A DNA stretch of 64,000 nt from an uncultured Verrucomicrobiae bacterium. GTDB taxonomy: Bacteria > Verrucomicrobiota > Verrucomicrobiia > Limisphaerales > UBA11358. Numbering within the stretch: position 1 is the first letter of the stretch; the number at the start of each line of letters is the position of its first letter. Shown here piece after piece: positions 1 through 64,000 of the stretch. The DNA lies in assembly GCA_963754775.1 (NCBI GenBank), contig CAVWHM010000045.1, forward strand, positions 134,494 through 198,493, given 5' to 3'. A program made the translations under genes and the position numbers. The notes below the pieces were generated by a model. The model searched no databases. It was given only the letters and a program-made list of their open reading frames with translations, and was not told the origin of the DNA.

Positions 1-1
1 C

Positions 2-1240
2 GGCGACCCGAACACGAACGGCACGGGCGGGCCGGTGTTTCGTTTTGACGATGAGTTTAATCCCCAGGCAATTTTCAGCGGCAACGGGCAACTGGCGATG
101 GCCAATTCCGGCAAGGACACCGACGGTTCGCAATTTTTCGTCACGTCCGGTCCGCAGCGGACCCTCGATTTTGGCTACACGCTGTTCGGTCAGTTGATCC
201 GCGGCTTCAACGTGCTCACCAACATCATCAACACGCCCGCCGACGCCAACAGCCGTCCGCTGGCCAATGTGATCATCACCCGGGCTTCAATCGTGCCCGA
301 TACCTCTGACACCGTCCTCACCCTCGCCGGCACCAACGCCGTCGGGGTCACGGGAACGATCAGCGTCATCGCCGATGACGGCGCGGGTGGGCACGCGACC
401 AACACGTTCACGGCCACCACGGTCAGCGACGCGGTCAATGATCCGCCGATTTTTTCCAACCCGGCCATTACGAACCGGATTGTTGCAACCGGCGGGAGAT
501 TGACAAATTTCATTTCCTCCCTGGACCTGGAGAACGACACGAAATACTTCGATGCTTATTTTGTCGACCAAAATGCGTTCAACAATTCAACCTTCGCACT
601 TTACCCCGGCACGAACGGGCAATTCATTTTGGTCCCCAATTCCGGTTATTCCGGGCCTCTAAATATCTACGTAGCCGTGGCGCCCGACTCAAGCTTTTCT
701 ACGTACGATTATCAGGTATTTACGATCGCCGTTGGCGACACGACAATTTCTGTGCTCCCCACCAACTTCACCGCAACAGCGCTCGTGCCATTCACCAACC
801 TGCTGCTGGCCACGTTCACGAATGGTGTGCCAAATAGCGCGACTAATAATTTCAGCGCCTTTATCAACTGGGGCGACAACTCGACCAATGGCGGGGTGAT
901 TGTGACCAATCTCGCCGGGCGGAAAGAGGTGCGCGGCTCGCACACCTACACCAACGCAGGGAATTATCCCGTTTATCTCAACGTCCAGAGCACGATCGGC
1001 GCGAGCGCGACTGTCGTGTGCACCGGCAGTGTTCCGCCGATGGTGAGTCTGGCGCGGACAGGCACGAACAATGTGGTCCGCTGGCCGGCCTGGGCGACCG
1101 ATTACGAGCTGCAATCCACCTCCAATGTCGCCGCGGCGAGCTGGCCGGCAGTCACCAATTTCACTGCGCTGAACGGCTACGACAGCGTCACTACCAACAG
1201 CACGACCAACGGTGCCTGTTTCTTCCGGCTGAAAAAATAA
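2..1240 (+). CDS. Secreted cyclophilin-type peptidyl-prolyl isomerase domain protein with Ig/PKD-like C-terminal domains (5' end off window)
   Basis: Frame is open from nt 2 (GDPNTNGTGGPVFRFDDEF). Cyclophilin signatures MANSGKDTDGSQFFV and FGQLIRGFNVL. PKD-like WGDNS...GSHTYTNAGNYPVYL. Stop at 1238-1240. Confidence 0.8.
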   Translation, partial: GDPNTNGTGGPVFRFDDEFNPQAIFSGNGQLAMANSGKDTDGSQFFVTSGPQRTLDFGYTLFGQLIRGFNVLTNIINTPADANSRPLANVIITRASIVPDTSDTVLTLAGTNAVGVTGTISVIADDGAGGHATNTFTATTVSDAVNDPPIFSNPAITNRIVATGGRLTNFISSLDLENDTKYFDAYFVDQNAFNNSTFALYPGTNGQFILVPNSGYSGPLNIYVAVAPDSSFSTYDYQVFTIAVGDTTISVLPTNFTATALVPFTNLLLATFTNGVPNSATNNFSAFINWGDNSTNGGVIVTNLAGRKEVRGSHTYTNAGNYPVYLNVQSTIGASATVVCTGSVPPMVSLARTGTNNVVRWPAWATDYELQSTSNVAAASWPAVTNFTALNGYDSVTTNSTTNGACFFRLKK

Positions 1241-1303
1241 GCGGGCGGGTGACGGATATGATTTTCGGCATTTGGCGGGAACGCATCCGAACGATTGTAC
1301 CAA

Positions 1304-1357
1304 CCGACGTAAGGAGACTCATTCTGCCTTCTGCATTTGAGATGAGCTTTACATCGG
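1304..1357. repeat. Degenerate palindromic element (CCGACGTAAGGAGACTC arm), related to the 29831 and 34556 elements
   Basis: Left arm ccgacgtaaggagactcat and right arm tttgagatgagctttacatcgg are imperfect reverse complements. Lies between convergent genes. Confidence 0.35.
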
Positions 1358-1390
1358 CAGCTACAGACAATCGGAATTGGCTTTGTGTCC

Positions 1391-2098
1391 TTATGGCCTG
1401 GTTGTGAAATCAGCTTTCAGCTTCTCCAATGCCCTGGCGCGGTGGCTCAATTTGTTTTTCACGTCTTCGCCCTGTTCTGCAAACGTCTGCTCGAAACCTT
1501 CCGGCACAAACAGCGGATCGTAGCCGAAACCGTTTTTCCCGCGCGGCTCAAAAAGAACCCTCCCTTCACAAACACCGTCGAACAATTCCGTCTGCATTTC
1601 AAATTCATCCGCGTAGCAGACCGGCGACGCGCTTTCGATCTTTTCCGGCAGCACCGGCGTCAACGCCAGCACGCAATGAAACCGCGCGGTGCGTTTTTCC
1701 ACGGGAACGTTCTTGAGCAGGCGCAACAATTTGCCGTTGTTGTCCGCGTCGGGGGTATTCGCGGACGAGCCGTCCGCGCTCCGGTCCAGCGCGGCAAAAC
1801 GCGCCGAATGCACGCCGGGCGCGCCGTTCAATGCATCCACTTCCAGACCGGAATCGTCGGCAAGAACGAAATCGGGTCTGGCATCTGGCGTCTGGGAGCT
1901 GGGGAATTGGCGTGGCAGCCACTTTGCAAGTTCAACGGCCTTTTTTGTCGCGTTGCCGGCGAACGTGTTGGCGTCTTCGACAACTTTCGGCGCGCCGGGA
2001 AAATCGTTGAGCGTGAGAAACTGAAACCTGTCGCCGAGGATGGCGCGGATTTCGCCCACCTTGTGGGCGTTGCGCGTGGCGATGAGCAACGTCGTCAT
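1391..2098 (-). CDS. rdgB: Non-canonical purine NTP pyrophosphatase (dITP/XTP pyrophosphatase, Ham1/RdgB family)
   Basis: 235-aa ORF. N-terminus MTTLLIATRNAHKVGEI and C-terminal FGYDPLFVPEG...SHRARAL are typical of RdgB. Confidence 0.9.
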   Translation of the reverse strand: MTTLLIATRNAHKVGEIRAILGDRFQFLTLNDFPGAPKVVEDANTFAGNATKKAVELAKWLPRQFPSSQTPDARPDFVLADDSGLEVDALNGAPGVHSARFAALDRSADGSSANTPDADNNGKLLRLLKNVPVEKRTARFHCVLALTPVLPEKIESASPVCYADEFEMQTELFDGVCEGRVLFEPRGKNGFGYDPLFVPEGFEQTFAEQGEDVKNKLSHRARALEKLKADFTTRP

Positions 2099-2168
2099 GC
2101 GCCAAGATTAGCGAAGTTTTTTTCGCTGGCGAGCTTGACGCAAAAAAATCCGGCGGCAGAATCACGCA

Positions 2169-4207
2169 ATGAATTCAGGCCTGGCTTTCGCACTCGTTCT
2201 CTCATCGGCCACGTTCACAACCGGAATTGTTTTCGCCGAAACTGTCTGGCTGGACGACTTGAATCTCGACTCTGCCACGCAAGGCTGGGGCGAGCCGCAC
2301 AAAAATAAATCCGTTGAAGGCCACCCTTTGACCATTGGCGGAAAGATTTCGCGCGGCTTTGGCACGCACGCGGAAAGCACGCTGCGCGTCAATCTGAATG
2401 GCGGCGCGCAGAAATTTTCCGCCAGCGTCGGCGTGGATGACGAGGTGAACAAGAATCCAGCGGCGAGCATTGAATTCATCGTGCGCGGCGATGGCAAGGT
2501 GCTTTGGAAGAGCGGCGTGATGAAGGCCGGCGACGCGGCCAAGGATTGCGAAGTTGACCTCGCCGGCGTGAAGTCGTTGGTGCTCGAAGTCAGCGGTGCG
2601 GGCGATGGAATCGATTTTGACCACGCGGACTGGGCGGACGCGAAATTTGAAACGGTTGCTGGCAAACCGACCACGGCTGCGGGCGAACAACCGCTGGCGC
2701 CGGTCGCCCCTTACATTCTCACCCCCGCCACGCCGGCCACGCCGCGCATCAACGGCCCGGACATCTTCGGCGTGCGGCCCGGTTCGCCGTTTCTGTTACA
2801 CGATTCCGGCGACGGGCGAGCGGCCCATGAAATTTTCCGCGAAAAATCTGCCGTGGGGATTGAAGGTGAATTCCAAAACCGGACGCCTCACCGGCAAATT
2901 GAAGAAAAGGGCGAGGTTGTCATCACGCTGGTCGCGCAGAATTCGTTCGGCAAGGCGGAGAAAACATTTCGCATCGTGGTGCGGCGACACGATCGCGCTG
3001 ACGCCGCCGATGGGTTGGAACAGTTGGAATTGTTTTGCCGGCGCGGTTTCCGAGGACAAGGTCAAACATGCGGCGGACGCGCTGGTAAAAAGTGGCCTCA
3101 TCCATCACGGCTGGACTTACATTAACGTGGACGATTACTGGCAGAATCATCGCGACTCCAAGGACCCCACTTTGCAAGGGCCTTTCCGCGACAAGCGCGG
3201 CCACGTCGTGCCCAATTCGCGTTTTCCCGACATGAAAGGTCTCGCCGATTACATTCACGGCCTCGGTTTGAAGGCCGGACTTTATTCCTCGCCCGGGCCG
3301 TGGACCTGCGGCGGTTGCACCGGAAGCTGGCAGCACGAGAAACAGGACGCGGAGACAATATGCGAAATGGGGCTTTGATTATTTGAAATACGACTGGTGC
3401 AGCTATGGCGAGCATCGCTTCCGGCGAAAGATCACGAATGTCGCCAAGGACATTCCGCTCTGGGGCAAAACCACGACCAACGACGCCGGCGCGATTTATC
3501 CCTACAAAGTCATGGGCGATTTTCTGCGCGAACAAAACCGCGACATCGTTTTCAGCCTTTGCCAATACGGCATGGCGGACGTTTGGAAATGGGGCGGCTT
3601 GGTGAATGGTAATTGCTGGCGCACCACCGGCGACATCACGGATACGTGGAAGAGCATGAGCGACATCGGCTTCAAGCAGGACAAGGCTGCGCCATTCGCG
3701 AAGCCCGGAAATTGGAACGATCCCGACATGCTCGTCGTCGGCGAAGTCGGCTGGGGCCATCTGCATCCGTCGCGTCTCACGCCGGACGAGCAATACACGC
3801 ACATCAGTCTGTGGTGTCTGCTGTCCGCGCCATTGCTCATCGGCTGCGACATGGAAAAATTCGACGACTTCACGCTGAATCTTTTGAGCAATGACGAAGT
3901 TCTCGCGCTGGATCAGGACGCGCTCGGCCAGGAGGCGACGTGCGTCGTCACCAACGGCGACGTGCGGGTTTATGAAAAGGAACTGGAGGATGGCGGGCGT
4001 GCTGTCGGGTTTTTCAATCTGGGATTGGAACCGGTGAAACTGGATTTCAAAGACTTCGCGAAGCTCGGCTTGACCGGACGGCAGCACGTGCGCGACCTGT
4101 GGCGGCAACGGGATTTGCCAGACATCAACGATCCCGCGACCGATTCATTCCCGGTCACGATTCCCGTCCATGGCGTGGTGCTTTGTAAATTCACCGCGGT
4201 GCGCTGA
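2169..4207 (+). pseudogene. NPCBM-domain + GH27 alpha-galactosidase, broken by at least 4 frame changes
   Basis: The protein is readable only by hopping frames. NPCBM-like N-terminus (LDSATQGWGEPHKNKSV) is in frame 0, YTIPATGERPMKFSAKNLP in frame 1, GEVVITLVAQNSFGKAEKTFRIVV in frame 0, GDTIALTPPMGWNSWNCF...DYIHGLGLKAGLYSSPG in frame 1, and YAKWGFDYLKYDWC...CWRTTGDI to the end in frame 2. Shifts are near 2796, 2905, 2981 and 3357, mostly at short homopolymers. Confidence 0.8.
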
Positions 4208-4226
4208 CAATCTGAACTTCCGATAG

Positions 4227-4272
4227 CCTGCCTGACTCTGATCAAATGGAGACAGGCGGGACGCCTGTCCCG
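4227..4272. repeat. REP-like element, CCTGCCTGACTC box plus hairpin (copy 1 of 3)
   Basis: cctgcctgactctgatcaaatggagacaggcgggacgcctgtc. Perfect 8-bp stem gacaggcg/cgcctgtc at 4251-4269. Lies between convergent genes. Confidence 0.6.
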
Positions 4273-4280
4273 CGTTTGAC

Positions 4281-5081
4281 TCATTTGCGCTCCGAAGGCA
4301 GGTTCGTTTGCCAGAAGGTGATTGCTTCTTTCCAGAATTTCGACGGTTGTTCACCTGATTCCACAATGTCCAGCCGTCAGAAAATTCCCAAAGCTTTTTG
4401 GGACCGGCATAGCCGTTGTAAAGACGAAGACCAAATTTTTCCGGAACCGAGGTCGTCTCTGCCACCAACCGTTATTCCGACTTTGCCATGATAACAGCGG
4501 AGATATTTTTCTGAAGGAAAACGATCCGCGAGCAATAACCGAACGGGCAGCAGCGGATAGTGGTCTCTGCGCGACATCGGTCAAACGGTTGAAAGGTGAA
4601 ATCAAAATGACGCCTGCGATTTTGTTGGAATAAGTCCCCGCCAAATACGTGGCAACGCCGGTGCCGAGCGATTCGCCAACGAGATAAATCGGCTGGTTAG
4701 TGGAAAGCAGTGTGAAATGCTTCATCAGCCGCAGTGAACAAACTGTTCTGGCTCGGCGAACCAGGACGATCCTCATAGCCGGGATATTCCAGGATGAAAA
4801 CGTCAAACGCAGCCACACTTTGAATGTCATTCGCGTAATGGCTCACAGCCAATCGCCGTGCTGCCGTTGCCATACATGATCATGACTGTTCCTTCCGCCG
4901 GTTGCCTGGGCGAAAGGCGTTTCAGTCCGATGAACTCGCCGGCTGAATTTGTCCAGCGTTCCAGCCGCGCGGATTGCGCCATTTGATCCACCTGTTCCCG
5001 GGTAAAAACAGAAGGAAAATAAATGAGTGAGCGTTGCAAAATGGCCATGGCCACACAAACGAGCAAGATAAAGCGAACCAC
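4281..5081 (-). pseudogene. Alpha/beta hydrolase (GESLG nucleophile elbow), split over three frames
   Basis: N-terminus is ORF 4827-5081. The core with LVGESLGTGVATYLAG is ORF 4351-4830. The PEKFGLRLYNGYAGPKKLWEFSDG segment is ORF 4145-4468. AGHCGI and ESGEQPSKFWKEAITFWQTNLPSERK* lie in further frames, with the stop at 4281-4283. Confidence 0.6.
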
Positions 5082-5254
5082 AAACCAACAGCAGCAGCCA
5101 AACGACGCGACTTAAGACTACGGGCTTTGGCCGTTGACTTGTTTGATTCATGCGGTGCAATTACCACAATTCAACTTCAGGGAACAAATTGAAAATTTTG
5201 ATGGAACATTGAAAAAGGAAATGGCTTCCCGTCCGTTTGCAAACACCGGCCAGA

Positions 5255-5305
5255 CATCCTGCCTGACTCTAACCAATTGGAAACAGGCGGGACGCTTGCC
5301 CTGCG
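5255..5305. repeat. REP-like CCTGCCTGACTC element (copy 2)
   Basis: catcctgcctgactctaaccaattggaaacaggcgggacgcttgcc is near-identical in layout to 4227-4272. Confidence 0.55.
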
Positions 5306-5313
5306 CCCAAACT

Positions 5314-6198
5314 TCAAACTCCAATCAACGCCGCGCCGATGACCCCGGCGGAATCACCAAGCTGATGTTTGACGATGGGCGTTTCGAGGCAATCGCTGAA
5401 AACGTGCCGCGCGATTTCCGCGACGCCTTCCGTGTAGAGCGCATCGAAATTTGAGACGCCCCCGCCAAGCACGACCACGTCCGGGTCCAGCACGTCAATG
5501 AGATTGGCCAGCGAACGGCCAAAGTGGCGGAAGAAAATTTTCATGAACGCCACCGCCTTCGTATCGCCGGCCTGGTAATCCTTCACGATTTCCTTGAACG
5601 ACCGTTTCGCTCCGAACTGTTCGGCGTAGCGCGCCTCCAGTCCGCCGCCGCTGATGTACGTCTCCACGCAACCGCGCTGACCACAGTAGCACAACGGACC
5701 GTCCGGGGCGATGGACATGTGGCCCCATTCGCCGGCGATGGCCTGCGGGCCGGTGATGACCTCGCCTTGGTAAACAATTCCCCCGCCACAGCCCGTGCCC
5801 ATGATGACGCCAAAAACCAGTTTCTTTCCCCGGCCCGCGCCGTGCAGCGCCTCGGCCATGGCGAAACAATTCGCGTCGTTCTGGATTTCGATTTTTCGGC
5901 CGAGCATCCGTTCGAGGTCGGTTTTCAACGGCTGGCCGTTCATGCAGACGGTGTTGGAATTTTTCAGCAGGCCGGTGCGCGGCGAGATGGCTCCGGGCGT
6001 GCCGATGCCGAACGTGTGTGGTTGTGATTGAACATGTGCGGCCAGTTCGTCATACAGCCCTTTGAGGCGGCTCAGGATGTGGGCATAACCTTTTTCCTGC
6101 TGTGTCTCCACGCGCTTGCGGAAAAGTTCGCGGCCAGAGGCCTCGAGGACGATGCCTTCAATCTTCGTGCCGCCCAGGTCTATGCCCATGCGAAACAT
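5314..6198 (-). CDS. ROK-family sugar kinase (NagK/Mak-like)
   Basis: 294 aa. GIDLGGTKIEG ATP-binding N-terminus, NDANCFAMAEA, the zinc motif GHMSI...CYCGQRGCVETYISG, and the same overall layout as E. coli NagK. Confidence 0.85.
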   Translation of the reverse strand: MFRMGIDLGGTKIEGIVLEASGRELFRKRVETQQEKGYAHILSRLKGLYDELAAHVQSQPHTFGIGTPGAISPRTGLLKNSNTVCMNGQPLKTDLERMLGRKIEIQNDANCFAMAEALHGAGRGKKLVFGVIMGTGCGGGIVYQGEVITGPQAIAGEWGHMSIAPDGPLCYCGQRGCVETYISGGGLEARYAEQFGAKRSFKEIVKDYQAGDTKAVAFMKIFFRHFGRSLANLIDVLDPDVVVLGGGVSNFDALYTEGVAEIARHVFSDCLETPIVKHQLGDSAGVIGAALIGV

Positions 6199-6362
6199 GT
6201 TTTCACATCTTCCGCAATGGCGGCGAACTGTTCAAGGGCGTAACGATAATCGGTATCTTGCCCGATGAACCGTGTCTCTCGCGCGCCAATTATTGTGGAT
6301 GCGAGCCGAGAGTTTTCACAGACCACGGCTTGACCGCGACGGCAAAAACCGGTTTGCTTTTC

Positions 6363-7589
6363 ATGGACACGTTTATGAGTTCAGCCAAACCTCCGCTCGA
6401 TGGTTTGCGGATCGAACGCAGCGCAGAGCAGAAACCACAATCCAAAATGGGGTTGGCCGTTGCTGCGGCCGCGATTTTGATGGTGACGTGCGCAGCGCTT
6501 TGGTGGCATTCAGGTTCGGACGCCGTCGCAGTGCGGACGGCGGTGGCGCGCGATGCCGCCGGCGGCACCGGAGAACGAACCGTGTTGAACGCCTCCGGCT
6601 ACGTCACCGCCCGGCGGGAGGCAACAGTTTCCTCCAAAGTCACCGGCAAGGTTACGGAAGTGCTCATCGAGGAGGGCATGAAGGTCAAAGCCGGCCAGGT
6701 CGTGGCGCGGCTGGATGATTCCAATGTCAAGGCCAGCCTCGAGGTGGCCCAGGCCCAGTTGGCGTCGGCGCAGGCCGCGCTGGCGGAGACCGAGGCGCAA
6801 CTCAAGGACGCGGACCAGGAATTTCAACGCACGACCGCGCTGGCCAAACAGCACATCGCGTCGCAATCCGACCTGGACCTGGCCGAGTCGAATGCCAAAG
6901 CGTTGCAGGCACACCTGGCGCAACAGAAGCTCGACGTCGTCGTCGCGGAACGCCAGGTGGCCGAGTGGCAGCAGCAGATGGATGACATGGTCATCTGCGC
7001 GCCGTTTGACGGCGTGATCACCACCAAGGATGCGCAGCCGGGAGAAATGATTTCGCCGGTCTCAGCCGGCGGCGGTTTCACGCGCACGGGCATCGGGACG
7101 ATCGTGGACATGAACTCGCTGGAAATTGAAATTGACGTCAACGAAAGCTACATCAACCGGGTGGAGCCGGGCCAGCCGGTCGAAGCGACGCTGGACGCCT
7201 ATCCCGACTGGAAAATTCCCTGCAAGGTCATCGCCACCATCCCGACCGCCGACCGGGAAAAGTCCACCGTCAAAGTGCGCGTCGGTTTTGACCAGCTCGA
7301 TCCGCGCATTCTGCCGGACATGTCGGTGAAGGTGGCCTTCCGCGGTGTCAGCGGAGCAACCGCAGCCCGCGCGGTGGTGGTACCGAAAAGCGCCGTGCAA
7401 AATCAGGACGGGCGCGACGTGGTGTTTGTCGTCCAAGGCGGCCGCGCCGAACGTCGCGCGGTCACTGTCAGCGACACGCAGGGTGACGACTCGGTGTTGA
7501 GCGCAGGCGTGTCCGGTGGAGAAAAAGTCATCGTGGACGCGCCGGCCGGTTTAACCGATGGCACGAAGGTGAAAGAGGTAAAGCCGTGA
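6363..7589 (+). CDS. Efflux transporter periplasmic adaptor (HlyD/MacA family)
   Basis: The long ORF was trimmed to the ATG at 6363 (MDTFMSSAK). TM anchor, coiled-coil region rich in AQAQLA repeats, and beta-barrel/lipoyl-like segments. Sits upstream of the ABC ATPase and permeases. Confidence 0.85.
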   Translation: MDTFMSSAKPPLDGLRIERSAEQKPQSKMGLAVAAAAILMVTCAALWWHSGSDAVAVRTAVARDAAGGTGERTVLNASGYVTARREATVSSKVTGKVTEVLIEEGMKVKAGQVVARLDDSNVKASLEVAQAQLASAQAALAETEAQLKDADQEFQRTTALAKQHIASQSDLDLAESNAKALQAHLAQQKLDVVVAERQVAEWQQQMDDMVICAPFDGVITTKDAQPGEMISPVSAGGGFTRTGIGTIVDMNSLEIEIDVNESYINRVEPGQPVEATLDAYPDWKIPCKVIATIPTADREKSTVKVRVGFDQLDPRILPDMSVKVAFRGVSGATAARAVVVPKSAVQNQDGRDVVFVVQGGRAERRAVTVSDTQGDDSVLSAGVSGGEKVIVDAPAGLTDGTKVKEVKP

Positions 7590-7659
7590 GACATGGAAAT
7601 CGGTCGCCGTTTTGTATTTGGCTTCGCAACCACGAATGTGAAACGCTATTGAGTGAATA

Positions 7660-8361
7660 ATGAATGCTCAAGGTAACAGTACCCTGGTGAACGTTGACGG
7701 AGTGGAAAAAGTCTTTCATCGCGGCTCGGAAGACATACACGTTCTGGCGGACCTGCATTTGCAGGCGTCCGCCGGCGAATTCCTCGCGTTGATGGGGCCG
7801 TCGGGTTCCGGCAAGACCACGCTCTTGAATTTGATCGGCGGCCTCGACCGCCCGACGAAAGGCGCGGTCACGGTCGCCGGCGAACGCCTCGATCAATTGT
7901 CCGATCGCCGGCTGGCCGGGTGGCGCGCGCGGCACGTCGGCTTCGTTTTCCAGCTTTACAACCTGATGCCGGTGCTGACCGCGGAGCGAAACGTGGAACT
8001 GCCGCTGCTGCTGACGCACCTTTCCGGGACGGAGCGGCAGAAACACGTGGAAACGGCGCTCGCGGTGGTGGGACTGTCGCATCGCGCGAAACATTATCCG
8101 CGGACGCTTTCGGGCGGCGAACAACAGCGCGTGGGCATCGCCCGCGGCATTGTTACCGACCCGACGCTGTTGCTCTGCGACGAACCGACCGGTGACCTTG
8201 ACCGCAAGGCCGGCAACGAAATCCTGGACTTGCTTCAGGCACTGAACCGGGAGCACGGCAAGACCATCATCATGGTCACGCACGATCCACACGCCTCGGC
8301 GCGCGCGTCGCGGACGGTATATCTGGACAAAGGACAATTGAGCAATGAACCGGTGAAATGA
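7660..8361 (+). CDS. ABC transporter ATP-binding protein (MacB/LolD-type)
   Basis: Walker [10 protein letters not shown], signature [14 protein letters not shown], Walker [13 protein letters not shown]. Confidence 0.9.
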
Positions 8362-9515
8362 AATTTGTTCACCTTATCTGGTGCAATCTGAAGCGGAAAA
8401 AGTTGCGCACGTCGCTGACGCTGCTGTCCATTGTCGTGGCGTTCGTCCTGTTCGGATTTCTTTCGGCAATCCAGCAGGCACTGGTCGGCGGCGTGGAACT
8501 GGCGGGCGCAGACCGGTTGATCGTCCGCCAAAAGGTGTCCATCATCAACCTCCTGCCGGTCAGTTACGAAGCGCGGATGGACCGGATCCCCGGCGTGGAT
8601 TTCGCCACGCACCAGACCTGGTTCGGCGGCATTTACCAGGATCCGAAAAATTTCTTCATGCAAAACCCCGTCGAGCCGGAGAAATTTCTCAAGATGCATC
8701 CCGAAATCGTCCTGCCGCCGGAACAGGAGAAAGCCTGGCTGGCAACGTGGACGGGCGCGATTGTCGGACGGCGGACGGCGAACCGCTTTCATTGGAAAAT
8801 CGGGGACAAGGTCCCGATTCAATCAACCATTTGGACGAGGCCGGACGGAAGCCGCACCTGGGAATTTGACATCGTGGGCATTTACGACGGGAAAGACAAG
8901 GGCACCGACACCACCCCGGTGTTCTTCCGTTATGATTACTTCGACGAAGCGCGGCAGGCCTGGGGCAAGGGACAGGTCGGCTGGTACACCATCCGCATCA
9001 AAGACCCGTCACAAGCGGCGGAAGTGGCCAAACGGGTGGATGAGGAATTTGAAAATTCGCCGGCGGAAACCAAGACGGAGCCGGAAGGCGCGTTCATTCA
9101 AGGCTGGGCCAAGGCAATTGGCAACATCGTCTTCATCGTCGCGGCGATCCTTTCCGCGGTGTTCTTCACCATCCTGCTCGTGACCGGCAACACCATGGCG
9201 CAGGCTGTGCGCGAACGGACCGGCGAGTTGGGCGTGCTCAAGGCGATTGGCTTTACCAATGCCCAAATCGTGTCGTTCGTGCTCGCCGAGTCGTGCCTGC
9301 TCACCGTGCTGGGCGGAGCGCTTGGCCTCGGACTGGCGTGGCTGATGATTTCGCGCGGCGACCCCACGGGCGGCCTGCTCCCCATGTTCTTTTTACCGAA
9401 GCGCGACCTGCTCATCGGCCTGGGCCTCAGCGTCGCGCTGGGCTTCGTCACTGGAATTTTTCCCGCGCTGCAGGCCATGCGCCTGCGCGTCGCGGACGCC
9501 TTGAGGAGAATGTAA
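8358..9515 (+). CDS. ABC transporter permease, FtsX/MacB-like
   Basis: 385 aa. N-terminal TM, periplasmic domain, C-terminal FtsX-type 3-TM bundle (ERTGELGVLKAIGF). Start overlaps the ATPase stop. Confidence 0.85.
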   Translation: MKFVHLIWCNLKRKKLRTSLTLLSIVVAFVLFGFLSAIQQALVGGVELAGADRLIVRQKVSIINLLPVSYEARMDRIPGVDFATHQTWFGGIYQDPKNFFMQNPVEPEKFLKMHPEIVLPPEQEKAWLATWTGAIVGRRTANRFHWKIGDKVPIQSTIWTRPDGSRTWEFDIVGIYDGKDKGTDTTPVFFRYDYFDEARQAWGKGQVGWYTIRIKDPSQAAEVAKRVDEEFENSPAETKTEPEGAFIQGWAKAIGNIVFIVAAILSAVFFTILLVTGNTMAQAVRERTGELGVLKAIGFTNAQIVSFVLAESCLLTVLGGALGLGLAWLMISRGDPTGGLLPMFFLPKRDLLIGLGLSVALGFVTGIFPALQAMRLRVADALRRM

Positions 9516-9545
9516 TATGATTTTCCAAAATAATTTCCCATTCAT

Positions 9546-9597
9546 GGTAGGGGCGGCGCGCCGCGCCGACCGGACGCCGCAGCGCGGCTTCCCTACC
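9546..9597. repeat. REP-like palindrome bounded by GGTAGGG...CCCTACC (copy 1)
   Basis: ggtaggggcggcgcgccgcgccgaccggacgccgcagcgcggcttccctacc. Termini are reverse complements. Intergenic between the two permease genes. Confidence 0.55.
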
Positions 9598-9614
9598 TTT
9601 CCAGAAATTCACAT

Positions 9615-10820
9615 TTGATTATGGCCGGCCCCATCAACTGGCTTTCCCAAATTGCTTCCATCACGAAGTTCGGTTTGATGAGCATTCCGCAACGGCGCGG
9701 CGCGGTCACGGCCACAATCATCGGCATCGCCGGCGTCGTCGCCGTGCTCGTGGGCGTGCTCTCCATCGCGGCGGGTTTCCGGCAGGCCATGACCGTTTCC
9801 GGCGCGCCCGACGGCGCGATTGTTTTGCGCAGCGGCGCGGACAGCGAAATGGTCAGCGGCTTCGGGCGCGACGAGACGCGTGTCATCGCCGACGCCCCGG
9901 GAGTGGCGCGCAACGCACAAGGCCCGCTCGCGTCCGCGGAATTGTTTGTCATCATCAACCTGCCCAAGCGCTCCACCGGCACGGATGCCAACGTCCCGTT
10001 GCGCGGGGTGGAACCCGCGGCGTTGCTGGTGCGCGACAATTTGAAAATCATCCAGGGCCGGATGTTTGATTGGGGCAAGGACGAAGTGATCGTCGGCCGC
10101 GGCGCTGCCCAGGAATTCGCCGGGCTGGACGCCGGTTCGAAAATAAAAGTAGGGCGGTACGAATGGCCGGTCGTCGGCATTTTTTCGGCCAACGGCGGCG
10201 TTGCGGAATCTGAAATCTGGACCGACGCGAAGGTGTTGCAGGACGCGTATAATCGCGGTGACTCGTTTCAGTCCGTCTCCGTAAGGCTCAATTCGCCGGG
10301 CGCGTTTCAGGCATTCAAGGATTCATTGACTGCGAATCCGCAATTGAGCGTGAAAGTCGTCCGGCAATCCGAGTATTACGCCCAACAATCCGAAACCATC
10401 ACGCGGTTGATCACGACGCTCGGTTTTCTCATCGCGTTCTTAATGGCCATCGGCGCGGTATTCGGCGCGCTGAACACGATGTATAGCGCAGTCGCGGCGC
10501 GGACGCGGGAGATCGCCACGTTGCGGGCGCTCGGCTTCGGCGGCAGCGCGGTGGTGGTGTCGTTGATGCTCGAATCATTGGTGCTGGCGCTGGTCGGCGG
10601 CGCCGTCGGCGGCGGCCTGGCCTATCTCGCCTTCAATAATTTCCACACCTCGACGATGAACTGGCAAAGCTTCAGCCAGATCACGTTCGCCTTCAGGGTC
10701 ACGCCGCAATTGCTGGTGCGCGGGGTGGTCTGGGCGGCGGTCATCGGCTTGATTGGCGGCTTGTTCCCGGCCATTCGCGCGGCGCGGCTGCCCATCGCAT
10801 CGGCATTGCGGGAACTGTGA
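9615..10820 (+). CDS. ABC transporter permease, FtsX/MacB-like (second copy)
   Basis: 401 aa with the same architecture (ARTREIATLRALGF motif). Confidence 0.85.
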   Translation: MIMAGPINWLSQIASITKFGLMSIPQRRGAVTATIIGIAGVVAVLVGVLSIAAGFRQAMTVSGAPDGAIVLRSGADSEMVSGFGRDETRVIADAPGVARNAQGPLASAELFVIINLPKRSTGTDANVPLRGVEPAALLVRDNLKIIQGRMFDWGKDEVIVGRGAAQEFAGLDAGSKIKVGRYEWPVVGIFSANGGVAESEIWTDAKVLQDAYNRGDSFQSVSVRLNSPGAFQAFKDSLTANPQLSVKVVRQSEYYAQQSETITRLITTLGFLIAFLMAIGAVFGALNTMYSAVAARTREIATLRALGFGGSAVVVSLMLESLVLALVGGAVGGGLAYLAFNNFHTSTMNWQSFSQITFAFRVTPQLLVRGVVWAAVIGLIGGLFPAIRAARLPIASALREL

Positions 10821-10830
10821 GAATTAAAAC

Positions 10831-10852
10831 GGCGAACGGTTTCCCGTTCGCC
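10831..10852. terminator. Hairpin between convergent genes (likely bidirectional terminator)
   Basis: ggcgaacgg-tttc-ccgttcgcc: perfect 9-bp stem with a 4-nt loop. A T-rich tract follows on the minus strand. Confidence 0.5.
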
Positions 10853-10864
10853 TTCAAATGCACA

Positions 10865-11803
10865 TCAAACTTCCTTCAACGCGCGATTGATCCGTTCGAT
10901 GGCTTCGTCAATTTCCTGACGGCTTTTGAACCCGATGACCACGGCGTCAATCTCCCGGCAGGCCATGGCAAAGCGGATGGATTTCTCGCGGTCGGCCGGG
11001 TCGGTGAACGTGCCGTTGCCGCAGATTTTCATGCCAATCACGCCGCGGCCCTTCGCGTGCATCGTTTTGATTTCCTTCATCACCGGGGCGATTTCATGGC
11101 GGCGGCTGCCCCAGTAACCGCTGTCGCCATCGGTGTAAGCGCCCTGCGGATTCACGCGGACCAGGTGCACTTCGGTCCAATCCGAGGCGACGGCGGCGCG
11201 CAACGCGGGCAGGCTGTGGCAGGAAACGCCCTTGGCCCGGATCCATTTCCGTTCCCGGGCTTCGTTGAAACCGTCCATGACGCGTTTCCATTCGTCCGTC
11301 CACTGGCCGCGCGTCATGCAATGAATGAGCACGCTGTCAACGTAATCGGTGTTGAACGTTTTGCGGTGCTGGTCAATGACACCCAGCACGTTCTCCGGCT
11401 GGCCGTCCACCTTGGACTGGATGAAAAGTTTTTCCCGCGGCAATCCTTTGATGGCATCGGCAATCAAATCAAATGTCTGGTACGCCTGGGCGGTGTCAAT
11501 GTACGTGATGCCGCGGTCATAGGCGTAATGAATGAGGTTGACGAACTCGTCTTTGCCCCGCGCAGTTTGTATGTAGCCGTTGTCGCTGCCGGTGCCGAAC
11601 CCCAGCCGGCTCAGTTTGATGCCGGTCTTGCCCAGCGTCACTTGATCCGTAGCGGTGCGCACCGGAGCCGGGCTGCTCGCCGCGGATGATTCGGCCAGCG
11701 CCCACGGCGAGAGCAACGCCGTGCCGGCCAGCGCGGTGGAGGTTTGGATGAATTGACGGCGTGTCAGGCCGCGACCGTTTTGCGATGAGCTGATCTTGCG
11801 CAT
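10865..11803 (-). CDS. Aldo/keto reductase with twin-arginine (Tat) signal
   Basis: 312 aa. N-terminus RRQFIQTSTALAGTALLSPWALA. AKR-like core (GITYIDTAQAY...). Confidence 0.85.
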   Translation of the reverse strand: MRKISSSQNGRGLTRRQFIQTSTALAGTALLSPWALAESSAASSPAPVRTATDQVTLGKTGIKLSRLGFGTGSDNGYIQTARGKDEFVNLIHYAYDRGITYIDTAQAYQTFDLIADAIKGLPREKLFIQSKVDGQPENVLGVIDQHRKTFNTDYVDSVLIHCMTRGQWTDEWKRVMDGFNEARERKWIRAKGVSCHSLPALRAAVASDWTEVHLVRVNPQGAYTDGDSGYWGSRRHEIAPVMKEIKTMHAKGRGVIGMKICGNGTFTDPADREKSIRFAMACREIDAVVIGFKSRQEIDEAIERINRALKEV

Positions 11804-11919
11804 GGATTACAACTAACACGGGCGGAGGAAACTGCAACTGTGATTTGGTGCGCGCCGGCAAAAAGGCCGTGCCGGCAAAAAGGCAAACTTGTTCCTCTCC
11901 GTTATCAATGCGGGTCGGG

Positions 11920-11967
11920 CATCCTGCCTGACTCGATTGGTTGGACCTGTGCTGAAAGCCTGTCCTG
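11920..11967. repeat. REP-like CCTGCCTGACTC element (copy 3)
   Basis: catcctgcctgactcgattggttggacctgtgctgaaagcctgtcc, immediately downstream of ahcY. Confidence 0.5.
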
Positions 11968-11969
11968 AG

Positions 11970-13436
11970 CTAATACCGATAGTGCTCCGGCTTGTAGGGA
12001 CCGTCGATCGGCACGCCCAGGTAATCAGCTTGTTTCCTGGTGAGCTTCGTAAGTTTGACGCCGATTTTATCCAAGTGTAACCGGGCGACTTCTTCGTCCA
12101 GTTTCTTGGGCAAACGATAGACGCCCACCTTGTAGATGTCCTTGTTCTTCCACAAATCCAGTTGCGCGAGCACCTGGTTCGTGAATGAGTTCGACATGAC
12201 GAAGCTCGGATGGCCTTCGGCGCAGCCGAGGTTCACCAGCCGGCCTTCGGCGAGCAAATAAATGCTGCGACCGCCGGGCAGGTCGTAGCGGTCCACCTGC
12301 GGTTTGATATTCAGCTTGCTGACGCCCTTTGCGTTGTTCAGGCGGTCCACCTGGATTTCGTTGTCGAAGTGGCCGATGTTGCAAACGATGGCCTGATCCC
12401 TCATCTTGAGGATGTGCTCGAGCGTGATGACGTCGCAATTGCCGGTGGTGGTGACGTAGATGTCCGCTTCGCAGAGCGCGTCTTCGATGGCCGTCACCTT
12501 GAACCCTTCCATCGCGGCCTGCAACGCGTTGATGGGGTCTATTTCGGTGACGATGACGCGCGCGCCAAATCCGCGCAGCGAATGCGCGCAGCCCTTGCCG
12601 ACGTCGCCGTAGCCGCAAACGAGGGCGGTCTTGCCGGCAATCATCACGCCAAGCGCGCGCTTGAGGCCGTCCGCGAGTGATTCGCGGCAGCCGTAGAGAT
12701 TGTCGAACTTCGATTTGGTGACGGAGTCGTTGACGTTGATGGCCGGCACGAGCAGTTTTTTGGCCTCGAGCATCTGGTAGAGCCGATGCACGCCGGTCGT
12801 CGTTTCTTCGCTGACACCTTTCCAGTCTTTGACGGCCCGCGTGAACCAGCCGGGACGTTCCTTCGCGCACTTCTTCAAAAGATTTTTGACGACGGAAACT
12901 TCGTGGCTGTCACCGGGTGTGTTGACCCAATTGTCGCCCTGTTCCATTTCATAACCTTTGTGGAGGAGCAGTGTGGCGTCGCCACCGTCGTCCACGACCA
13001 GTTGCGGGCCCTGGTTGCCCGGATGCGTGAGCATGTCGAGCGTGAACTGCCAGTATTCCTCCAGCGATTCGCCCTTGAACGCGAACACCGGCACGCCGGT
13101 TTTCGCAATCGCAGCGGCGGCCTGGTCCTGCGTTGAAAAAATGTTGCAACTCGCCCAGCGCACGGACGCGCCGAGTTCGGCCAGCGTCTCGATGAGCACG
13201 GCGGTCTCGATGGTCATGTGCAACGAACCGGAAATGCGCACGCCCCGAAACGGCTTTTGCGGGCCGTATTTGGCGCGGATGGACATAAGCCCGGGCATTT
13301 CCTGCTCGGCCACGTCAATCTCGCGGCGGCCGAGGTCGGCGAGCGAAATGTCGCGGACGTAGTAATCGTGTTTCGCGCCGTTGCCATTGGCCCTGGCAAT
13401 TTTCGCGCGTGAAGGGGGAAGTTTGACTGCGGGCAT
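11970..13436 (-). CDS. ahcY: Adenosylhomocysteinase
   Basis: 488 aa. [23 protein letters not shown], the NAD-binding GYGDVGKG motif, and C-terminal [10 protein letters not shown]. Confidence 0.95.
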
Positions 13437-13440
13437 ATTC

Positions 13441-13470
13441 GGTTGAGAGTTAAAAGTTGAGGGTTGAGTG
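13441..13470. repeat. 7-nt-periodic tandem repeat (GTTGAGR-like units)
   Basis: ggttgagagttaaaagttgagggttgagtg fills the metK-ahcY spacer. Confidence 0.5.
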
Positions 13471-14649
13471 TCAGTTCAATTTCAAAGCGCGCTTGAGGTC
13501 CTTGACCTTGTCGGCCTTTTCCCAGGTGATGTCCGGGTCGCTCTTGCCGAAGTGACCGTAGTTGGTGGTCTTGGCATAAATCGGGCGGAGCAGGTTGAGC
13601 TGCCGGATGATGTGCGCGGGCTTGAAACTGAAAACTTCGCGGACGGCGCGTTCGATTTCCTCGTCGGCCACGATGCCCGTGCCAAACGTGTTCACACAAA
13701 CCGAGACCGGATCGGGATACCCGATGGCGTAGGCGAATTGAATTTCCGCGCTGGTCGCCAGTCCCGCGGCCACAATGTTCTTCGCCACATACCGGCCCAT
13801 GTAGGCCGCGCTGCGGTCCACCTTCGACGGGTCTTTTCCGCTGAAAGCGCCGCCGCCGTGCCGGCCCATGCCGCCGTAGCTGTCCACGATAATCTTGCGT
13901 CCGGTCAGTCCCGTGTCGCCCTGCGGTCCGCCGACTACGAAACGGCCGGTTGGGTTGATGAGGAACAACGTCTTCCGGTCGAGCATGTGCTTGGGTAAAA
14001 CCTTCTTGATGACCTCTTCGATGCAGAACTCCTCGATGGTCTTGTGCTTCACGTCGTGTGCGTGCTGGGTAGAGATGACAACGTTGGTGATGCGCACCGG
14101 CTGGTCGTTGACGTATTGGACCGAGACCTGACTCTTGGCGTCGGGACGGAGCCATGCCACCTTGCCGCTCTTACGGATCCTGGTCAGCGCGCGTCCGAGC
14201 TTGTGCGCATACATGATCGGCGCGGGCATGAGTTCGGGCGTTTCGCTCGTGGCGTAGCCGAACATCAATCCCTGGTCGCCCGCGCCTTGTTCGGCCTTCT
14301 TCTTGCCTTCGGCCTTGACCGCGTCCACGCCCTGCTTGATGTCCGGCGACTGCGAGGTGATGGCGTTCATGATGAGCACCTTGTCGGCGTGGAAAACGTC
14401 GTCATCGTGGGTGTAACCGATGTCGCGGATGGCCTGACGCGCGATGGCGTTGAAATCGAGTTTGGCCTTGGTCGTGATTTCGCCGCCGACCACCACGAGA
14501 TTGCACTTGGCGTAGGTCTCGCAGGCGACGCGGCTGTATTTGTCCTGCGCCAGGCAGGCGTCCAGCACGTAATCCGAAATGGTGTCGCAAACCTTGTCCG
14601 GATGGCCTTCGCCGACGGACTCCGACGAAAAAATAAAGTTTTTACTCAT
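13471..14649 (-). CDS. metK: S-adenosylmethionine synthase
   Basis: 392 aa. [47 protein letters not shown]. Confidence 0.95.
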
Positions 14650-14686
14650 TTAATTTTGAGGCGTTGTTTTGGTCGCCAATTACATA

Positions 14687-14732
14687 TTGACGTATCAAGA
14701 TAAGATGATATATCAGGAATGACGCGCGTCAA
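14687..14732. promoter_or_regulatory. Divergent metK/sahR control region with nested inverted repeats (candidate operator)
   Basis: TTGACG (14687-14692) and CGTCAA (14727-14732) flank a perfect 10-bp palindrome TGATATATCA (14706-14715). TATCA (14693-14697) pairs with TGATA (14706-14710). TTGACG-16 nt-TATATC gives a plausible promoter towards sahR. Confidence 0.35.
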
Positions 14733-14767
14733 ACGGTTTTTTGAGAATCTTTGGCGCACGAGAAATC

Positions 14768-15700
14768 ATGTCCTCGACCCTGAAATCATTGCGGGCCTTG
14801 TCCGACCCTACGCGGCTGCGCATCGTGGCACTGCTGGAACGGGACGAACTCTCCGTGAACGAGCTGCAGGAAATCACGCGGCTCGGACAGTCGCGCATTT
14901 CCACGCATCTTGGCCTGTTGCAGGATTCGGAACTGGTGCAATCGCGGCGTGAGGGCAAGCGGACGTTTTACAAGCTGGACCCGGATGCGGACGGCGCGGC
15001 GCGCGAATTCATCCAACTGGCCATCCGCGGCGCGAAGGAGCTGCCCGAGCACGCGGGCGACCAGATCAATTTGAAGCGCGTGTTGAACCGCCGCCGCGAG
15101 CAGGCGCAGGTCTATTTCAACCAGGTTGCCGGGCGATTCGACCGTGTTTATGGCCCGGGGCGTTCGTGGCAGGCGTTCGGGCATTTGCTGCTGCGCATAC
15201 TGCCGCCGCTCGTCGTGGCCGACCTCGGCGCCGGCGAAGGCCTGTTGAGCGAACTGCTCGCACGCCGCTGCAAAAGGGTCATCGCCGTGGACAACTCGGG
15301 AAAAATCGTCACGTTCGGCGCGGCGAAGGCAAAAAAAAACGGGTTGAAGAATCTGGAGTTCCGCCTCGGCGATTTGCAGAACCCGCCCATTGAAGCGAAC
15401 AGCGTTGACCTGGTGATTTTAAGCCAGGCATTGCATCACGCTGAGGTTCCCGCAAAGGCGATTGCCGCCGCTGGCAAAATCCTTCGTTCGCACGGGCAAA
15501 TCATGATCCTTGATTTGCTCCGGCACAATTTCGAGAAGGCGCATGAACTTTACGGCGACCGCTGGCCGGGTTTTGCTGAAAGTGATCTACAGCGCTGGCT
15601 GGAGGAGGCGGGCTTCAAAAAAATCGAAATCAGCGTGGTCGCCCGCGAGGAACAGCCGCCGCATTTCCAGACGATTTTGGCGGGCGGGGAAAAGGCGTAG
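14768..15700 (+). CDS. sahR: ArsR-family HTH fused to SAM-dependent methyltransferase domain (SahR-type regulator)
   Basis: ArsR wHTH LSDPTRLRIVALLERDELSVNELQEITRLGQSRISTHLGLL, followed by the class I MTase motif VADLGAGEGLLSELLA. Divergent from metK-ahcY. ATG at 14768 is preferred over TTG at 14741. Confidence 0.65.
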   Translation: MSSTLKSLRALSDPTRLRIVALLERDELSVNELQEITRLGQSRISTHLGLLQDSELVQSRREGKRTFYKLDPDADGAAREFIQLAIRGAKELPEHAGDQINLKRVLNRRREQAQVYFNQVAGRFDRVYGPGRSWQAFGHLLLRILPPLVVADLGAGEGLLSELLARRCKRVIAVDNSGKIVTFGAAKAKKNGLKNLEFRLGDLQNPPIEANSVDLVILSQALHHAEVPAKAIAAAGKILRSHGQIMILDLLRHNFEKAHELYGDRWPGFAESDLQRWLEEAGFKKIEISVVAREEQPPHFQTILAGGEKA

Positions 15701-15743
15701 CGGCGCGTCGGCAGACCGCCGCAAACTTCCATTTTTTAAGATG

Positions 15744-15764
15744 GCGGCTTTCTTCCGAAAGCCG

Positions 15765-15765
<1 letters not shown>
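15744..15765. terminator. Hairpin abutting the leuS stop codon
   Basis: gcggctttc-ttcc-gaaagccgc: perfect 9-bp stem. There is no clear U-tract, so terminator function is uncertain. Confidence 0.3.
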
Positions 15766-19163
<3,398 letters not shown>

Positions 19164-19317
19164 AGAGGCGGGATTTTGGGGAAACCGGCGTGGCGGGGCA
19201 ATGTTGGAATTCCGGGGACGCAAGGCCCCCAAACTTCTCCGGCATTGACATGGATGAAAAGTTGTCGTAATTATGGCGATTAGACATCTTTGATGATGGA
19301 TTGAGTGAGTTTGGACC

Positions 19318-20220
19318 ATGACCGTTTCGCGCGTTTCACGGATTCCGCTGTTTGCCACCGAAGCCGGAAGGCGGGGCTTTACCCTGATTGAACTGCTGGT
19401 GGTGATTGCCATCATCGCGGTGCTGGCGGCGCTTTTGCTCCCGGCGCTCTCGCGGGCGCGCATGCAGGCGCAAGGCATACAATGTCTGGACAACACCCGG
19501 CAACTTCTCCTGGCCTGGGAACTCTATGCCCATGACCACGACGACCAGTTGCCTTACAATCTCGGCATGACTGAGGGGGGACCACGAACGCCGCTCAACT
19601 GGGTCAACAACGTCATGACCTGGGATTTAAGTCCGGACAACACCAATCCGGCCACCATCACCGACGCCAGCCTCGGTCCTTACAGCAGCGCAACAACAAT
19701 TTACCGCTGCCCGTCCGACAATGTGTTGAGCACGATGCAAAGTGCCGCCGGTTGGGACGGGCGCATCCGCAGTTATTCGATGAACGCGATGGTCGGTGAC
19801 GCGGGCGATTTTTCCACCAACGGTTTCAATATCAACAATCCCGATTACACTCAGTTTTTCAAAATCACACAAATCCCCCAACCGGTCGAAATTTTTGTGT
19901 TTCTGGACGAACATCCGAATACCATTGATGATGGATATTATCTCAACAAATCCACCGAATACGCGAGCAGCAGCACCAGCAGCACCTATGGCGGCCCGGT
20001 TTACAACAATGCCGAATGGCTGGATTTGCCGGCCACCTATCACAATCAGGCAACGGCATTTTCGTTTGCCGATGGACATAGTGCGCTGCATCGTTGGCTG
20101 GTTCCCAGCACCATCTACCCGGTCCGGCCGGATGTCCCCTACATTCCTGTCGACATTCCCGCCAATCAGCGCGCGGATTTCAACTGGATACTCGAACACA
20201 TGAGTGTGGACCAGAATTGA
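19318..20220 (+). CDS. Prepilin-type N-terminal cleavage/methylation domain protein, HX9DG family
   Basis: [28 protein letters not shown], plus the C-terminal motif [12 protein letters not shown] (H-X9-DG). Confidence 0.85.
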
Positions 20221-20233
20221 TGGCCGGTCAGGC

Positions 20234-20989
20234 TTACAGATAACGCCTCAGGGCTTGTTCATCTCCGGTCGTTCCCAGCATGTAGAGTTTGTCGCCTTCT
20301 GTCCAGGTCACCAACTGGAGCCGGCTGACCTGAACGAATTGGCGCGACCCGGCCGGTGGCGCGTCCTTCACCCGGGAGCGGTCAATGACGAAAAGCCAGA
20401 GATCGCTTTGTTCCCCCGGCGGCAATGGTTTGCCGGTGCGGAAACAAACCATCGAAACCTTTGTCCCCCGCCAGTCTTCAATCGCGCAGCCAGCCACAGC
20501 GGCTTTTCCCAACGGTGCCGGCAGAACGAAATCCGCCGGCGCGCGGTTCTGGGCAAGGTAGGCGTGGACGGATGCCGGATTGTCTGTTGTCAAATCCATG
20601 CCGTAGCCGCGCAGCGCGATGCTCGCCATCCCGTTCCGGTAAGTGGTGAACGCCTCGTAATTCGGCCGGGGCGGCAACCAGAGCGGCGCCAGGGCAATCA
20701 GGGCGACGATGACCGCCGCCACCGCAAAAACCGCGTTCCGCCGCCAGTGGATGATTTTCTCCTGCGCCGCCTGTTCGGAAATGATTTGTTCCTTCAACCC
20801 GGCGGGCGCGGTGATTTGCCGGAATTTCGCGCGCAACGCTTCCTGCCGCGCGCAATGCTCCTTCAGCCACCCGGCCAGTTCCGGATCGCGCTGCGCCAGC
20901 GCCAGCGCTTCGGCGATTTGTGGATCGTCGGCGTCCGCCGTGCCAGGCCGGTAGAGCAATAAAGCGGTTTTGGCTTCGTCGCGGTTCAC
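20234..20989 (-). CDS. Membrane-spanning anti-sigma factor (putative)
   Basis: 251 aa. GTG start overlaps the sigma gene stop. Cytoplasmic N-terminus, one TM (AVFAVAAVIVALIALAPLW), periplasmic C-domain. Confidence 0.55.
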   Translation of the reverse strand: MNRDEAKTALLLYRPGTADADDPQIAEALALAQRDPELAGWLKEHCARQEALRAKFRQITAPAGLKEQIISEQAAQEKIIHWRRNAVFAVAAVIVALIALAPLWLPPRPNYEAFTTYRNGMASIALRGYGMDLTTDNPASVHAYLAQNRAPADFVLPAPLGKAAVAGCAIEDWRGTKVSMVCFRTGKPLPPGEQSDLWLFVIDRSRVKDAPPAGSRQFVQVSRLQLVTWTEGDKLYMLGTTGDEQALRRYL

Positions 20990-21510
20990 GATTCAGGGGG
21001 CTGAGGTTGCGCGCCGACGGTGTTGCCGGTCAACAGTTCGTGCAATCGTCCGAGGCCGCGGGCGAGCCGCGATTTGACGGTGCCGAGGGGCACGTCAAGG
21101 ATTTCGGCGATTTCATTGTAGGAACAATCCTGGAGGTAAAACAGCGCCACGGGCGCCTGATAAATTTTGTCCAACCTTGCCAGCGCCTCATGCACTTGTC
21201 CGGCATCGAGGCGGTTGGCCGAAACCGGGGACACGACGGGAAGCTCCGCCGCGGCGTGCTCCAATTCAACGTGCGGGAAGCGCGTTTGCCTTCGGCGCGC
21301 ACCGAGAAATTCGCGGTGAAGCGTGGTAAACAACCAGGTTTTCACTTTGGAAGTGTCCCGCAATTGGTGGCCTTTGGCCGCCCAAATGCAAAAGGTCTGT
21401 TGTGTGAGGTCACAGGCGTCAGCTTCGTTCCGCGCGAGACTGAAGGCAAACTGGTACAGCGGCTCGTAATAACAAGTCACCAGCGTCTCAAACTCCACGG
21501 CCTCAGCCAT
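20986..21510 (-). CDS. ECF-type RNA polymerase sigma-70 factor
   Basis: 174 aa. Region 2 (YEPLYQFAFSLARNEADACDLTQQTF) and region 4 HTH (SYNEIAEILDVPLGTVKSRLARG). Confidence 0.85.
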   Translation of the reverse strand: MAEAVEFETLVTCYYEPLYQFAFSLARNEADACDLTQQTFCIWAAKGHQLRDTSKVKTWLFTTLHREFLGARRRQTRFPHVELEHAAAELPVVSPVSANRLDAGQVHEALARLDKIYQAPVALFYLQDCSYNEIAEILDVPLGTVKSRLARGLGRLHELLTGNTVGAQPQPPES

Positions 21511-21756
21511 ATCGCCACATTGAAGTTAAGAGCCCGCAGAACGTCAATTGTTCCCTTGAAATTTGTGGGAACATACTCCGTTGTCATCCATCTCATCAAC
21601 AAATGTCCATCACGTTTTCGCCGAAAATCGTTTTTTGCCGACGCCATGATGGCCGCGGCCGAATCCACGATTCGCCGCCAGCGGACTCCGGGGGCCGGTC
21701 GAAACAGTCATTTATGGCCAGAAAACATGCGAGCACGGTAAATCTTCAGCAGCGCA

Positions 21757-22125
21757 TTGTCATTCGGTTTGTGGCTGCTGATTTTGTCCCGTGTGAAATC
21801 CGCCGGATCCCTTCCCCTGCCGGGCGGGAAAACGGTGAAAGCGCGGGTGTTCCTGGCAAGAAGCCTGGTAAAGGAACTCAATCCGGATGGCAATACAGTC
21901 GTTATCACCCGCAAAACCAATTCCCATTACCTGGCCGCCGCGACCATGCTGTTCGAGGTGAAGGATTTCAAAGACTTGGGCGGTTTGCCTCGGGGCGATG
22001 AAATTGCCTTTCGGCCCTGCGCGGCCAACACGGGAAGACGGAGGTATCCAATCACCGCAATCGGAGAAACCGGGGTTCAATCCGCCCGATTTCCGACGGG
22101 TTGCCCTTTCGCCGCGATTTTTTGA
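21757..22125 (+). CDS. Small CusF-like periplasmic beta-barrel protein lacking the usual His/Met ligands (tentative)
   Basis: VKELNPDGNTVVITRKTNSHYLAAATMLFEVKDFKDLGGLPRGDEIAF follows the pattern VKEL-PDG-T-VI-H--IP-YM-AMTM-FEVKD...GD-I-F, but with R for H and L/A for M. Weak signal peptide. Confidence 0.3.
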   Translation: MSFGLWLLILSRVKSAGSLPLPGGKTVKARVFLARSLVKELNPDGNTVVITRKTNSHYLAAATMLFEVKDFKDLGGLPRGDEIAFRPCAANTGRRRYPITAIGETGVQSARFPTGCPFAAIF

Positions 22126-22138
22126 AAGGACCAAGCGA

Positions 22139-24511
22139 TCACCGAAACCGGAAGGTCAGCACGCCGAAAACAGAGTTGGCGCGATAATTGTTCGCTCCGC
22201 CACTGCTCGGCTCGTCATAATAATCGAACCGGTATTGCAGTTTGGCTGAGATGTTCTTGCCAAAGCGGCGGGTCAACCCGACTTGGGCGCTGTGCTGTTG
22301 ATATTGAATGCCCAACGGCAAGCCGGCGGCAAAATTATTCTGGCCATAATTCGCTTCAGAGAAAGAGTAACCGGCGAACAAGTCGGTGGTCTGGCTGAGA
22401 ACATAGGCGCCATCAGCAAGAACCGTGTAAGTATCGCCACGGTAAGGCACGACGGCCGGTGAGCCGTCAGCCGCCGTCTCCAGCGTGGAGACCGCGTAGG
22501 AAAAAGTGGCGGAAAGATAAAGCCGCGGAGTGGGCGTCAGCGTCGTGTTGATGGAAAAAATATGGGAATGATCTTCGCCGGCCATCAGTTGGCCGCCCGG
22601 GGAAATGACGTTGCCGAAAGTGACATACGGACTGGTGTTCAGGCCATAATCGTCGGCGTGGTATTGATAAGACAGGGTGGTTTTGAAACGGGTGGACGGA
22701 TGTAAAACGAGTTTTGCCTCAACTTCGTCAGTGATGAGTTCGCGCGAACGGATGAACGTGGGATAGGCGGTCGGGCTGGGTTGAACCAACGGGTCGCTGT
22801 CATACTGGCTGTCGTCCTCGTAACGGCGATAATGGGCGCTGAAGGACGCACTGCGCCAGGGCGAGGTATCGAAACCGAACCGGAGATCGCTCGACTGGCT
22901 GGAAAAGGCCGTGTGCTGGAGGATAACCGCCTTGTTGAGAATGTCCTCCGCGGCAGAAAACTGATCGTATTGCCCGATGTTTTGCTGCTCAAACCGGCCT
23001 TCGGCAAACAGCGCGGTAAAGGGAATTCCCGAATAGCGCAAAGCCAGGTTTTCCTGAAGCGAAGTTGTGTCGTAGTCCGAACTCACATTGAACGGAATGA
23101 GCGTGAACGGTGGCGGCGGAGTTTCCTCTTCCACGATTCCGCTGCCAAAACCGCTTTGCCGGGTCCACTCCGCCTGCACCCCGGTGGAAATCACCAGGCC
23201 GTCGAACGGGCCGATGAGGCCATTGACGTTGCCCACGTGTGATTCCTTTTCCAGTGTGATTTGCGGAATGTTCACCTGTTGCAACAGCGTCGGTTCGGCC
23301 ATCGCAAAAGACGAGTCTGCATTCAGTTTGCTGTAAAGATAGCCGGCCGAACCAAAGAACCAATCGCTGAACTTTTTTTCCAGCCGGATGGTGTTGGCAC
23401 CCTGGAAATAAGTGGTGCCTTCGCTCACACTTTGCGGCATCGGACCGGAAGCGACATTGGTTTCGGCGGTGTTCAGCCTGTAAAACTCGCCGCGAAACCG
23501 TTCTTCAATCGAGACGCCCTGGATTTCATCGTCCAAATCGAATTTGATGATGTGGACGCCCTCGTTAATGCTCCTGCTGGCCGGGGCAATGTTGCGCGCG
23601 ACGGCAGGAGGAGTCCCCACCGCGCCCCATTCCGTGGTGGCTTCGTTTCCCAGCTTGTAATCATATTCGTAGCCCAACACCAGGCGCGGCCAATCCGGCA
23701 AAGTGAGTCCGAAATCAACCCAGGCCTTGCCGATGTCCAGATGCAAATCTTCGTCCAGGCTCGGTGCCGGCTGAACCAAAGCTGGATAATAACCGCCGGT
23801 ATCATCGAAATATTTCCGGTACTGCTCCCAGCCCGAATGAACGAATCCAACATCATTCCGATCCACTGACAGTCCGATTTTATAATCGTCCAGCAACGCA
23901 TGGCCGTTGAGCAGAAGCCTGGTATCGGGGCTGGTTTGTTCGAACAATTCAAATTGTTCCACCCCGCCGTTCAACCCTTCCTTCTGCCAGTATTGTTCGC
24001 GAAATTTCCGGCTGTTACCGCTGACCGCCGTTCCGCCGAGAACTGGCGAAAAGGAAAAATCAAAGTTGTTGGTCAGCGTGGCCTTGTCCCAAACCGCCCC
24101 CTGGTCAATCCAGGCGCGCAACAACGATACCTGCTCCAGCGTAAGCTGTTGGCCCTTTCCAATCGGCGGCATTTCCGTGTCTTCCACCAGATAGGAAACA
24201 TAATGAACAAGCGGACTTTGGGCGCTGTTGCCGGGCAGAATGTCCACGCCTTGTTCACCACCTTTAAGGGCGGCCTGCCGGTTGTCCAGGCGGAATCCGT
24301 TCTTTGGTTTCTCCGGGCCATGGCACCGGAGACAGCTGTTTTCCAGAATGGGCCGGATGTCGCGGGCGAAATCAATCTGTACCGCGGCGGCCGGTGGCAG
24401 TTTGGAAATATCCACTTCGGCGGCAGAAACGCATCGGCAGCCGGCGAACGACGTCAGCAGGCACAGACTGATGTGCCCGAGCGTTGCCGTGTTGTTCGGT
24501 TTCCCATTCAA
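22139..24511 (-). CDS. Outer-membrane beta-barrel-like protein with N-terminal Planctomycete-type cytochrome c (PSCyt1) domain
   Basis: A TTG start at 24511 overlaps the upstream TGA; the in-frame upstream part of the ORF lies inside the cytochrome gene. Signal peptide LGHISLCLLTSFAGCRCVSA. DIRPILENSCLRCHGPEKPKNGFRLD carries one CXXCH. About 640 aa of beta-strand-like sequence follows, ending FGVLTFRFR. Confidence 0.6.
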   Translation of the reverse strand: MNGKPNNTATLGHISLCLLTSFAGCRCVSAAEVDISKLPPAAAVQIDFARDIRPILENSCLRCHGPEKPKNGFRLDNRQAALKGGEQGVDILPGNSAQSPLVHYVSYLVEDTEMPPIGKGQQLTLEQVSLLRAWIDQGAVWDKATLTNNFDFSFSPVLGGTAVSGNSRKFREQYWQKEGLNGGVEQFELFEQTSPDTRLLLNGHALLDDYKIGLSVDRNDVGFVHSGWEQYRKYFDDTGGYYPALVQPAPSLDEDLHLDIGKAWVDFGLTLPDWPRLVLGYEYDYKLGNEATTEWGAVGTPPAVARNIAPASRSINEGVHIIKFDLDDEIQGVSIEERFRGEFYRLNTAETNVASGPMPQSVSEGTTYFQGANTIRLEKKFSDWFFGSAGYLYSKLNADSSFAMAEPTLLQQVNIPQITLEKESHVGNVNGLIGPFDGLVISTGVQAEWTRQSGFGSGIVEEETPPPPFTLIPFNVSSDYDTTSLQENLALRYSGIPFTALFAEGRFEQQNIGQYDQFSAAEDILNKAVILQHTAFSSQSSDLRFGFDTSPWRSASFSAHYRRYEDDSQYDSDPLVQPSPTAYPTFIRSRELITDEVEAKLVLHPSTRFKTTLSYQYHADDYGLNTSPYVTFGNVISPGGQLMAGEDHSHIFSINTTLTPTPRLYLSATFSYAVSTLETAADGSPAVVPYRGDTYTVLADGAYVLSQTTDLFAGYSFSEANYGQNNFAAGLPLGIQYQQHSAQVGLTRRFGKNISAKLQYRFDYYDEPSSGGANNYRANSVFGVLTFRFR

Positions 24512-25326
24512 TAGAGAAGAATGGGCTGAATGTTTGAGCCGTGAACCGCAGTATGACAGCCGGCGGTCCAGCAAGAACCGAAGGCCAGGCTGCTGGTATG
24601 ATCCCGGCCTCCGATGAAAATGCGACCGGAAGCGGCCGGCCCCGGCACCTGCGCATGGCAACGGAGACACAGGTTGGAATCCGGCTCGGTGAGCATCCTG
24701 GCGTTGATGGAACCGTGAGGGTTATGGCAGACCGTGCAGCCTTCGCGCAGGGCCGGGTGTTCAAAAATAAACGGCCGGGTCTGTTCCCGATGGCATTGGG
24801 CGCACGTTTCATTCAACCGCGCCATGGCCAGTCCGCCCGCCGGTTTCATGATGTCCAAACCATGAGGGTCGTGGCATTGGACACAGTTCATTTTTCCCTC
24901 AAGCACCGGATGATGCTGGGGAAAATGAAATTCAGCCTGCGTCTCCAAATGACATTGGAAGCAGGCCTGCGGGTCCTTGCCCGGATTGATGATGAATTTG
25001 TCCAGACCGCCCCGGCCGCCCCAGGCGATGTGTTTGCTGCCCGGACCGTGGCAGGATTCACAACCGTATTGACCGGCCATCCCGCCACTTTCCAAATGCA
25101 GCCGGGCGTGTGGACTGGCGGGAAAGGCCCGGGTGATGTTCTCGTGACAGTCCGCACAGGCTTTGTCCCCGACGAACATGGCGCCTTCGATTTGCAATGG
25201 CACAACCACCGCGCGTTCCGGCGTGGAACAGGAATTGACCAGAAAAAGGAACAACCCGGCGCCCGCAACCAACCCCAGTCCGGTCAGCCAGTGCAGTCGC
25301 TTTGCCTTTGACAGGTGCATATCCAT
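24508..25326 (-). CDS. Multihaem c-type cytochrome, probable lipoprotein (7 CXXCH + 1 CX4CH)
   Basis: CADCH, CESCH, CFQCH, CVQCH, CAQCH, CTVCH, CLRCH and CWTAGCH. Signal with LVNSC. Paired CH..HG motifs (CHDPHG, CHNPHGS, CHTAVHGSN). Confidence 0.85.
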   Translation of the reverse strand: MDMHLSKAKRLHWLTGLGLVAGAGLFLFLVNSCSTPERAVVVPLQIEGAMFVGDKACADCHENITRAFPASPHARLHLESGGMAGQYGCESCHGPGSKHIAWGGRGGLDKFIINPGKDPQACFQCHLETQAEFHFPQHHPVLEGKMNCVQCHDPHGLDIMKPAGGLAMARLNETCAQCHREQTRPFIFEHPALREGCTVCHNPHGSINARMLTEPDSNLCLRCHAQVPGPAASGRIFIGGRDHTSSLAFGSCWTAGCHTAVHGSNIQPILLY

Positions 25327-25386
25327 AAATCCCCAAGGCTGGCGTTGCTCAAAGCCCGGCCGCCATGTCCAGCTTTTGAAGGCCGA

Positions 25387-26359
25387 TCAAGGGTTTGGCA
25401 ATCGGCCCACGCGATAAAATTTTGTCACGGTTGAATCGAACGCACCTGAAAATGGCACCGGATTGCCGGAAGCAACATTCGTCGCCAGAGACACCCAATT
25501 CAGGAGATTGGATGAACTTTGAATAACGTAAGCGAGTCCGGCATTGGCGGTGTAGCTGAAGGAAAATTGGCCGCTGTTGAGCGTTACCCCGGAAAGATTG
25601 ACCGTTACCGGGCTGACCACCGACACATTCACCGCGGTGGAAGTTGCGGAGATTCCTCCCGCCGTCGCCACCGCCTTCAGAGCGTAAGCGCCGGCCGACA
25701 GATTGTTGGCGGTAAGACTGAAGGGAGCCGTCAGGACCGAGCCCAACGCAACGCCGTTGGTGAAAAATTGCACATTGGTCACCGTGCCGCTGCTCACCGT
25801 GGCGCTGGCCGCGATATTCACGTTCGCCGGAGCCGCAAAGACCGCTCCTGCAGCCGGATTGGTGATGCTGATTGTCGGCGGTGGTGGCGCTGGCGTGGAG
25901 CGTGTGTAAGAAAAGGATTTATCCCCGACGCCGCCGGCCCCACCCCAGGCAGTAAGCGTAAGAGAAAGGTAAATATCCTCGTTAGTTAAATGCACAACAA
26001 AGTTTGTGCCCACATAGTTCGGCGGACGATTTCCCGCCTCCAAGGGACACGTAGCCGTAGGTCAGCGTATTAAAGTTGGCGAGCAATCCGATGGCCCATT
26101 TCGTACCCTTGGGGCTGATGCCGGCGGTGGCGCCCATTTCCGCATTGGTATTATACAATCCTCCCCCGCTGCTGCTGCGGGTGAATGTCACACTTGATGT
26201 CAAGTGATCCACTTGATTGCCAGTCGGTGTTGAATGAGTGAAGGAAATGGTTGGCCCATTCCAAACCGTGGAAGCGTGTGCCATGGGCGCGGCGGCCACC
26301 AGCAAGGCCGCCACGATTCCCCGCAGATAAACAACTGAAAATGATTTGAGTATTTTCAT
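25387..26359 (-). CDS. Secreted protein of unknown function, paralogue A (one apparent frameshift near 26045)
   Basis: ORFs 25982-26407 and 25387-26043 join as ...TLTYGYVSL|EAGNRPPNYVGTNFVVHLTNEDIYLS when aligned to paralogue B. The shift is at a CCC run. Signal peptide MKILKSFSVVYLRGIVAALLVAAAPMAHA. Tail is YRVGRLPNP. Confidence 0.6.
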
Positions 26360-26436
26360 CGCAAGTGTGAGGCTCCAACTCAATTTAGGTTCCCGGATTT
26401 TCTCCATCGGTAAAAAACTGCGAAATCAAAGGCATT

Positions 26437-27132
26437 TCAAGGGTTTGGCAACCGGCCCACGCGATAATATTTTACCCCCGCCGGATCCAATAGATCGGAG
26501 AATGCCACCGACCCGGCAGCGGCATTGTTGGTCACCAGCGACACCCAATCCACCAGGTTGGATGAACTTTGGACGACATAAACGAATCCGGGATCGGTGG
26601 TGTAATTGAAGGAGAATTGGCCGCTGTCGAGCCTTGCTCCAGAAAGATTGACCGGCGTCGGCGTGGACCGTTGGTAGGCGAAGCCGCCGCTGCCCATGGG
26701 AACCCACAAAGTAAATTGAATGGAGATGTAAATGTCATCGGAGATGAGATGCACGACCGCCGATTGGCCGACCAGGGTGGTGGGCGATTGGCCATTGAGC
26801 CAGGCCAGCCAGTTGGTGTAGTGAAGCGAGGCGTAGTTATCGAGCGTGCCAAATGCCCATTCCGTATTCGTCGGGCTGAGAGCCGTGGCGTTGGTCTCCG
26901 AAAAGGCGTTAAAAAGACCCTTGGAAGCCGCGCGGGTCAACCAGACGTCCGGCGTAATCCGGTCCTGGTTGGTAGCCTGGGTTGGGTCGGGTGATGGCTG
27001 ATTGTAAGTCATCAGCGGGCCGGTCCAGACGGTGGCGGCGCGGCTCAAAGGCGCAGCAACCAGCGTCAAAGCAAACATGACACTCCGCAAAACATGAGCC
27101 AACGTCAGGTGACAAAAGCCTTCCCCATTCAT
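26437..27132 (-). CDS. Secreted protein of unknown function, paralogue B
   Basis: 231 aa. Signal peptide. Shared blocks with paralogue A are TVW-GP, VVHL--DDIY-S, GQFSF-YT and VQSSSNL--WVSL, with an identical tail YRVGRLPNP. Confidence 0.65.
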   Translation of the reverse strand: MNGEGFCHLTLAHVLRSVMFALTLVAAPLSRAATVWTGPLMTYNQPSPDPTQATNQDRITPDVWLTRAASKGLFNAFSETNATALSPTNTEWAFGTLDNYASLHYTNWLAWLNGQSPTTLVGQSAVVHLISDDIYISIQFTLWVPMGSGGFAYQRSTPTPVNLSGARLDSGQFSFNYTTDPGFVYVVQSSSNLVDWVSLVTNNAAAGSVAFSDLLDPAGVKYYRVGRLPNP

Positions 27133-27224
27133 CGAAGATGAGAGACCGGAAATGGAAATATGTTCCTGACGTTTTCAGGGTAATATTACACGTTTGCCGC
27201 CCACGGAATCTTCGCCGCCCCCGA

Positions 27225-27989
27225 CTACCGGTGGCCATGAACACACGAGGCGTTCCACGCCAATCGCAAACCTTCCAGGGTTAAATTGGGTTCGACCGCA
27301 ATGATTTCGGGCAAGCTTGCCGCGATCAATCGCGCATAACCGCCTGTCGCCACCACCGGCAAATGTTTCACTTTCAATTCGCGCTTCAACTCGGCGATCA
27401 ATTCGCGAACCAGCCCGCGATAACCGTGTACCGCGCCGATGAGCATCGCCTGCTCCGTGCTCCGGCCAACCGCAGTTTTGACTTCGCGGATTTTGATGCG
27501 TGGCAGCAACGCCGTTTTCTCGTGCAGATAATCCGTCATCGCCGCCAGCCCCGGCGCGATGATGCCCCCCGCGTAATTGCCCGCGCGATTGACCACATCA
27601 AACGTTACCGCCGTCCCGAAATCCACCACCACCACCGGCGCGCCAAAGCGTTTGCGCGCGGCCATGGCGTTTGCCAGGCGGTCTTCCCCGATCGTGTCCG
27701 GCTTCGGATAATCAATGCCCACGCCGCAAAGTGTTTTTTGCGTGAGTTCGAATGCGTGCAAATTCCAAAGCCGGCGGACAGTCTTGCGGACGTGCGGCGT
27801 CGCGCGCGGCACGACGCTGCACAGCGCCGCGCCTTCCAGGCTCGCACGGCCCGCAAATTTTTCCACCAGCTTTCCCGCCGCGCCTCCGAACCAAAGCGAC
27901 GTGGGCATGTTCGTGTGCTTCATCACGCGCCGGCCGTTGGCCAGGCCGAGGTGCGTGTTCGTGTTGCCGATGTCGAAAAGCAAAAGCAT
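27225..27989 (-). CDS. coaX: Type III pantothenate kinase
   Basis: 254 aa. LLFDIGNTNTHLG, VVVDFGTAVTFD, TGGYA. Confidence 0.9.
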   Translation of the reverse strand: MLLLFDIGNTNTHLGLANGRRVMKHTNMPTSLWFGGAAGKLVEKFAGRASLEGAALCSVVPRATPHVRKTVRRLWNLHAFELTQKTLCGVGIDYPKPDTIGEDRLANAMAARKRFGAPVVVVDFGTAVTFDVVNRAGNYAGGIIAPGLAAMTDYLHEKTALLPRIKIREVKTAVGRSTEQAMLIGAVHGYRGLVRELIAELKRELKVKHLPVVATGGYARLIAASLPEIIAVEPNLTLEGLRLAWNASCVHGHR

Positions 27990-29049
27990 TCAATCCGCAG
28001 ATTACGCGGATGACGCGGATAAAAAAGCAATTTTGAAATTTAATCCGTGACAATCCGCGCAATCCGCGGTTCACTTTTCCAAGCGTCACATCCCCGCCGG
28101 TGATGCGTTCCAAATGTCCATGTTCGGTTCGCAACAACAACGCGCCGTCGTCATCCAGCGACTCCGCCCGGCCGCTCACGCGCCGCCCGCCGATTTGGAT
28201 CGTCACCGCGCGGCCAATCGTCGTGCAATGCGCTTCCCATTCGTCGGCCACGTTTGCAAACAAGTTGCCGCAGACGCGCGCGTAATCACGATCCAGTTCG
28301 CGCAAAATGGCCGTTGCCAGCTCCGGCCGGGAAATGACTTTGCCGGCTTCGATTCTTAGCGATGTTGCCGTCTTGCGCAGTTCTGCCGGAAATTCGTTCG
28401 CGCCCAGGTTCACGTCCACGCCGATGCCGAGGATGACGTGCTTGACGCGATCCAACTCCGCGCTCATTTCCGTCAGGATACCCGCGACTTTCCGGCCGCG
28501 AATCAAAATGTCGTTCGGCCATTTGATTTCCGGGTCCAGGCCGGTTTCGGATTGAATCGCGCGCCGCAGAGCTGTCGCGGAAGTGACGGTGAGTCGCGTG
28601 GTTTCCTGCGGACGCAAATCCGGTCGCAGCAAAACGGAAAACCAAAGCCCTTTTCGCGCCGGCGACATCCACGCGCGCCCGAGCCGGCCCCGGCCCTTCG
28701 TTTGCGATTCCGCAAAAACAACGGCGCCCTCCTTCACCCCGTCGCGCGCCAGCCTTTCAATCACGTCGTTGGTCGAAGTCGTCTGCTCGAACACGTGGAT
28801 GTCGCGCCCGACGACTTTCGTTTTGCCGAGGCGCGCGAGCAAATCGTCCGCGTACAGCGCGTCGGGCGCGCTTACGAGGCGATAGCCGAAGTGCGGGCTG
28901 GCCTCGATGTCGTAGCCGAGCTGGCGCAATTCCTCGACATGTCCCCAGATCGCCGCGCGGGTGACGCCCAATTGCTCGGCGATTTCCGCGCCCGACACCC
29001 CGTCGGAATTCGCGCGCAACGCTGTAAGAATCTTGGCGTCGGTGGTCAT
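27712..29049 (-). CDS. birA: Bifunctional biotin-[acetyl-CoA-carboxylase] ligase/repressor BirA; ORF lacks the expected stop and runs about 118 codons into coaX
   Basis: HTH (GAEIAEQLGVTRAAIWGHVEELRQLGY), ligase core (QTKGRGRLGRAW, KWPNDI), C-domain ending GGDVTLGK near 28066. ATG 29049 is preferred because 29070 lies inside the repeat. The tail is repeat-encoded or out-of-frame coaX sequence. Confidence 0.8.
   Translation of the reverse strand: MTTDAKILTALRANSDGVSGAEIAEQLGVTRAAIWGHVEELRQLGYDIEASPHFGYRLVSAPDALYADDLLARLGKTKVVGRDIHVFEQTTSTNDVIERLARDGVKEGAVVFAESQTKGRGRLGRAWMSPARKGLWFSVLLRPDLRPQETTRLTVTSATALRRAIQSETGLDPEIKWPNDILIRGRKVAGILTEMSAELDRVKHVILGIGVDVNLGANEFPAELRKTATSLRIEAGKVISRPELATAILRELDRDYARVCGNLFANVADEWEAHCTTIGRAVTIQIGGRRVSGRAESLDDDGALLLRTEHGHLERITGGDVTLGKVNRGLRGLSRIKFQNCFFIRVIRVICGLNAFAFRHRQHEHAPRPGQRPARDEAHEHAHVALVRRRGGKAGGKICGPCEPGRRGAVQRRAARDAARPQDCPPALEFARIRTHAKNTLRRGH
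27992..28069. repeat. AATCCGC-rich repeat/hairpin element between coaX and birA
   Basis: aatccgcagattacgcggatgacgcggat ... aatccgtgacaatccgcgcaatccgcgg. Arms are partially complementary. Confidence 0.5.
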
Positions 29050-29058
29050 GAGATGGAA

Positions 29059-29157
29059 AACTCCCAACACTCAACATCCAACTCCCAACATCCAATTTTG
29101 AAGGCGCGCCGGCCCGCATCCATTCGATGTTCGATGTTGAATGTTCGGTGTTCGGGG
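29059..29157. repeat. Heptamer-periodic inverted repeat (CTCCCAA/CATCCAA units facing TTCGATG/TTGAATG units)
   Basis: Left arm is ctcccaa cactcaa catccaa ctcccaa catccaa. Right arm is ttcgatg ttcgatg ttgaatg ttcggtg ttcgggg. Lies between nadC and birA. Confidence 0.7.
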
Positions 29158-29164
29158 TTTCTGT

Positions 29165-30104
29165 TCATTGCTCAAAATCCAGGCCAATGTCCACGGCGCG
29201 CGCGGAATGCGTTAGCGCACCGATGGAAATGAAATCCACGCCGGTCCCGGCAATCACGCGGACATTCGCCAGATTCACGCCGCCGCTGGCTTCGGTCTTC
29301 GCGCGACCTTTGACTTTCTGCACCGCGAGCCGCAGTTGAATCGGATTCATGTTATCGAGCAAAATGATGTCCGCGCCCGCCCCGGCAGCCTGCTCGACCT
29401 GCTCCAACGTGTCGGCTTCGACCTCAATTTTCAGTTTGGGAAACTTTTCGCGCGCGCGCCGGACGGCGGCGGCGATGGCATTCGGTTTTTCACCGTGCAG
29501 CGCCGCAAGATGATTGTCCTTGATGAGCACCATGTCAAACAGGCCAAGGCGATGGTTGTGCCCGCCGCCGCACGAGACGGCATATTTTTCGAAACGCCGC
29601 CAGCCGGGCGTGGTTTTGCGCGTGTCCAGAATCTGCGCGGGAGTCCCTTTGATGGCCTCGACAAATTGCGCGGTCAGCGTAGCGATGCCGGAAAGCCGCT
29701 GGACGAAATTCAACGCGACGCGCTCGGCGCTCAACAGGGCGCAAGCCGGACCGGAAATTTTCAGCAAGGTTTCATCCTCCCGGACACGCTGGCCGTCTTT
29801 CGCCAGCCGCTCGATTTTGATTTCCCCTTCGGAGGGACGAGTTACACGAGTCCCTGATCCGTTTTCTTTGGGATTTCGGGACTCGCGTAGCTCGTCCTTC
29901 CGGGAACTGGGTTGTGAAAGTTCGCGGAACGCGGCTTCGGCAAAGGCGAGTCCCGGCGACGACCAGCGGTTCGCGCGCCCGCATGACGGCTTTGGCTGTC
30001 GCGGTTTCGGGCACGGTGGCCAGGGTCGTGGCGTCGCCACTGCCGATGTCCTCGGCAAGGGCCAGCTTGACGGCCTGACGGATTTCTGCGGCGGACAATT
30101 CCAC
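29165..30104 (-). CDS. nadC: Nicotinate-nucleotide pyrophosphorylase (quinolinate phosphoribosyltransferase), one apparent frameshift and an in-frame palindromic insert
   Basis: N-terminus (GTG 30104; ELSAAEIRQAVKLALAEDIGSGDATT...EPLVVAG) is in the frame of ORF 29772-30830. The rest (LAFAEAAF...TRKTTPGWRRFEKYAVSCGGGHNHRLGL...) is ORF 29165-30058. The shift is at the CCC run 29952-29954. Confidence 0.8.
29831..29901. repeat. Near-perfect palindromic element inserted in frame in nadC
   Basis: ggagggacgagttacacgagtccctgatcc-gttttctttg-ggatttcgggactcgcgtagctcgtccttcc. Arms match at most positions. Encodes about 30 extra residues (QPSSRKDELRESRNPKENGSGTRVTRPSEG). Confidence 0.65.
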
Positions 30105-30212
30105 GCCGTTAAAATGAAGGTGAATGGATGCAGGGAAAAGGAAAAATGCGCAGTGGAGAAAGTGTCTGAAATTGTAATGGCACGGCCTGTGGCTTTGGTT
30201 TAGAACAGCCGC

Positions 30213-30902
30213 GTGCAAACCCAAATCCCATTTGCAATGCCATTTCTGATTGTGATGGTGCTCATCATTGCCGCGATCGGCGCCATTTACGGCGTGATTC
30301 GGGCGCGCAAACGGCTGGAGGGATTGTTTGAGTTGGCGCAACGACTGGGCTTGAATTTCAGCGCGGCGGAAGATTACGGGCTCGCCGACCGGTATGGCTT
30401 TCTCAAGCAACTGGCACAGGGCGAAAATCGCTATGCCCGCAATGTCCTCTCCGGAACCTATCAGCAAAACCAGGTGCTGGCGTTCGATTTTCACTACGAA
30501 ACCTACACCCAGGGCAAAAGCGGACGCCAGACGCATCATCACTGGTTTTCCTTTTTCATTTTGACCCTGCCGGCGGTTTTTCCCGACCTGACCATCCGGC
30601 GTGAAAATTTTTTCACCAAGGTTGCCGAGGTGTTCGGCTACCAGGACATCAAGTTCGAGTCCGCCGAATTTTCCAAGGCCTTTTGCGTGCGGTCGCCGGA
30701 CAAAAAATTCGCCTACGACGTCTGCAACGCGAAGATGATGGAATACCTGCTGGCCAATCGCGACTTGAGCGTCGAAATCGAAAATCAGGTGCTGGCACTG
30801 GCCTTCGACACCTGTCTGTCGGTCGAACAAGTCGAATCCAATTTGCAGCGGCTGGTGGAAATCCGCTCCCGCCTGCCGGAATACCTGTTCACAAACACAT
30901 GA
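30213..30902 (+). CDS. Membrane-anchored hypothetical protein (LemA-associated, possibly DUF3137-like)
   Basis: 229 aa. GTG start. N-terminal TM FLIVMVLIIAAIGAIYGVI. Stop overlaps the lemA start (ATGA). Confidence 0.5.
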   Translation: MQTQIPFAMPFLIVMVLIIAAIGAIYGVIRARKRLEGLFELAQRLGLNFSAAEDYGLADRYGFLKQLAQGENRYARNVLSGTYQQNQVLAFDFHYETYTQGKSGRQTHHHWFSFFILTLPAVFPDLTIRRENFFTKVAEVFGYQDIKFESAEFSKAFCVRSPDKKFAYDVCNAKMMEYLLANRDLSVEIENQVLALAFDTCLSVEQVESNLQRLVEIRSRLPEYLFTNT

Positions 30903-31469
30903 TACCCATTCTCATCGTTATTTTCGCCGTCGTTGTGTTGCCGGCCGTTTATGTGCTGGCGCAATACAACGCGCTCGTCGCCCTGCGCAATTACATCCGC
31001 GAATCGTGGAGCGACGTGGACGTGGAATTAAAACGCCGCTACGACCTCATCCCCAACCTCGTGGCCGTGGTCAGGGGTTATGCCGCGCATGAACGCGAGG
31101 TGTTCGAGCGCGTGACGGAACTGCGCAACCGCTGCGCCGCCAACAACGGCCCGGTGGCCGACCAGTCCCGCGACGAAGTCCAGCTCGTGGACGCGCTGAA
31201 ACAACTGCTCGTGGTGGTGGAAAATTATCCGCAGCTCAAGGCCGACCAGAATTTTCTCAAGCTGCAAACGGAACTCGTCAACACCGAGGACCGGATCCAG
31301 GCCGCGCGCCGGTTCTACAACGGCAACGTCCGCGACTACCGCAACAAATGCGAAACCTTTCCGAGCAATCTCGTCGCCGAAATGTTCGGCTTCAAATCCG
31401 AAGGGCGACTTTTTCAGCGTGCCACCGTCGGTCCGGGACGTACCGAACGTGGACTTTGCCACGTCGTAG
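30899..31469 (+). CDS. lemA: LemA family protein (one apparent frameshift at GGG 31403-31405)
   Basis: MIPILIVIFAVVVLPAVYVLAQYNALVALRN...ENYPQLKADQNFLKLQTEL. After FKSEG the +1 frame reads DFFSVPPSVRDVPNVDFATS* with TAG at 31467-31469, a typical LemA end. Confidence 0.8.
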
Positions 31470-31483
31470 CGGGAAGTTTTAGT

Positions 31484-31558
31484 GGTAGGGTCGCCTCGCC
31501 GAGGCGACCGATTGGGAGGCGGAACCTCCACCGGACGGCTCGGCGAGCCGTCCCTACC
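31484..31558. repeat. REP-like triple-hairpin element bounded by GGTAGGG...CCCTACC (copy 2)
   Basis: ggtagggtcgcctcgccgaggcgacc / ggaggcggaacctcc / ggacggctcggcgagccgtccctacc. Lies between convergent lemA and hisC. Confidence 0.6.
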
Positions 31559-32641
31559 GTGTTGCCGTCTTCAACGCCACCAGGCACCGCTCATTTTCCT
31601 GCGGCGTGCCGATGGAGATGCGAATCCATTCCGGCAATTGATAGCCGCCCATCGGACGCACAATCACGCCCTGTTTTTGCATCGCCTCGAACACTTTCTG
31701 GCCCTCGCCAACGCGGACTAGAATGAAATTCGCCGCCGAGGGAATGAATTCGAGTTTCAAGCTCGCGGAACGCCCGCTCGAAATATTCCAGCCCGGCAAA
31801 ATTGTTCTGGCGCGTCTTGCGGACGTGTTCCACGTCGTCCAGCGCCGCCAGCGCGGCGGTTTGCGCCAGCAGATTGAGGTTGAACGGCTGCCGGATCTTT
31901 TCCAGCGCGGCCACGAATCCAGGATTCCCGATGCCGTAACCGATGCGCAGGCCGGCCAGACCGTAAATCTTCGAGAACGTCCGCATCAATATCAGGTTGG
32001 GCCGGACGCTCTGGTGGACGAGCGGTGACAAATCCACCGGATCATCCAGAAATTCAATGTAAGCCTCGTCCATCACCACCAGCACGTCGGCGGGCACTGC
32101 GTTGATGAACCCGATGACTTCCTCGCGTGGCGCGCGCGTGCCGGTGGGGTTGTTCGGGTTCGCCACGAACACGATGCGCGTGCGCGCCGTGATGGCTTTG
32201 AGCATCGCGGGCAGGTCGTGCGCCGTAATTTTTCGCCGGAACGATGGTGAGGTCCGCGCCGAACAATTTCGTGACGATGGGATAAACCGCGAAACAGTAT
32301 TGCGACACCACCACCTCCGCCCCCGGCGCCAGCAGCGCGTGCCCGACGAACTCAATGATTTCGTTCGAGCCGTTGCCCAGAATCAGGTTCGCCGGTTCCA
32401 CCCCGAGTTTGGCGGCGAGCTTTTGTTTGAGATAAAACGCGTTGCCGTCGGGATACAAATTCACCCCGGCCAGCGCCTTTTGCATGGCCGCCAGCGCCAG
32501 CGGCGACGGCCCCAACGGATTTTCATTCGACGCGAGCTTGATGATGCTGGCGGCGGACAGGCCGAGTTCGCGCGCGACTTCCTCAATCGGCCGGCCGGGC
32601 TGATACACCGGCAAATCGTTCAGGGCGGGATTCATTTTCAT
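31554..32641 (-). CDS. hisC: Histidinol-phosphate aminotransferase (two apparent frameshifts near 32229 and 31762)
   Basis: Three ORF pieces join as MKMNPALNDLPVYQPGRP...ASNENPLGPSP...AKNY|AHDLPAML...FVANPNNPTG...RTFSKIYGLAGLRIGY...AFREL|KLEFIPSAANFILV... Confidence 0.8.
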
Positions 32642-32645
32642 ACTT

Positions 32646-33704
32646 TTATGCCTCTTCGCCCGGCAGACGCAGGTCGGCGCCTGGGTAAAGTTTGTGGTAA
32701 TCGGTCGCCTGCACGCCGATGATGGCGGCGACACCGAGAATGTCGTGCGCATTTGAGCCGCGCGTTACGTCGGCGGCGGGGCGGTTCAGGCCGATCAGGA
32801 TGTGTCCGTAGGCGTTGGCATGGCCGAGGAGCCGGACGAGTTTGCTGGCGATGTTGCCGGAATTGAGTTCGGGGAAAATCAGCACGTTCGCGCGCCCGGC
32901 GATTTTGCTGTCGAGCGATTTGCGTTCGGCAATTTCCGGCACCAGCGCGGCGTCCACCTGCAATTCGCCGTCGAAATCGGCTTCCAGCAGCGATTGCTCG
33001 GCCTTGAACTTGGCCATGGCCGTGGCCGCCTGCACCTTGCCAACGGACGGATGCGACGCGCTGCCCTTGGTGGAAAATGACAGCAACGCCACGCGCGGGC
33101 GCACGTTGAGCAGATGGCGCGCGAGCTGCGCGGTGGCAATGGCAATGTCGGCCAGTTCCTCCACGCTCGGATCGGGCACCACGCCGCAATCGGCCATGAA
33201 CAGCACGCCGTCTTCGCCAAGGCGCGTGTCGGCAACCTCCATGATCATGCAACTCGACACCGTGGCCATGCCGGGCGCGGCCTTGACAATTTGGAACAAC
33301 GGCCGCAGCACGGTGCCGGTGCTGTGCGCCGCGCCGGAAACCAGACCGTCCGCCTGGTGCATCGCCACCATCATCGCGCCAAAAAAATTCGGCTGGAGCA
33401 GCGCCTCGCGCGCCTCGGTGGCGCGAATCCCCTTGTCGCGGTAAAGCGCGTGATAACGCCGGGCGAAATTCTCCATCTCTTCGCTCGTGGCAGGATCAAT
33501 GACGCGGATGCCGTCGAGCGGGATGTTCAGTCCCTTGGCGGTTTCCTTCACTCTCTCTTGGTTGCCGAGCACGATGGGCGCGCCGAGCCGCAAAGCATGA
33601 AACTGCCGCGCCGCCTGTAGGATGCGCGGTTGCTCGCCTTCGGGGAAAACCACCCGTTTCGGATGCCGCTGTAATTTTTCAATGACATTGCCAATAAAAC
33701 GCAT
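32646..33704 (-). CDS. pta: Phosphate acetyltransferase (PTA_PTB family)
   Basis: 352 aa. RVVFPEGEQPRILQAA, ADGLVSGAAHSTGTVLRP, VSSCMIM. Confidence 0.75.
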   Translation of the reverse strand: MRFIGNVIEKLQRHPKRVVFPEGEQPRILQAARQFHALRLGAPIVLGNQERVKETAKGLNIPLDGIRVIDPATSEEMENFARRYHALYRDKGIRATEAREALLQPNFFGAMMVAMHQADGLVSGAAHSTGTVLRPLFQIVKAAPGMATVSSCMIMEVADTRLGEDGVLFMADCGVVPDPSVEELADIAIATAQLARHLLNVRPRVALLSFSTKGSASHPSVGKVQAATAMAKFKAEQSLLEADFDGELQVDAALVPEIAERKSLDSKIAGRANVLIFPELNSGNIASKLVRLLGHANAYGHILIGLNRPAADVTRGSNAHDILGVAAIIGVQATDYHKLYPGADLRLPGEEA

Positions 33705-33827
33705 GACGACAGGTTACCGGCGACCGGCGGAATCGCCAAATCATTTTGCCGTCCGGAACGCATCCCCTTCGTCCTTCGTTCTCGCCTGAATTGACTTGGC
33801 GTGTTCCGACGGCTAATCTCCGGCCCA

Positions 33828-34556
33828 ATGCTGGAGACGATTGAGAAGCTGCTGGTTCTACAGGACCGTGACCAAAAAATCCGTCGCGTGCAGGGGGAAC
33901 TCGCCCACCTCGGCCCCGAACGCGAAGGTCTGCGCGCCAAAGCCGCCGCCACCCAGAGCCAACTCGAAACCCTCAAGACCCGCGCCAAACAGATCGAGTC
34001 CGACCGCAAACGGCTCGAGCTCGACGTCGAATCGAAGAAACAGCAGATCGAAAAATACGCCAACCAGCAGTTGCAGACGCGCAAGAACGAGGAATACCGC
34101 GCGCTGGCCCACGAAATTGACGCGTGCAAGGCCGACATCACGAAAATTGAGGACCAGGAAATCGGGTTGATGGAGCAGGCCGAGCAGGTGCAGAAGGAAA
34201 ACACCCGCCTCACGCGCGAGGCCGGGGAAACGAAAACGCTGGTGGATGACCAGGTCGCGCAACTGGATCAGCGCGAGGAGAATTTGAAGAAGGAGCTGGC
34301 CGAATTACAGCAGGGCCGGGCGGAACTGGCGGCGGGGGTGGAGGAATCCGCGCGCGTGCGCTACGACCGGCTGGTCAGAAGCAAGGGCGAGAACGTTGTT
34401 GTGGGCGTGGACCATGCCGTGTGCGGCGGCTGCCACACGAAATTGCCGCCGCAAATCCTGGTCTTTTGCATGGCCGACCAGGAAATCATCACCTGCACAA
34501 ATTGCGGGCGGATACTTTACTACACACGCGACATGGCGCCGGCGGTGCCGGAGTAG
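33828..34556 (+). CDS. Coiled-coil zinc-ribbon protein (COG1579/DUF164-like)
   Basis: Long coiled coil, then CGGCHTKLPPQ...CTNCGRILY (C4 ribbon). An alternative start lies at 33801. Confidence 0.7.
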   Translation: MLETIEKLLVLQDRDQKIRRVQGELAHLGPEREGLRAKAAATQSQLETLKTRAKQIESDRKRLELDVESKKQQIEKYANQQLQTRKNEEYRALAHEIDACKADITKIEDQEIGLMEQAEQVQKENTRLTREAGETKTLVDDQVAQLDQREENLKKELAELQQGRAELAAGVEESARVRYDRLVRSKGENVVVGVDHAVCGGCHTKLPPQILVFCMADQEIITCTNCGRILYYTRDMAPAVPE

Positions 34557-34632
34557 TAGGAGACGACGTAAGGAGACTCTGACTTGTCTTTCAAAATCCG
34601 GAAGGTTTGAGACTCGTCACCTCGTCTCCTAC
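34556..34632. repeat. Palindromic element (GTAGGAGACGA arms)
   Basis: gtaggagacgacgtaaggagactctgac ... gtttgagactcgtcacctcgtctcctac. Lies between convergent genes. The arm sequence resembles 1304-1322 and the nadC insert. Confidence 0.6.
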
Positions 34633-34658
34633 GACACAATGAATTTTCGAACCGACTG

Positions 34659-34892
34659 CTAGGCGCCGTTGTCGCCAATGGCCTCCACCGGGCAGCCTTC
34701 CTTGGCTTCTTTGCAGCGTGCTTCCTCTTCGGGCGAGGCCGGCTGTTTATAGACGAACGAATAGCCGCCGTCGTCGTTGCGTTTAAAATTGTCCGGCGCC
34801 GTCTCGCGGCACAGGTCGCAGTCAATGCACTGGTTGTCCACGTAATATTTGCCGGGGACATTTTCGGGATATTTGTTTGCAACGTCTGCCAT
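34659..34892 (-). CDS. Small 4Fe-4S ferredoxin
   Basis: 77 aa. CIDCDLC...C..EGCP cysteine pattern. Confidence 0.8.
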   Translation of the reverse strand: MADVANKYPENVPGKYYVDNQCIDCDLCRETAPDNFKRNDDGGYSFVYKQPASPEEEARCKEAKEGCPVEAIGDNGA

Positions 34893-34944
34893 AAATTTGT
34901 GCCAGCAATATGGATGCCGTTCATGGGGATGGCAAGCGCGATTT

Positions 34945-35048
34945 CAGTCAACTGTCCACCGTCCACCGTCCCCTGTCACAGACACATAAGTTTCGGGCGG
35001 GTGCCGACTGTGAACTGTGGACTATGGACTTTAAAGCGTGGACTTTGG
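34945..35048. repeat. Heptamer-periodic inverted repeat (TGTCCAC units facing GTGGACT units)
   Basis: agtcaac tgtccac cgtccac cgtcccc tgtcaca ... gactgtg aactgtg gactatg gacttta aagcgtg gactttg. Lies upstream of pyk. Confidence 0.65.
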
Positions 35049-35060
35049 TATGTTTGACCC

Positions 35061-36479
35061 ATGCAACCGGGGAGCATACGGAGGACCAAAATCATTGCCA
35101 CGCTGGGGCCGGCCACCGATTCGGCGGAGATGATTGCGCGGCTCATGGAGGCGGGCGTCAACCTGTTTCGTCTCAACATGTCACACGCGCCGCACGACTG
35201 GGTGCGCCGCGTTTATCAGGACATCCGCGCCGCCGCCGCCACGCGCCGGCAATTTGCCGGCATCATGCTGGACACCCAAGGCCCGGCCATCCGCACCGGC
35301 GACATCAGTTCGCCGCTCGATTTGCAACCCGGCCAGAAATTCACCCTCACCGTCCGCGGCGAACGCGATCTGGAGGAACATTCCGTGGACGTGAATTACG
35401 CGAACTTCGTCAACGACATCAGCCTGGGCGACGTGGTGCTCATTGACAACGGCGCGATCCAGATGAAGGTGCTCGCCAAGGACGGCAACCGCGTCGAGTG
35501 CGAAGTGCTCACGGAAGGCACGCTCGGCAGCCGCCGCCACATCAACCTGCCCGGGGTCAGGGTCAGCCTGCCCGCCCTCACGGCCAAGGACATCAAGGAC
35601 GTTAAACTTGGTCTCGAACTCGGCGTGGATTTCATCGCGCTGTCGTTCGTCCGCGAAGCCCGCGACCTGCTGCAACTGCGGGAGCTTTTTGAAAAGGACA
35701 AACCGGCGCCGTTTGTCATCGCCAAAATCGAGGACCGGCAGGCGGTCCAAAATCTGGAATCCATCGTCCGCGAAACCGACGGCATCATGGTTGCCCGCGG
35801 CGATTTGGGCATTGAAATTCCATACGAGGAACTGCCCATCGTCCAACGCCGCATCGTCAAGACGTGTTTGCGCCACGGCAAGCCGGTCATCGTTGCCACG
35901 CACATGCTCGAAAGCATGATTGAATCGCCCATGCCCACGCGTGCCGAGGTCACCGACGTGGCCAACGCCGTTTACGAAGAAACCGACGCCATCATGCTCA
36001 GCGGCGAAACCACCGTCGGCAAATATCCGCTCAAGTGCATCGAAGTGTTTGACCGCATCGCCACGCGCATCGAACGCAGCGGCAGCGCGCAATTCCACGA
36101 CACGGCGGAATTGAGCACCCCGCGGCAGAAACTCGTCAAAAGCGCCGTCGTCATGGCCAATGAATTGAAAGCGGCGGCGATTCTGGTGATTACGCGCAGC
36201 GGCAACATGGCGCGCTACACCGCCTGGATGCGTCCGCATTATTCACCCATTTACGCGCTTTGTCCCAACCACAACGCGGCCGGCAGCCTGACGTTGAGCT
36301 GGGGCGTCACGCCTTTTGTGGTTCCCTTCGACCTCATCAATCCGGAGAACACCATCGAAACCTCGCTGAAAATCCTGGTGGAACAAGGCCGGCTGCGCAA
36401 AGGCACCACCGTCGTCATCATCGGCTCCATCCTGGTCGGTGAACAAATCGTGGACGCGGTGCAGATGCGCATCGTTTGA
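35061..36479 (+). CDS. pyk: Pyruvate kinase
   Basis: 472 aa. RRTKIIATLGPA, NMSHA, MVARGDLGIEIP, ATHMLESM. Confidence 0.95.
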   Translation: MQPGSIRRTKIIATLGPATDSAEMIARLMEAGVNLFRLNMSHAPHDWVRRVYQDIRAAAATRRQFAGIMLDTQGPAIRTGDISSPLDLQPGQKFTLTVRGERDLEEHSVDVNYANFVNDISLGDVVLIDNGAIQMKVLAKDGNRVECEVLTEGTLGSRRHINLPGVRVSLPALTAKDIKDVKLGLELGVDFIALSFVREARDLLQLRELFEKDKPAPFVIAKIEDRQAVQNLESIVRETDGIMVARGDLGIEIPYEELPIVQRRIVKTCLRHGKPVIVATHMLESMIESPMPTRAEVTDVANAVYEETDAIMLSGETTVGKYPLKCIEVFDRIATRIERSGSAQFHDTAELSTPRQKLVKSAVVMANELKAAAILVITRSGNMARYTAWMRPHYSPIYALCPNHNAAGSLTLSWGVTPFVVPFDLINPENTIETSLKILVEQGRLRKGTTVVIIGSILVGEQIVDAVQMRIV

Positions 36480-36501
36480 GCACGCGCCAGAAGCCGCGAT
36501 G

Positions 36502-37968
36502 CTATTTCAACACTTGCGCCGCCACCGTGGCGAGGTTCAGCACCACGCTCGGAAACAGGCCGATCCAGAACATGCCCGCGATGCAAATCCAGAGGGAAAC
36601 TTTGGCCGGGGCCGAAAGTGCAATCGGCGACAAGTCCGGCGCGTCCTTGCTCCAGTAAATCGCGCGGATGACGCCAAAATAGTAGTAAAGCGATATCACC
36701 ACGCCTGCCAGCGCCGTGAACGCGAGGCAATAATAACCCGGATCCGTTGCGCCCTGTTCAATCACGGCTTTCAGCAGCAGAAATTTCCCGAAAAATCCGG
36801 CCAGCGGCGGGATGCCCGCCAGCGACACCATCGCCAGCGACAGCGTTGCGGCCAGCAGCGGCGAGCGCTGGTTTAAACCCGCCAGCGCGGAAATGTCCTC
36901 GTTTTCCAAGTGCCGCATCACGAGGCAAATCACCGTGAACGCCCCCAGCACCGTGAACAGATATCCGGCCAGATAATACAGAAGCGCCGAGCCGCCAGCG
37001 GTAGAATTGTGAACGCCTCCGGCCAACGCCGCCACACCCAGCAGCAGGTAACCCGCGTGCGCAATGCTCGAATAGCCGAGCAATCGCTTGAGGTTGCGTT
37101 GCGGAATCGCGCACAGGTTGCCGTAGAGAATTGTGATGCCCGATATCACGATGAGCAAATTCGCCCAATGCGCCGTAATGCTTGGAACGGCGGTGAATAA
37201 AACGCGCAGCAGCAGGACAAATCCGGCGGCCTTGGAACCAACGGCGAGAAACGCGGTCGTCGGCGTCGGTGCGCCCTGATAAACGTCCGGCGCCCAGATT
37301 TGGAACGGAAACGCCGCGATTTTGAATCCGAGTCCAACCAGCACCAGCAGCACGCCCAGCAGAAAGATTTTGTTGCCGGCAAATTGGGACGCGATCTGGG
37401 CGAGTTCGTTGAAATTCAATTTGCCTGTTGTGCCCCATACCAACGCGATGCCGAAAACCAGGAACGCCGACGATAGTGCGCCGAGGATCAGATATTTTAC
37501 GCCCGCTTCCAGCGACACCAGCCGCCCGCGCTGAAAACTCGTGAGCACGTAGAATGTGATGGTGATCAGTTCGATTGAAACAAACAACATCGCGAAGTCA
37601 TTCGCCGAAGCCGCAAACAGCATTCCCGACAACGCAAAGATAATGAGCGAGTAGTATTCAGAAATGCCTGCGGCGATGCGATCGGAAAATTCCGCCGACA
37701 TGAACAGCACAAGAATGGCGGCGATGATAAAAAAGCGTTTGAAAAACACCGCCAGGGCGTCTTCCACGAACGACCCGCTGAACGCCGTGCCCGTCTGACT
37801 GCAAATGCCATAGCCGCTCAAGCTCGTCAGGAGCAGCAGCCCCAGCGCCGCGATCGCCGCGTAGCCGAGAAAGCGCCGGCGTTCGGGCGGCATGAACAAA
37901 TCCGCCAGCAGCAGCACCACACCGAGGGCGATCACCGAAATTTCCAGGCTTATCAACTCTGAGTTCAT
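36502..37968 (-). CDS. nuoN: NADH-quinone oxidoreductase subunit N
   Basis: Polytopic antiporter-like subunit. ATG at 37968 shares one base with the nuoM TGA (the listed ORF begins one codon earlier at a TTG). Confidence 0.9.
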   Translation of the reverse strand: MNSELISLEISVIALGVVLLLADLFMPPERRRFLGYAAIAALGLLLLTSLSGYGICSQTGTAFSGSFVEDALAVFFKRFFIIAAILVLFMSAEFSDRIAAGISEYYSLIIFALSGMLFAASANDFAMLFVSIELITITFYVLTSFQRGRLVSLEAGVKYLILGALSSAFLVFGIALVWGTTGKLNFNELAQIASQFAGNKIFLLGVLLVLVGLGFKIAAFPFQIWAPDVYQGAPTPTTAFLAVGSKAAGFVLLLRVLFTAVPSITAHWANLLIVISGITILYGNLCAIPQRNLKRLLGYSSIAHAGYLLLGVAALAGGVHNSTAGGSALLYYLAGYLFTVLGAFTVICLVMRHLENEDISALAGLNQRSPLLAATLSLAMVSLAGIPPLAGFFGKFLLLKAVIEQGATDPGYYCLAFTALAGVVISLYYYFGVIRAIYWSKDAPDLSPIALSAPAKVSLWICIAGMFWIGLFPSVVLNLATVAAQVLK

Positions 37969-39521
37969 CAATTTCGGAGTGCGGAGTTCGGAGTGCGGAG
38001 TTTGGAAAGGTTAGCCTGTGCAACCGTTTTGTCCGCGGTTTCGACTGGTGCGGCAAGGCTCACAATCTTTGCGGCGTCCGGCGTGATTTTGTCCGTGAGC
38101 AAACGCGGGAAACAGCCGAACACGAACAGGCTCGCCAGCAGCAGCGCGTAGGGCAGTTTGCGCCAGGCATGCGACGCGTCGGGAAGGGCCGCCCATTTTT
38201 CCGGCAGCGGGCCGTGCAAAACATCCCGCATCGCCCGCAACATGTAGAGTGCGCCGATCAGCAACGCGCCCCAAACCGCCAGCGCAGTCACCAGCGGGAA
38301 AACTGTCCACGCGCCGAAGAAGACCGTGACTTCGCCGACGAAATTGGCAAAGCCCGGCAACCCGCAACCCGCCAGCGCCGCCATCAACAGGGCCGTGCCG
38401 ATAAAAGGCAATTGGCGGCAAAGCCCGCCCAGCTTGCTCATTTCCAGCGTGCCGGTCTGTTGATAAATGTAGCCGCTCAACGCGAACGTCAGGGCCGCCA
38501 GGAAACCGTGCGCGATCATGATGACCACCGCACCAGTCACGCCGATGAGGTTCAGGCTGGCGATACCAAGGAAAATGAAACCCATGTGCGCAACGCTCGA
38601 ATTGCCGATGAGCAGGTTCAGGTCCTTCTGCCGCATCGCCACCCAGCCGACGTAAAGGATGTTGCCCAGGCAGAGCCACGCGAGAAAGGCCATCCAGTTG
38701 TGGGCGGCCTGCGGCATCAATGGCAGCGCAACGCGAATCAAACCGTACAGCCCGAACTTCTTCAACACGCCGGCATGCAGCATGGCGGTCGGCGACGGCG
38801 CGGCTCCGTAGCCCAACGGTGCCCACGAATGGAACGGCCAGAGCGAAACCAGAATGCCGAAGCCGAACAGCAACAGCGGGAAGATGAAATTCTGTGCGCT
38901 GGCCGCGAGCGGATTGGCCTTGGCATGTTCAATCAATTTCGGGATGTCGAACGTGTTCACGCCGGATTGCAGGTAAAGCGCGATGAGGCCAATGAGCGCG
39001 ATGAGCGCGCCAATGCTCAGGTAAAGCGTGATCTGGAACGTCGCGTAATTCTTCCGTTCGCCGCGGCCCCAGACGCCGATCATGATGAACGTCGGCACCA
39101 GCGCGAGTTCGTGCAGGAAATAAAAGAAAAACAGGTCGAGCGACGCGAATGCGCCGAGGATGCCGCCGCTCATCACCAGCAACAGGATGTAAAATTCCTT
39201 TTCGCGTTCCTTGATTTCCCACGAGCAGCACGCCGCCGCGAACGCCACAATCGCGCCCATCAATATCAGCCCGACATTCAGGCCATCCACGCCGACGTGA
39301 TAGCTGATGCCAAGTGATTCGACCCACGGAATTTGCTGTTCGAACTGGTAACCATTCACACCGGGAATGAACTGCACGAACATTTTCACCGCCAGCACCG
39401 CCGGGATGAGGGTCGCCAGGACCGCGATCGCGCGGATGACGACACGGTAATTGCGCGGCACGACAATCAGCGCCAGCGCCGCCAACAGCGGCCAGCCAAA
39501 AATGTAAGTCAGAATCGACAT
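37968..39521 (-). CDS. nuoM: NADH-quinone oxidoreductase subunit M
   Basis: ORF trimmed to the ATG at 39521 (MSILTYIFGWPLLAAL). Typical NuoM/ND4 TM pattern. Confidence 0.9.
   Translation of the reverse strand: MSILTYIFGWPLLAALALIVVPRNYRVVIRAIAVLATLIPAVLAVKMFVQFIPGVNGYQFEQQIPWVESLGISYHVGVDGLNVGLILMGAIVAFAAACCSWEIKEREKEFYILLLVMSGGILGAFASLDLFFFYFLHELALVPTFIMIGVWGRGERKNYATFQITLYLSIGALIALIGLIALYLQSGVNTFDIPKLIEHAKANPLAASAQNFIFPLLLFGFGILVSLWPFHSWAPLGYGAAPSPTAMLHAGVLKKFGLYGLIRVALPLMPQAAHNWMAFLAWLCLGNILYVGWVAMRQKDLNLLIGNSSVAHMGFIFLGIASLNLIGVTGAVVIMIAHGFLAALTFALSGYIYQQTGTLEMSKLGGLCRQLPFIGTALLMAALAGCGLPGFANFVGEVTVFFGAWTVFPLVTALAVWGALLIGALYMLRAMRDVLHGPLPEKWAALPDASHAWRKLPYALLLASLFVFGCFPRLLTDKITPDAAKIVSLAAPVETADKTVAQANLSKLRTPNSALRN
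37975..38003. repeat. CGGAGTK heptamer tandem repeat inside the nuoM 3' end
   Basis: cggagtg cggagtt cggagtg cggagtt t. Encodes the last residues (LRTPNSALRN*) of an extended NuoM tail. Confidence 0.6.
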
Positions 39522-39522
39522 T

Positions 39523-41517
39523 TTATTTCCCCAAAACCAGATACAGCACCACCGCCACGCCGAGCACGAACAGGAGGGCGTAGGTCTGGAGGTTGCCGGT
39601 TTGCACAAGGCGCAACGCGCGACCGGTGAAATCCGTGCCGCCACGAACCAGCCCGATGCAAAGACCTTCCACCAGCCAGCGGTCAATCACATCCATGACC
39701 GCCGCGATGAAATCGTGCGCACGGATGAAAGTGGCCTCGTAAATTTCGTCGAAATAAAACTTGTTCTTCATCGCGGTGGCCAAACCACCGAGCTTGGCGG
39801 GCAGCGGATCGGTTTCGGCATTGTGATAGAATTTGAACGCCATGAGAAACCAATTGCAACGCCGATAAACCCGACAAGGCAATCCGCGAATCCGTAAATG
39901 GCTCAAGATTTTTTGCAGAAGCGTCTTTGTTGGGAAAAGCACAGCGTAAGTTTTTGCTGGAATCGATTACGAGCGCCGAATCGATTTGCGCGAGATTCAT
40001 TCTGCAGCGGAAGCAGAATTATCGACTCTCCGGCGAAACGAACTGCGAAGTGGCCGACATCAAAAATATGATGTCTGTAATTCTTTCGCGCCAATGATAC
40101 CACCAACCAGCGCGAACACAGCCAAGACAACAGCGGCAGCGACATGACGGCGGGTGATTCGTGCGCGTGCTTGGCTTTTTCAGTCCGAGCTTCACCAAGG
40201 AAGGCGACAAAGAAAAGGCGGAACATGTAAAACGTCGTCAAATCGGCCACAAATACGCCGACGCGCGAAGAGCAGATAATTATTTTCATCCAGTGCCTGC
40301 GCGAGGATGCTGATTCTTTCGAGTAGAAACCACTCAACGGCGGCACGCCGCTCAACGCCAGCGTGCCGATGAGGAACGTCCAGAACGTAACGGGCATTTT
40401 TTCGCGCAGGCCGCCCATTTTCCAGATGTCCTGCTCCTCGTGCAGCGCGTGAATGACCGAGCCGGCGCCGAGGAACAGCAGCGCTTTGAAAAACGCGTGC
40501 GTCGTCAAATGGAACATCGCCGGCGTCGGGCCGGCCAGGCCGACGGCCATGACCATGTAACCGAGTTGCGACAGCGTCGAGTAGGCGAGGATGCGTTTGA
40601 TGTCGTTTTGCTGGACGGCGATCAATGCCGCGAGCAAGCGCGGTGAATCCGCCGATATACGCAATGACCTCCAGAGCGGTCGCATCGAGCAGGAAAATAA
40701 TCCGGCAAAGCATGTAAACACCGGCCGCCACCATCGTCGCCGCATGGATCAACGCGCTGACCGGCGTCGGGCCTTCCATCGCATCGGGCAACCAAACGTG
40801 CAGCGGAAATTGCGCGGACTTGCCCATCGCACCGCAGAAAATCAGCAGACCGGCAATGCTGGCGATGGCTCCAAGCGCAACGGGATTGGCGGTGAGGGTT
40901 TGTTGGAGCGTGCTGAAATTCAGCGAACCGAGCGTGGCCCACACAACCAGGATGCCCAGCAGGAAACCGAAGTCGCCGAGGCGGTTGGTGAAGAAGGCTT
41001 TTTTCGCCGCATCCGCCGCGCTGGGTTTTTCAAACCAGAACCCGATGAGCAGATAGCTGGAAACGCCGACCAGTTCCCAGAAGATGAACAGTTCGATGAA
41101 ATTGTTCGCCAGCACGATGCCGAGCATCGAGAACGTGAACAGGCTCATGAACGCAAAGAAGCGCGCCTTGCTCCGGTCGGCGTCCATGTAGCCGTAGGAA
41201 TAAATGTGAATCGCGCCGCCGACGCCGGTGACGATGAGCATCATCATCTCGCTCAACCGGTCGAGCTTCAGGCCGAAATCAACATTCAGGCCGCCGACGG
41301 AAAGCCAGTTGACGGCGGACTCACCGCTGACCCAGCCGTTGGCGGCGATGAACGCGACGGTGGAGACGAAGCCGATGACAATCGCGCCGATGGACAGGAG
41401 CGCGCTCACGTTGCGGTATTTCAACGTGAACAGCGTAATCACCGCCGCGGCGAGCAACGGCAGAAACAAAATGAGCCACGGTAAAATTTCGTATTTCATC
41501 AATTGGGACGGAAACAT
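39523..41517 (-). pseudogene. nuoL: NADH-quinone oxidoreductase subunit L, with multiple frame disruptions in its C-terminal half
   Basis: The N-terminal ~290 aa are intact (ORF 40192-41517 up to ...EVIAYIGGFTAL). The reading then hops: LAALIAVQQNDIKRILAYSTLSQLGYM...SGFYSKE (ORF 39903-40745), SILAQALDENNYLLF (first frame), GVFVADLTTFYMFRLFF...HAHESPAVMSLPLL (second), IYGFADCLVGFIGVAIGF (third), then LMAFKFY...KNKFYFDEIY...LQTYALLFVLG (ORF 39523-39942). Confidence 0.8.
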
Positions 41518-41607
41518 TCAACATTCAACATCGAACCTTCAACGCTCAATGCCCGTGGACTTCGCACATTGGATGTTGAGTGTTGAATGTTGAATGTTCG
41601 ATGTTCT
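41513..41607. repeat. Heptamer-periodic inverted repeat (AACATTC units facing GAATGTT units)
   Basis: aacattc aacattc aacatcg aaccttc aacgctc aatg ... cattgga tgttgag tgttgaa tgttgaa tgttcga tgttc. Lies between nuoK and nuoL. Same unit type as 29118-29157. Confidence 0.7.
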
Positions 41608-41616
41608 TTCATTTAA

Positions 41617-41919
41617 TCAGAGTTTCATCGTGGTCAGGTCTTCGACGTGCGCGGACTGGCGTTTGCGGTAAAGCGCGACAATGAGCGCCAGGCCGACCGC
41701 CACTTCCGCGGCCGCCACGGTGATGATGAAAAAGACCAGAACCTGGCCGTCCAGTTTGTTGTTGAACCGTGAAAAGGAAACCAACGCGAGATTCGACGCA
41801 TTCAGCATCAGTTCCAGCGACATGTAAATGACGAGCAGATTGCGCCGCATGACGACGCCGAGCAGGCCCAGCGCAAAACAAAAGCTCACGACCAGATAAT
41901 GTTCCAAGCCTACGTGCAT
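41617..41919 (-). CDS. nuoK: NADH-quinone oxidoreductase subunit K
   Basis: Trimmed to the ATG at 41919 ([12 protein letters not shown]...). About 100 aa, 3 TM, with the conserved LELMLNA. Confidence 0.9.
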
Positions 41920-41930
41920 GTTTTCGGCGA

Positions 41931-42004
41931 CGAGAATGGAGGATAGAGAATGGAGAATGCAAAGACGGTTCCACGCCATCTTCATCTCATCTTCCATCTT
42001 CTTC
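41931..42004. repeat. Heptamer-periodic inverted repeat (GAGAATG units facing CATCTTC units)
   Basis: gagaatg gaggata gagaatg gagaatg ... catcttc atctcat cttccat cttcttc. Lies between nuoJ and nuoK. Confidence 0.65.
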
Positions 42005-42514
42005 TCATTTCAGATCCTTTTTGCTCAATAAAATCACGCCCACCATCGCCACGAGCAGCAGCACCGAGACAACTTCAAAGGGCAGCACATACTGGGTGAA
42101 CAGGAGGTGGCCGAGCGCGTTGGTTCCGCCTTCAAGCTGCGGCGCGGGCAAATCTGTGCCCGGTTTTGCCGCCTTCAATGCCTTCAAGGAAATCGCCACG
42201 ATGGCGCCGACGGAAATCAACCCGCCCACAAAACCGAACATTTTGATTTTACGGCGTTGTTCCTCCTTCAAATCAAGCAGCATGATGACGAACAGGAACA
42301 GCACAATGACCGCGCCGGCATAGACGATGATTTGGACGGCGGCGAGGAAGAACGCGTGCAGCAACACGAACAGGCCGGCCATCGAAACGATGGTCAGCAC
42401 CAGAAACATCGCGCTCGTGACCGGGCTGCGGCTGAACGGATTGGCCACAACGAGGACGCCGCACAACAGCGTCAGCGCCGCGAACACGTAAAATAAAATG
42501 TCAGGCAGTCCCAT
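42005..42514 (-). CDS. nuoJ: NADH-quinone oxidoreductase subunit J
   Basis: 169 aa. 5-TM ND6-like pattern. Position in operon. Confidence 0.9.
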
Positions 42515-42526
42515 GTTTTCCCCGAG

Positions 42527-43084
42527 TCAGACCTTCACCGGAAAATTCTCCTGCTCCTTCGCTTCCTCCAGTTTGTTCTTCCACTTCTGGATGCCGCCGT
42601 GCTCGCCACCGAGCGCAAGGAGCTTTTCCTTGTCGTAAATCATCTCGGCACGGCTCTGACCGGTGAGCGAATAATCCTTCAACAGGAAAATCGCCTCCTC
42701 CGGGCAGACTTCCTGGCAAAAGCCGCAATAGATGCAACGCAGCATGTTGATTTCAAATGCGAGTGGCATTTTTTCCGCATTCGGACGGTCGGCCAACAAC
42801 CCGGTTGGGCCGGGTGGAATGATTTTGATGGCCTTCGGCGGGCAGACGAATTCGCAAAGCTGGCACGAGACGCATTTCGTGTTGCCTTCCTGATCCTTGA
42901 CGAGATAGGGCGCGCCGCGGTAGTCCGGCGGCACGGCCCATTTCTGCTCGGGATATTCCATGGTGACGGTCCCGCCGCCGAACAACGAACGGACGGCGTG
43001 CCGGAGCGTGACCTTGAATCCGCCAACAATCGCCGGCAGATAAAGTCGTTCCCAAAGCGTCAACGGTTTGCGATTAACAATCAT
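42527..43084 (-). CDS. nuoI: NADH-quinone oxidoreductase subunit I
   Basis: Two 4Fe-4S motifs: CVSCQLCEFVCP and CIYCGFCQEVCP. Confidence 0.9.
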   Translation of the reverse strand: MIVNRKPLTLWERLYLPAIVGGFKVTLRHAVRSLFGGGTVTMEYPEQKWAVPPDYRGAPYLVKDQEGNTKCVSCQLCEFVCPPKAIKIIPPGPTGLLADRPNAEKMPLAFEINMLRCIYCGFCQEVCPEEAIFLLKDYSLTGQSRAEMIYDKEKLLALGGEHGGIQKWKNKLEEAKEQENFPVKV

Positions 43085-43170
43085 TTCAACTTTTCGATTC
43101 TTCGTAGCGCCGATGCCAATCGGCGGACAAATTCAAATTTTCTCCGCGATTTTACAAACGCGGCTACGGA

Positions 43171-44232
43171 TCAACTTCTCATCCACAAAATTATTGCTGT
43201 CACCAGAATGTTCGCGAGCGCCAGCGGCACGAAACGCCGCCAGCCCAAATCCATCAACTGGTCATACCGGAAGCGCGGGAACATCCAGCGCACCCAGATG
43301 AACAACACCATGAACAGCAGCATCTTCACCAGAAAAATCAAAATGTGCGCGAGGCCCGCAACCAGCGTCGCCGCCGGATGGTCCAGCCCCCAGAACGGCA
43401 GCGTCCAGCCGCCGAAAAACAGCGTCACCATCATCGCTGCCGACGCGACCATGTTGGAATATTCGCCGAGGAAAAACAGCGCGAATTTCATCGAGCTGTA
43501 TTCGGTGTGATAGCCGCCGACCAGCTCGGTTTCCGCCTCCGGCAGATCGAACGGCAGGCGGTTGGTTTCGGCAAACGACGCGACGAGGAAAATGATGAAC
43601 GAAACCGGCGAGAAAAACACCAGCCAGCCATGTTGCGCCTGCCAGCCGATGATCCGGCTCAAATTCAAACTGCCCACGATCAGCAACACCGGAATCACCG
43701 ACATGCCCATCGAAATTTCATACGAAATCATCTGCGCGCTCGACCGGATGCCGCCGAGGAACGGATATTTCGAGTTTGCCGCGTAGCCCGCGAGGACAAT
43801 GCCGTAAACGCCCAGCGACACGATGCCGAAGGTGTAGAGGATGCCGACGTTCAAATCCGAGATGACCATTTGTTGGTGGCCGAGCTGCGAACCAAACGGA
43901 ATCACCGCCACGACCAGCATCGAAGGAATCACCGCGATGGCCGGCGCGAGCCAGAAATAAACCTTCCGCACGCCTGCCGGCGTGAAATCCTCCTTGAGTA
44001 TGAATTTCAGACCGTCCGCCAGCGGTTGGAAAACGCCGAGGCGGGTCAATGCCGGACCGACCACTGGAATGTATTTCATGAAGGGCGGCGCGGCGCGGTT
44101 CGGCCCGACGCGATCCTGGATCCACGCCGAAATTTTGCGCTCGGCCAGCACCGCATAAGCCACCATGCCCTGCACCACGCCGATGACAATGGCGATTTTG
44201 ACCACGCTGAAGATGATGAAATTCCAATTCAT
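43171..44232 (-). CDS. nuoH: NADH-quinone oxidoreductase subunit H
   Basis: 353 aa. AERKISAWIQDRVGPNR, the LPFDLPEAETELV motif. Confidence 0.9.
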   Translation of the reverse strand: MNWNFIIFSVVKIAIVIGVVQGMVAYAVLAERKISAWIQDRVGPNRAAPPFMKYIPVVGPALTRLGVFQPLADGLKFILKEDFTPAGVRKVYFWLAPAIAVIPSMLVVAVIPFGSQLGHQQMVISDLNVGILYTFGIVSLGVYGIVLAGYAANSKYPFLGGIRSSAQMISYEISMGMSVIPVLLIVGSLNLSRIIGWQAQHGWLVFFSPVSFIIFLVASFAETNRLPFDLPEAETELVGGYHTEYSSMKFALFFLGEYSNMVASAAMMVTLFFGGWTLPFWGLDHPAATLVAGLAHILIFLVKMLLFMVLFIWVRWMFPRFRYDQLMDLGWRRFVPLALANILVTAIILWMRS

Positions 44233-44233
44233 T

Positions 44234-45928
44234 TTAGATTGGCACCGTCGCGCCCGTGCCGCCGAGGCCCGCCCACGTCAAACCGCTGAACGCGGGCACG
44301 TCCTTCGCCATTTCGTTGAATAATCCTTCGATGGTCAGGAACCCGTCCTGGCCGGTGACGTTGTAAACCAAATCGTGCAAAAACTCCCACTCGGGCCGTG
44401 CGTCACCGGGCGCTTCGACGGCTTTCATGAACTTCTGGACGCGGCCTTTCGTGTTTGTGAACGTGCCACGCTTCTCGACGTGCGCGCAGCCGGGCAAAAG
44501 GTAATGCGCCAGCTTCGTCGTCGCGTTCGGCAAAATGTCGCTGACAATGAGCGTCTCCAGTTTGCCGAGCAATTCGGCGTCAATGCCGCTCTTCGTCACG
44601 TCCTCGCCGAAGACGATCAAGGTTTTGATTTTTCCCGCACGGACAAACTCGGCGATCGGCCGCATTTTGATGCCTGTGCTGGCCTGGCAAATGCCGATGA
44701 GCCGTGCGCCGGTCTTGTTCGGGTTGCGGTCGGCGTTCAGCAGCAGCTTGTCGCCTTCGCCAAAACGCCCGACGGAATCCGTCATCGCGCCGAACTTGTC
44801 GGCCAGCTTTTTGAGCAACCACAATTCCTCGTTCGTCTGCCGGGCCGAGGCGATGATGGCGACCGAACCGTGCGGCGCATTTTTCAACTTGCCGGCGATT
44901 TCATTGAGCGCGGCTGTCCAGGTGGTCTTTTGACCGCGAACCAAAACGTCTTTCAAGCGGTCTTCCCGGCCAATCCACTTGTAATTCAAACGGCCGTAAT
45001 CGCACATCCACGGGCCGTTGACGGCGTCGTTTTCGCGCGGCGTGTAACGGTAAACTTTTTCTTCGCGCGAGCCGACGATGATGTTGCAGCCTGTCGCACA
45101 GCTCGTGCAGATACTCCTGGTTTCCTTGAGGAACCACACGCGCATCTGAAAACGGAAATCCTTCGACGTGAGCGCGCCGACCGGACAAATGTCCACGGTG
45201 TTCAGTGTGTAATTGTTGTCGAAAATTTTGCCCGGATAGGCGGTGAGCGTGTTGTAACTGCCGCGATTGACAATACCGAGCGCGTCGTCGCCTGCAATGT
45301 CCCTGGTGAACCGGATGCAGCGGGTGCAGAGAATGCAACGTTCGTCGTCGAGCACGATGCGCGGGCCGAGGTCAACGGCCTTGGGCTTGTGGACCTTTGG
45401 TTCCACAAAGCGGCTCGCGCTCTGGCCGTAATCCACCGAGTATTCCTGCAGCTTGCATTCACCCGCCTGGTCGCAAATCGGGCAATCGAGCGGATGATTA
45501 ATGAGCAAAAATTCCAGCACGCCTTGGCGCATTTGTTTCACGCCGGGAGTGTTCGTGTAAATTTCCATGCCGGGCGAAACCGGCGTGGCGCAGGCAATGG
45601 CCGGCCGCGGCGATTTCATGATCTTCGGCGTGCCGTCGGGGTTCAAAATCGGTTTGCGGTCCGGACCGAGCGCCGGGGTGCCAAACTCGACGAGGCACAT
45701 GCGGCAATTGCCCGCAACCGGCAGCTTCGGATGGTAGCAATAATGCGGCACTTCCGTTTTTGCCAGTTCGCACGCCTGAATCATCGTAGTCGGAATCGGC
45801 TTGCCGGAAATGGGATCCGGCGTCGTCTTCGGCACCTCAATTTCGCGCCCGTCCACCTTCACCTTGATCCCGGTTTGCGGGATCGCCGGCGCCGCGGGCT
45901 TCGTTTCAGTTGTAGCTGTGGTTGACAT
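44234..45928 (-). CDS. nuoG: NADH-quinone oxidoreductase subunit G (short form)
   Basis: 2Fe-2S and 4Fe-4S cysteine clusters (CRMC, HPLDCPICDQAGEC, CILCTRC). ATG at 45928 preferred over TTG at 45937. Confidence 0.9.
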   Translation of the reverse strand: MSTTATTETKPAAPAIPQTGIKVKVDGREIEVPKTTPDPISGKPIPTTMIQACELAKTEVPHYCYHPKLPVAGNCRMCLVEFGTPALGPDRKPILNPDGTPKIMKSPRPAIACATPVSPGMEIYTNTPGVKQMRQGVLEFLLINHPLDCPICDQAGECKLQEYSVDYGQSASRFVEPKVHKPKAVDLGPRIVLDDERCILCTRCIRFTRDIAGDDALGIVNRGSYNTLTAYPGKIFDNNYTLNTVDICPVGALTSKDFRFQMRVWFLKETRSICTSCATGCNIIVGSREEKVYRYTPRENDAVNGPWMCDYGRLNYKWIGREDRLKDVLVRGQKTTWTAALNEIAGKLKNAPHGSVAIIASARQTNEELWLLKKLADKFGAMTDSVGRFGEGDKLLLNADRNPNKTGARLIGICQASTGIKMRPIAEFVRAGKIKTLIVFGEDVTKSGIDAELLGKLETLIVSDILPNATTKLAHYLLPGCAHVEKRGTFTNTKGRVQKFMKAVEAPGDARPEWEFLHDLVYNVTGQDGFLTIEGLFNEMAKDVPAFSGLTWAGLGGTGATVPI

Positions 45929-45933
45929 GGCAA

Positions 45934-47367
45934 TCAATGATGCGCGGCGGCCAGTTTCGTTTTTTCCGCCGGCTCCGCATTTCCCTTCGCGCGACGCGCC
46001 TCGTCGGCCGCGCCTTTGGCAACAAATTCATCCTTGAACTTCGCCACAAAACTTTGCACCGGCCACGAGCAGGCTTCGCCGAAGGCGCAAATCGTGCGGC
46101 CGCCGGGGATGTTATCCGCGATTTTCACCAGGTAATCGGCATCACTTGCGCGGCCTTCGCCGTGCGTGAGACGGTGCAGCGCCTTGCTCATCCAGAGCGA
46201 ACCTTCGCGGCAGGGCGTGCACTGGCCGCAACTTTCGTGCGCGTAAAATTCGGAAATGTTCGCCAGCGCTGCGACGATGTCGGTCGAATCATCCATCACG
46301 ATGATGGCGCTCGAACCGCTCATCGAGCCGGCAGCGATGAGCGAATCAAAATCGTAGGGCAAATCGAGCATGCCCACTTCCTGCTCGACGAACTGGCCGT
46401 CCGGGTTCTTGCGCTTGAGCTTGAATTTCTCGCCCGCCTTGAAAACCTTCGCCGACGAACCGCCGGGGATAACGGCCTTCAATGAACGGCCGGGGCGCAA
46501 TCCGCCGCCGAATGCCGGATCGTTGATGAGCTGGCCGATGGTGACCTTGCCCGTCTCGATTTCATAATAACCGGGGCGCTTCACGTGGCCGCTGAGGCTA
46601 ACGATGCGTGTGCCAGTGTTGTTCGGCGTGCCGAGTTTGGCGAATTCCGCGCCGCCCATCGCGACAATGTGCTTCACGTTGCACAGCGTTTCGACGTTGT
46701 TGACGATGGTCGGACACATCCACAAGCCGAGCACGGCCGGAAAATACGGCGGCTTGATGCGCGGATACGGCCGTTTGCCTTCAAGCGATTCGATCAGGCC
46801 GGTTTCCTCGCCGCAAATGTAGGCGCCCGCGCCGCGATGAATGTAAATTTCCAAATTGTAGCCGCTGCCCAAAATGTTTTTGCCAAGGAAATTTTTCGCG
46901 AGGGCTTCGGCCAGCGCCTGATTCAACAACTTTGCGCCATCGGGCATTTCGCCGCGAATGTAGATGTAGGCGAGATGCACATCGTTGGCGAAGCATGAGA
47001 TGATGGTGCCTTCGATCAACTGGTGCGGGTCTTTGTAAATGATTTGGCGGTCCTTGAACGTGCCCGGCTCGGACTCGTCGGCGTTGCAAATCAGGTAAAT
47101 CGGCTTGCCGCTCTTGCGATCAACGAAACTCCACTTCAAGCCGCACGAAAACCCCGCGCCGCCGCGTCCGCGCAAGCCGGACGTCATCACTTCCTGACGG
47201 ATTTGTTCCTGCGGCGACTGCATTTTGCCATCGGCCAGGGTTTTGGGCTGAAACGCGAGCGCCTTCTTCAAAACCTCGTAGCCGCCGTGGCGCAAATAGC
47301 ATTCGATGTCGGGCGTGTAACCCGGCTGATCGGCGTACTTCAAAACCAATTTGTATTCCTGCGGCAT
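45934..47367 (-). CDS. nuoF: NADH-quinone oxidoreductase subunit F
   Basis: GLRGRGGAGF (FMN), ESCGQCTPCREG (N3 cluster). Confidence 0.95.
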   Translation of the reverse strand: MPQEYKLVLKYADQPGYTPDIECYLRHGGYEVLKKALAFQPKTLADGKMQSPQEQIRQEVMTSGLRGRGGAGFSCGLKWSFVDRKSGKPIYLICNADESEPGTFKDRQIIYKDPHQLIEGTIISCFANDVHLAYIYIRGEMPDGAKLLNQALAEALAKNFLGKNILGSGYNLEIYIHRGAGAYICGEETGLIESLEGKRPYPRIKPPYFPAVLGLWMCPTIVNNVETLCNVKHIVAMGGAEFAKLGTPNNTGTRIVSLSGHVKRPGYYEIETGKVTIGQLINDPAFGGGLRPGRSLKAVIPGGSSAKVFKAGEKFKLKRKNPDGQFVEQEVGMLDLPYDFDSLIAAGSMSGSSAIIVMDDSTDIVAALANISEFYAHESCGQCTPCREGSLWMSKALHRLTHGEGRASDADYLVKIADNIPGGRTICAFGEACSWPVQSFVAKFKDEFVAKGAADEARRAKGNAEPAEKTKLAAAHH

Positions 47368-47376
47368 GGCTAATTT

Positions 47377-47405
47377 CCTGAAACGTGAAACGTGATGCGT
47401 GAACC
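47377..47405. repeat. 7-nt-periodic repeat (GAAACGT units) flanking tRNA-Gln
   Basis: cct gaaacgt gaaacgt gatgcgt gaacc. Confidence 0.5.
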
Positions 47406-47460
47406 AAACGCGCGGCTTGACTGGCCGGTGGAACCCTTTAGCCTAGCCAATGCTCCGGGT

Positions 47461-47534
47461 TGCCCGATGGTGTAACGGTAGCACAGCAGACTCTGGATCT
47501 GTTTGTCATGGTTCAAATCCATGTCGGGCAGCCA
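47461..47534 (+). tRNA. tRNA-Gln (anticodon CTG), antisense to the surrounding nuo genes
   Basis: Manual cloverleaf: acceptor TGCCCGA/TCGGGCA, D stem GTGT/GCAC, anticodon stem GCAGA/TCTGT with loop CTCTGGA, T arm CATGG-TTCAAAT-CCATG, discriminator G, encoded CCA. U1:A72 and G73 fit Gln identity. Confidence 0.85.
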
Positions 47535-47541
47535 TTTTTTC

Positions 47542-47574
47542 AAGGCTGAAGGCTGAAGGCTAAAGGCTGAAAGG
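47542..47574. repeat. AAGGCTG heptamer tandem repeat flanking tRNA-Gln
   Basis: aaggctg aaggctg aaggcta aaggctg aaagg. Confidence 0.6.
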
Positions 47575-47581
47575 AACGGTT

Positions 47582-48115
47582 TCATTTGCAATTCCCCACA
47601 ATCTCGTCCGCCTTCGCGTGACTGACGCCTTCGTAAAAGGCGTCGTTGCACATCATCACCGGCGCGGTGCCGCAACTGGCGAGACATTCGACGAATTCGA
47701 CCGTGAACTTTCCGTCCTTCGTCGTTTGCGGGCCATGCGCGTGCGCGTCCAAGCCCAGTTTCCCGCAGAAATGTTTGTGTAGTTCATACGCGCCGCCCAG
47801 CGCGCAGCTCAACGTCCGGCAGACCTTGATTTGATATTTGCCCATCGGCTGCTGCCGCAGCATAGGATAAAACGTCACAAGCTCATAAACGTTGATGGGC
47901 TGCAGTTCGAGCTTCTTTGCCGTCCACTCGACCGCCTCCTGTGAAATCCAGCCGAATTGCTCCTGAATGGCGTGCAGCACCATCAGCGATGCCGCGCGCT
48001 TTTCGGGGTAATGCGTGATTAATTCGTCCACTTCGGCTTCCAGCGCAGCGGATACGGCGAACCCGCCCTGTTGCCGGAGCGGATTGGGAATGGGTTCGGT
48101 GTGCGCGGCGTTCAT
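47582..48115 (-). CDS. nuoE: NADH-quinone oxidoreductase subunit E
   Basis: 177 aa. 2Fe-2S motif CRTLSC...CLASCGTAP. Confidence 0.9.
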   Translation of the reverse strand: MNAAHTEPIPNPLRQQGGFAVSAALEAEVDELITHYPEKRAASLMVLHAIQEQFGWISQEAVEWTAKKLELQPINVYELVTFYPMLRQQPMGKYQIKVCRTLSCALGGAYELHKHFCGKLGLDAHAHGPQTTKDGKFTVEFVECLASCGTAPVMMCNDAFYEGVSHAKADEIVGNCK

Positions 48116-48116
48116 G

Positions 48117-48479
48117 TCAGGTTGAGTGCAGCGCCACGCGATTGCCTTCGCTGTCCAAAATCACGGCGCGAAATCCGTGCGGCCCGATTTGGTGTTTTGG
48201 CTTCAAAATTTTCCCGCCGTCCTTTTCGACCGCAGCAATGGCGGCATCAAGCCGCTGGTCGCAATTCAAATAAATCATCGGGCCTCCAGTGGACGGTTTG
48301 TGTTCGCCACCGACAACCAGGCAGCCACTGACGCTGTTGTCAGCATCGGGCAAAAGGCCGAAGGTCATGCCTTCCATGGTATGTTTCGCGACCTTCCGGC
48401 CCAGCACCATGCTGTAAAATTTGATCGCCCGGTCGAGGTCTTTCACCGGGATGTCGCACCAGACAATTTGATTGGCCAT
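48117..48479 (-). CDS. VOC (glyoxalase/bleomycin-resistance) family protein
   Basis: 120 aa. IVWCDIPVKDLDRAIKFY...GFRAVILDSEGNRVALHS is a typical single VOC module. Confidence 0.75.
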   Translation of the reverse strand: MANQIVWCDIPVKDLDRAIKFYSMVLGRKVAKHTMEGMTFGLLPDADNSVSGCLVVGGEHKPSTGGPMIYLNCDQRLDAAIAAVEKDGGKILKPKHQIGPHGFRAVILDSEGNRVALHST

Positions 48480-48487
48480 ATGATTTT

Positions 48488-48877
48488 TCAGACGTTCACT
48501 TTGTAACCCAGTGCATGCTCGTCGCCCGGCAGACCGCGAAAACCCCAGTTGTGCCTGGGCGACTCCAGAATCGTCACTTCGAGGTCATTGGGGGAAATGC
48601 CGCAATCCCGGTCGCAGCGTTCGAACAACAACCGAATCAATTTCTTCTTCGATTCAACACTGCGGCCTTCGAACATGCTGAATTCAAGGATGGTGTATTT
48701 GTCGGTTCTGCCCGCGGGATAATAAAAATCCGCATGTTCCAGCGGGAAAAACCGATGCGCCCGTTTGTCGGCCGGATATTGCAGCGCCTCCACGACACAA
48801 GCATGGATCGCGTCCGAAAGCTTTTGCTTGATCGGGTCAAGCTGCTGGCGCAGTCCATATATTTTTACTTGTGACAT
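48488..48877 (-). CDS. Tautomerase-superfamily (4-OT-like, Tautomerase_3-type) protein
   Basis: 129 aa. MSQVKIYGLRQQLDPIKQKLSDAIH...ILEFSMFEGRSVESKKKLI. Residue 2 is Ser, not the canonical catalytic Pro. Confidence 0.6.
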   Translation of the reverse strand: MSQVKIYGLRQQLDPIKQKLSDAIHACVVEALQYPADKRAHRFFPLEHADFYYPAGRTDKYTILEFSMFEGRSVESKKKLIRLLFERCDRDCGISPNDLEVTILESPRHNWGFRGLPGDEHALGYKVNV

Positions 48878-48889
48878 AATCTGCCGTTT

Positions 48890-50161
48890 TCAGCGGTCGC
48901 ACTCTCCCATCACAAAATCGAGCGAACCCAGAATCGCCACGGTGTCGCTGACGAGACAGCCGGGGAAAATTTTCGGGATGATGCTCAGGTTCACAAAGCT
49001 GGGCGCGCGGATTTTCATCCGGTAAGGCGTGCCGCCGCCGCGGCTGTTGATGTAAAAACCCAGTTCCCCCTTCGGATTTTCGTGGCCGAAATAAATTTCT
49101 CCGGGCGGACAGTTCATACCCTGCGTCACAAGAATGAATTGATGAATCAGTTCCTCCATCTTCGTCATCACGTTTTGTTTTGGCGGCAAAACGATCTTGC
49201 CGTCCGGCACGTTCACCGGTTCCCTGATTTTATTATCCGCACCGCCGGGAATTTTTTTGATGCACTGCAGCAAAATGCGGACGCTCTGGCGCATTTCCTC
49301 CATGCGAACAAGATAGCGGTCATAACAGTCGCCGGTCGAACCGACGGGAATGTCGAATTCCAGATCCGGGTAACAAAGATACGGCTGCTTCTTGCGCAAG
49401 TCCCATTCGATGCCGCTGCCGCGCAGATTCGGGCCGCTGAGCCCGTAATCAATGGCGTCCCCCTTCGAGATTACCGCGAGGTCACGCACGCGGTCCACCC
49501 AGATGCGATTGCGGGTGAGCAGCGTCTCGACTTCGTTGAGTGACGGAATGAATTCATCGCAGAACTTTTTGCACTGATCCAGCCAGCCGGGCGGTAAATC
49601 GCGCATCACGCCGCCAATGCGCGTGTAGCTCGTGGTAAAACGCGCGCCGCTGATGGCTTCGGCCAGATTGTAAATTTTCTCGCGGTCGGTGAACGTGAGC
49701 AGAAACACCGTCACCGCGCCCAGGTCCATCGCGAACGCGCCAAGGCCAAGCAAATGCGAGGAAATGCGCGCCAGTTCCACGCACATCACGCGGATATACT
49801 GGCAGCGCGGCGGTAAATCCTTTTCGATGCCGAGCAACTTTTCCACCGCGAGCGCGTAGGCCACGTTGTTGGCCAATGGCGCGAGGTAATCCAGCCGGTC
49901 CGTGTACGGGATGAACTGGGTGTAGGTCATGTTCTCGGCGATCTTTTCGTCGCCGCGATGCAGATAACCCACGTCCGGGTCGGCCTTGGTGATGATTTCG
50001 CCGTCCAACTCGAGCACGATGCGCAACACGCCGTGCGTGGCCGGATGCGACGGCCCCATGTTCAGAACCATTTTCTCGCCCTGCATGTCCTGAAGCTCTT
50101 CCGCCGCCTGCGCGGCCCGCGCGGCAGAATCACGGATTTCAATGTCTTTAACCGTGGCCAT
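48890..50161 (-). CDS. nuoD: NADH-quinone oxidoreductase subunit D
   Basis: 423 aa. NMGPSHPATHGVLR, C-terminal GSLDFVMGECDR. Confidence 0.95.
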   Translation of the reverse strand: MATVKDIEIRDSAARAAQAAEELQDMQGEKMVLNMGPSHPATHGVLRIVLELDGEIITKADPDVGYLHRGDEKIAENMTYTQFIPYTDRLDYLAPLANNVAYALAVEKLLGIEKDLPPRCQYIRVMCVELARISSHLLGLGAFAMDLGAVTVFLLTFTDREKIYNLAEAISGARFTTSYTRIGGVMRDLPPGWLDQCKKFCDEFIPSLNEVETLLTRNRIWVDRVRDLAVISKGDAIDYGLSGPNLRGSGIEWDLRKKQPYLCYPDLEFDIPVGSTGDCYDRYLVRMEEMRQSVRILLQCIKKIPGGADNKIREPVNVPDGKIVLPPKQNVMTKMEELIHQFILVTQGMNCPPGEIYFGHENPKGELGFYINSRGGGTPYRMKIRAPSFVNLSIIPKIFPGCLVSDTVAILGSLDFVMGECDR

Positions 50162-50166
50162 GAAAA

Positions 50167-50745
50167 TTAATCTTCGGGATTGCGAACGCGCGGTTCGCGA
50201 TGAATGGCGTCCTCGCCGCCGGCGACCGTCACAAACGGCCCGCCTTCAAGCGGCGCGGGTTTTGAAAACGCGATGCCGGGCAGGTCACTCGGTTTGCCGG
50301 CCAGCGGAAAATCCTTGCGCAGCGGGAAATACGGATAACCTTCCCACATTAAAATCCGGCGCAAATCCGGATGCCCGCAAAACCGGATGCCCATCATGTC
50401 GTAGATTTCGCGCTCGTGCCAGTCGGCGGTCTTCCAAACGGTCGTGACGGTCGGCAATTCGGATTTTTCCTCGTTTACGCCGGCTTTGAGCCGCAATTCG
50501 TTACCGTGCGTCAGGCCGCGCAGATGATAAACCACCGTCCAGCGCGGGTCTTCGCCATAATTGTCCACGCTGCTGATGTCCACGAGATAATTGAAATCCA
50601 GATCGTTTTTCGCATACTGGCAGACTTCAGCAATTCTTTCCGCGTCGCCGACTTTGAGGGTGATTTCGCCACGAAATTCCGCCGGTTCGGAGATCAAATC
50701 CCCGAACCTGGCTTTGATTTTCTGGGCGAATTCGAGGGCGGGCAC
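50167..50745 (-). CDS. nuoC: NADH-quinone oxidoreductase subunit C
   Basis: 192 aa. WHEREIYDMMGIRFCGHPDLRRIL. Confidence 0.9.
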   Translation of the reverse strand: MPALEFAQKIKARFGDLISEPAEFRGEITLKVGDAERIAEVCQYAKNDLDFNYLVDISSVDNYGEDPRWTVVYHLRGLTHGNELRLKAGVNEEKSELPTVTTVWKTADWHEREIYDMMGIRFCGHPDLRRILMWEGYPYFPLRKDFPLAGKPSDLPGIAFSKPAPLEGGPFVTVAGGEDAIHREPRVRNPED

Positions 50746-50764
50746 GGCAATTCAAATAAAAGGT

Positions 50765-51289
50765 TCAATGACGGCGTAGCGCGGTGACCGCCGTGAGATT
50801 CTCCAGGACCGGTTGGGTTCTGATTTTAGCCTGCAATTTCATCAGCGCATCGAGCACGGCTTCGGGCCGCGGCGGGCAGCCGGAGACGTAAATATCCACC
50901 GGGATGATGTTGTCCACGCCCTGGAGCACGGCGTAGCTGCGATACATGCCGCCGGTGGAAGCGCAGGCGCCCATGGCGATGACCCATTTCGGCTCCGGCA
51001 TCTGGTCGTAAATGCGCTTCACGGCGCCGGCCATTTTGTAGGTGACCGTGCCGGCTACAATCATGCAGTCCGACTGCCGCGGTGAAAAGCGCATGACCTC
51101 CGAACCAAACCGGGAAATATCAAACCGGCTTGCGCCCGCCGCCATCAATTCGATGGCGCAGCAGGCCAGGCCCATCGGCATCGGCCAGACAGAGTTTTGG
51201 CGGAACCAGTTCAGCGCGGCGTCCACCCGCGTCACAATGACGTCGCCTTCAATTTTTGAGTTGTAGCCGATTTCAGTTTCGGTTCGCAT
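50765..51289 (-). CDS. nuoB: NADH-quinone oxidoreductase subunit B
   Basis: Trimmed to the ATG at 51289. [22 protein letters not shown] (N2 cluster ligands). Confidence 0.9.
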
Positions 51290-51358
51290 AAACACAGCGC
51301 GCCCTGAGCCGGGCGCCAAACAACGTAATCGGGGCAAAAAACCGAGGCAAGTTGAATT

Positions 51359-51374
51359 TGTGATTTTTTTCACA
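51359..51374. promoter_or_regulatory. Perfect TGTGA-N6-TCACA palindrome (CRP/FNR-family-type site) upstream of nuoB
   Basis: tgtga tttttt tcaca, about 85 nt upstream of the nuoB ATG in an AT-rich divergent intergenic region. Direct repeats ACGCAAATT lie nearby at 51390-51398 and 51405-51413. Confidence 0.35.
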
Positions 51375-51490
51375 AGAAGACTTAATTTCACGCAAATTTA
51401 ACAAACGCAAATTGCATCATCGTGTTATCAACTTGCGCTTGTGACCGGCGGCGGCTGGTGTAGAATTAAAAAACGCGGCGGGTTTGAATT

Positions 51491-52240
51491 ATGAAAACTT
51501 TTGCGGAATTGAATTTTCCCGGACGGCTCATTGCCGTCGAGGGCCTCGACGGCTCGGGCAAGTCCACGCAAATTTATCTGCTCAAACGCTGGCTCGAAGC
51601 CGAGGGCATCAAGGTCTATTTCAGCGAGTGGAACTCGTCCGAACTGGTGAAATCCGCCACGAGCAAGGGCAAAAAGCGCGAATTGCTGACGCCGACGACG
51701 TTCAGCCTCATTCACGCGACGGACTTTGCCGACCGTTACGAACGTCACCTGCTGCCGCTGTTGCGCGCGGGCTACATCGTGCTGTGCGATCGGTATATTT
51801 TCACCGCGTTCGCGCGGGACGTAACGCGCGGCTGCCCGCCGGAATGGGTGCGCGGCATTTACAGTTTCGCCGCGCAGCCCGACCTCACGTTTTTCTTCAA
51901 GGCGGATTTGGAGGTGTCGCTCAACCGTATCCTCGAAGGCCGGCCCAAGCTGAAGTTTTTCGAAGCGGGCATGGATCTGCGGCTGTCGAGCGATCCCTAC
52001 GAAAGTTTCCGCATCTTTCAAGGCCGCATTCTGGCGCAATACATGGCGATGAGCGCGGAGTTTCATTTCGTGGTGACGGACGCCAATCAAAATGTGGAAA
52101 CGCAGCAGGCTGGCGTGCGCAAACTGGTCGGGGAGCGGATCGACCTGGAACGTTTCCGGCGCCGCAGCCCGCTGCCGTTGCCGCCACCCATACAGCGAGC
52201 CAACAAGGTTGAGGAAATGGAGGAGGATTCGGCCGCATGA
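51491..52240 (+). CDS. Thymidylate kinase-family protein (paralogue 1)
   Basis: P-loop EGLDGSGKSTQ, DRY motif (CDRYIFT). 249 aa with a C-terminal extension. Confidence 0.7.
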   Translation: MKTFAELNFPGRLIAVEGLDGSGKSTQIYLLKRWLEAEGIKVYFSEWNSSELVKSATSKGKKRELLTPTTFSLIHATDFADRYERHLLPLLRAGYIVLCDRYIFTAFARDVTRGCPPEWVRGIYSFAAQPDLTFFFKADLEVSLNRILEGRPKLKFFEAGMDLRLSSDPYESFRIFQGRILAQYMAMSAEFHFVVTDANQNVETQQAGVRKLVGERIDLERFRRRSPLPLPPPIQRANKVEEMEEDSAA

Positions 52241-52965
52241 AAACGAACGACGTCAAGCCAGCCGCCGGGCAGACCACTCATCGCCGTTTTTACGGCCACG
52301 GCATCCCTGGTGTCCACTTGGAAGACCTGGCGGGCAAACTGATCGTGGTGGAAGGTGCCGACGGTTCGGGCCGCTCCACGCAAATCGCGCGGCTGGTGGA
52401 TTGGCTGGAGACCAGCGGCCACGCCACGGTGCAGGTCGGCCTCAAACGCTCCACGCTCGTCAGTTCCGAACTCGATAAGGCGCAGGAAGGAAACATTTTG
52501 AGCCGGACGACGTTGAGTTTGTTCTACGCGACGGATTTTGCCGACCAGTTGGAAAACATCATTTTGCCGGCGCTCAAGGCCGGACTCATCGTGCTGTCCG
52601 ACCGTTACATTTACACGCTCATGGCGCGCGACATGGTCCGCGGCATGGACGAAGCGTGGCTGAAAAATCTTTACGGCATCGCGCTGGAACCGGATGCGGT
52701 TTTCTATCTCGAAGTCGGGGCCGAGGAGCTGGTGCAGCGGAACCTTTCCAAAAAGGCGGCGCTGGATTTCTGGGAAAGCGGCATGGACCTCGGACTGTCG
52801 CGCGATATGTTCGACAGCTTCCTGAAATACCAGATGAACATGCAGGCCGTGTTCCGCCAATTGCAAAAGACCTACGGCTTCACCATCGTGGACGGCAACC
52901 GCTCCGTGGAAACGATCACGGAAGCCTTGTGGGGGGAAATTCGCGCGTTGCTCGCGGAAAAATAG
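52237..52965 (+). CDS. Thymidylate kinase-family protein (paralogue 2, P-loop Lys replaced by Arg)
   Basis: EGADGSGRSTQ, SDRYIYT. ATGA overlap with paralogue 1. Confidence 0.65.
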   Translation: MKTNDVKPAAGQTTHRRFYGHGIPGVHLEDLAGKLIVVEGADGSGRSTQIARLVDWLETSGHATVQVGLKRSTLVSSELDKAQEGNILSRTTLSLFYATDFADQLENIILPALKAGLIVLSDRYIYTLMARDMVRGMDEAWLKNLYGIALEPDAVFYLEVGAEELVQRNLSKKAALDFWESGMDLGLSRDMFDSFLKYQMNMQAVFRQLQKTYGFTIVDGNRSVETITEALWGEIRALLAEK

Positions 52966-52971
52966 AAAACA

Positions 52972-53454
52972 TCAACGGTTCCGCGGCGGAACCTTGATGG
53001 TGGAATCGGACGGTATGTTGATCGGCGGCAAAACTATGGGAGTGTTCGTGGACGCCGGTGGCTTGCGCGGGGAAAGTTGTTTCATCAGCTCTTCAAACTG
53101 TTTTCTCTGTTCCAGCGTCAATTCGGTGCGAATGCGTTGGCGCACCTCCTGCGAGACGAGCCGCCAAAGATCGCGGTTGCGCTCCTGGCCGTCGGCGATG
53201 ATCTTCCCGATTTTTTCGCGCTGTTCCGGCGTCAGGTGCAAAGCTGCATCCAGTTGTTCGACAAACTGCTGGTTCAGCATTTGCGGGCGTGGCAATTGCG
53301 ATTCCTGGGAACCGGGCCGGTCATGGCGCGCCCCGGCGAACGGCCGGCGGATTTCCGGGTGCGCGCGGTCAACGTAATTGACGAGCAACCCGCCCGTCAC
53401 CACGCCGCAGCCAAAAATTACCACGGTGGCCAGAATGATTTTCCAGGAATTCAC
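52972..53454 (-). CDS. Periplasmic LTXXQ-motif protein (Spy/CpxP-like)
   Basis: N-terminal TM/signal. LTPEQREKI and LTLEQRKQF motifs. GTG start overlaps the upstream stop. Confidence 0.6.
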   Translation of the reverse strand: MNSWKIILATVVIFGCGVVTGGLLVNYVDRAHPEIRRPFAGARHDRPGSQESQLPRPQMLNQQFVEQLDAALHLTPEQREKIGKIIADGQERNRDLWRLVSQEVRQRIRTELTLEQRKQFEELMKQLSPRKPPASTNTPIVLPPINIPSDSTIKVPPRNR

Positions 53455-53765
53455 TGTGCTTGGTCGTTTTGATCCACTGAAGCCAGCAGCGTGTTCTCAA
53501 AATTCTGCGAGAGGTCGGTGGAATTGGTTGAGGCTGTCGAGTTGGCGACGACCCATACGCCGAGCAATAACATAATCGCCACACAGAAGGCCGCCGCCTG
53601 CCAAAGCCTGCGGGTCCACAACACCCACTTGTCCGCCCCGGTGCGTGACGCCAGCAACGCCATGACGCGTTTTTCAAAGGCGTAAGGCACGCGGTCGTCC
53701 GGCGCATTGGCGCGGGCGGCGGCAAGCAGTTTCTTTTCCAGTTCGGCGATGTTCATACCAACCAT
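53451..53765 (-). CDS. Small single-TM protein, probable anti-sigma factor
   Basis: 104 aa. One TM (AAAFCVAIMLLLGVWVV). Sits between the ECF sigma and LTXXQ genes. Confidence 0.45.
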   Translation of the reverse strand: MVGMNIAELEKKLLAAARANAPDDRVPYAFEKRVMALLASRTGADKWVLWTRRLWQAAAFCVAIMLLLGVWVVANSTASTNSTDLSQNFENTLLASVDQNDQAQ

Positions 53766-53795
53766 GATTTTTAGACGGCGTCACGCAATGCCGGG

Positions 53796-54371
53796 TTACA
53801 GATACTTCTCCGTCGCCATTTTCGTCAGGATTTTCCGCATCTCCGCGCGCGCCCGGAACGCGCGCACCTTCACCAGCGGCACCGACCAACCGGTGAGTTG
53901 GGCGATTTCCTTGACCGAACGGTCCTCAATTTCCAGCAAGGTGATGACCAGCCGCGCCGGCGGTGAAAGTTTTTCAAGCAAGCGTCCGACGAGCAATTTT
54001 GCAGCGTCGGCGGTATCAGCAGCAGTTTCGGGTTGGGTGACAAAACGTTCCAACCAATCGGCTTCCGGCCCGGCCAAATCCGAAAACGCCGACTCCCGAT
54101 TGCGCTGGTGGCCGCGCAAAAAATCGTAGCACGTCCGCACCGTCAGGCGCATCAGCCAGTGCTCAAACGGCGCTTCGCCGCGGAAGCTGTCGAGTTTTTC
54201 AAATGCCTTGAGCCAGACTTCCTGCGCGATGTCTTCAATCTCGCTTTCACGGCGGGCGTAACGGCGGGCGGTGGCGAAGACGCGCGGTGAATATTTTTGA
54301 ACCAGCGGCTCGAAGCTCGCGGGGTCGCCTCGCAAGACCGCGGCAATCAACTCCGCCTCAGTCCGTTCCAT
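53796..54371 (-). CDS. ECF-type RNA polymerase sigma-70 factor
   Basis: 191 aa. Region 2 (FEPLVQKYSPRVFATARRYARRESEIEDIAQEVW) and region 4 (SVKEIAQLTGWSVPLVKVRAFRAR). Confidence 0.85.
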   Translation of the reverse strand: MERTEAELIAAVLRGDPASFEPLVQKYSPRVFATARRYARRESEIEDIAQEVWLKAFEKLDSFRGEAPFEHWLMRLTVRTCYDFLRGHQRNRESAFSDLAGPEADWLERFVTQPETAADTADAAKLLVGRLLEKLSPPARLVITLLEIEDRSVKEIAQLTGWSVPLVKVRAFRARAEMRKILTKMATEKYL

Positions 54372-54434
54372 GGCGCGCGATTATGTCGGGTGTTTTGTCC
54401 GGGCTAAAGGGAAAAGCTGTTCGGGTGGATACGC

Positions 54435-54689
54435 TCAAGGCCGCGTGATGTGAAGCGCCGCCTCGAAATCGCGGGAAAACTGTGAAATGGCGCCGGTAAT
54501 TTTGCGCGGCTGCTCGATCAGGGTGTTCCACATGTTCCCGGCGTTTTCCGGGCGGCGTTGAATCAACTCGACCGCCGCGGTCATCAGTGACAGGCCGTTG
54601 TTCACATCGTGGCGCAGGTCGGCGAGTTTTTGGTTCAACTCGTGTATCTGTTCGGCGCTCAAGGTGACGGGTTCATTCGGCAAAAGCAT
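54435..54689 (-). CDS. Small helical protein with a histidine-kinase H-box-like motif (tentative)
   Basis: 84 aa. LADLRHDVNNGLSLMTAAVELI resembles a HisKA/DHp H-box. No ATPase domain. Confidence 0.35.
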   Translation of the reverse strand: MLLPNEPVTLSAEQIHELNQKLADLRHDVNNGLSLMTAAVELIQRRPENAGNMWNTLIEQPRKITGAISQFSRDFEAALHITRP

Positions 54690-54741
54690 TCCGCAAGATG
54701 CTCACAGCGGGTCGTAAAATCAAGCGGGTTTCATGAAACAG

Positions 54742-54774
54742 TGAATTGGAGCGAGCGAAGGGATTCGAACCCTC
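54742..54774. repeat. Direct repeat: 33-bp copy of the tRNA-Gly 3' end plus 5 nt (distal att-like site)
   Basis: tgaattggagcgagcgaagggattcgaaccctc is identical to 57963-57995. There is no tRNA continuation beyond it. Confidence 0.8.
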
Positions 54775-55054
54775 AGCACAAAATTCACAAAGCACGCAAA
54801 ATCAGGAACCTCCACAACCTGCTAAAGAGGGCTATACACAAATACGCGCACAAATTTTAGGCGAGCTTGGACCTGAACTGACGCATGTGGTCACTACCTG
54901 GTCGAAACTTTCTGCGCCACTCAAGGCAGCAATTCTCGCCATCGTCAATTCAACGGAGGATGAGCAATGACCACCGTTCTTCTGAAAGCTTCTCCTGAAG
55001 CATTACCGCTCAAATGTGGAGGCTTTGGGATATGGCCCCTAATTGCGGCAGTGC

Positions 55055-55074
55055 CCTGCGCCGTAAGGCGCAGG
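55055..55074. other. 8-bp stem / GTAA loop hairpin just upstream of the Rep gene (candidate origin or terminator)
   Basis: cctgcgcc-gtaa-ggcgcagg. Confidence 0.3.
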
Positions 55075-55130
55075 CGCACGCCGCATGGGTTTATTACTAA
55101 AGCAATATCTAGCACGTCAATTTTCACGGA

Positions 55131-55913
55131 ATGAATATATTAATTAAAGAATGTAGGGAAAATAGTGCTGATATTGATTTGGGGGTCAAAGCGAAATCAA
55201 AACTGCACTGGCTGACGCGGTGGCGTATCAGGGAGTCCGTCCGGTTTCTTTTGAAGCGCTACGGGCGGAATTGTACATGGGTCACGCTGGGGTTTGCGGA
55301 GAATTACACAGAATTAGAAAAACCGCAAAAATGTTTAAAGCTTCTACGGCAAAGGGTTTTGCGTTGGAAACCAGCGAGCCGAGCCGTTGGTGTTTGGCAA
55401 CGCCAAAAGCGGGGCGCATGGCACGTTCATCTCGTGTTATCGCATCGTGTGGCAAGGAAAGTTTTTGTGCCAATGGCTGAGGTCTGTGGATTTGGTCGTG
55501 CTGGTGTGGATTTTAAGGGGATAGACTTGCAATGTGGTGCGGACGGTGTGGCCTCATATATGACGCGATACCTTGGGCACAGTGACGGCGGAAAGTGGCC
55601 AGCCGAACCTGATAACAGGCTTGTGACAGGTTGGGGCGGCGGGATGGTGGCAAAGGGCCGTTTTGTGATTCTTGGTGGGTTGGCGGAAATTTATTGGCGG
55701 GGCCGGTTTCTGTTTGGCGGGCGGGACGAGTCTGGCATGAAGCAGCTTGATTGGATGTACCACGTACGGGCATGTCGTGACGAAATAATGCGAATGGGTT
55801 GGACGTGTTTAACCGCAGCGCAGGCAACCTCCCTTTTGAAAAGTCGGTCGGTGCGAAACTGGTTGAGTAAGTGGAAAATGCTCCGCCAATGTTCGGCAGT
55901 TGAAAGGGGGTGA
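55131..55913 (+). CDS. HUH-superfamily rolling-circle replication initiator-like protein (Rep)
   Basis: 260 aa. Motif I-like WVTLGF, HUH motif WHVHLVL, Tyr motif VASYMTRYLGH, in the canonical order. Confidence 0.55.
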   Translation: MNILIKECRENSADIDLGVKAKSKLHWLTRWRIRESVRFLLKRYGRNCTWVTLGFAENYTELEKPQKCLKLLRQRVLRWKPASRAVGVWQRQKRGAWHVHLVLSHRVARKVFVPMAEVCGFGRAGVDFKGIDLQCGADGVASYMTRYLGHSDGGKWPAEPDNRLVTGWGGGMVAKGRFVILGGLAEIYWRGRFLFGGRDESGMKQLDWMYHVRACRDEIMRMGWTCLTAAQATSLLKSRSVRNWLSKWKMLRQCSAVERG

Positions 55914-56137
55914 TCAAGATGCCTGAGTTAAAAACGACTGATAGCGACTGTTTGGTTTGGGAGAACGGTCTTTGCTGGCTTGCTACTGTGGTTGACGGTC
56001 GGGAGCAGTGCAATTATTTGGGTGAGATTGGTGCGGTGGACGAGGTGCGAGCCTTTTGTGAGTCTCATGGAATACGGTTGTTGGTAATGCGAAAGGACCG
56101 GGCTGCGTTCCGGCCCCCGCTTCCAATCAGACCGTAG
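55910..56137 (+). CDS. Hypothetical small protein (element-borne)
   Basis: 75-aa ORF. GTG 55910 overlaps the Rep stop; an ATG lies at 55919. No recognisable motif. Confidence 0.35.
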   Translation: MIKMPELKTTDSDCLVWENGLCWLATVVDGREQCNYLGEIGAVDEVRAFCESHGIRLLVMRKDRAAFRPPLPIRP

Positions 56138-56225
56138 TTTTGAGCGAAGTGAATCCAATAACACACTTTTAACGACTGACACGGTTTGTAATTTTGTTTC
56201 ATAGCGTCTTGGTTTGTGAATTCCG

Positions 56226-56822
56226 TTATTTCTCCAATTCATTCAAAGCCGCTTCAAGATTAGTCTGTGTGTCAGCAAGTTTTTGTTTAATTTGGACCTG
56301 CGCCGCCTGTTCGCCTTCAGCATGGCGCAATACTTCGCACATGAGATGTCGGCGAAGTCCATTAGTCTCACGTACCAAATGATTCAATATAGGATTAACA
56401 GTAGGCTTGCCTATTTTTGTCAGTGCTTCTTCGGCTGGATATAATCCCCAGCGCTGAATGTCGGTCTTTGGATCGAACCGGGTTGCCATTAAATCAATAT
56501 ATTCTAATAAGGCTTCCACAGAATTCGTGTCACTCGGACGCAATTCACCAAGAAAATAAATGACCAGTACCTTTTTGTCGTCAGTAAGATTGCCCTGCCG
56601 TAATTGGTAAACTAAATTAGTGACATATTCAGCGTCTATTTTCTTCGCCTTTCTTGCGACGATTAAATTACATTCAGAATTAACGGCGTCGTTTGCCTCG
56701 TCGTATGACATTTTATTGAAGTCGGGAGGTAAAACAGCATGGGATGGGTTTGTTATTTGATTTTGTGAGTTGACACTACACGCAATAAGGAAGATCGTGG
56801 CAATAATTGCTTTTAGTTTCAT
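56226..56822 (-). CDS. Hypothetical lipoprotein/secreted helical protein (element-borne)
   Basis: Trimmed to the ATG at 56822. Signal MKLKAIIATIFLIACS. AT-rich codon usage. Confidence 0.5.
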   Translation of the reverse strand: MKLKAIIATIFLIACSVNSQNQITNPSHAVLPPDFNKMSYDEANDAVNSECNLIVARKAKKIDAEYVTNLVYQLRQGNLTDDKKVLVIYFLGELRPSDTNSVEALLEYIDLMATRFDPKTDIQRWGLYPAEEALTKIGKPTVNPILNHLVRETNGLRRHLMCEVLRHAEGEQAAQVQIKQKLADTQTNLEAALNELEK

Positions 56823-56833
56823 AATATACTTGT

Positions 56834-57946
56834 TTATCTGTGTGTATAATTTGGGCTGGTAGGCAAAGTAATAAGCGACGTGCTTAACGCGTTCAACTGA
56901 ACCTTGTTGGTAGCATCCACATCTACCTGCGCTGTATAACTCCAAGTATTCGTGTCAGAGCAGGTTTGATCTCCATTCCCCAAATTCACTGTCACATATT
57001 GATAAAAGTCATCATAGCATTCGGAAGTATGAATAATAAATGTGCCAGAGAAATGCTCTGAACATCCCGGAGCGTCTAAACCAAATATATCTCCATTTGC
57101 TGGATTTAAATATTTATCATCAGCATTGTTGGCATCATCTACCCCCGGTAGGGGATTTGAAATCGTTGGCCCCGATTCCCAGACGCCGGAATTGTAATTT
57201 CCGCCGTTGTCCCATGCTATTACTACCCTAGTTCTTTTCATGTCCCAATTAGTAGTTAAGAGATTTCCAATCCCTATTGGCTGAAGAACTGCCTTAGCTT
57301 CCATTTTCCCAATCGTATAAGAATATGTAAGACTTGGATTGCTTAAGCAATCGAGCGTTCCGAGGTTGTTTCCACCGCCAAGTATTGCTGGCCAATTATT
57401 ATCCAAGCTATTTAAAACCGCTGCTTTATCATCTGGGTCGAGCGTGCCATTGACTTTGATAGTAAGATTCGCCCAGATTACCCAGACATTGATGCTGACG
57501 CTTGACGAACCGAGCGAAGCCGTCACCGCCGTCTCGGCAGGAGTCGCTTTGGACACCCGCCGTTGCAGCGGATTGCCCGACACCGCTTCTCCACCGCTCC
57601 ATTGAATATTTGCCGCCACATTGGTCAGGATATAGTCATTCGTCATGCTCAACATAGCCTGCACAATTACATAATCGTTGGTCGCTTCCACCGCTGCCCA
57701 GTTTGTCGTCCCATTAATCTGCACTGCACTATTTGACACCACCGTCAACAGAAAATTCATAGCCTGAGGATTAAAACTATAATCACTATATTGATAACCC
57801 GGCGCTGTTGCCAGCTTCAACGGCACAGTTACGCGCACAGATTTTAGTCCAAGAGGGTCAAAACGTGGCGCAACCTGTCGCAAAGAGCGAAGGGCAGAAA
57901 AGCGATAACGGGCCTGTAAATGACGGGGTTTGTCTCGGTGTGGCAT
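56834..57946 (-). CDS. Hypothetical beta-rich protein (element-borne)
   Basis: The listed ORF begins inside the tRNA, so it was trimmed to the ATG at 57946; another candidate start is MNFLL further downstream. Asn/Ser/Thr/Gly-rich with several Cys. No recognisable motif. Confidence 0.4.
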   Translation of the reverse strand: MPHRDKPRHLQARYRFSALRSLRQVAPRFDPLGLKSVRVTVPLKLATAPGYQYSDYSFNPQAMNFLLTVVSNSAVQINGTTNWAAVEATNDYVIVQAMLSMTNDYILTNVAANIQWSGGEAVSGNPLQRRVSKATPAETAVTASLGSSSVSINVWVIWANLTIKVNGTLDPDDKAAVLNSLDNNWPAILGGGNNLGTLDCLSNPSLTYSYTIGKMEAKAVLQPIGIGNLLTTNWDMKRTRVVIAWDNGGNYNSGVWESGPTISNPLPGVDDANNADDKYLNPANGDIFGLDAPGCSEHFSGTFIIHTSECYDDFYQYVTVNLGNGDQTCSDTNTWSYTAQVDVDATNKVQLNALSTSLITLPTSPNYTHR

Positions 57947-57967
57947 CGCTGGTCGCAGATGATGAAT

Positions 57968-58044
57968 TGGAGCGAGCGAAGGGATTCGAACCCTCGACAC
58001 TCACGTTGGCAACGTGATGCTCTACCAGGCTGAGCTACGCTCGC
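57968..58044 (-). tRNA. tRNA-Gly (anticodon GCC)
   Basis: Manual cloverleaf on the minus strand: acceptor GCGAGCG/CGCTCGC, D arm GCTC-AGCCTGGTA-GAGC, anticodon stem TCACG/CGTGA with loop TTGCCAA, T arm GAGGG-TTCGAAT-CCCTT, discriminator T, encoded CCA. Confidence 0.9.
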
Positions 58045-58096
58045 TTCCAGAAAGTTCGGAAGGCTATGCCCGCCCGCGGAATTTGCAAGCCTGATT

Positions 58097-58522
58097 TCAG
58101 CCTGACTTCGCCGGTTTGCCCAGCACCGAACGGATCACCTTGAGCAAATCGTCGTGGTCAATCGGCTTGTGGAAAAACGCGGCGGCGCCGCTGCTCGCGG
58201 CCCGTTCCTTGTATTTGGGGTCTTCGCTGCCAGTGATGATGATGATGGGAATTTTTCTCGCTGTGTCCAGCCGTTGGAACCATTCCATGACGCGAAAGCC
58301 GTCCCACGGCACACCGTCCACGGCGGGCGGAAAACCGATGTCCAGCAAAATCAAATCGGGATTTTCCTTGCGTGCGGCGGCAACGGCTTCAGCCCCGTCC
58401 AGGGCCGTGAAGACCCGATAACCAGCTCCCTGCAGTTTCAGAGAAACTGTCTTCAGGATGATCTCGTTATCATCCACCACCAAAATTTTTTTTACAGGCC
58501 CGGATGCGGATTCAGCACTCAT
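58097..58522 (-). CDS. Single-domain response regulator (CheY-like receiver)
   Basis: KILVVDDNEIIL...DLILLDIGFPP...IPIIIITG. ATG at 58522 (GTG at 58534 is possible). Confidence 0.85.
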   Translation of the reverse strand: MSAESASGPVKKILVVDDNEIILKTVSLKLQGAGYRVFTALDGAEAVAAARKENPDLILLDIGFPPAVDGVPWDGFRVMEWFQRLDTARKIPIIIITGSEDPKYKERAASSGAAAFFHKPIDHDDLLKVIRSVLGKPAKSG

Positions 58523-58655
58523 AATCGTCAACACCGAAACTCGGTTCGCTTTTCCCCAACAGCGATGTCAGCAAAAATAACGAACCGGCCATGCTAAACA
58601 AAGCACATTTTATGCCCTTTGACTTCCAGCCCATCCGCCATGCTAAACTGGGCCT

Positions 58656-59384
58656 GTGAGCAATGTCTTTTATGCCCCGGGCGAACAACACGCCTCGAAG
58701 GTCAACGACCTTTTCACCGCCATCGCCCGGCGTTACGATTGGCTTAACGATCTGCAAAGTTTCGGCCTCCACCGCCGCTGGAAACGTCGCGTCGTCGAAC
58801 TCGCCGCCGTAAAACCCGGTGACCGTGCGCTGGATTTGTGCTGCGGCACCGGGGACCTGGCGCTGGCGCTCGTGCAACGCGGCGCGGAAGTCGTGGGCCT
58901 GGATTTCAGCGGGGCCATGCTCGAAATCGCGGAAAAACGCCGGCTGAAAACTCCCGAATCCCAAATCTCAAATCTGAAATTTATTCAGGGTGACGCGCAG
59001 CAAATTCCGTTTCCCGACCATTCATTTGATATTGTCACGGTTGGCTACGGGCTGCGGAATCTGACGAACTGGGATGCAGGGCTGGCCGAAATGTACCGTG
59101 TCGCCGAGCCGGGCGGGCGGCTCGTCGTGCTGGATTTTGGCAGGCCACCGAATGCCGTTTGGCGGACGGCTTATTTCATGCACCTTAAAATTTTTGTGCC
59201 GCTGCTGGGCTGGGTATTTTGCGGCAACGCCCAGGCTTACGCCTACATTCTCGAATCCTTGAAACATTACCCGGCGCAAAATGGCGTCGCAGCCAAAATG
59301 CGGGAACTAAAGCTGGCGAACGTGCGCGTTATCAATTTGCTCGGCGGTGCGATGGCCATCAACTGCGGCGAGAAACTGCTTTGA
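58656..59384 (+). CDS. ubiE: Demethylmenaquinone / ubiquinone biosynthesis C-methyltransferase
   Basis: 242 aa. GTG start. YDWLNDLQSFGLHRRWKR, ALDLCCGTGDL, GYGLRNLTNW. Confidence 0.85.
   Translation: MSNVFYAPGEQHASKVNDLFTAIARRYDWLNDLQSFGLHRRWKRRVVELAAVKPGDRALDLCCGTGDLALALVQRGAEVVGLDFSGAMLEIAEKRRLKTPESQISNLKFIQGDAQQIPFPDHSFDIVTVGYGLRNLTNWDAGLAEMYRVAEPGGRLVVLDFGRPPNAVWRTAYFMHLKIFVPLLGWVFCGNAQAYAYILESLKHYPAQNGVAAKMRELKLANVRVINLLGGAMAINCGEKLL
58953..58982. repeat. 7-nt-periodic repeat (CAAATCT units) in frame inside ubiE
   Basis: cccgaat cccaaat ctcaaat ctgaaat tt encodes TPESQISNLKF. Confidence 0.4.
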
Positions 59385-60198
59385 CCGGCAACTCGATCGT
59401 TTGCAGCTCGCGTGCGGCGTCCACTTTCAATCTGGCCTTCTGTTTGACGACGAGTTGGCGTGCGTGTTTCACGAAGGCGTCAATCCGTTTGTCATCGTGG
59501 TCAGGGTCATGGTGAAACAGGCAAAGTTGTTTGACTCCGGCCTTCACTGCGAGCGCGACCGAATCGTCCACGCATCCATGTCCCCAGCCAATGTGCTTTT
59601 TGTATTCCGCCGAATCATACTGCGAATCGAGAATCAGTACATCCACGTCGCGCAGGAATTCAATCATTTCCCGGTTTTCGCCGCCCTGTCTGGATTCGGC
59701 GTCGGGGAAAAACGCCACCAACCCATCGGGGGAAAACAGCCGGTAGCCGACGCACAGCCCCGGGTGATTCGCGCGTTGCGCCCGCACACAGACCGAGCCG
59801 ATGTTGAGATTGAAATCCTTGAGTTCCTCAATTTCAATGTTGCTGGGCAGTTTGGCGAACGGGACGGGGAAATACGTGCTTTCCATCTGGCCGGTCAGTG
59901 CGTTGACCAGGCCCTTGCGCGCACCTTCACCGCCCAGAATCCGCAGCTGGCAGTGCGGATCGTAAATTGGCGCAAAGAACGGCAGCCCTTGAATATGGTC
60001 CCAGTGCGTGTGCGTCAGCAGCAACGTCAGGTTCAACGGCTGATTCTTGAATTCCGCCAGCAACGCGCGGCCCAGCGCGCGCAACCCCGAACCCGCATCA
60101 AGGATGATGATGTCGTCGCCCGAACGCACTTCGACGCAGGACGTGTTGCCGCCGTAGCGCACCGTGGCCGGTCCCGGCGTGGGGATCGAGCCGCGCAC
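59359..60198 (-). CDS. MBL-fold metallo-hydrolase
   Basis: 279 aa. GTG start. LLTHTHWDHIQG (HxHxDH). Confidence 0.8.
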   Translation of the reverse strand: MRGSIPTPGPATVRYGGNTSCVEVRSGDDIIILDAGSGLRALGRALLAEFKNQPLNLTLLLTHTHWDHIQGLPFFAPIYDPHCQLRILGGEGARKGLVNALTGQMESTYFPVPFAKLPSNIEIEELKDFNLNIGSVCVRAQRANHPGLCVGYRLFSPDGLVAFFPDAESRQGGENREMIEFLRDVDVLILDSQYDSAEYKKHIGWGHGCVDDSVALAVKAGVKQLCLFHHDPDHDDKRIDAFVKHARQLVVKQKARLKVDAARELQTIELPVKAVSRRS

Positions 60199-60341
60199 GC
60201 CCCAAAATTTTACGCGGGTGGCGGTTTTGATGGGGACAATCTAGCGCAGTGGCGGCGGAAAATAAAACTGAAAACCGCTTTCCGTGTCGCCGGAAAATCT
60301 TGCATGGGCTGGCGCAGAAGACTATTTTCCCGCGCTCCGGC

Positions 60342-60417
60342 GGGTTGGTAGCTCAGTTGGTAGAGCAGTGCCCTTTTAAGGCATTGGTCCAGGGTTCGAG
60401 TCCCTGCCAACCCACCA
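60342..60417 (+). tRNA. tRNA-Lys (anticodon TTT)
   Basis: Manual cloverleaf: acceptor GGGTTGG/CCAACCC, D arm GCTC-AGTTGGTA-GAGC, anticodon stem GTGCC/GGCAT with loop CTTTTAA, T arm CAGGG-TTCGAGT-CCCTG, discriminator A, CCA. Confidence 0.9.
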
Positions 60418-60464
60418 CATCGAAACTTGCCCCGGTTGCGCCGGGCCGCTTACCCTGCGCAGCA

Positions 60465-61580
60465 ATGCGGCTGTTGGACCGGTATTTGTTCCGTGAACTG
60501 TTCGCGTCGCTGGCGTATTGCCTCGGCGGCTTCATGATTTTCTGGATTTCCTACGACCTTTTCACCGGGCTGGAGGAAATGCAGGAACGCAAATTGCATC
60601 TGTTCGACGTTCTCGAATATGTCGCCACCATGGTGCCGGAATATCTCGTGACGGTCCTGCCCATCTCGCTCCTGCTGGCACTGCTTTATACGCTCACGCA
60701 CCTGGCGCGCCACAACGAGATCACCGCCATGCGCGCGGCCGGCGTAAGCCTGTGGCGGTTGAGCGCGCCATATTTCCTGGTCGGCTGCCTCGCCAGCATC
60801 GCGTTGTTCGTGCTGAATGAATTTTGCGTGCCACGCAGTACGGAATGGGCAAACCACATTCTGAACCGTTACGTGCAGAAGCCCGACGACCTCGAAGCGC
60901 AGAATCATTTCACCGGTTTTGTCAACGCACGCGAACACCGCCTGTGGCAGTTTGGCGAATATCACGTCCGGACAGCCGAAATGCTCAATCCTAACGTCAG
61001 TTGGACCCTGACGAATGGCGTCCTCCGGCAGCTCAGGGCCGACCGCGCCATTTATACCAACGACACCTGGACCTTTTTCGGCGTGAAAGAATTCGAGCAG
61101 TCCGGCGTCACCGCTCCGCTCTTGCCATCGCGCCAAACCAATGTCCTGGCCATGCCGCAATTCACCGAAACGCCCAAGGAAATTGAAAGTGAAATCAAAA
61201 TCAGCAACTACCAAAGCCTCCGCGTCTCCCACAAAGCCGATATCCCCCTCGCGGACATTCTGGCTTACCTGAAGCTGCATCCTCATCCGTCGCGCGTGGA
61301 TTCGGCCCGGTTGCTCACCGAACTGCATGAGCGGTTGGCTGCGCCGTGGACGTGCCTGGTCGTGGTACTCATCGCAATTCCTTTCGGTGCGGCGTCCGGC
61401 CGGCGAAATCTGTTTGTCGGTGTGGCCGGCAGCATTTTCATCTGCTTTGCTTTTTTCGTGCTCCAGCGGGTTGGACTGGCACTGGGCCTCAGTGGATGGC
61501 TGCCGGCGTGGCTGGCGGCGTGGTTGCCCAACTTGATTTTCGGCGTAGCGGGCTTGTGGCTGACGGCGAGGGTAAGATGA
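60465..61580 (+). CDS. LptF/LptG-family (YjgP/YjgQ) permease
   Basis: The listed ORF reads through the tRNA, so it was trimmed to the ATG at 60465. MRLLDRYLFRELFASLAYCLGGFMIF is the typical family N-terminus. 6 TM plus a periplasmic domain. Confidence 0.8.
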   Translation: MRLLDRYLFRELFASLAYCLGGFMIFWISYDLFTGLEEMQERKLHLFDVLEYVATMVPEYLVTVLPISLLLALLYTLTHLARHNEITAMRAAGVSLWRLSAPYFLVGCLASIALFVLNEFCVPRSTEWANHILNRYVQKPDDLEAQNHFTGFVNAREHRLWQFGEYHVRTAEMLNPNVSWTLTNGVLRQLRADRAIYTNDTWTFFGVKEFEQSGVTAPLLPSRQTNVLAMPQFTETPKEIESEIKISNYQSLRVSHKADIPLADILAYLKLHPHPSRVDSARLLTELHERLAAPWTCLVVVLIAIPFGAASGRRNLFVGVAGSIFICFAFFVLQRVGLALGLSGWLPAWLAAWLPNLIFGVAGLWLTARVR

Positions 61581-61680
61581 GTTTTCAGCTTTTAACTTTA
61601 AGTTTGAACGGCCGGGCCTCAACGGCGGGCCAGCCAGCGAAGAATCCGGGATTCAAAACCAACAACAGACAATTGGAACT

Positions 61681-63408
61681 GTGAACGACGAACTTTCCAG
61701 ACTGCGGTCGCGTTATGAGCGGCTCAATCTGCTCTACCAGGTGAGCAATGTCATTCACTCGACACTTGAGCCGCAGGAAGCGTTGCAGTTGATCGTGAGC
61801 GAAGCGGTGCGACTCATGCGTGCCTCGAGCGGTTCGGTCGTCTTGATCAACCCCACGACCGGCTTTCTGGAAATCCACGCCTCACAACATCTGCCGGCAT
61901 CGGCGGCGCGGCTCAAATTGCGCGTCGGTGAAGGCATCACCGGTTGGGTGGCGCGCGCCGGCAAACCCGCGCGGGTCGGTGACGTGGCACAGGACCCGCG
62001 CTATGTTGCTGCGCGGCGTGGTGTGCGTTCGGAATTGGCCGTGCCACTGGAGGTCAACGGTGAGGTGCGCGGTGTGCTGAATGTGGATTCGGACCGGACA
62101 AATGCCTTCAGTCCGGACGATCAGGAATTGCTTCAAGAGCTTGCGGTGCAAGCGGCCAAGGTGATTCACAACACCTGGCTTTACGAGCAATTACGCCTGA
62201 AGGCGGGCTTGTTCGAGTCACTCGCCAGCGTGAGCCGGACGATCAATTCCACGCTGAATCTGGACGAGGCGTTGCGTGCCGTTACGCGCGAGGCATGCCT
62301 GCTGATGCGCGCGCGAATGTGTTCGTTAATGATGCTCGATGAAACCCACGAGTGGCTCAATCTGCGTGCCAGCTACGGTGCGGGCGAAGCTTACCTCAAC
62401 AAACCGCGTTTGAGCGTTGAGGAAAGCCTGCTCGGCGTCGTCGTGCGCCGCAAAAAGCCGCTACAGGTGGAAAATGTCCAGACGTCCAACCGTTATCAGA
62501 ACGTCGAAGTCGCGCGGCGCGAAGGGCTGATTTCGTTATTGAGCGTCCCCCTGTTGTTTGCCGGGCAGGTAACGGGCGCACTGAACGTTTACACCGGCCG
62601 GCCATACAGTTTTTCCAACGAAGAAATTCGCATATTAAGCGCGCTGGCGGAATTGTCCGGGATCGCCATTGAAAAGGCGCGGCTTTACGAGCGCACCGTG
62701 GACGTCGAGGAACAGTTGCGGCAAAACGAAAAGCTTTCCGCGCTCGGCTTGCTCGCAGCCGAAGTCGCGCACGAAATCCGCAATCCGCTCACGGTGATGA
62801 AACTGCTGTATCACTCCCTGGATTTGAAATTCTCCGCTGGCGATCCACGAGCGAAGGACGCACGGCTGATTGAGGCAAAGATTGAGCATTTGAATAGAAT
62901 CGTAGAACAAATTCTCGCCTTCGCACGCACGACCGAACCGCAACTGGTGCCGGTGAATTTGAACGAATTAATTGACGAACTGGGTTTGCTGGTGCGGCAC
63001 AAGCTTGCCAATCAAAACATTGTATTCGTTCGCGCTCTACAGCCGGATTTGCCGACCGTGCCGGGTGATGCGCCACAATTGGAGCAGGCTTTTTTGAATC
63101 TGATTCTCAACGCCGCCGAGGCAATGCCGGACGGGGGCAGATTGACAATCAGGTCGCGCGCTATTCGGCTGCCACGCACCAGCATCCGCCCAACTCATGT
63201 GGCCTTGGAATTCAAGGACACCGGCAAAGGCATGAGTGAGGAATTGCAACGCCGCGCGTTCACTACCTTTTTGAAAACTACAAAGGCCAAAGGCACCGGA
63301 CTCGGTCTGGCCATCGTCGGCCGCATCATTGAAACGCACCGCGGCAACATTCGAATCAATTCCCGCCTTAATCACGGGACCATCATCACCGTCTCACTGC
63401 CAGTTTAG
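61681..63408 (+). CDS. Sensor histidine kinase with two GAF domains
   Basis: 575 aa. GTG start. GAF motifs (GEGITGWVARAGKP), H-box AEVAHEIRNPL, N/G boxes (LNLILNAAEAM, GTGLGLAIV). Confidence 0.85.
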   Translation: MNDELSRLRSRYERLNLLYQVSNVIHSTLEPQEALQLIVSEAVRLMRASSGSVVLINPTTGFLEIHASQHLPASAARLKLRVGEGITGWVARAGKPARVGDVAQDPRYVAARRGVRSELAVPLEVNGEVRGVLNVDSDRTNAFSPDDQELLQELAVQAAKVIHNTWLYEQLRLKAGLFESLASVSRTINSTLNLDEALRAVTREACLLMRARMCSLMMLDETHEWLNLRASYGAGEAYLNKPRLSVEESLLGVVVRRKKPLQVENVQTSNRYQNVEVARREGLISLLSVPLLFAGQVTGALNVYTGRPYSFSNEEIRILSALAELSGIAIEKARLYERTVDVEEQLRQNEKLSALGLLAAEVAHEIRNPLTVMKLLYHSLDLKFSAGDPRAKDARLIEAKIEHLNRIVEQILAFARTTEPQLVPVNLNELIDELGLLVRHKLANQNIVFVRALQPDLPTVPGDAPQLEQAFLNLILNAAEAMPDGGRLTIRSRAIRLPRTSIRPTHVALEFKDTGKGMSEELQRRAFTTFLKTTKAKGTGLGLAIVGRIIETHRGNIRINSRLNHGTIITVSLPV

Positions 63409-63551
63409 CCGGCCGAAGGCTTGATTCCATTCCTTCCGGGCTCCCGGGTTCCGCCAAATGTCGGGCAAGGTACTCATTGCGAAATCATTGCCACGCGCTA
63501 TTTTCTTGCCAGACTCGGTCGGCGGGTTTATCCGACCAAGTTTCTGATTTT

Positions 63552-64000
63552 ATGAAATGTTCTAAGCTGGAGTGGTGGAAACGATTCCAAAAGTACTACA
63601 CTGAGTTTCCTGAACTCGGTTTGACGTTAGATTTGAGCCGGATGAATGTGGATGATGCTTTCTTCGCAGCGATGGAGCCGCGAATGCAGCAGGCATTCCT
63701 GGACATGGCCAAATTGGAAAAGGGGGCTATCGCCAATCCGGACGAAAACCGTATGGTGGGACACTATTGGCTACGCAATCCCGCGCTCGCACCGACACTT
63801 GAAATTCGCAAAGAAATTGAAGAAACAATTCTTAAAATAAAGGCGTTTTCCGCTAAAGTTCATGCCGGCAATATTCGCCCTCGGGGTGGGGCCTTCAAAA
63901 ACTATCTTCTGATCGGCATTGGTGGCTCCGCTCTGGGCCCGCAATTTGTAGCCCATGCGCTTGGCGACCCACGGACAGACAAACTTAAACCGTTTTTTTT
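63552..64000 (+). CDS. pgi: Glucose-6-phosphate isomerase (3' end off window)
   Basis: Frame is open from ATG 63552 to the window end; it is not in the ORF track because it has no stop. NRMVGHYWLRNP and LLIGIGGSALGPQF are PGI signatures. Confidence 0.8.
   Translation, partial: MKCSKLEWWKRFQKYYTEFPELGLTLDLSRMNVDDAFFAAMEPRMQQAFLDMAKLEKGAIANPDENRMVGHYWLRNPALAPTLEIRKEIEETILKIKAFSAKVHAGNIRPRGGAFKNYLLIGIGGSALGPQFVAHALGDPRTDKLKPFF

Follow-up and report, generated by a model that had tools for sequence, protein, structure and literature searches.

A two-gene verrucomicrobial locus pairs an MtrA-like octahaem cytochrome with a haem-fused beta-barrel, a probable outer membrane electron conduit

RESULTS

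Organization of the locus

The window analysed here is a 64,000-nucleotide stretch of DNA from an uncultured Verrucomicrobiae bacterium (GCA_963754775.1 CAVWHM010000045.1:134494-198493). On its minus strand, a gene for a multihaem cytochrome is followed directly by a gene for a larger protein in which a signal peptide, a monohaem cytochrome domain, and a predicted outer membrane beta-barrel are fused (Table 1). The cytochrome ORF is the only one in the window with more than one CXXCH motif, and neither an extracellular cytochrome nor an inner membrane quinol dehydrogenase is encoded near the pair. Complex I is also encoded in the window.

The two genes meet at the junction CTA-TTG-AAT, where the TGA stop of the cytochrome gene (24510-24508) has bases in common with the TTG start of the barrel gene (24511-24509), as had been read in a preliminary description of this DNA. 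The TTG start agrees with the lengths of the homologues and with independent gene calls; the sole earlier in-frame start lies deep within the cytochrome gene, and the next later start would remove the signal peptide. Metagenome contigs of 97% identity, for which genes had been called independently, give identical products of 272 and 790 amino acids and an identical overlap of 4 bases. This arrangement is consistent with co-transcription and translational coupling of the cytochrome and barrel genes.

Table 1. Features of the cytochrome-barrel locus and its surroundings (positions are those of the window)
Feature	Position	Strand	Basis or remarks
Putative anti-sigma factor, single transmembrane segment	20234..20989	-	Overlaps the stop of the sigma gene
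ECF sigma factor	20986..21510	-	Sigma70_r2 and r4_2
Small convergent ORF, 118 aa	21769..22125	+	Gene call in relatives; CusF_Ec E 4e-4, below cut-off
Fusion protein: signal peptide, PSCyt1 monohaem domain, and predicted 26-strand outer membrane beta-barrel	22139..24511	-	790 aa; Pfam, AF2, fold match
Predicted beta-barrel, residues 150-787	22151..24064	-	26 long strands (DSSP on AF2 model), C-terminal LTFRFR
Helical c-type cytochrome domain, residues 48-136	24104..24370	-	AF2 helices, conserved ligands
TTGA overlap, cytochrome stop and barrel start	24508..24511	-	Sequence read directly
Octahaem c-type cytochrome, MtrA/DmsE-like, probable lipoprotein	24508..25326	-	272 aa; motifs, profile matches, conservation
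Secreted Big_7 (Ig-like) protein gene, upstream and co-directional	25387..26359	-	Pfam Big_7; intact relatives
ECF-type promoter motif GGGAACC...N...CCTCACA	26366..26393	-	Just upstream of the Big_7 ATG
Secreted paralogue of the Big_7 neighbour, 231 aa	26437..27132	-	N- and C-terminal domains in common, without Big_7; own ECF-type motif at 27139-27166

An MtrA-like octahaem cytochrome

A motif scan of the 272-residue cytochrome recovered the features first attributed to it, namely a signal peptide ending in LVNSC, seven CXXCH motifs (at residues 57, 89, 122, 148, 175, 197, and 220), and a terminal CWTAGCH of the CX4CH type (at residue 252). All eight haem motifs and eight further histidines are invariant in 41 homologues, the set of seven CXXCH and one CX4CH is kept at 69 of 70 homologous loci, and the lipobox cysteine is kept in all 70 cytochrome homologues. 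The protein is therefore described here as a probable lipoprotein, with Cys33 as the lipidated residue, and the eight conserved distal histidines lead us to infer bis-His coordination for all of its haems.

Profile searches with MtrA-family and Paired_CXXCH models, which the preliminary description had proposed, identify the cytochrome as a clear relative of MtrA and DmsE. It matches MtrA of the solved MtrCAB complex (PDB 6R2Q) with an E value of 5e-27, Pfam Paired_CXXCH_1 with 2e-21, and the DmsE/MtrA family TIGR03508 with 5e-46 (157.2 bits, below the cut-off of 192.2); its best NCBIfam match is the GSU2203 family NF041028 (E 1e-48, 166.2 bits, below the cut-off of 325). Members of TIGR03508 are decahaems with ten CXXCH motifs, whereas the present protein has only the eight sites given above. 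It does share with that family the adjacency of its gene to a large outer membrane barrel gene. The structure model of the cytochrome (pLDDT 47) was too poor for use.

A PSCyt1 haem domain fused to a large barrel

The downstream product had been described as a protein of about 790 residues with a signal peptide and a cytochrome c domain containing one CXXCH, and this is borne out. Its single CXXCH, CLRCH (residues 60-64; 24320-24334), opens a match to PSCyt1 (PF07635) over residues 60-116, with an E value of 4e-15 and 56.6 bits against a gathering score of 22. Cys60, Cys63, His64, Met114, Pro115, and Pro116 are invariant in 40 sequences, and MPP occurs 49 to 52 residues beyond the haem histidine in 66 of the 68 fused homologues. 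Met114, within the motif EMPP, is the probable sixth haem ligand, which would give His/Met coordination.

The remainder of the protein, some 640 C-terminal residues ending in FGVLTFRFR, had been proposed to form a barrel, and the AF2 model agrees (pLDDT 75.6 for the whole protein, 85 to 95 in the strands). Long loops alternate with short turns in the model, and the top PDB fold match found with Foldseek is MtrB (6r2q_B, E 1.8e-10). With its 26 strands, the modelled barrel would be wide enough to sheathe a multihaem cytochrome, although the TM-scores with MtrB are only 0.34 and 0.40. TonB-dependent transporters follow closely as the next-best fold matches; a plug domain, a TonB box, and an N-terminal signalling domain are all missing from the model.

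Sequence profiles relate the barrel to MtrB less directly. The window protein matched neither TIGR03509 nor PF11854 at E values up to 1, so that of the profiles named for the search at the outset PF07635 was found and TIGR03509 was not; against NF041027 (GSU2204), it reached 18.8 bits, the cut-off being 350. A profile of the barrel family searched against PDB sequences did not find MtrB and matched no solved structure. Among 49 members of the barrel family, however, 7 match Pfam MtrB_PioB (PF11854), one of them (P0482) with 28.6 against a gathering score of 23, 14 match the NCBIfam GSU2204 family weakly (best E value, 4.9e-10), and 1 matches TIGR03509. The stretch GNSRKFREQYWQKEGLNGG (residues 165-183) had been likened to an S-x-KF-x-EY-x-GL motif of MtrB/PioB porins. 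GNSRKFREQYW is indeed conserved across the barrel family, yet no profile search aligns this stretch to MtrB or PioB, and we do not retain the comparison. The barrel alone has 820 representative relatives.

Conservation of the pair

The adjacency to a multihaem cytochrome gene, on which the preliminary reading had relied, recurs among the homologues: the octahaem gene lies directly upstream of the barrel gene and on the same strand in all 74 testable loci, with gaps ranging from an overlap of a few bases to a few hundred bases. The fused haem domain is present in 77 of 77 loci, and no other multihaem gene was found within 10 kb of the pair. About 60 of the 77 family records are named as Verrucomicrobia or one of its subgroups, and peat, soil, and sediment are the main sources of the related MAGs; cluster look-ups of the family returned no Opitutus member. 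In Desulfatiglans, and in further Verrucomicrobia as well, the same octahaem cytochrome is paired with a barrel that has no haem domain.

Neighbouring genes and ECF-type regulation

The Big_7 gene is broken in the window by a single-base insertion, one extra T near position 26053, and is intact, at 323 to 347 residues, in the 97%-identical relatives. In most loci the pair has a Big_7-domain gene as its immediate neighbour, on one side or the other, with a head domain that varies; plastocyanin/azurin domains are found in 16 of 48 neighbour genes. The ECF-type motif in front of the Big_7 gene is the likely promoter of an operon comprising the Big_7, cytochrome, and barrel genes. The motif recurs at 21527-21554, 17 nucleotides before the ATG of the ECF sigma gene, which suggests that the sigma gene is autoregulated, and at 21568-21595 on the strand of the 118-residue CusF-like ORF, which is present in 6 other loci. 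Across 78 loci, it occurs 130 times, against 27.8 in shuffled sequences, and it precedes the cytochrome gene as well as the sigma and neighbour genes.

The motif connects the operon with its sigma/anti-sigma neighbours, a pair that is found next to the cytochrome-barrel pair, on either side, in about 36 loci. The anti-sigma candidate has no Pfam match and no FecR match, and its role is proposed from its location and from the fact that it always accompanies the sigma gene.

DISCUSSION

Our results suggest, with a probability that we put at about 0.7, that the two genes encode a two-component outer membrane porin-cytochrome conduit, a divergent branch of the MtrAB/PioAB/MtoAB kind. The refuting outcomes that the preliminary description had named were each looked for, and none of the results speaks against a conduit. 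Judging from the sequences and the barrel model, the pair probably conducts electrons through the outer membrane in the manner of a wire. We infer that the two proteins are loaded with haem and form a complex in that membrane: the lipid-anchored, all-bis-His octahaem cytochrome would enter the 26-strand barrel at its periplasmic end and, threaded through the lumen, form a haem wire across the outer membrane. The N-terminal His/Met PSCyt1 domain would stay tethered at the periplasmic mouth of the barrel and relay electrons between the first haem of the wire and soluble carriers in the periplasm, a function comparable to that of MtoD but fused to the porin. The operon, together with its secreted Ig-domain neighbour, would be transcribed from the ECF-type promoters under the control of the adjacent sigma/anti-sigma pair, and the system would therefore be switched on by an extracytoplasmic cue.

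As to the direction of electron flow, we lean towards the outward one, that is, respiration of Fe(III) minerals or humics. His/Met haems are usually of higher potential than bis-His haems, a property that suits inward flow better and counts against the outward direction. The same conduit run inwards, from Fe(II), reduced humics, or minerals outside the cell through the octahaem cytochrome and the His/Met haem to periplasmic cytochromes and a terminal oxidase, would resemble MtoAB-MtoD, PioAB, and Cyc2, and we regard it as a serious alternative, albeit an unlikely one. The two-gene layout without an extracellular MtrC-like cytochrome is that of PioAB and MtoAB (PMC6344600), and, from the conserved methionine ligand, the haem at the periplasmic end is predicted to be of class-I type; the plastocyanin/azurin domains of the neighbour genes and the CusF-like gene of a few loci recall the use of cupredoxins by iron oxidisers, and Complex I fits a respiratory lifestyle. 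However, what is known of the one carrier in culture is Fe(III) reduction, not Fe(II) oxidation (PMC13608581), and the habitats of the related MAGs, like the anoxic humic water to which He et al. tied similar clusters (PMC5615132), count against inward flow.

It is improbable, in our view, that no trans-membrane wire exists at all and that the barrel serves as a channel for solutes or metals while the two cytochromes form an outer-membrane-anchored periplasmic redox module, which would reduce or oxidise incoming substrates such as Fe(III) chelates or copper for uptake or detoxification under ECF control, like FecI/FecR systems. Surface-signalling uptake systems usually have an ECF sigma/anti-sigma pair beside an outer membrane barrel, TonB-dependent transporters come close to MtrB in the fold search, the cupredoxin and CusF-like neighbours hint at metals, and the lipid anchor could hold the octahaem cytochrome beneath the membrane and not inside the barrel. 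Against this, the barrel model lacks the plug, TonB box, and signalling domain of such transporters, the anti-sigma factor does not match FecR, and the resemblance of the cytochrome is specifically to MtrA; insertion into the lumen predicts just such a strict one-to-one pairing with a barrel of 26 strands, kept in two phyla. A barrel that mainly exports or displays the Big_7 neighbour, with the cytochromes as accessories, would explain why that gene adjoins the pair in most loci and has the ECF-type promoter motif in common with it, but its head domain varies, it is absent from the Limisphaera and Desulfatiglans loci, and it is frameshifted in the window, whereas the cytochrome-barrel pairing is invariant; we consider this reading very improbable.

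Within the porin-cytochrome reading, a more specific proposal can be made, though only as speculation that we ourselves think doubtful. With its fused His/Met haem and, in the family, cupredoxin-bearing neighbours, the locus may represent a new sub-type of conduit in which the haem wire is covalently docked to its periplasmic relay, in which, for part of the family, electrons pass to or from a secreted blue-copper Ig-domain protein and not an MtrC-type surface cytochrome, and which is switched by a dedicated ECF sigma factor sensing the extracellular redox or metal state.

Peat, soils, and humic lakes are rich in Verrucomicrobia of the Limisphaerales/Pedosphaera type, whose anoxic respiration bears on carbon turnover and methane release there. 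For Fe(III) or humic reduction, or for electron uptake, in Verrucomicrobia, the candidate two-gene conduit provides both a concrete marker and a mechanism open to testing, and the pair can now be traced to a Limisphaera strain that is in culture and respires iron. Both the ECF-type promoters and the monohaem domain tethered to the barrel offer handles on the regulation of the wire and on its connection to the periplasm.

Comparison with known systems

Contrary to the preliminary description, the combination of genes is not without precedent. He et al. described in 2017 verrucomicrobial clusters of a porin of at least 20 strands and an eight-haem periplasmic cytochrome, for which they proposed extracellular electron transfer to humics and which they stated to be non-homologous to the systems of Shewanella and Geobacter (PMC5615132). 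The present locus likewise combines a verrucomicrobial genome, an eight-haem cytochrome, and an adjoining porin predicted to exceed 20 strands, and their clusters, such as that of Opitutus terrae PB90-1, very probably belong to the same family, as likened by description. Unlike the present locus, some of those clusters also encode an extracellular cytochrome, and PSCyt domains were treated separately, with no mention of a haem domain on the porin (PMC5615132). On our evidence, the verrucomicrobial pair is probably a diverged offshoot of the Mtr/Pio/Mto lineage and not an independent invention.

The N-terminal motif of MtrB is CXXC, which is not known to be a haem site. A 2026 paper reported a porin with one N-terminal haem motif, likened to that of MtrB, in iron-respiring Limisphaera strains, among them Limisphaera sp. 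4302-co, which respires ferrihydrite and ferric citrate (PMC13608581). At a locus of this strain (MGA4644803 / WP_423431657.1), we find a full-length fused PSCyt1-barrel protein with 32% identity from end to end (E 3e-125), preceded by an octahaem cytochrome with 60% identity, seven CXXCH, and CWSAGCH. The strain is a thermophile, and its locus, unlike the present one, has no Big_7 neighbour and no adjacent ECF pair. Several other multihaem loci of Limisphaera could explain its iron reduction (PMC13608581). In Geobacter, GSU2203 (OmcK) and GSU2204 (NF041028/NF041027), the genes of which are up-regulated with iron oxides (PMC4070692), likewise combine an MtrA-like cytochrome with an adjacent MtrB/PioB-type barrel that contains CXXCH. 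This architecture is analogous only: GSU2203 is a decahaem, GSU2204 is a selenoprotein in some species, and both window proteins score far below the family cut-offs.

The preliminary description had seen in the locus a combination of the MtrAB and Cyc2 layouts. The first part stands, given the MtrA homology, the adjacency, and the 26-strand barrel model. In MtrAB (with MtrC) of Shewanella, PioAB, and MtoAB, as here, the multihaem gene directly precedes a large barrel gene; MtrB, the best fold match though without a direct profile match, has the same number of strands, and PioAB and MtoAB have no extracellular cytochrome gene attached. The differences are that MtrA has ten haems rather than eight, the alignment suggesting that one di-haem unit of MtrA is missing here; that the last site here is CX4CH; that a conserved lipobox cysteine is present here, whereas MtrA is soluble; and that the barrel here has an additional haem domain and the operon a predicted ECF-type control.

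The likeness to Cyc2 is architectural only. In Cyc2, too, a single c-type haem site at the N terminus is fused to an outer membrane barrel, but Cyc2 is a protein of about 400 to 570 residues with a small barrel and works without a multihaem partner, whereas the present protein is larger, with 26 strands in the barrel model, a separate PSCyt1 domain of about 90 residues and a multihaem partner that is always present; no Cyc2 match was found in the profile libraries searched, in which the presence of a Cyc2 model is uncertain. The functional analogue of the PSCyt1 domain is likely to be MtoD of Sideroxydans, a periplasmic shuttle and class-I-type monohaem cytochrome encoded with mtoAB and thus beside an MtrAB-like pair. 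MtoD is free, soluble, and bis-His, whereas the haem domain described here is covalently tethered to its barrel and is predicted to be His/Met.

The gene pair in the window

The locus in the window is real. The preliminary description, made from the sequence alone, had reported two overlapping, codirectional genes, the second starting at a TTG, with haem motifs in their products, and the ORF, homologue and contig gene calls bear this out. At the junction, the cytochrome frame reads ...CTC TAT TGA and the next frame ...CTA TTG AAT GGG, so that, at the positions listed in the table, stop and start codons share bases. Products of 272 and 790 aa with a 4-base overlap are called alike on five independent metagenome contigs, chosen as encoding a barrel protein 97% identical to that of the window, and barrel homologues are 790 to 792 aa long with an unchanged N-terminal length. 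The cytochrome has LVNSC at the end of its signal peptide, CXXCH motifs at residues 57, 89, 122, 148, 175, 197 and 220, and CWTAGCH at residue 252; its ORF is the only one with more than one CXXCH in the 64-kb window. The 790-aa product has a single CXXCH, at residues 60 to 64, and ends in FGVLTFRFR. The two other ORFs with a single CXXCH in the window encode a zinc-ribbon protein and a product without a family match.

Features of the pair and its surroundings, in window coordinates
Feature	Position	Strand	Remark
Prepilin-type DUF1559 gene	19318-20220		recurrent triplet, divergent
Putative anti-sigma factor	20234-20989	-	recurrent triplet
ECF sigma factor	20986-21510	-	recurrent triplet
Two-box motif	21527-21554	-	before sigma gene
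Two-box motif	21568-21595	+	divergent
Small ORF	21769-22125	+	convergent with barrel gene
PSCyt1-barrel ORF, 790 aa from TTG	start TTG 24511-24509	-	translation; stop TGA of cytochrome at 24510-24508
Octahaem cytochrome ORF, 272 aa	24508-25326	-	ORF and motif scan
Big_7 gene	25387-26407	-	split into two ORFs
Two-box motif	26366-26393	-	before Big_7 gene
Two-box motif	27139-27166	-	before 231-aa paralogue of Big_7 protein
Pyruvate kinase	35061-36479	+	gene beside nuo cluster
Complex I (nuo) cluster	~36500-51000	-	three Proton_antipo_M genes and NuoG-, NuoF- and NuoD-like genes

The octahaem cytochrome

The cytochrome matches Paired_CXXCH_1 (2e-21) and MtrC/MtrF-type haem domains in Pfam, and in NCBIfam it scores best against two decahaem families, GSU2203 (1e-48) and DmsE/MtrA (5e-46), in each case under the curated cut-off. 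Its top match among PDB sequences is 6R2Q chain A (E 5e-27), an entry titled 'Structure of the Mtr complex' (Shewanella baltica) in the fold library; we take this 333-residue chain to be MtrA, and its sequence-file label, 'Cystathionine beta-synthase', to be a labelling error. Haems 3 to 8 of the cytochrome align with the last six of MtrA, CWTAGCH lining up with the last CXXCH, and haems 1 to 4 align weakly with the first four. From this haem-by-haem alignment, the cytochrome looks like MtrA minus one di-haem unit.

Among 41 homologues (68 to 91% identity), all eight haem motifs are invariant, as are Cys33 and eight extra histidines (73, 99, 139, 155, 190, 204, 243 and 262), a number that would be enough for bis-His ligation at every haem. 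Across the related loci, seven CXXCH plus C-x4-CH are kept in 69 of 70 cytochromes, and in all 70 complete N-termini the signal peptide finishes at a Cys within x-x-[S/A]-C. Conservation of this Cys supports the reading of the cytochrome as a probable lipoprotein, with the caveat that the Asn at -2 is atypical of a lipobox. An AlphaFold2 model of the cytochrome built from the 41-sequence alignment was discarded (pLDDT 47, pTM 0.32).

The 790-aa protein

PF07635 (PSCyt1) covers residues 60 to 116 with a score of 56.6 bits (cut-off 22). Residues C60, C63, H64, M114, P115 and P116 are invariant among 40 homologues, and an MPP motif lies 49 to 52 residues past the haem His in 66 of 68 fused homologues, that is, barrels with an N-terminal haem domain. 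Because M114 is invariant and the MPP spacing is kept, the haem is likely His/Met ligated and of class I type.

The AlphaFold2 model (pLDDT 75.6 overall, strands mostly 85 to 95) has a helical domain at residues 48 to 136 and 26 long strands across residues 150 to 787, as counted from the DSSP listing rather than from coordinates. Short turns alternate with long loops along the barrel, which would place both of its termini on the same, periplasmic, side. In a Foldseek search against the PDB, MtrB (6r2q_B) ranks first, with an E value of 1.8e-10 and low TM-scores (0.34/0.40), followed by 22-strand TonB-dependent transporters and LptD.

Neither TIGR03509 nor PF11854 matched the 790-aa protein of the window, and a profile of 49 barrel-family members run against PDB sequences returned only chance protocadherin matches and did not find MtrB. 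Individual members of this set do reach known profiles: 7 of the 49 match Pfam MtrB_PioB (best 7.5e-6), 14 match NF041027, the GSU2204 family (best 4.9e-10), and one matches TIGR03509. P0482, a further member of the family, exceeds the MtrB_PioB gathering score (28.6 versus 23). NF041027 is listed in a 2026 review as a CXXCH-containing outer-membrane barrel of the MtrB/PioB family. On this evidence, we regard the barrel as distantly related to the MtrB/PioB/GSU2204 group. The stretch GNSRKFREQYWQKEGLNGG at residues 165 to 183, likened in the preliminary description to an MtrB/PioB porin motif, is a signature of the present barrel family; none of the searches aligned it with MtrB or PioB. Another member, P0280 (914 aa), has two CLKCH motifs, at residues 41 and 178, suggesting two tandem haem domains before the barrel.

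Synteny and distribution

An exhaustive search that used only the barrel as query gave 820 representative clusters with two architectures, one of about 770 to 850 aa with an N-terminal CXXCH and one of about 657 to 714 aa without a haem motif, in which the barrel directly follows the signal peptide. When genomes were scanned with an alignment restricted to the barrel region of closer sequences, 77 loci came up; about 60 are labelled Verrucomicrobia, Limisphaerales or Pedosphaera, and the remainder bear other or no taxon labels. The haem domain is fused in all 77, and wherever the contig extends far enough (74 loci), the gene immediately upstream, in the same orientation, encodes an octahaem homologue. 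No further ORF with at least three CXXCH, or other multihaem or redox partner, was found within 10 kb at any locus. The labels Bifidobacteriaceae, Sulfotelmatobacter, Acidiferrales, Binatia, Limnocylindrales and Akkermansia muciniphila occur among the loci L001, L003, L005, L019, L023, L028-L031, L034, L036, L044, L045 and L050. Because gene order there equals that of the Verrucomicrobia loci, the nonverrucomicrobial labels are probably taxonomy artefacts of MAG binning pipelines.

The unfused barrels of Desulfatiglans (locus L078) and of a verrucomicrobial MAG (L080) are also preceded by an octahaem cytochrome, with seven CXXCH plus C(W/F/Y)xAGCH and 52 to 57% identity to that of the window. 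The pairing of cytochrome and barrel therefore predates the fusion, which appears to be confined to Verrucomicrobia among the genomes sampled. Two tandem copies of the unfused module lie at L080:2856-10990, and each consists of an octahaem gene, a gene for a 708- to 739-aa barrel and an FGE-sulfatase-family gene. Neither Opitutus terrae nor any other genome of He et al. (2017; PMC5615132) was named among the unfused verrucomicrobial clusters.

Neighbouring genes and proposed ECF-type regulation

Two gene sets recur on either side of the pair in related loci. The first encodes secreted proteins that combine a Big_7 Ig domain with a common C-terminal domain and a head that varies; in 16 of 48 Ig-domain neighbours this head is a copper-binding domain of the plastocyanin/azurin type (loci including L026:6178-7101, L064, L030, L050, L052, L055, L041, L022 and L068); the window's copies have a different head domain, without annotation. 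The second set consists of an ECF sigma factor, a putative anti-sigma factor and a divergent prepilin-type DUF1559 gene.

The 78 loci contain 130 copies of a two-box ECF-type promoter motif, GGAAC-N17-19-TC(T/A)NA, compared with 27.8 in shuffled sequence (at most 36). It is found a short distance before the sigma gene in 24 loci, before genes for neighbours of the Big_7, 231-aa or cupredoxin type in 27 cases, and before the cytochrome gene in 10 loci where the cytochrome is the first gene. The window as a whole has five copies (1.7 expected), and four of these are at the pair locus. From the motif's position, we infer that the ECF sigma factor is autoregulated and has the conduit operon in its regulon. 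The exact 9-mer GGGAACAAA was not above chance in the window, and scans for sigma-70 promoters and intrinsic terminators over 19000-28200 gave counts equal to those of shuffles.

In the window, the Big_7 gene is split by an additional T near 26053, which is either a genuine frameshift or a fault of the assembly; in 97%-related contigs the gene is whole (323 to 347 aa), and the N-terminal third is 68% identical to those relatives and the rest 95%. The spacer between Big_7 and cytochrome genes is 60 nt in the window and 60 to 100 nt overall (window 24508-25386, L002-L004). In several relatives it contains an inverted repeat followed by a T-rich run, as in GCCGTCA...TGACGGC of L004 (TTTGGGATTTT), and the repeat is weaker in the window; this raises the possibility of an attenuator or an RNA-stabilising hairpin. 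The small ORF has a weak CusF-like match (E 4e-4), and homologues lie between the cupredoxin and cytochrome genes in L026, L030, L052 and L064.

Proposed mechanism and direction of electron flow

The best-supported reading of the pair is a two-component porin-cytochrome conduit, and this interpretation, already put forward in the preliminary description, survives all the computational tests set there. Its domain content, homology, fold, synteny and promoter motif are observed. The two proteins would form a complex, be loaded with haem, be localised at the outer membrane and transfer electrons across it. MtrA is inserted in MtrB in 6R2Q, and the lipid-anchored octahaem cytochrome would likewise enter the 26-strand barrel from the periplasm. 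Because the barrel's own haem domain ends about 14 residues before the first strand in the model, it would have to lie at the periplasmic mouth, where it may relay electrons between soluble carriers and the haem wire. The free monohaem cytochrome MtoD probably serves MtoAB as such a relay, and the role proposed for the barrel's haem domain is functionally that of MtoD.

Chief among the alternatives is that the barrel is a channel accompanied by a periplasmic redox module, with surface signalling in control of the system. This reading is weakened by the model, which has neither plug nor TonB box, and by the invariant MtrA-like partner; the same two points ruled out a TonB-dependent transporter as the main reading of the barrel. 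For the conduit, outward electron flow is suggested by a cultured iron-respiring carrier and by the peat, soil and sediment origin in many isolate names. For inward flow speak the absence of an extracellular cytochrome, the likely His/Met haem and the cupredoxin neighbours.

Comparison with published systems

The preliminary description held the combination to be undescribed; this did not stand, as the gene pair is on record as a 2017 hypothesis, a haem-bearing porin was noted in 2026, and an analogous Geobacter pair is catalogued. We rate the kind of candidate conduit itself as known yet uncharacterised. Our analysis demonstrates homology of the cytochrome to MtrA and distant kinship of the barrel to MtrB/PioB/GSU2204. 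It also contributes a model with 26 strands, the strictness of the synteny, the two architectures and how they are distributed, conservation of the lipobox, of CX4CH and of the Met ligand, the tie to a cultured iron reducer and the putative ECF-type regulon.

He et al. (2017; PMC5615132) found novel porin genes beside eight-haem periplasmic cytochromes in Trout Bog Verrucomicrobia, proposed electron transfer to humic substances and declared the Shewanella and Geobacter systems nonhomologous to the verrucomicrobial one; PSCyt domains were handled separately, and a porin haem is unmentioned. Two Limisphaera species grow by respiring ferrihydrite and ferric citrate, claimed as the first report of dissimilatory iron reduction in the phylum, and one porin carries a single N-terminal haem motif (PMC13608581). 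By cluster look-up, Limisphaera sp. 4302-co encodes a fused family member, WP_423431657.1 (828 aa; 32% identity over residues 37 to 789, E 3e-125), with a 286-aa octahaem cytochrome about 60% identical to that of the window immediately upstream. The catalogued pair analogous to that of the window is GSU2203/GSU2204 of Geobacter, both members of which are upregulated with hematite and magnetite (PMC4070692).

Follow-up and report, generated by a model that had tools for sequence, protein, structure and literature searches.

A 3.2-kb insert at a tRNA-Gly gene of an uncultured Verrucomicrobiae bacterium: probable integrase-deleted derivative of a small integrative rolling-circle element

The insertion site

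The window, by which we mean the whole stretch of DNA that was analysed (64 kb), contains a perfect 33-bp direct repeat (54742-54774 and 57963-57995) that brackets an insert of 3,221 bp. The repeat is composed of the last 28 nt of a tRNA-Gly(GCC) gene plus 5 nt downstream and can be extended to 38 nt if two mismatches are allowed. The right copy (attR, 57963-57995) is the 3' end of the functional tRNA, which lies on the minus strand at 57968-58044 (found with ARAGORN; Rfam tRNA, 67.7 bits) and is the integration target. The left copy (attL, 54742-54774) is the displaced core, which was found by repeat search and is present only once at empty sites. The original prediction, made from the sequence by eye, had described this repeat and its tRNA-Gly(GCC) content, and the same coordinates were recovered here; the placement of the tRNA bears out its further statement that only the right copy continues into a complete tRNA.

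It had also been proposed that the 3.2 kb are an insertion and that relatives should be searched for the empty site. Indeed, six related contigs (L102-L106 and L108) carry a single 33-bp core and no insert. The flank alignments stop and begin precisely on the core, with flank identities of, for example, 92/88% in L102-L104 and 84/80% in L106. Thus, the tRNA end is repeated at both borders, the tRNA is restored and the empty site exists in relatives, as is expected of a tRNA island. A second att copy beside the sulfotransferase segment of the related locus L001 was considered and rejected.

The G+C content in 400-nt windows is 0.39-0.55 within the element versus 0.56-0.61 in the flanks, with the minimum at 56400-57400. 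The insert is therefore lower in G+C, as predicted, but the predicted values of 33-37% are never reached at this window size.

To the right of attL there is a P'-arm-like repeat (54837-54860, plus strand; CACAAATACGCGCACAAATTTTAG) with an internal CACARAT and a 12-nt period. It agrees at 21/24 positions with a P-arm-like repeat at 57824-57847. Comparable repeat pairs flank the core in the related elements L020 and L016, and in L098 and L109 the arm repeats are visible as duplicated peptides.

The replication initiator

The ORF at 55131-55913 (plus strand) encodes a HUH rolling-circle initiator (Rep). The protein matches Pfam PF23343 (REP_ORF2-G2P) with 32.2 bits (cut-off 27.8) and PHROG 3419 (rolling circle DNA replication initiation) with 1.2e-11. 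The motifs WVTLGF, HVHLVL and YMTRYLGH follow each other in the order 1 (xTLTF-like), 2 (HUH) and 3 (YxxxY). In an alignment of 22 members of the family, which has 116 members, T52, F55 and N58 are near-invariant, and H98 and H100 of the HUH motif and Y143 and Y147 of the YxxxY motif are invariant. The Rep-like motifs noted at first sight thus withstood the profile search.

The closest annotated Reps are those of small non-mobilizable rolling-circle (RCR) plasmids; the matches are weak, with 27-32% identity in the catalytic half and E values down to 4e-7. A search of genome contigs and viral contigs with the single Rep protein returned nothing; a Rep profile from a reduced alignment found one Verrucomicrobiae MAG. 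The Rep profile had no match in the PDB, and neither did the NCBIfam search yield a match.

The dN/dS of the rep gene is 0.21 versus L001 and 0.09 versus L098, at a dS of 0.31-0.44, which is similar to that of host flank genes (dS 0.26-0.40). By this sequence comparison the Rep is under purifying selection, which does not imply selection after the deletion described below because the comparison lineages may still be intact.

The origin-like element, a hairpin and small ORFs

Downstream of rep there is a near-invariant element of approximately 50 nt (56103-56153, plus strand; CTGCGTTCCGGCCCCCGCTTCCAATCAGACCGTAGTTTTGAGCGAAGTGAA), the conservation of which is independent of the reading frame. The element is kept even where the identity of the preceding Rep is only 30-47% (L016, L020, L021, L022, L028 and the L001 group) and is the same in elements at different tRNAs. 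In the window it is unique, and 0 of 100 shuffles match it. A Rfam scan returned tRNA only and no further family, the element included, and RNAalifold gave no convincing structure for it; a scan of the motif versus IMG/VR was without a match. From its sequence conservation the element is a candidate for the nick site of the Rep or for the double-strand origin.

A GC-rich hairpin (55044-55085, plus strand) precedes rep, and a strong hairpin is found at the equivalent place in L001, L098, L021 and L016. Its outer stem is conserved and its inner stem varies by compensating changes. It is a candidate for an integrase gene terminator or for a single-strand or double-strand origin element. The "55-aa ORF" at 54967-55134, which overlaps the conserved hairpin, is probably no gene: it is 66% conserved with a dN/dS of 0.48. 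The small ORF that follows rep (55910-56137, plus strand; 57-87 aa in relatives; dN/dS 0.28-0.55) has conserved counterparts in L001-L007, L018 and L098 and distant ones in L026 and L027.

The cargo genes

Two further genes are located on the minus strand, and the ORF map thus contains all the ORFs that had been described initially, namely the small ones, a lipoprotein-like one and a beta-rich one. The first gene (56226-56825) encodes a lipoprotein of 199 aa with a signal peptide and the lipobox MKLKAIIATIFLIAC (LIAC), for which no family match was found in Pfam or NCBIfam searches. The second (56834-57838, or to 57949) encodes a beta-rich protein of 334 aa with tandem Ig-like beta-sandwiches. 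In loci that have neither Rep nor tRNA (L008-L014) the lipoprotein gene is always paired with the beta-rich gene. The pair is a two-gene surface-protein cassette.

AF2 gave a pLDDT of only 31 for the 371-aa ORF as a single sequence, but 87 (pTM 0.81) with an alignment of 30 homologues. Of the structures in the PDB, Hoc matches best (E 8e-5, TM 0.29); adhesins, pilins and S-layer proteins come next. The homologue P0008 carries a signal peptide and is longer by about 110-126 residues at its N terminus; the signal peptide is absent from the window protein. The beta-rich gene of the window has probably lost its original 5' end, judging by such longer homologues, although a part of these may be mis-called.

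Integrase remnants

The original prediction had stated that no recombinase gene is present. This holds for an intact gene: the integrase body, the catalytic domain and an excisionase (Xis) are absent across the 64-kb window. It does not hold for fragments, of which there are two.

The first fragment is the "74-aa ORF" at 54746-54970, of which the part from 54775 to 54970 (plus strand) lies beyond attL. It matches the tail ORF of L098 (tblastn, E 9.6e-10) and has a conserved C-terminal motif, ELxxVVxxWxKLxxPLKAAILAIV. The same motif also ends the unsplit integrase P0231 of L109 (E 1e-5) and is found upstream of the Rep in L019, L021-L023 and L031. By motif, tblastn and in-frame read-through, the 74-aa ORF is the 3' tail of an integrase gene, cut off from the rest of the gene by integration.

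The second fragment (57808-57962, plus strand) directly precedes attR and includes the P-arm-like repeat. It shows 47% identity to residues 380-417 of the integrase P0211 (BLASTP, E 5e-8), a match that spans 38 residues only. When the ends of the insert are joined, the pre-core stretch, the core and the tail share one frame. The joined remnant had no match when scanned versus IMG/VR. The deletion junction lies somewhere between about 57784 and 57824.

Relatives with an intact integrase

The sister element L098, the Rep of which is 91% identical to that of the window, is 4.3 kb long and is integrated at a tRNA-Ser with a 27-bp direct repeat. Its order is attL, integrase tail, GC hairpin, rep, small ORF, ~50-nt site, two to three small genes, Xis (HTH_17), tyrosine integrase (PF00589) and attR/tRNA. 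The frame of its integrase continues across the att core as far as the tail ORF and yields a protein of 491 aa when joined; the integrated form (443 aa) retains the complete PF00589 domain. In L109 the integrase gene (P0231), the core and the tail are contiguous. A second Rep of L098 gave a sub-threshold match to RepSA, which is the only such match seen.

The elements L020 and L016 have the order integrase, HTH, HTH, Rep and cargo at a tRNA-Leu, with direct repeats of 41-42 bp in addition to the arm repeats. Reps that are 87-91% identical are found at different tRNAs, i.e., at tRNA-Gly in the window and L001 and at tRNA-Ser in L098. Relaxase or transfer genes were found neither in the window element nor in L098 or L020. 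An intact tRNA-Gly-specific sibling, the integrase core of which would read ERAKGFEPS, was not found, and the parent form at tRNA-Gly was therefore deduced from the sister element at tRNA-Ser. The deleted form itself occurs again in L007 from a second sample, the flank of which is 99.5% identical and which is nearly clonal with the window.

Proposed origin of the insert

The insert in the window is most probably an integrase-deleted derivative, comparable to a CIME (see below), of a small integrative rolling-circle element of Verrucomicrobiota. In the intact element, Int and Xis would excise a circle, the HUH Rep would nick it at the origin so that it is copied by rolling-circle replication, and Int would put the circle back into the tRNA gene. 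Because the core is situated within the 3' coding part of the integrase gene, integration restores the tRNA, duplicates the core and orphans the integrase end: the last ~60-75 codons end up as a separate ORF on the other side of the element.

In the window lineage, a deletion that would have reached from the 5' part of the divergent beta-rich gene to about codon 375 of the integrase gene appears to have removed Xis and the catalytic part of the integrase. The integrase fragments are present; that a single event produced them is our inference. What remains is the perfect attL/attR pair, both arm-like repeats, the intact Rep, the origin-like site and the surface-protein cassette. The element would not be capable of self-excision and would move only if a cognate integrase were supplied in trans. 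As neither attL and attR nor the two arm-like repeats are damaged, such mobilisation may still occur. At this locus, the att duplication despite a missing recombinase thus points to an ordinary deletion derivative. It had been said beforehand that an integrase pseudogene would make the insert an ordinary decayed island, and such a pseudogene is present in the form of the 74-aa tail and of 57808-57962, with the full Xis/Int in the sister L098.

An unlikely alternative is that the insert is an active satellite, the integrase-less state of which was selected, that borrows the integrase and Xis from an intact sibling or from another element at tRNA-Gly within its population, excises and replicates via its own Rep. 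Consistent with this are the perfection of attL/attR over 33 bp, the retention of the arm-like repeats (21/24), the intact Rep with its low dN/dS and the recurrence of the deleted form in L007. However, L007 is nearly clonal with the window and hence no independent sign of spread, there is no helper within the 64-kb window, and the integrase fragments and the 5'-truncated cargo gene look more like the result of an accidental deletion than like a designed arrangement. Neither an excised circle nor an empty-site joint was found among four low-depth metagenome runs (Logan contigs). One odd joint in X3, from 54863 to 57859, is most simply a relative's right arm that was aligned onto the paralogous arm repeat.

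It is very improbable that cleavage and joining at the tRNA gene are the work of the HUH Rep, so that a recombinase was never needed. HUH enzymes such as transposases and relaxases are capable of site-specific strand transfer, and an 8-nt string (GAGCGAAG) is common to the origin-like element and the tRNA core. However, nearly identical Reps (87-91%) occur at more than one tRNA. Each of them is accompanied by a core and arm repeats of its own, and L098 has its own integrase. The relatives at tRNA-Leu carry integrases too, the core in the window is bordered by integrase remnants, and the origin-like element is unchanged across elements that use different tRNAs. The Rep was dismissed as the integrase because Reps this similar are found at more than one tRNA, in each case together with a separate integrase module.

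Least probable of all is a tiny ssDNA virus that resembles an inovirus or microvirus, present as a prophage or as what is left of one, with the beta-rich protein as capsid or coat: although the Rep belongs to a Pfam family named after inovirus G2P and ORF2 and matches a PHROG for rolling-circle replication, there were 0 matches among 50,697 phage genomes and none in IMG/VR for the close Rep family, no morphogenesis ATPase, coat or capsid family was found (Pfam, PHROG), the best-matching annotated Reps come from small non-mobilizable RCR plasmids, and the cassette is also chromosomal without a Rep. A capsid function of the beta-rich protein is rejected on account of its tandem Ig-like fold and the lack of any capsid match of the model in the PDB or BFVD. 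Besides a decayed island and a satellite mobilised in trans, the original prediction had listed a virus-like element, or one that integrates by another route, among its options; the latter two are not supported in view of the Ig-like fold, the lack of phage structural families and the tRNA-specific integrase modules of the relatives.

Comparison with known systems

An integrase-deleted derivative is best compared with CIMEs, which are att-flanked elements that have lost their integration genes by decay (PMC5704250). The window element is likewise bounded by intact att sites, at the 3' end of a tRNA gene, has decayed recombination genes and, by analogy, may be movable only via the integrase of a related element. 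Unlike in CIMEs, the parent was not an ICE or IME and was without relaxase, oriT and transfer genes; the window element retains its own replication initiator, its host belongs to the phylum Verrucomicrobiota, and its mobilisation is putative.

The intact relatives resemble the pSAM2-type AICEs of actinomycetes, which have int, xis and repSA, integrate into tRNA genes and, once excised, replicate by the rolling-circle mode (te Poele et al. 2008, PMC2440964), in that they combine a tyrosine integrase, an excisionase, a HUH Rep and tRNA-restoring integration. The verrucomicrobial elements are, however, far smaller (4.3-7.7 kb) and without FtsK-like Tra, spread and kor genes, their Rep is PF23343 rather than RepSA, and they are from a different phylum.

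In SSV-type ("suicidal") archaeal integrases attP is located within the int ORF, so that the gene is divided on integration (Badel et al. 2020, PMC7253208). Similarly, attP lies in the integrase frame of L098 and L109, and integration leaves one piece of the gene at either end of the element. In the bacterial elements, however, the core is near the 3' end of the integrase gene; the integrated form keeps the catalytic domain, drops only the ~60-75-residue tail and is not inactivated, as the complete PF00589 domain of L098 indicates.

Small Firmicutes RCR plasmids such as the 1.5-kb NC_022994 ("Rep5") from Geobacillus and the 2.1-kb NZ_MH090918 from S. epidermidis also carry little beyond rep. 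They are, however, free and without integrase and att, and the similarity of the Reps is limited to the N-terminal half.

Family-level considerations

The finding resolves, at this locus, the paradox of a tRNA-duplicating insertion without a recombinase, and an orphan "74-aa ORF" beside a partial tRNA can be annotated as a displaced integrase tail. The comparison reveals a minimal integrase-Xis-Rep family in peat and soil Verrucomicrobiota that shares a conserved origin-like sequence. The family behind the element seems not to have been described before.

More tentatively, we propose that there is a group of verrucomicrobial integrative rolling-circle replicons of 4-8 kb from soil and peat in which integrase genes of the 3'-end-integrating L098 type span attP, so that the conserved tail (ELxxVVxxWxxLPxPLKAAILAIV) is part of the integrase only in the circle and is lost upon integration, and that this may constitute an inherent switch by which the integrase changes from an integration-proficient to an excision-state form or back. 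If so, the switch would be a bacterial counterpart of the archaeal SSV-type split integrases and also a counterpart of integration-dependent immunity in mycobacteriophages. In that case the window copy, as a "tail plus att only" form, would offer a natural substrate with which to probe it. Members of the family are also potential small integrative or replicative vectors for a phylum for which genetic tools are few. As separate observations, in some elements of the family the integrase gene is remodelled by integration, and some contain integron-like cassette arrays.

Insertion at the 3' end of tRNA-Gly

The 3.2-kb segment is a site-specific insertion at the 3' end of tRNA-Gly(GCC). This tRNA was located at 57968–58044 on the minus strand by both ARAGORN and Rfam, and the perfect 33-bp direct repeat that forms the att core (attL, 54742–54774; attR, 57963–57995; extended to 38 nt if two mismatches are allowed) therefore consists of the terminal 28 nt of the tRNA and the 5 nt that follow it, with only the right copy continuing into the tRNA, as the original prediction had it. 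The G+C content is, as also predicted, lower in the insert (0.39–0.55, with the minimum at 56400–57400) than in the flanks (0.56–0.61), and every ORF named at that time was found again.

The proposed search for an empty site was made in contigs of Verrucomicrobiia/Limisphaerales from other metagenomes and MAGs, which were reached via proteins sharing a 90% cluster with the neighbouring ECF sigma factor. Six of them (L102, L103, L104, L105, L106, and L108) carry a response regulator gene, tRNA-Gly(GCC), an 84-aa gene and the sigma factor gene in uninterrupted order. Alignments of the window's flanks to these relatives stop at 54774 on the left and start at 57963 on the right, and the same 33 nt are present there as a single copy (flank identities 92/88% for L102–L104 and 84/80% for L106). 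Since the empty-site relatives have the gene for the CheY-like receiver, tRNA-Gly, and the 84-aa gene side by side (~190 bp apart; 54435–54689 and 58097–58534 in the window), the element separates neighbours. Occupied sites were found in the window, in contig L007 (flank 99.5% identical, same element) and in the L001/L099 lineage (90%). In a tree built from 940 bp of flank, the branching order of the three ingroup lineages is not resolved, so that either one or two gain/loss events may have taken place.

There is further variation around this site. The L001 lineage has an additional 1.85-kb segment between the 84-aa gene and attL (L001:943–2786; L099:2026–3585), which consists of a TPR-sulfotransferase gene and a 93-aa ORF, is missing from the window and the empty-site genomes, and has no second att copy at its border. 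In L103 (407–6262) a block of HTH_17, D5_N-DUF5906 primase, and rve genes occupies the position of tRNA-Lys in L102 (L102:5291–6396); it resembles a further mobile element and lies a few kb away from the tRNA-Gly site.

Rep and putative origin

The element encodes an intact HUH Rep from a conserved family (55131–55913). The three rolling-circle motifs recognized in the original prediction are borne out by profile searches: the protein passes the Pfam model PF23343 (REP_ORF2-G2P) with 32.2 bits at a gathering score of 27.8 and matches PHROG 3419 (rolling-circle replication initiation). In alignments with relatives (116 from an exhaustive HMMER search) H98 and H100 of the HUH motif and Y143 and Y147 of the YxxxY motif are invariant, and motif 1 (T52, F55, N58) is nearly so. 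The closest annotated relatives are from small non-mobilizable rolling-circle plasmids of Firmicutes, with 27–32% identity across the catalytic half; there was no match among 50,697 phage genomes, in PDB or in NCBIfam. Judged by dN/dS, which is 0.21 relative to the L001 lineage (dS 0.31) and 0.09 relative to the sister element in L098 (dS 0.44), as compared with 0.16–0.17 for host flank genes (dS 0.26–0.40), Rep is under purifying selection. It should be noted that in the near-identical copy in L007 (L007:2219–3924) rep, the tail ORF and the lipoprotein gene are frameshifted; as the name of the contig points to long-read assembly, the cause is probably indels from sequencing and not decay. The read data for the locus are low-depth contigs.

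Downstream of rep, a sequence of ~50 nt (56103–56153), which occurs only once in the window, is near-invariant even behind Reps that are only 30–47% identical, independently of the local reading frame. It is likely to be a nick site or double-strand origin. A GC hairpin at 55044–55085 is conserved in position; in L001, L098, L021, and L016 its outer stem is conserved and its inner stem shows compensating changes. It may be an integrase terminator or an origin element. A 55-aa ORF overlapping the hairpin is poorly conserved and probably not a gene.

Intact relatives

Sister elements with intact integrase (Int) and excisionase (Xis) genes exist, of two types. Type A is represented by a 6.6-kb element in L020 (Rep 47% identical) between perfect 41-bp repeats of the 5' half of tRNA-Leu(CAA), with the gene order tyrosine integrase (403 aa, PF00589), two HTH proteins, Rep, cargo; a further direct-repeat pair flanks the core, placed like arm sites. 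An element organized in the same way lies at tRNA-Leu(CAG) in L016, which comes from a Verrucomicrobiae MAG. Type B is represented by L098, where Rep is 91% identical to that of the window and, between the tail ORF's end and the origin-like site, the DNA is 87% identical. The L098 element is bordered by a 27-bp repeat of the 3' end of tRNA-Ser(GCT) (939–965 and 5202–5228) and has the order attL, 81-aa tail ORF, hairpin, Rep, small ORF, ORFs of 145 and 170 aa, HTH_17 excisionase-like gene, and 443-aa tyrosine integrase (PF00589), whose 3' end enters the tRNA. None of the related contigs yielded a tRNA-Gly sibling whose integrase is intact; a cognate integrase would be expected to carry the core peptide ERAKGFEPS and the arm motif (A/T)Q(L/I)RAQIL.

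L098 (1–1300 and 5346–5999) and L019 contain head-to-head pairs of Rep modules, with a tail-like ORF belonging to each module. In L098 the second Rep (69–848, minus strand) passes PF23343 and weakly matches RepSA, and another integrase gene begins just past tRNA-Ser. The double modules and second integrase in L098 may reflect tandem or nested elements at a single tRNA. In the tRNA-Leu-integrated elements (L020:10900–14020; L016:11450–14300) the cargo ORFs are spaced by ~100-nt repeats, and L016 has in addition an 80-aa cassette in duplicate and, on the minus strand (11452–12582), an integron-integrase-like tyrosine recombinase; these regions look like integron-type cassette arrays carried on small integrative elements.

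An integrase gene spanning the attachment site

When the ends of the L098 element are joined via one core copy, the result is one uninterrupted reading frame of 491 aa, consisting of integrase, core peptide (GGERGIRTP) and tail, with the stop codon of the tail ORF. A search with this sequence returned many integrated forms (about 443 aa). The single unsplit form among the hits, P0231 (contig L109), runs without a break through the catalytic domain, core peptide, second arm peptide, and tail (SEIRSAWPHLADPLRAAILGIVGS). In L019, L021–L023, and L031, whose Reps are only 30–35% identical to that of the window, the tail motif is likewise present, flanked by a partial tRNA and Rep.

In the window, integrase fragments flank the core on either side. 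The 74-aa ORF at 54746–54970 is, by its similarity to the tails of L098 (tblastn, E 9.6e-10) and P0231 (BLASTP, 1e-5), an integrase tail. On the other side, 57808–57962 (plus strand) encodes ...ILVQEGQNVAQPVAKSEGQKSDNGPVNDGVCLGVASLV..., which is 47% identical (E 5e-8) to residues 380–417 of the integrase P0211, a segment that lies after the catalytic Tyr and before the core. Both remnants share one frame through the core, and a repeat at 54837–54860 and 57824–57847 (21/24) lies in the same place as the duplicated arm sequences in L020, L016, L098, and L109.

The statement that a recombinase gene is lacking thus holds for the integrase body and Xis, neither of which is detectable in the 64 kb with the L020, L016, and L098 proteins as queries, but not for integrase fragments. 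Since such remnants are present without body or Xis, the element formerly had int and xis and has lost them. Among the readings first offered, the decayed island is supported by these remnants, its parent being now more closely described as a small integrative rolling-circle replicon. The parent would have been excised by Int and Xis, the circle copied in rolling-circle mode, with Rep starting at the conserved ~50-nt site, and later reintegrated. The window's copy would be incapable of this cycle alone and would resemble a CIME, an att-bounded remnant without its own recombination genes (PMC5704250).

In module logic the element is like the pSAM2-type AICEs (PMC2440964), from which it differs by the absence of transfer genes and by another Rep family. 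As in the archaeal SSV-type integrases (PMC7253208), attP splits int; in the verrucomicrobial element, however, the loss is limited to the C-terminal tail. The element family and its integrase, remodelled by integration, are a more interesting by-product than the window's copy itself.

Cargo and deletion

Past 56163 the resemblance of the window to L001 and L098 ends. What follows are a lipoprotein gene (56226–56825) and a beta-rich gene (56834–57838), both on the minus strand. Family homology of the 334-aa beta-rich ORF begins only at residue ~19, and the homologue P0008 has a signal peptide and about 110–126 extra N-terminal residues. The probably 5'-truncated cargo gene (minus) meets the 5'-truncated integrase gene (plus) within about 40 bp (57784–57824). 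A single deletion spanning a divergent cargo/int gene pair would be the simplest history.

The beta-rich ORF, given as 370 aa in the original prediction, had been proposed for comparison with capsid and structural proteins. Its model, from an alignment of 30 homologues (pLDDT 87, pTM 0.81), is a confident prediction of Ig-like beta-sandwiches in tandem; phage Hoc (E 8e-5, TM 0.29) ranks first among its PDB matches, ahead of adhesins, pilins, and S-layer proteins, and no capsid was matched in PDB or BFVD.

In the L001 lineage, contigs assembled from many samples all stop 0.2–1 kb past the Rep module. Breaks at this distance are seen in L001–L005, L017, L018, L021–L023, and L099–L101 from many independent metagenomes, which points to a cargo region that varies between strains or contains repeats.

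The lipoprotein/beta-rich pair recurs at 49–61% identity in loci without Rep or tRNA, beside Wzy_C and GH16 genes and beside a Cas12-like CRISPR locus. In the latter (L008/L009:467–8861) the homologous pair is a short way downstream of genes for a Cas12-like protein (941 aa), Cas4, Cas1, and Cas2, and the ~2.5 kb of uncalled sequence between the Cas genes and the pair may be a CRISPR array.
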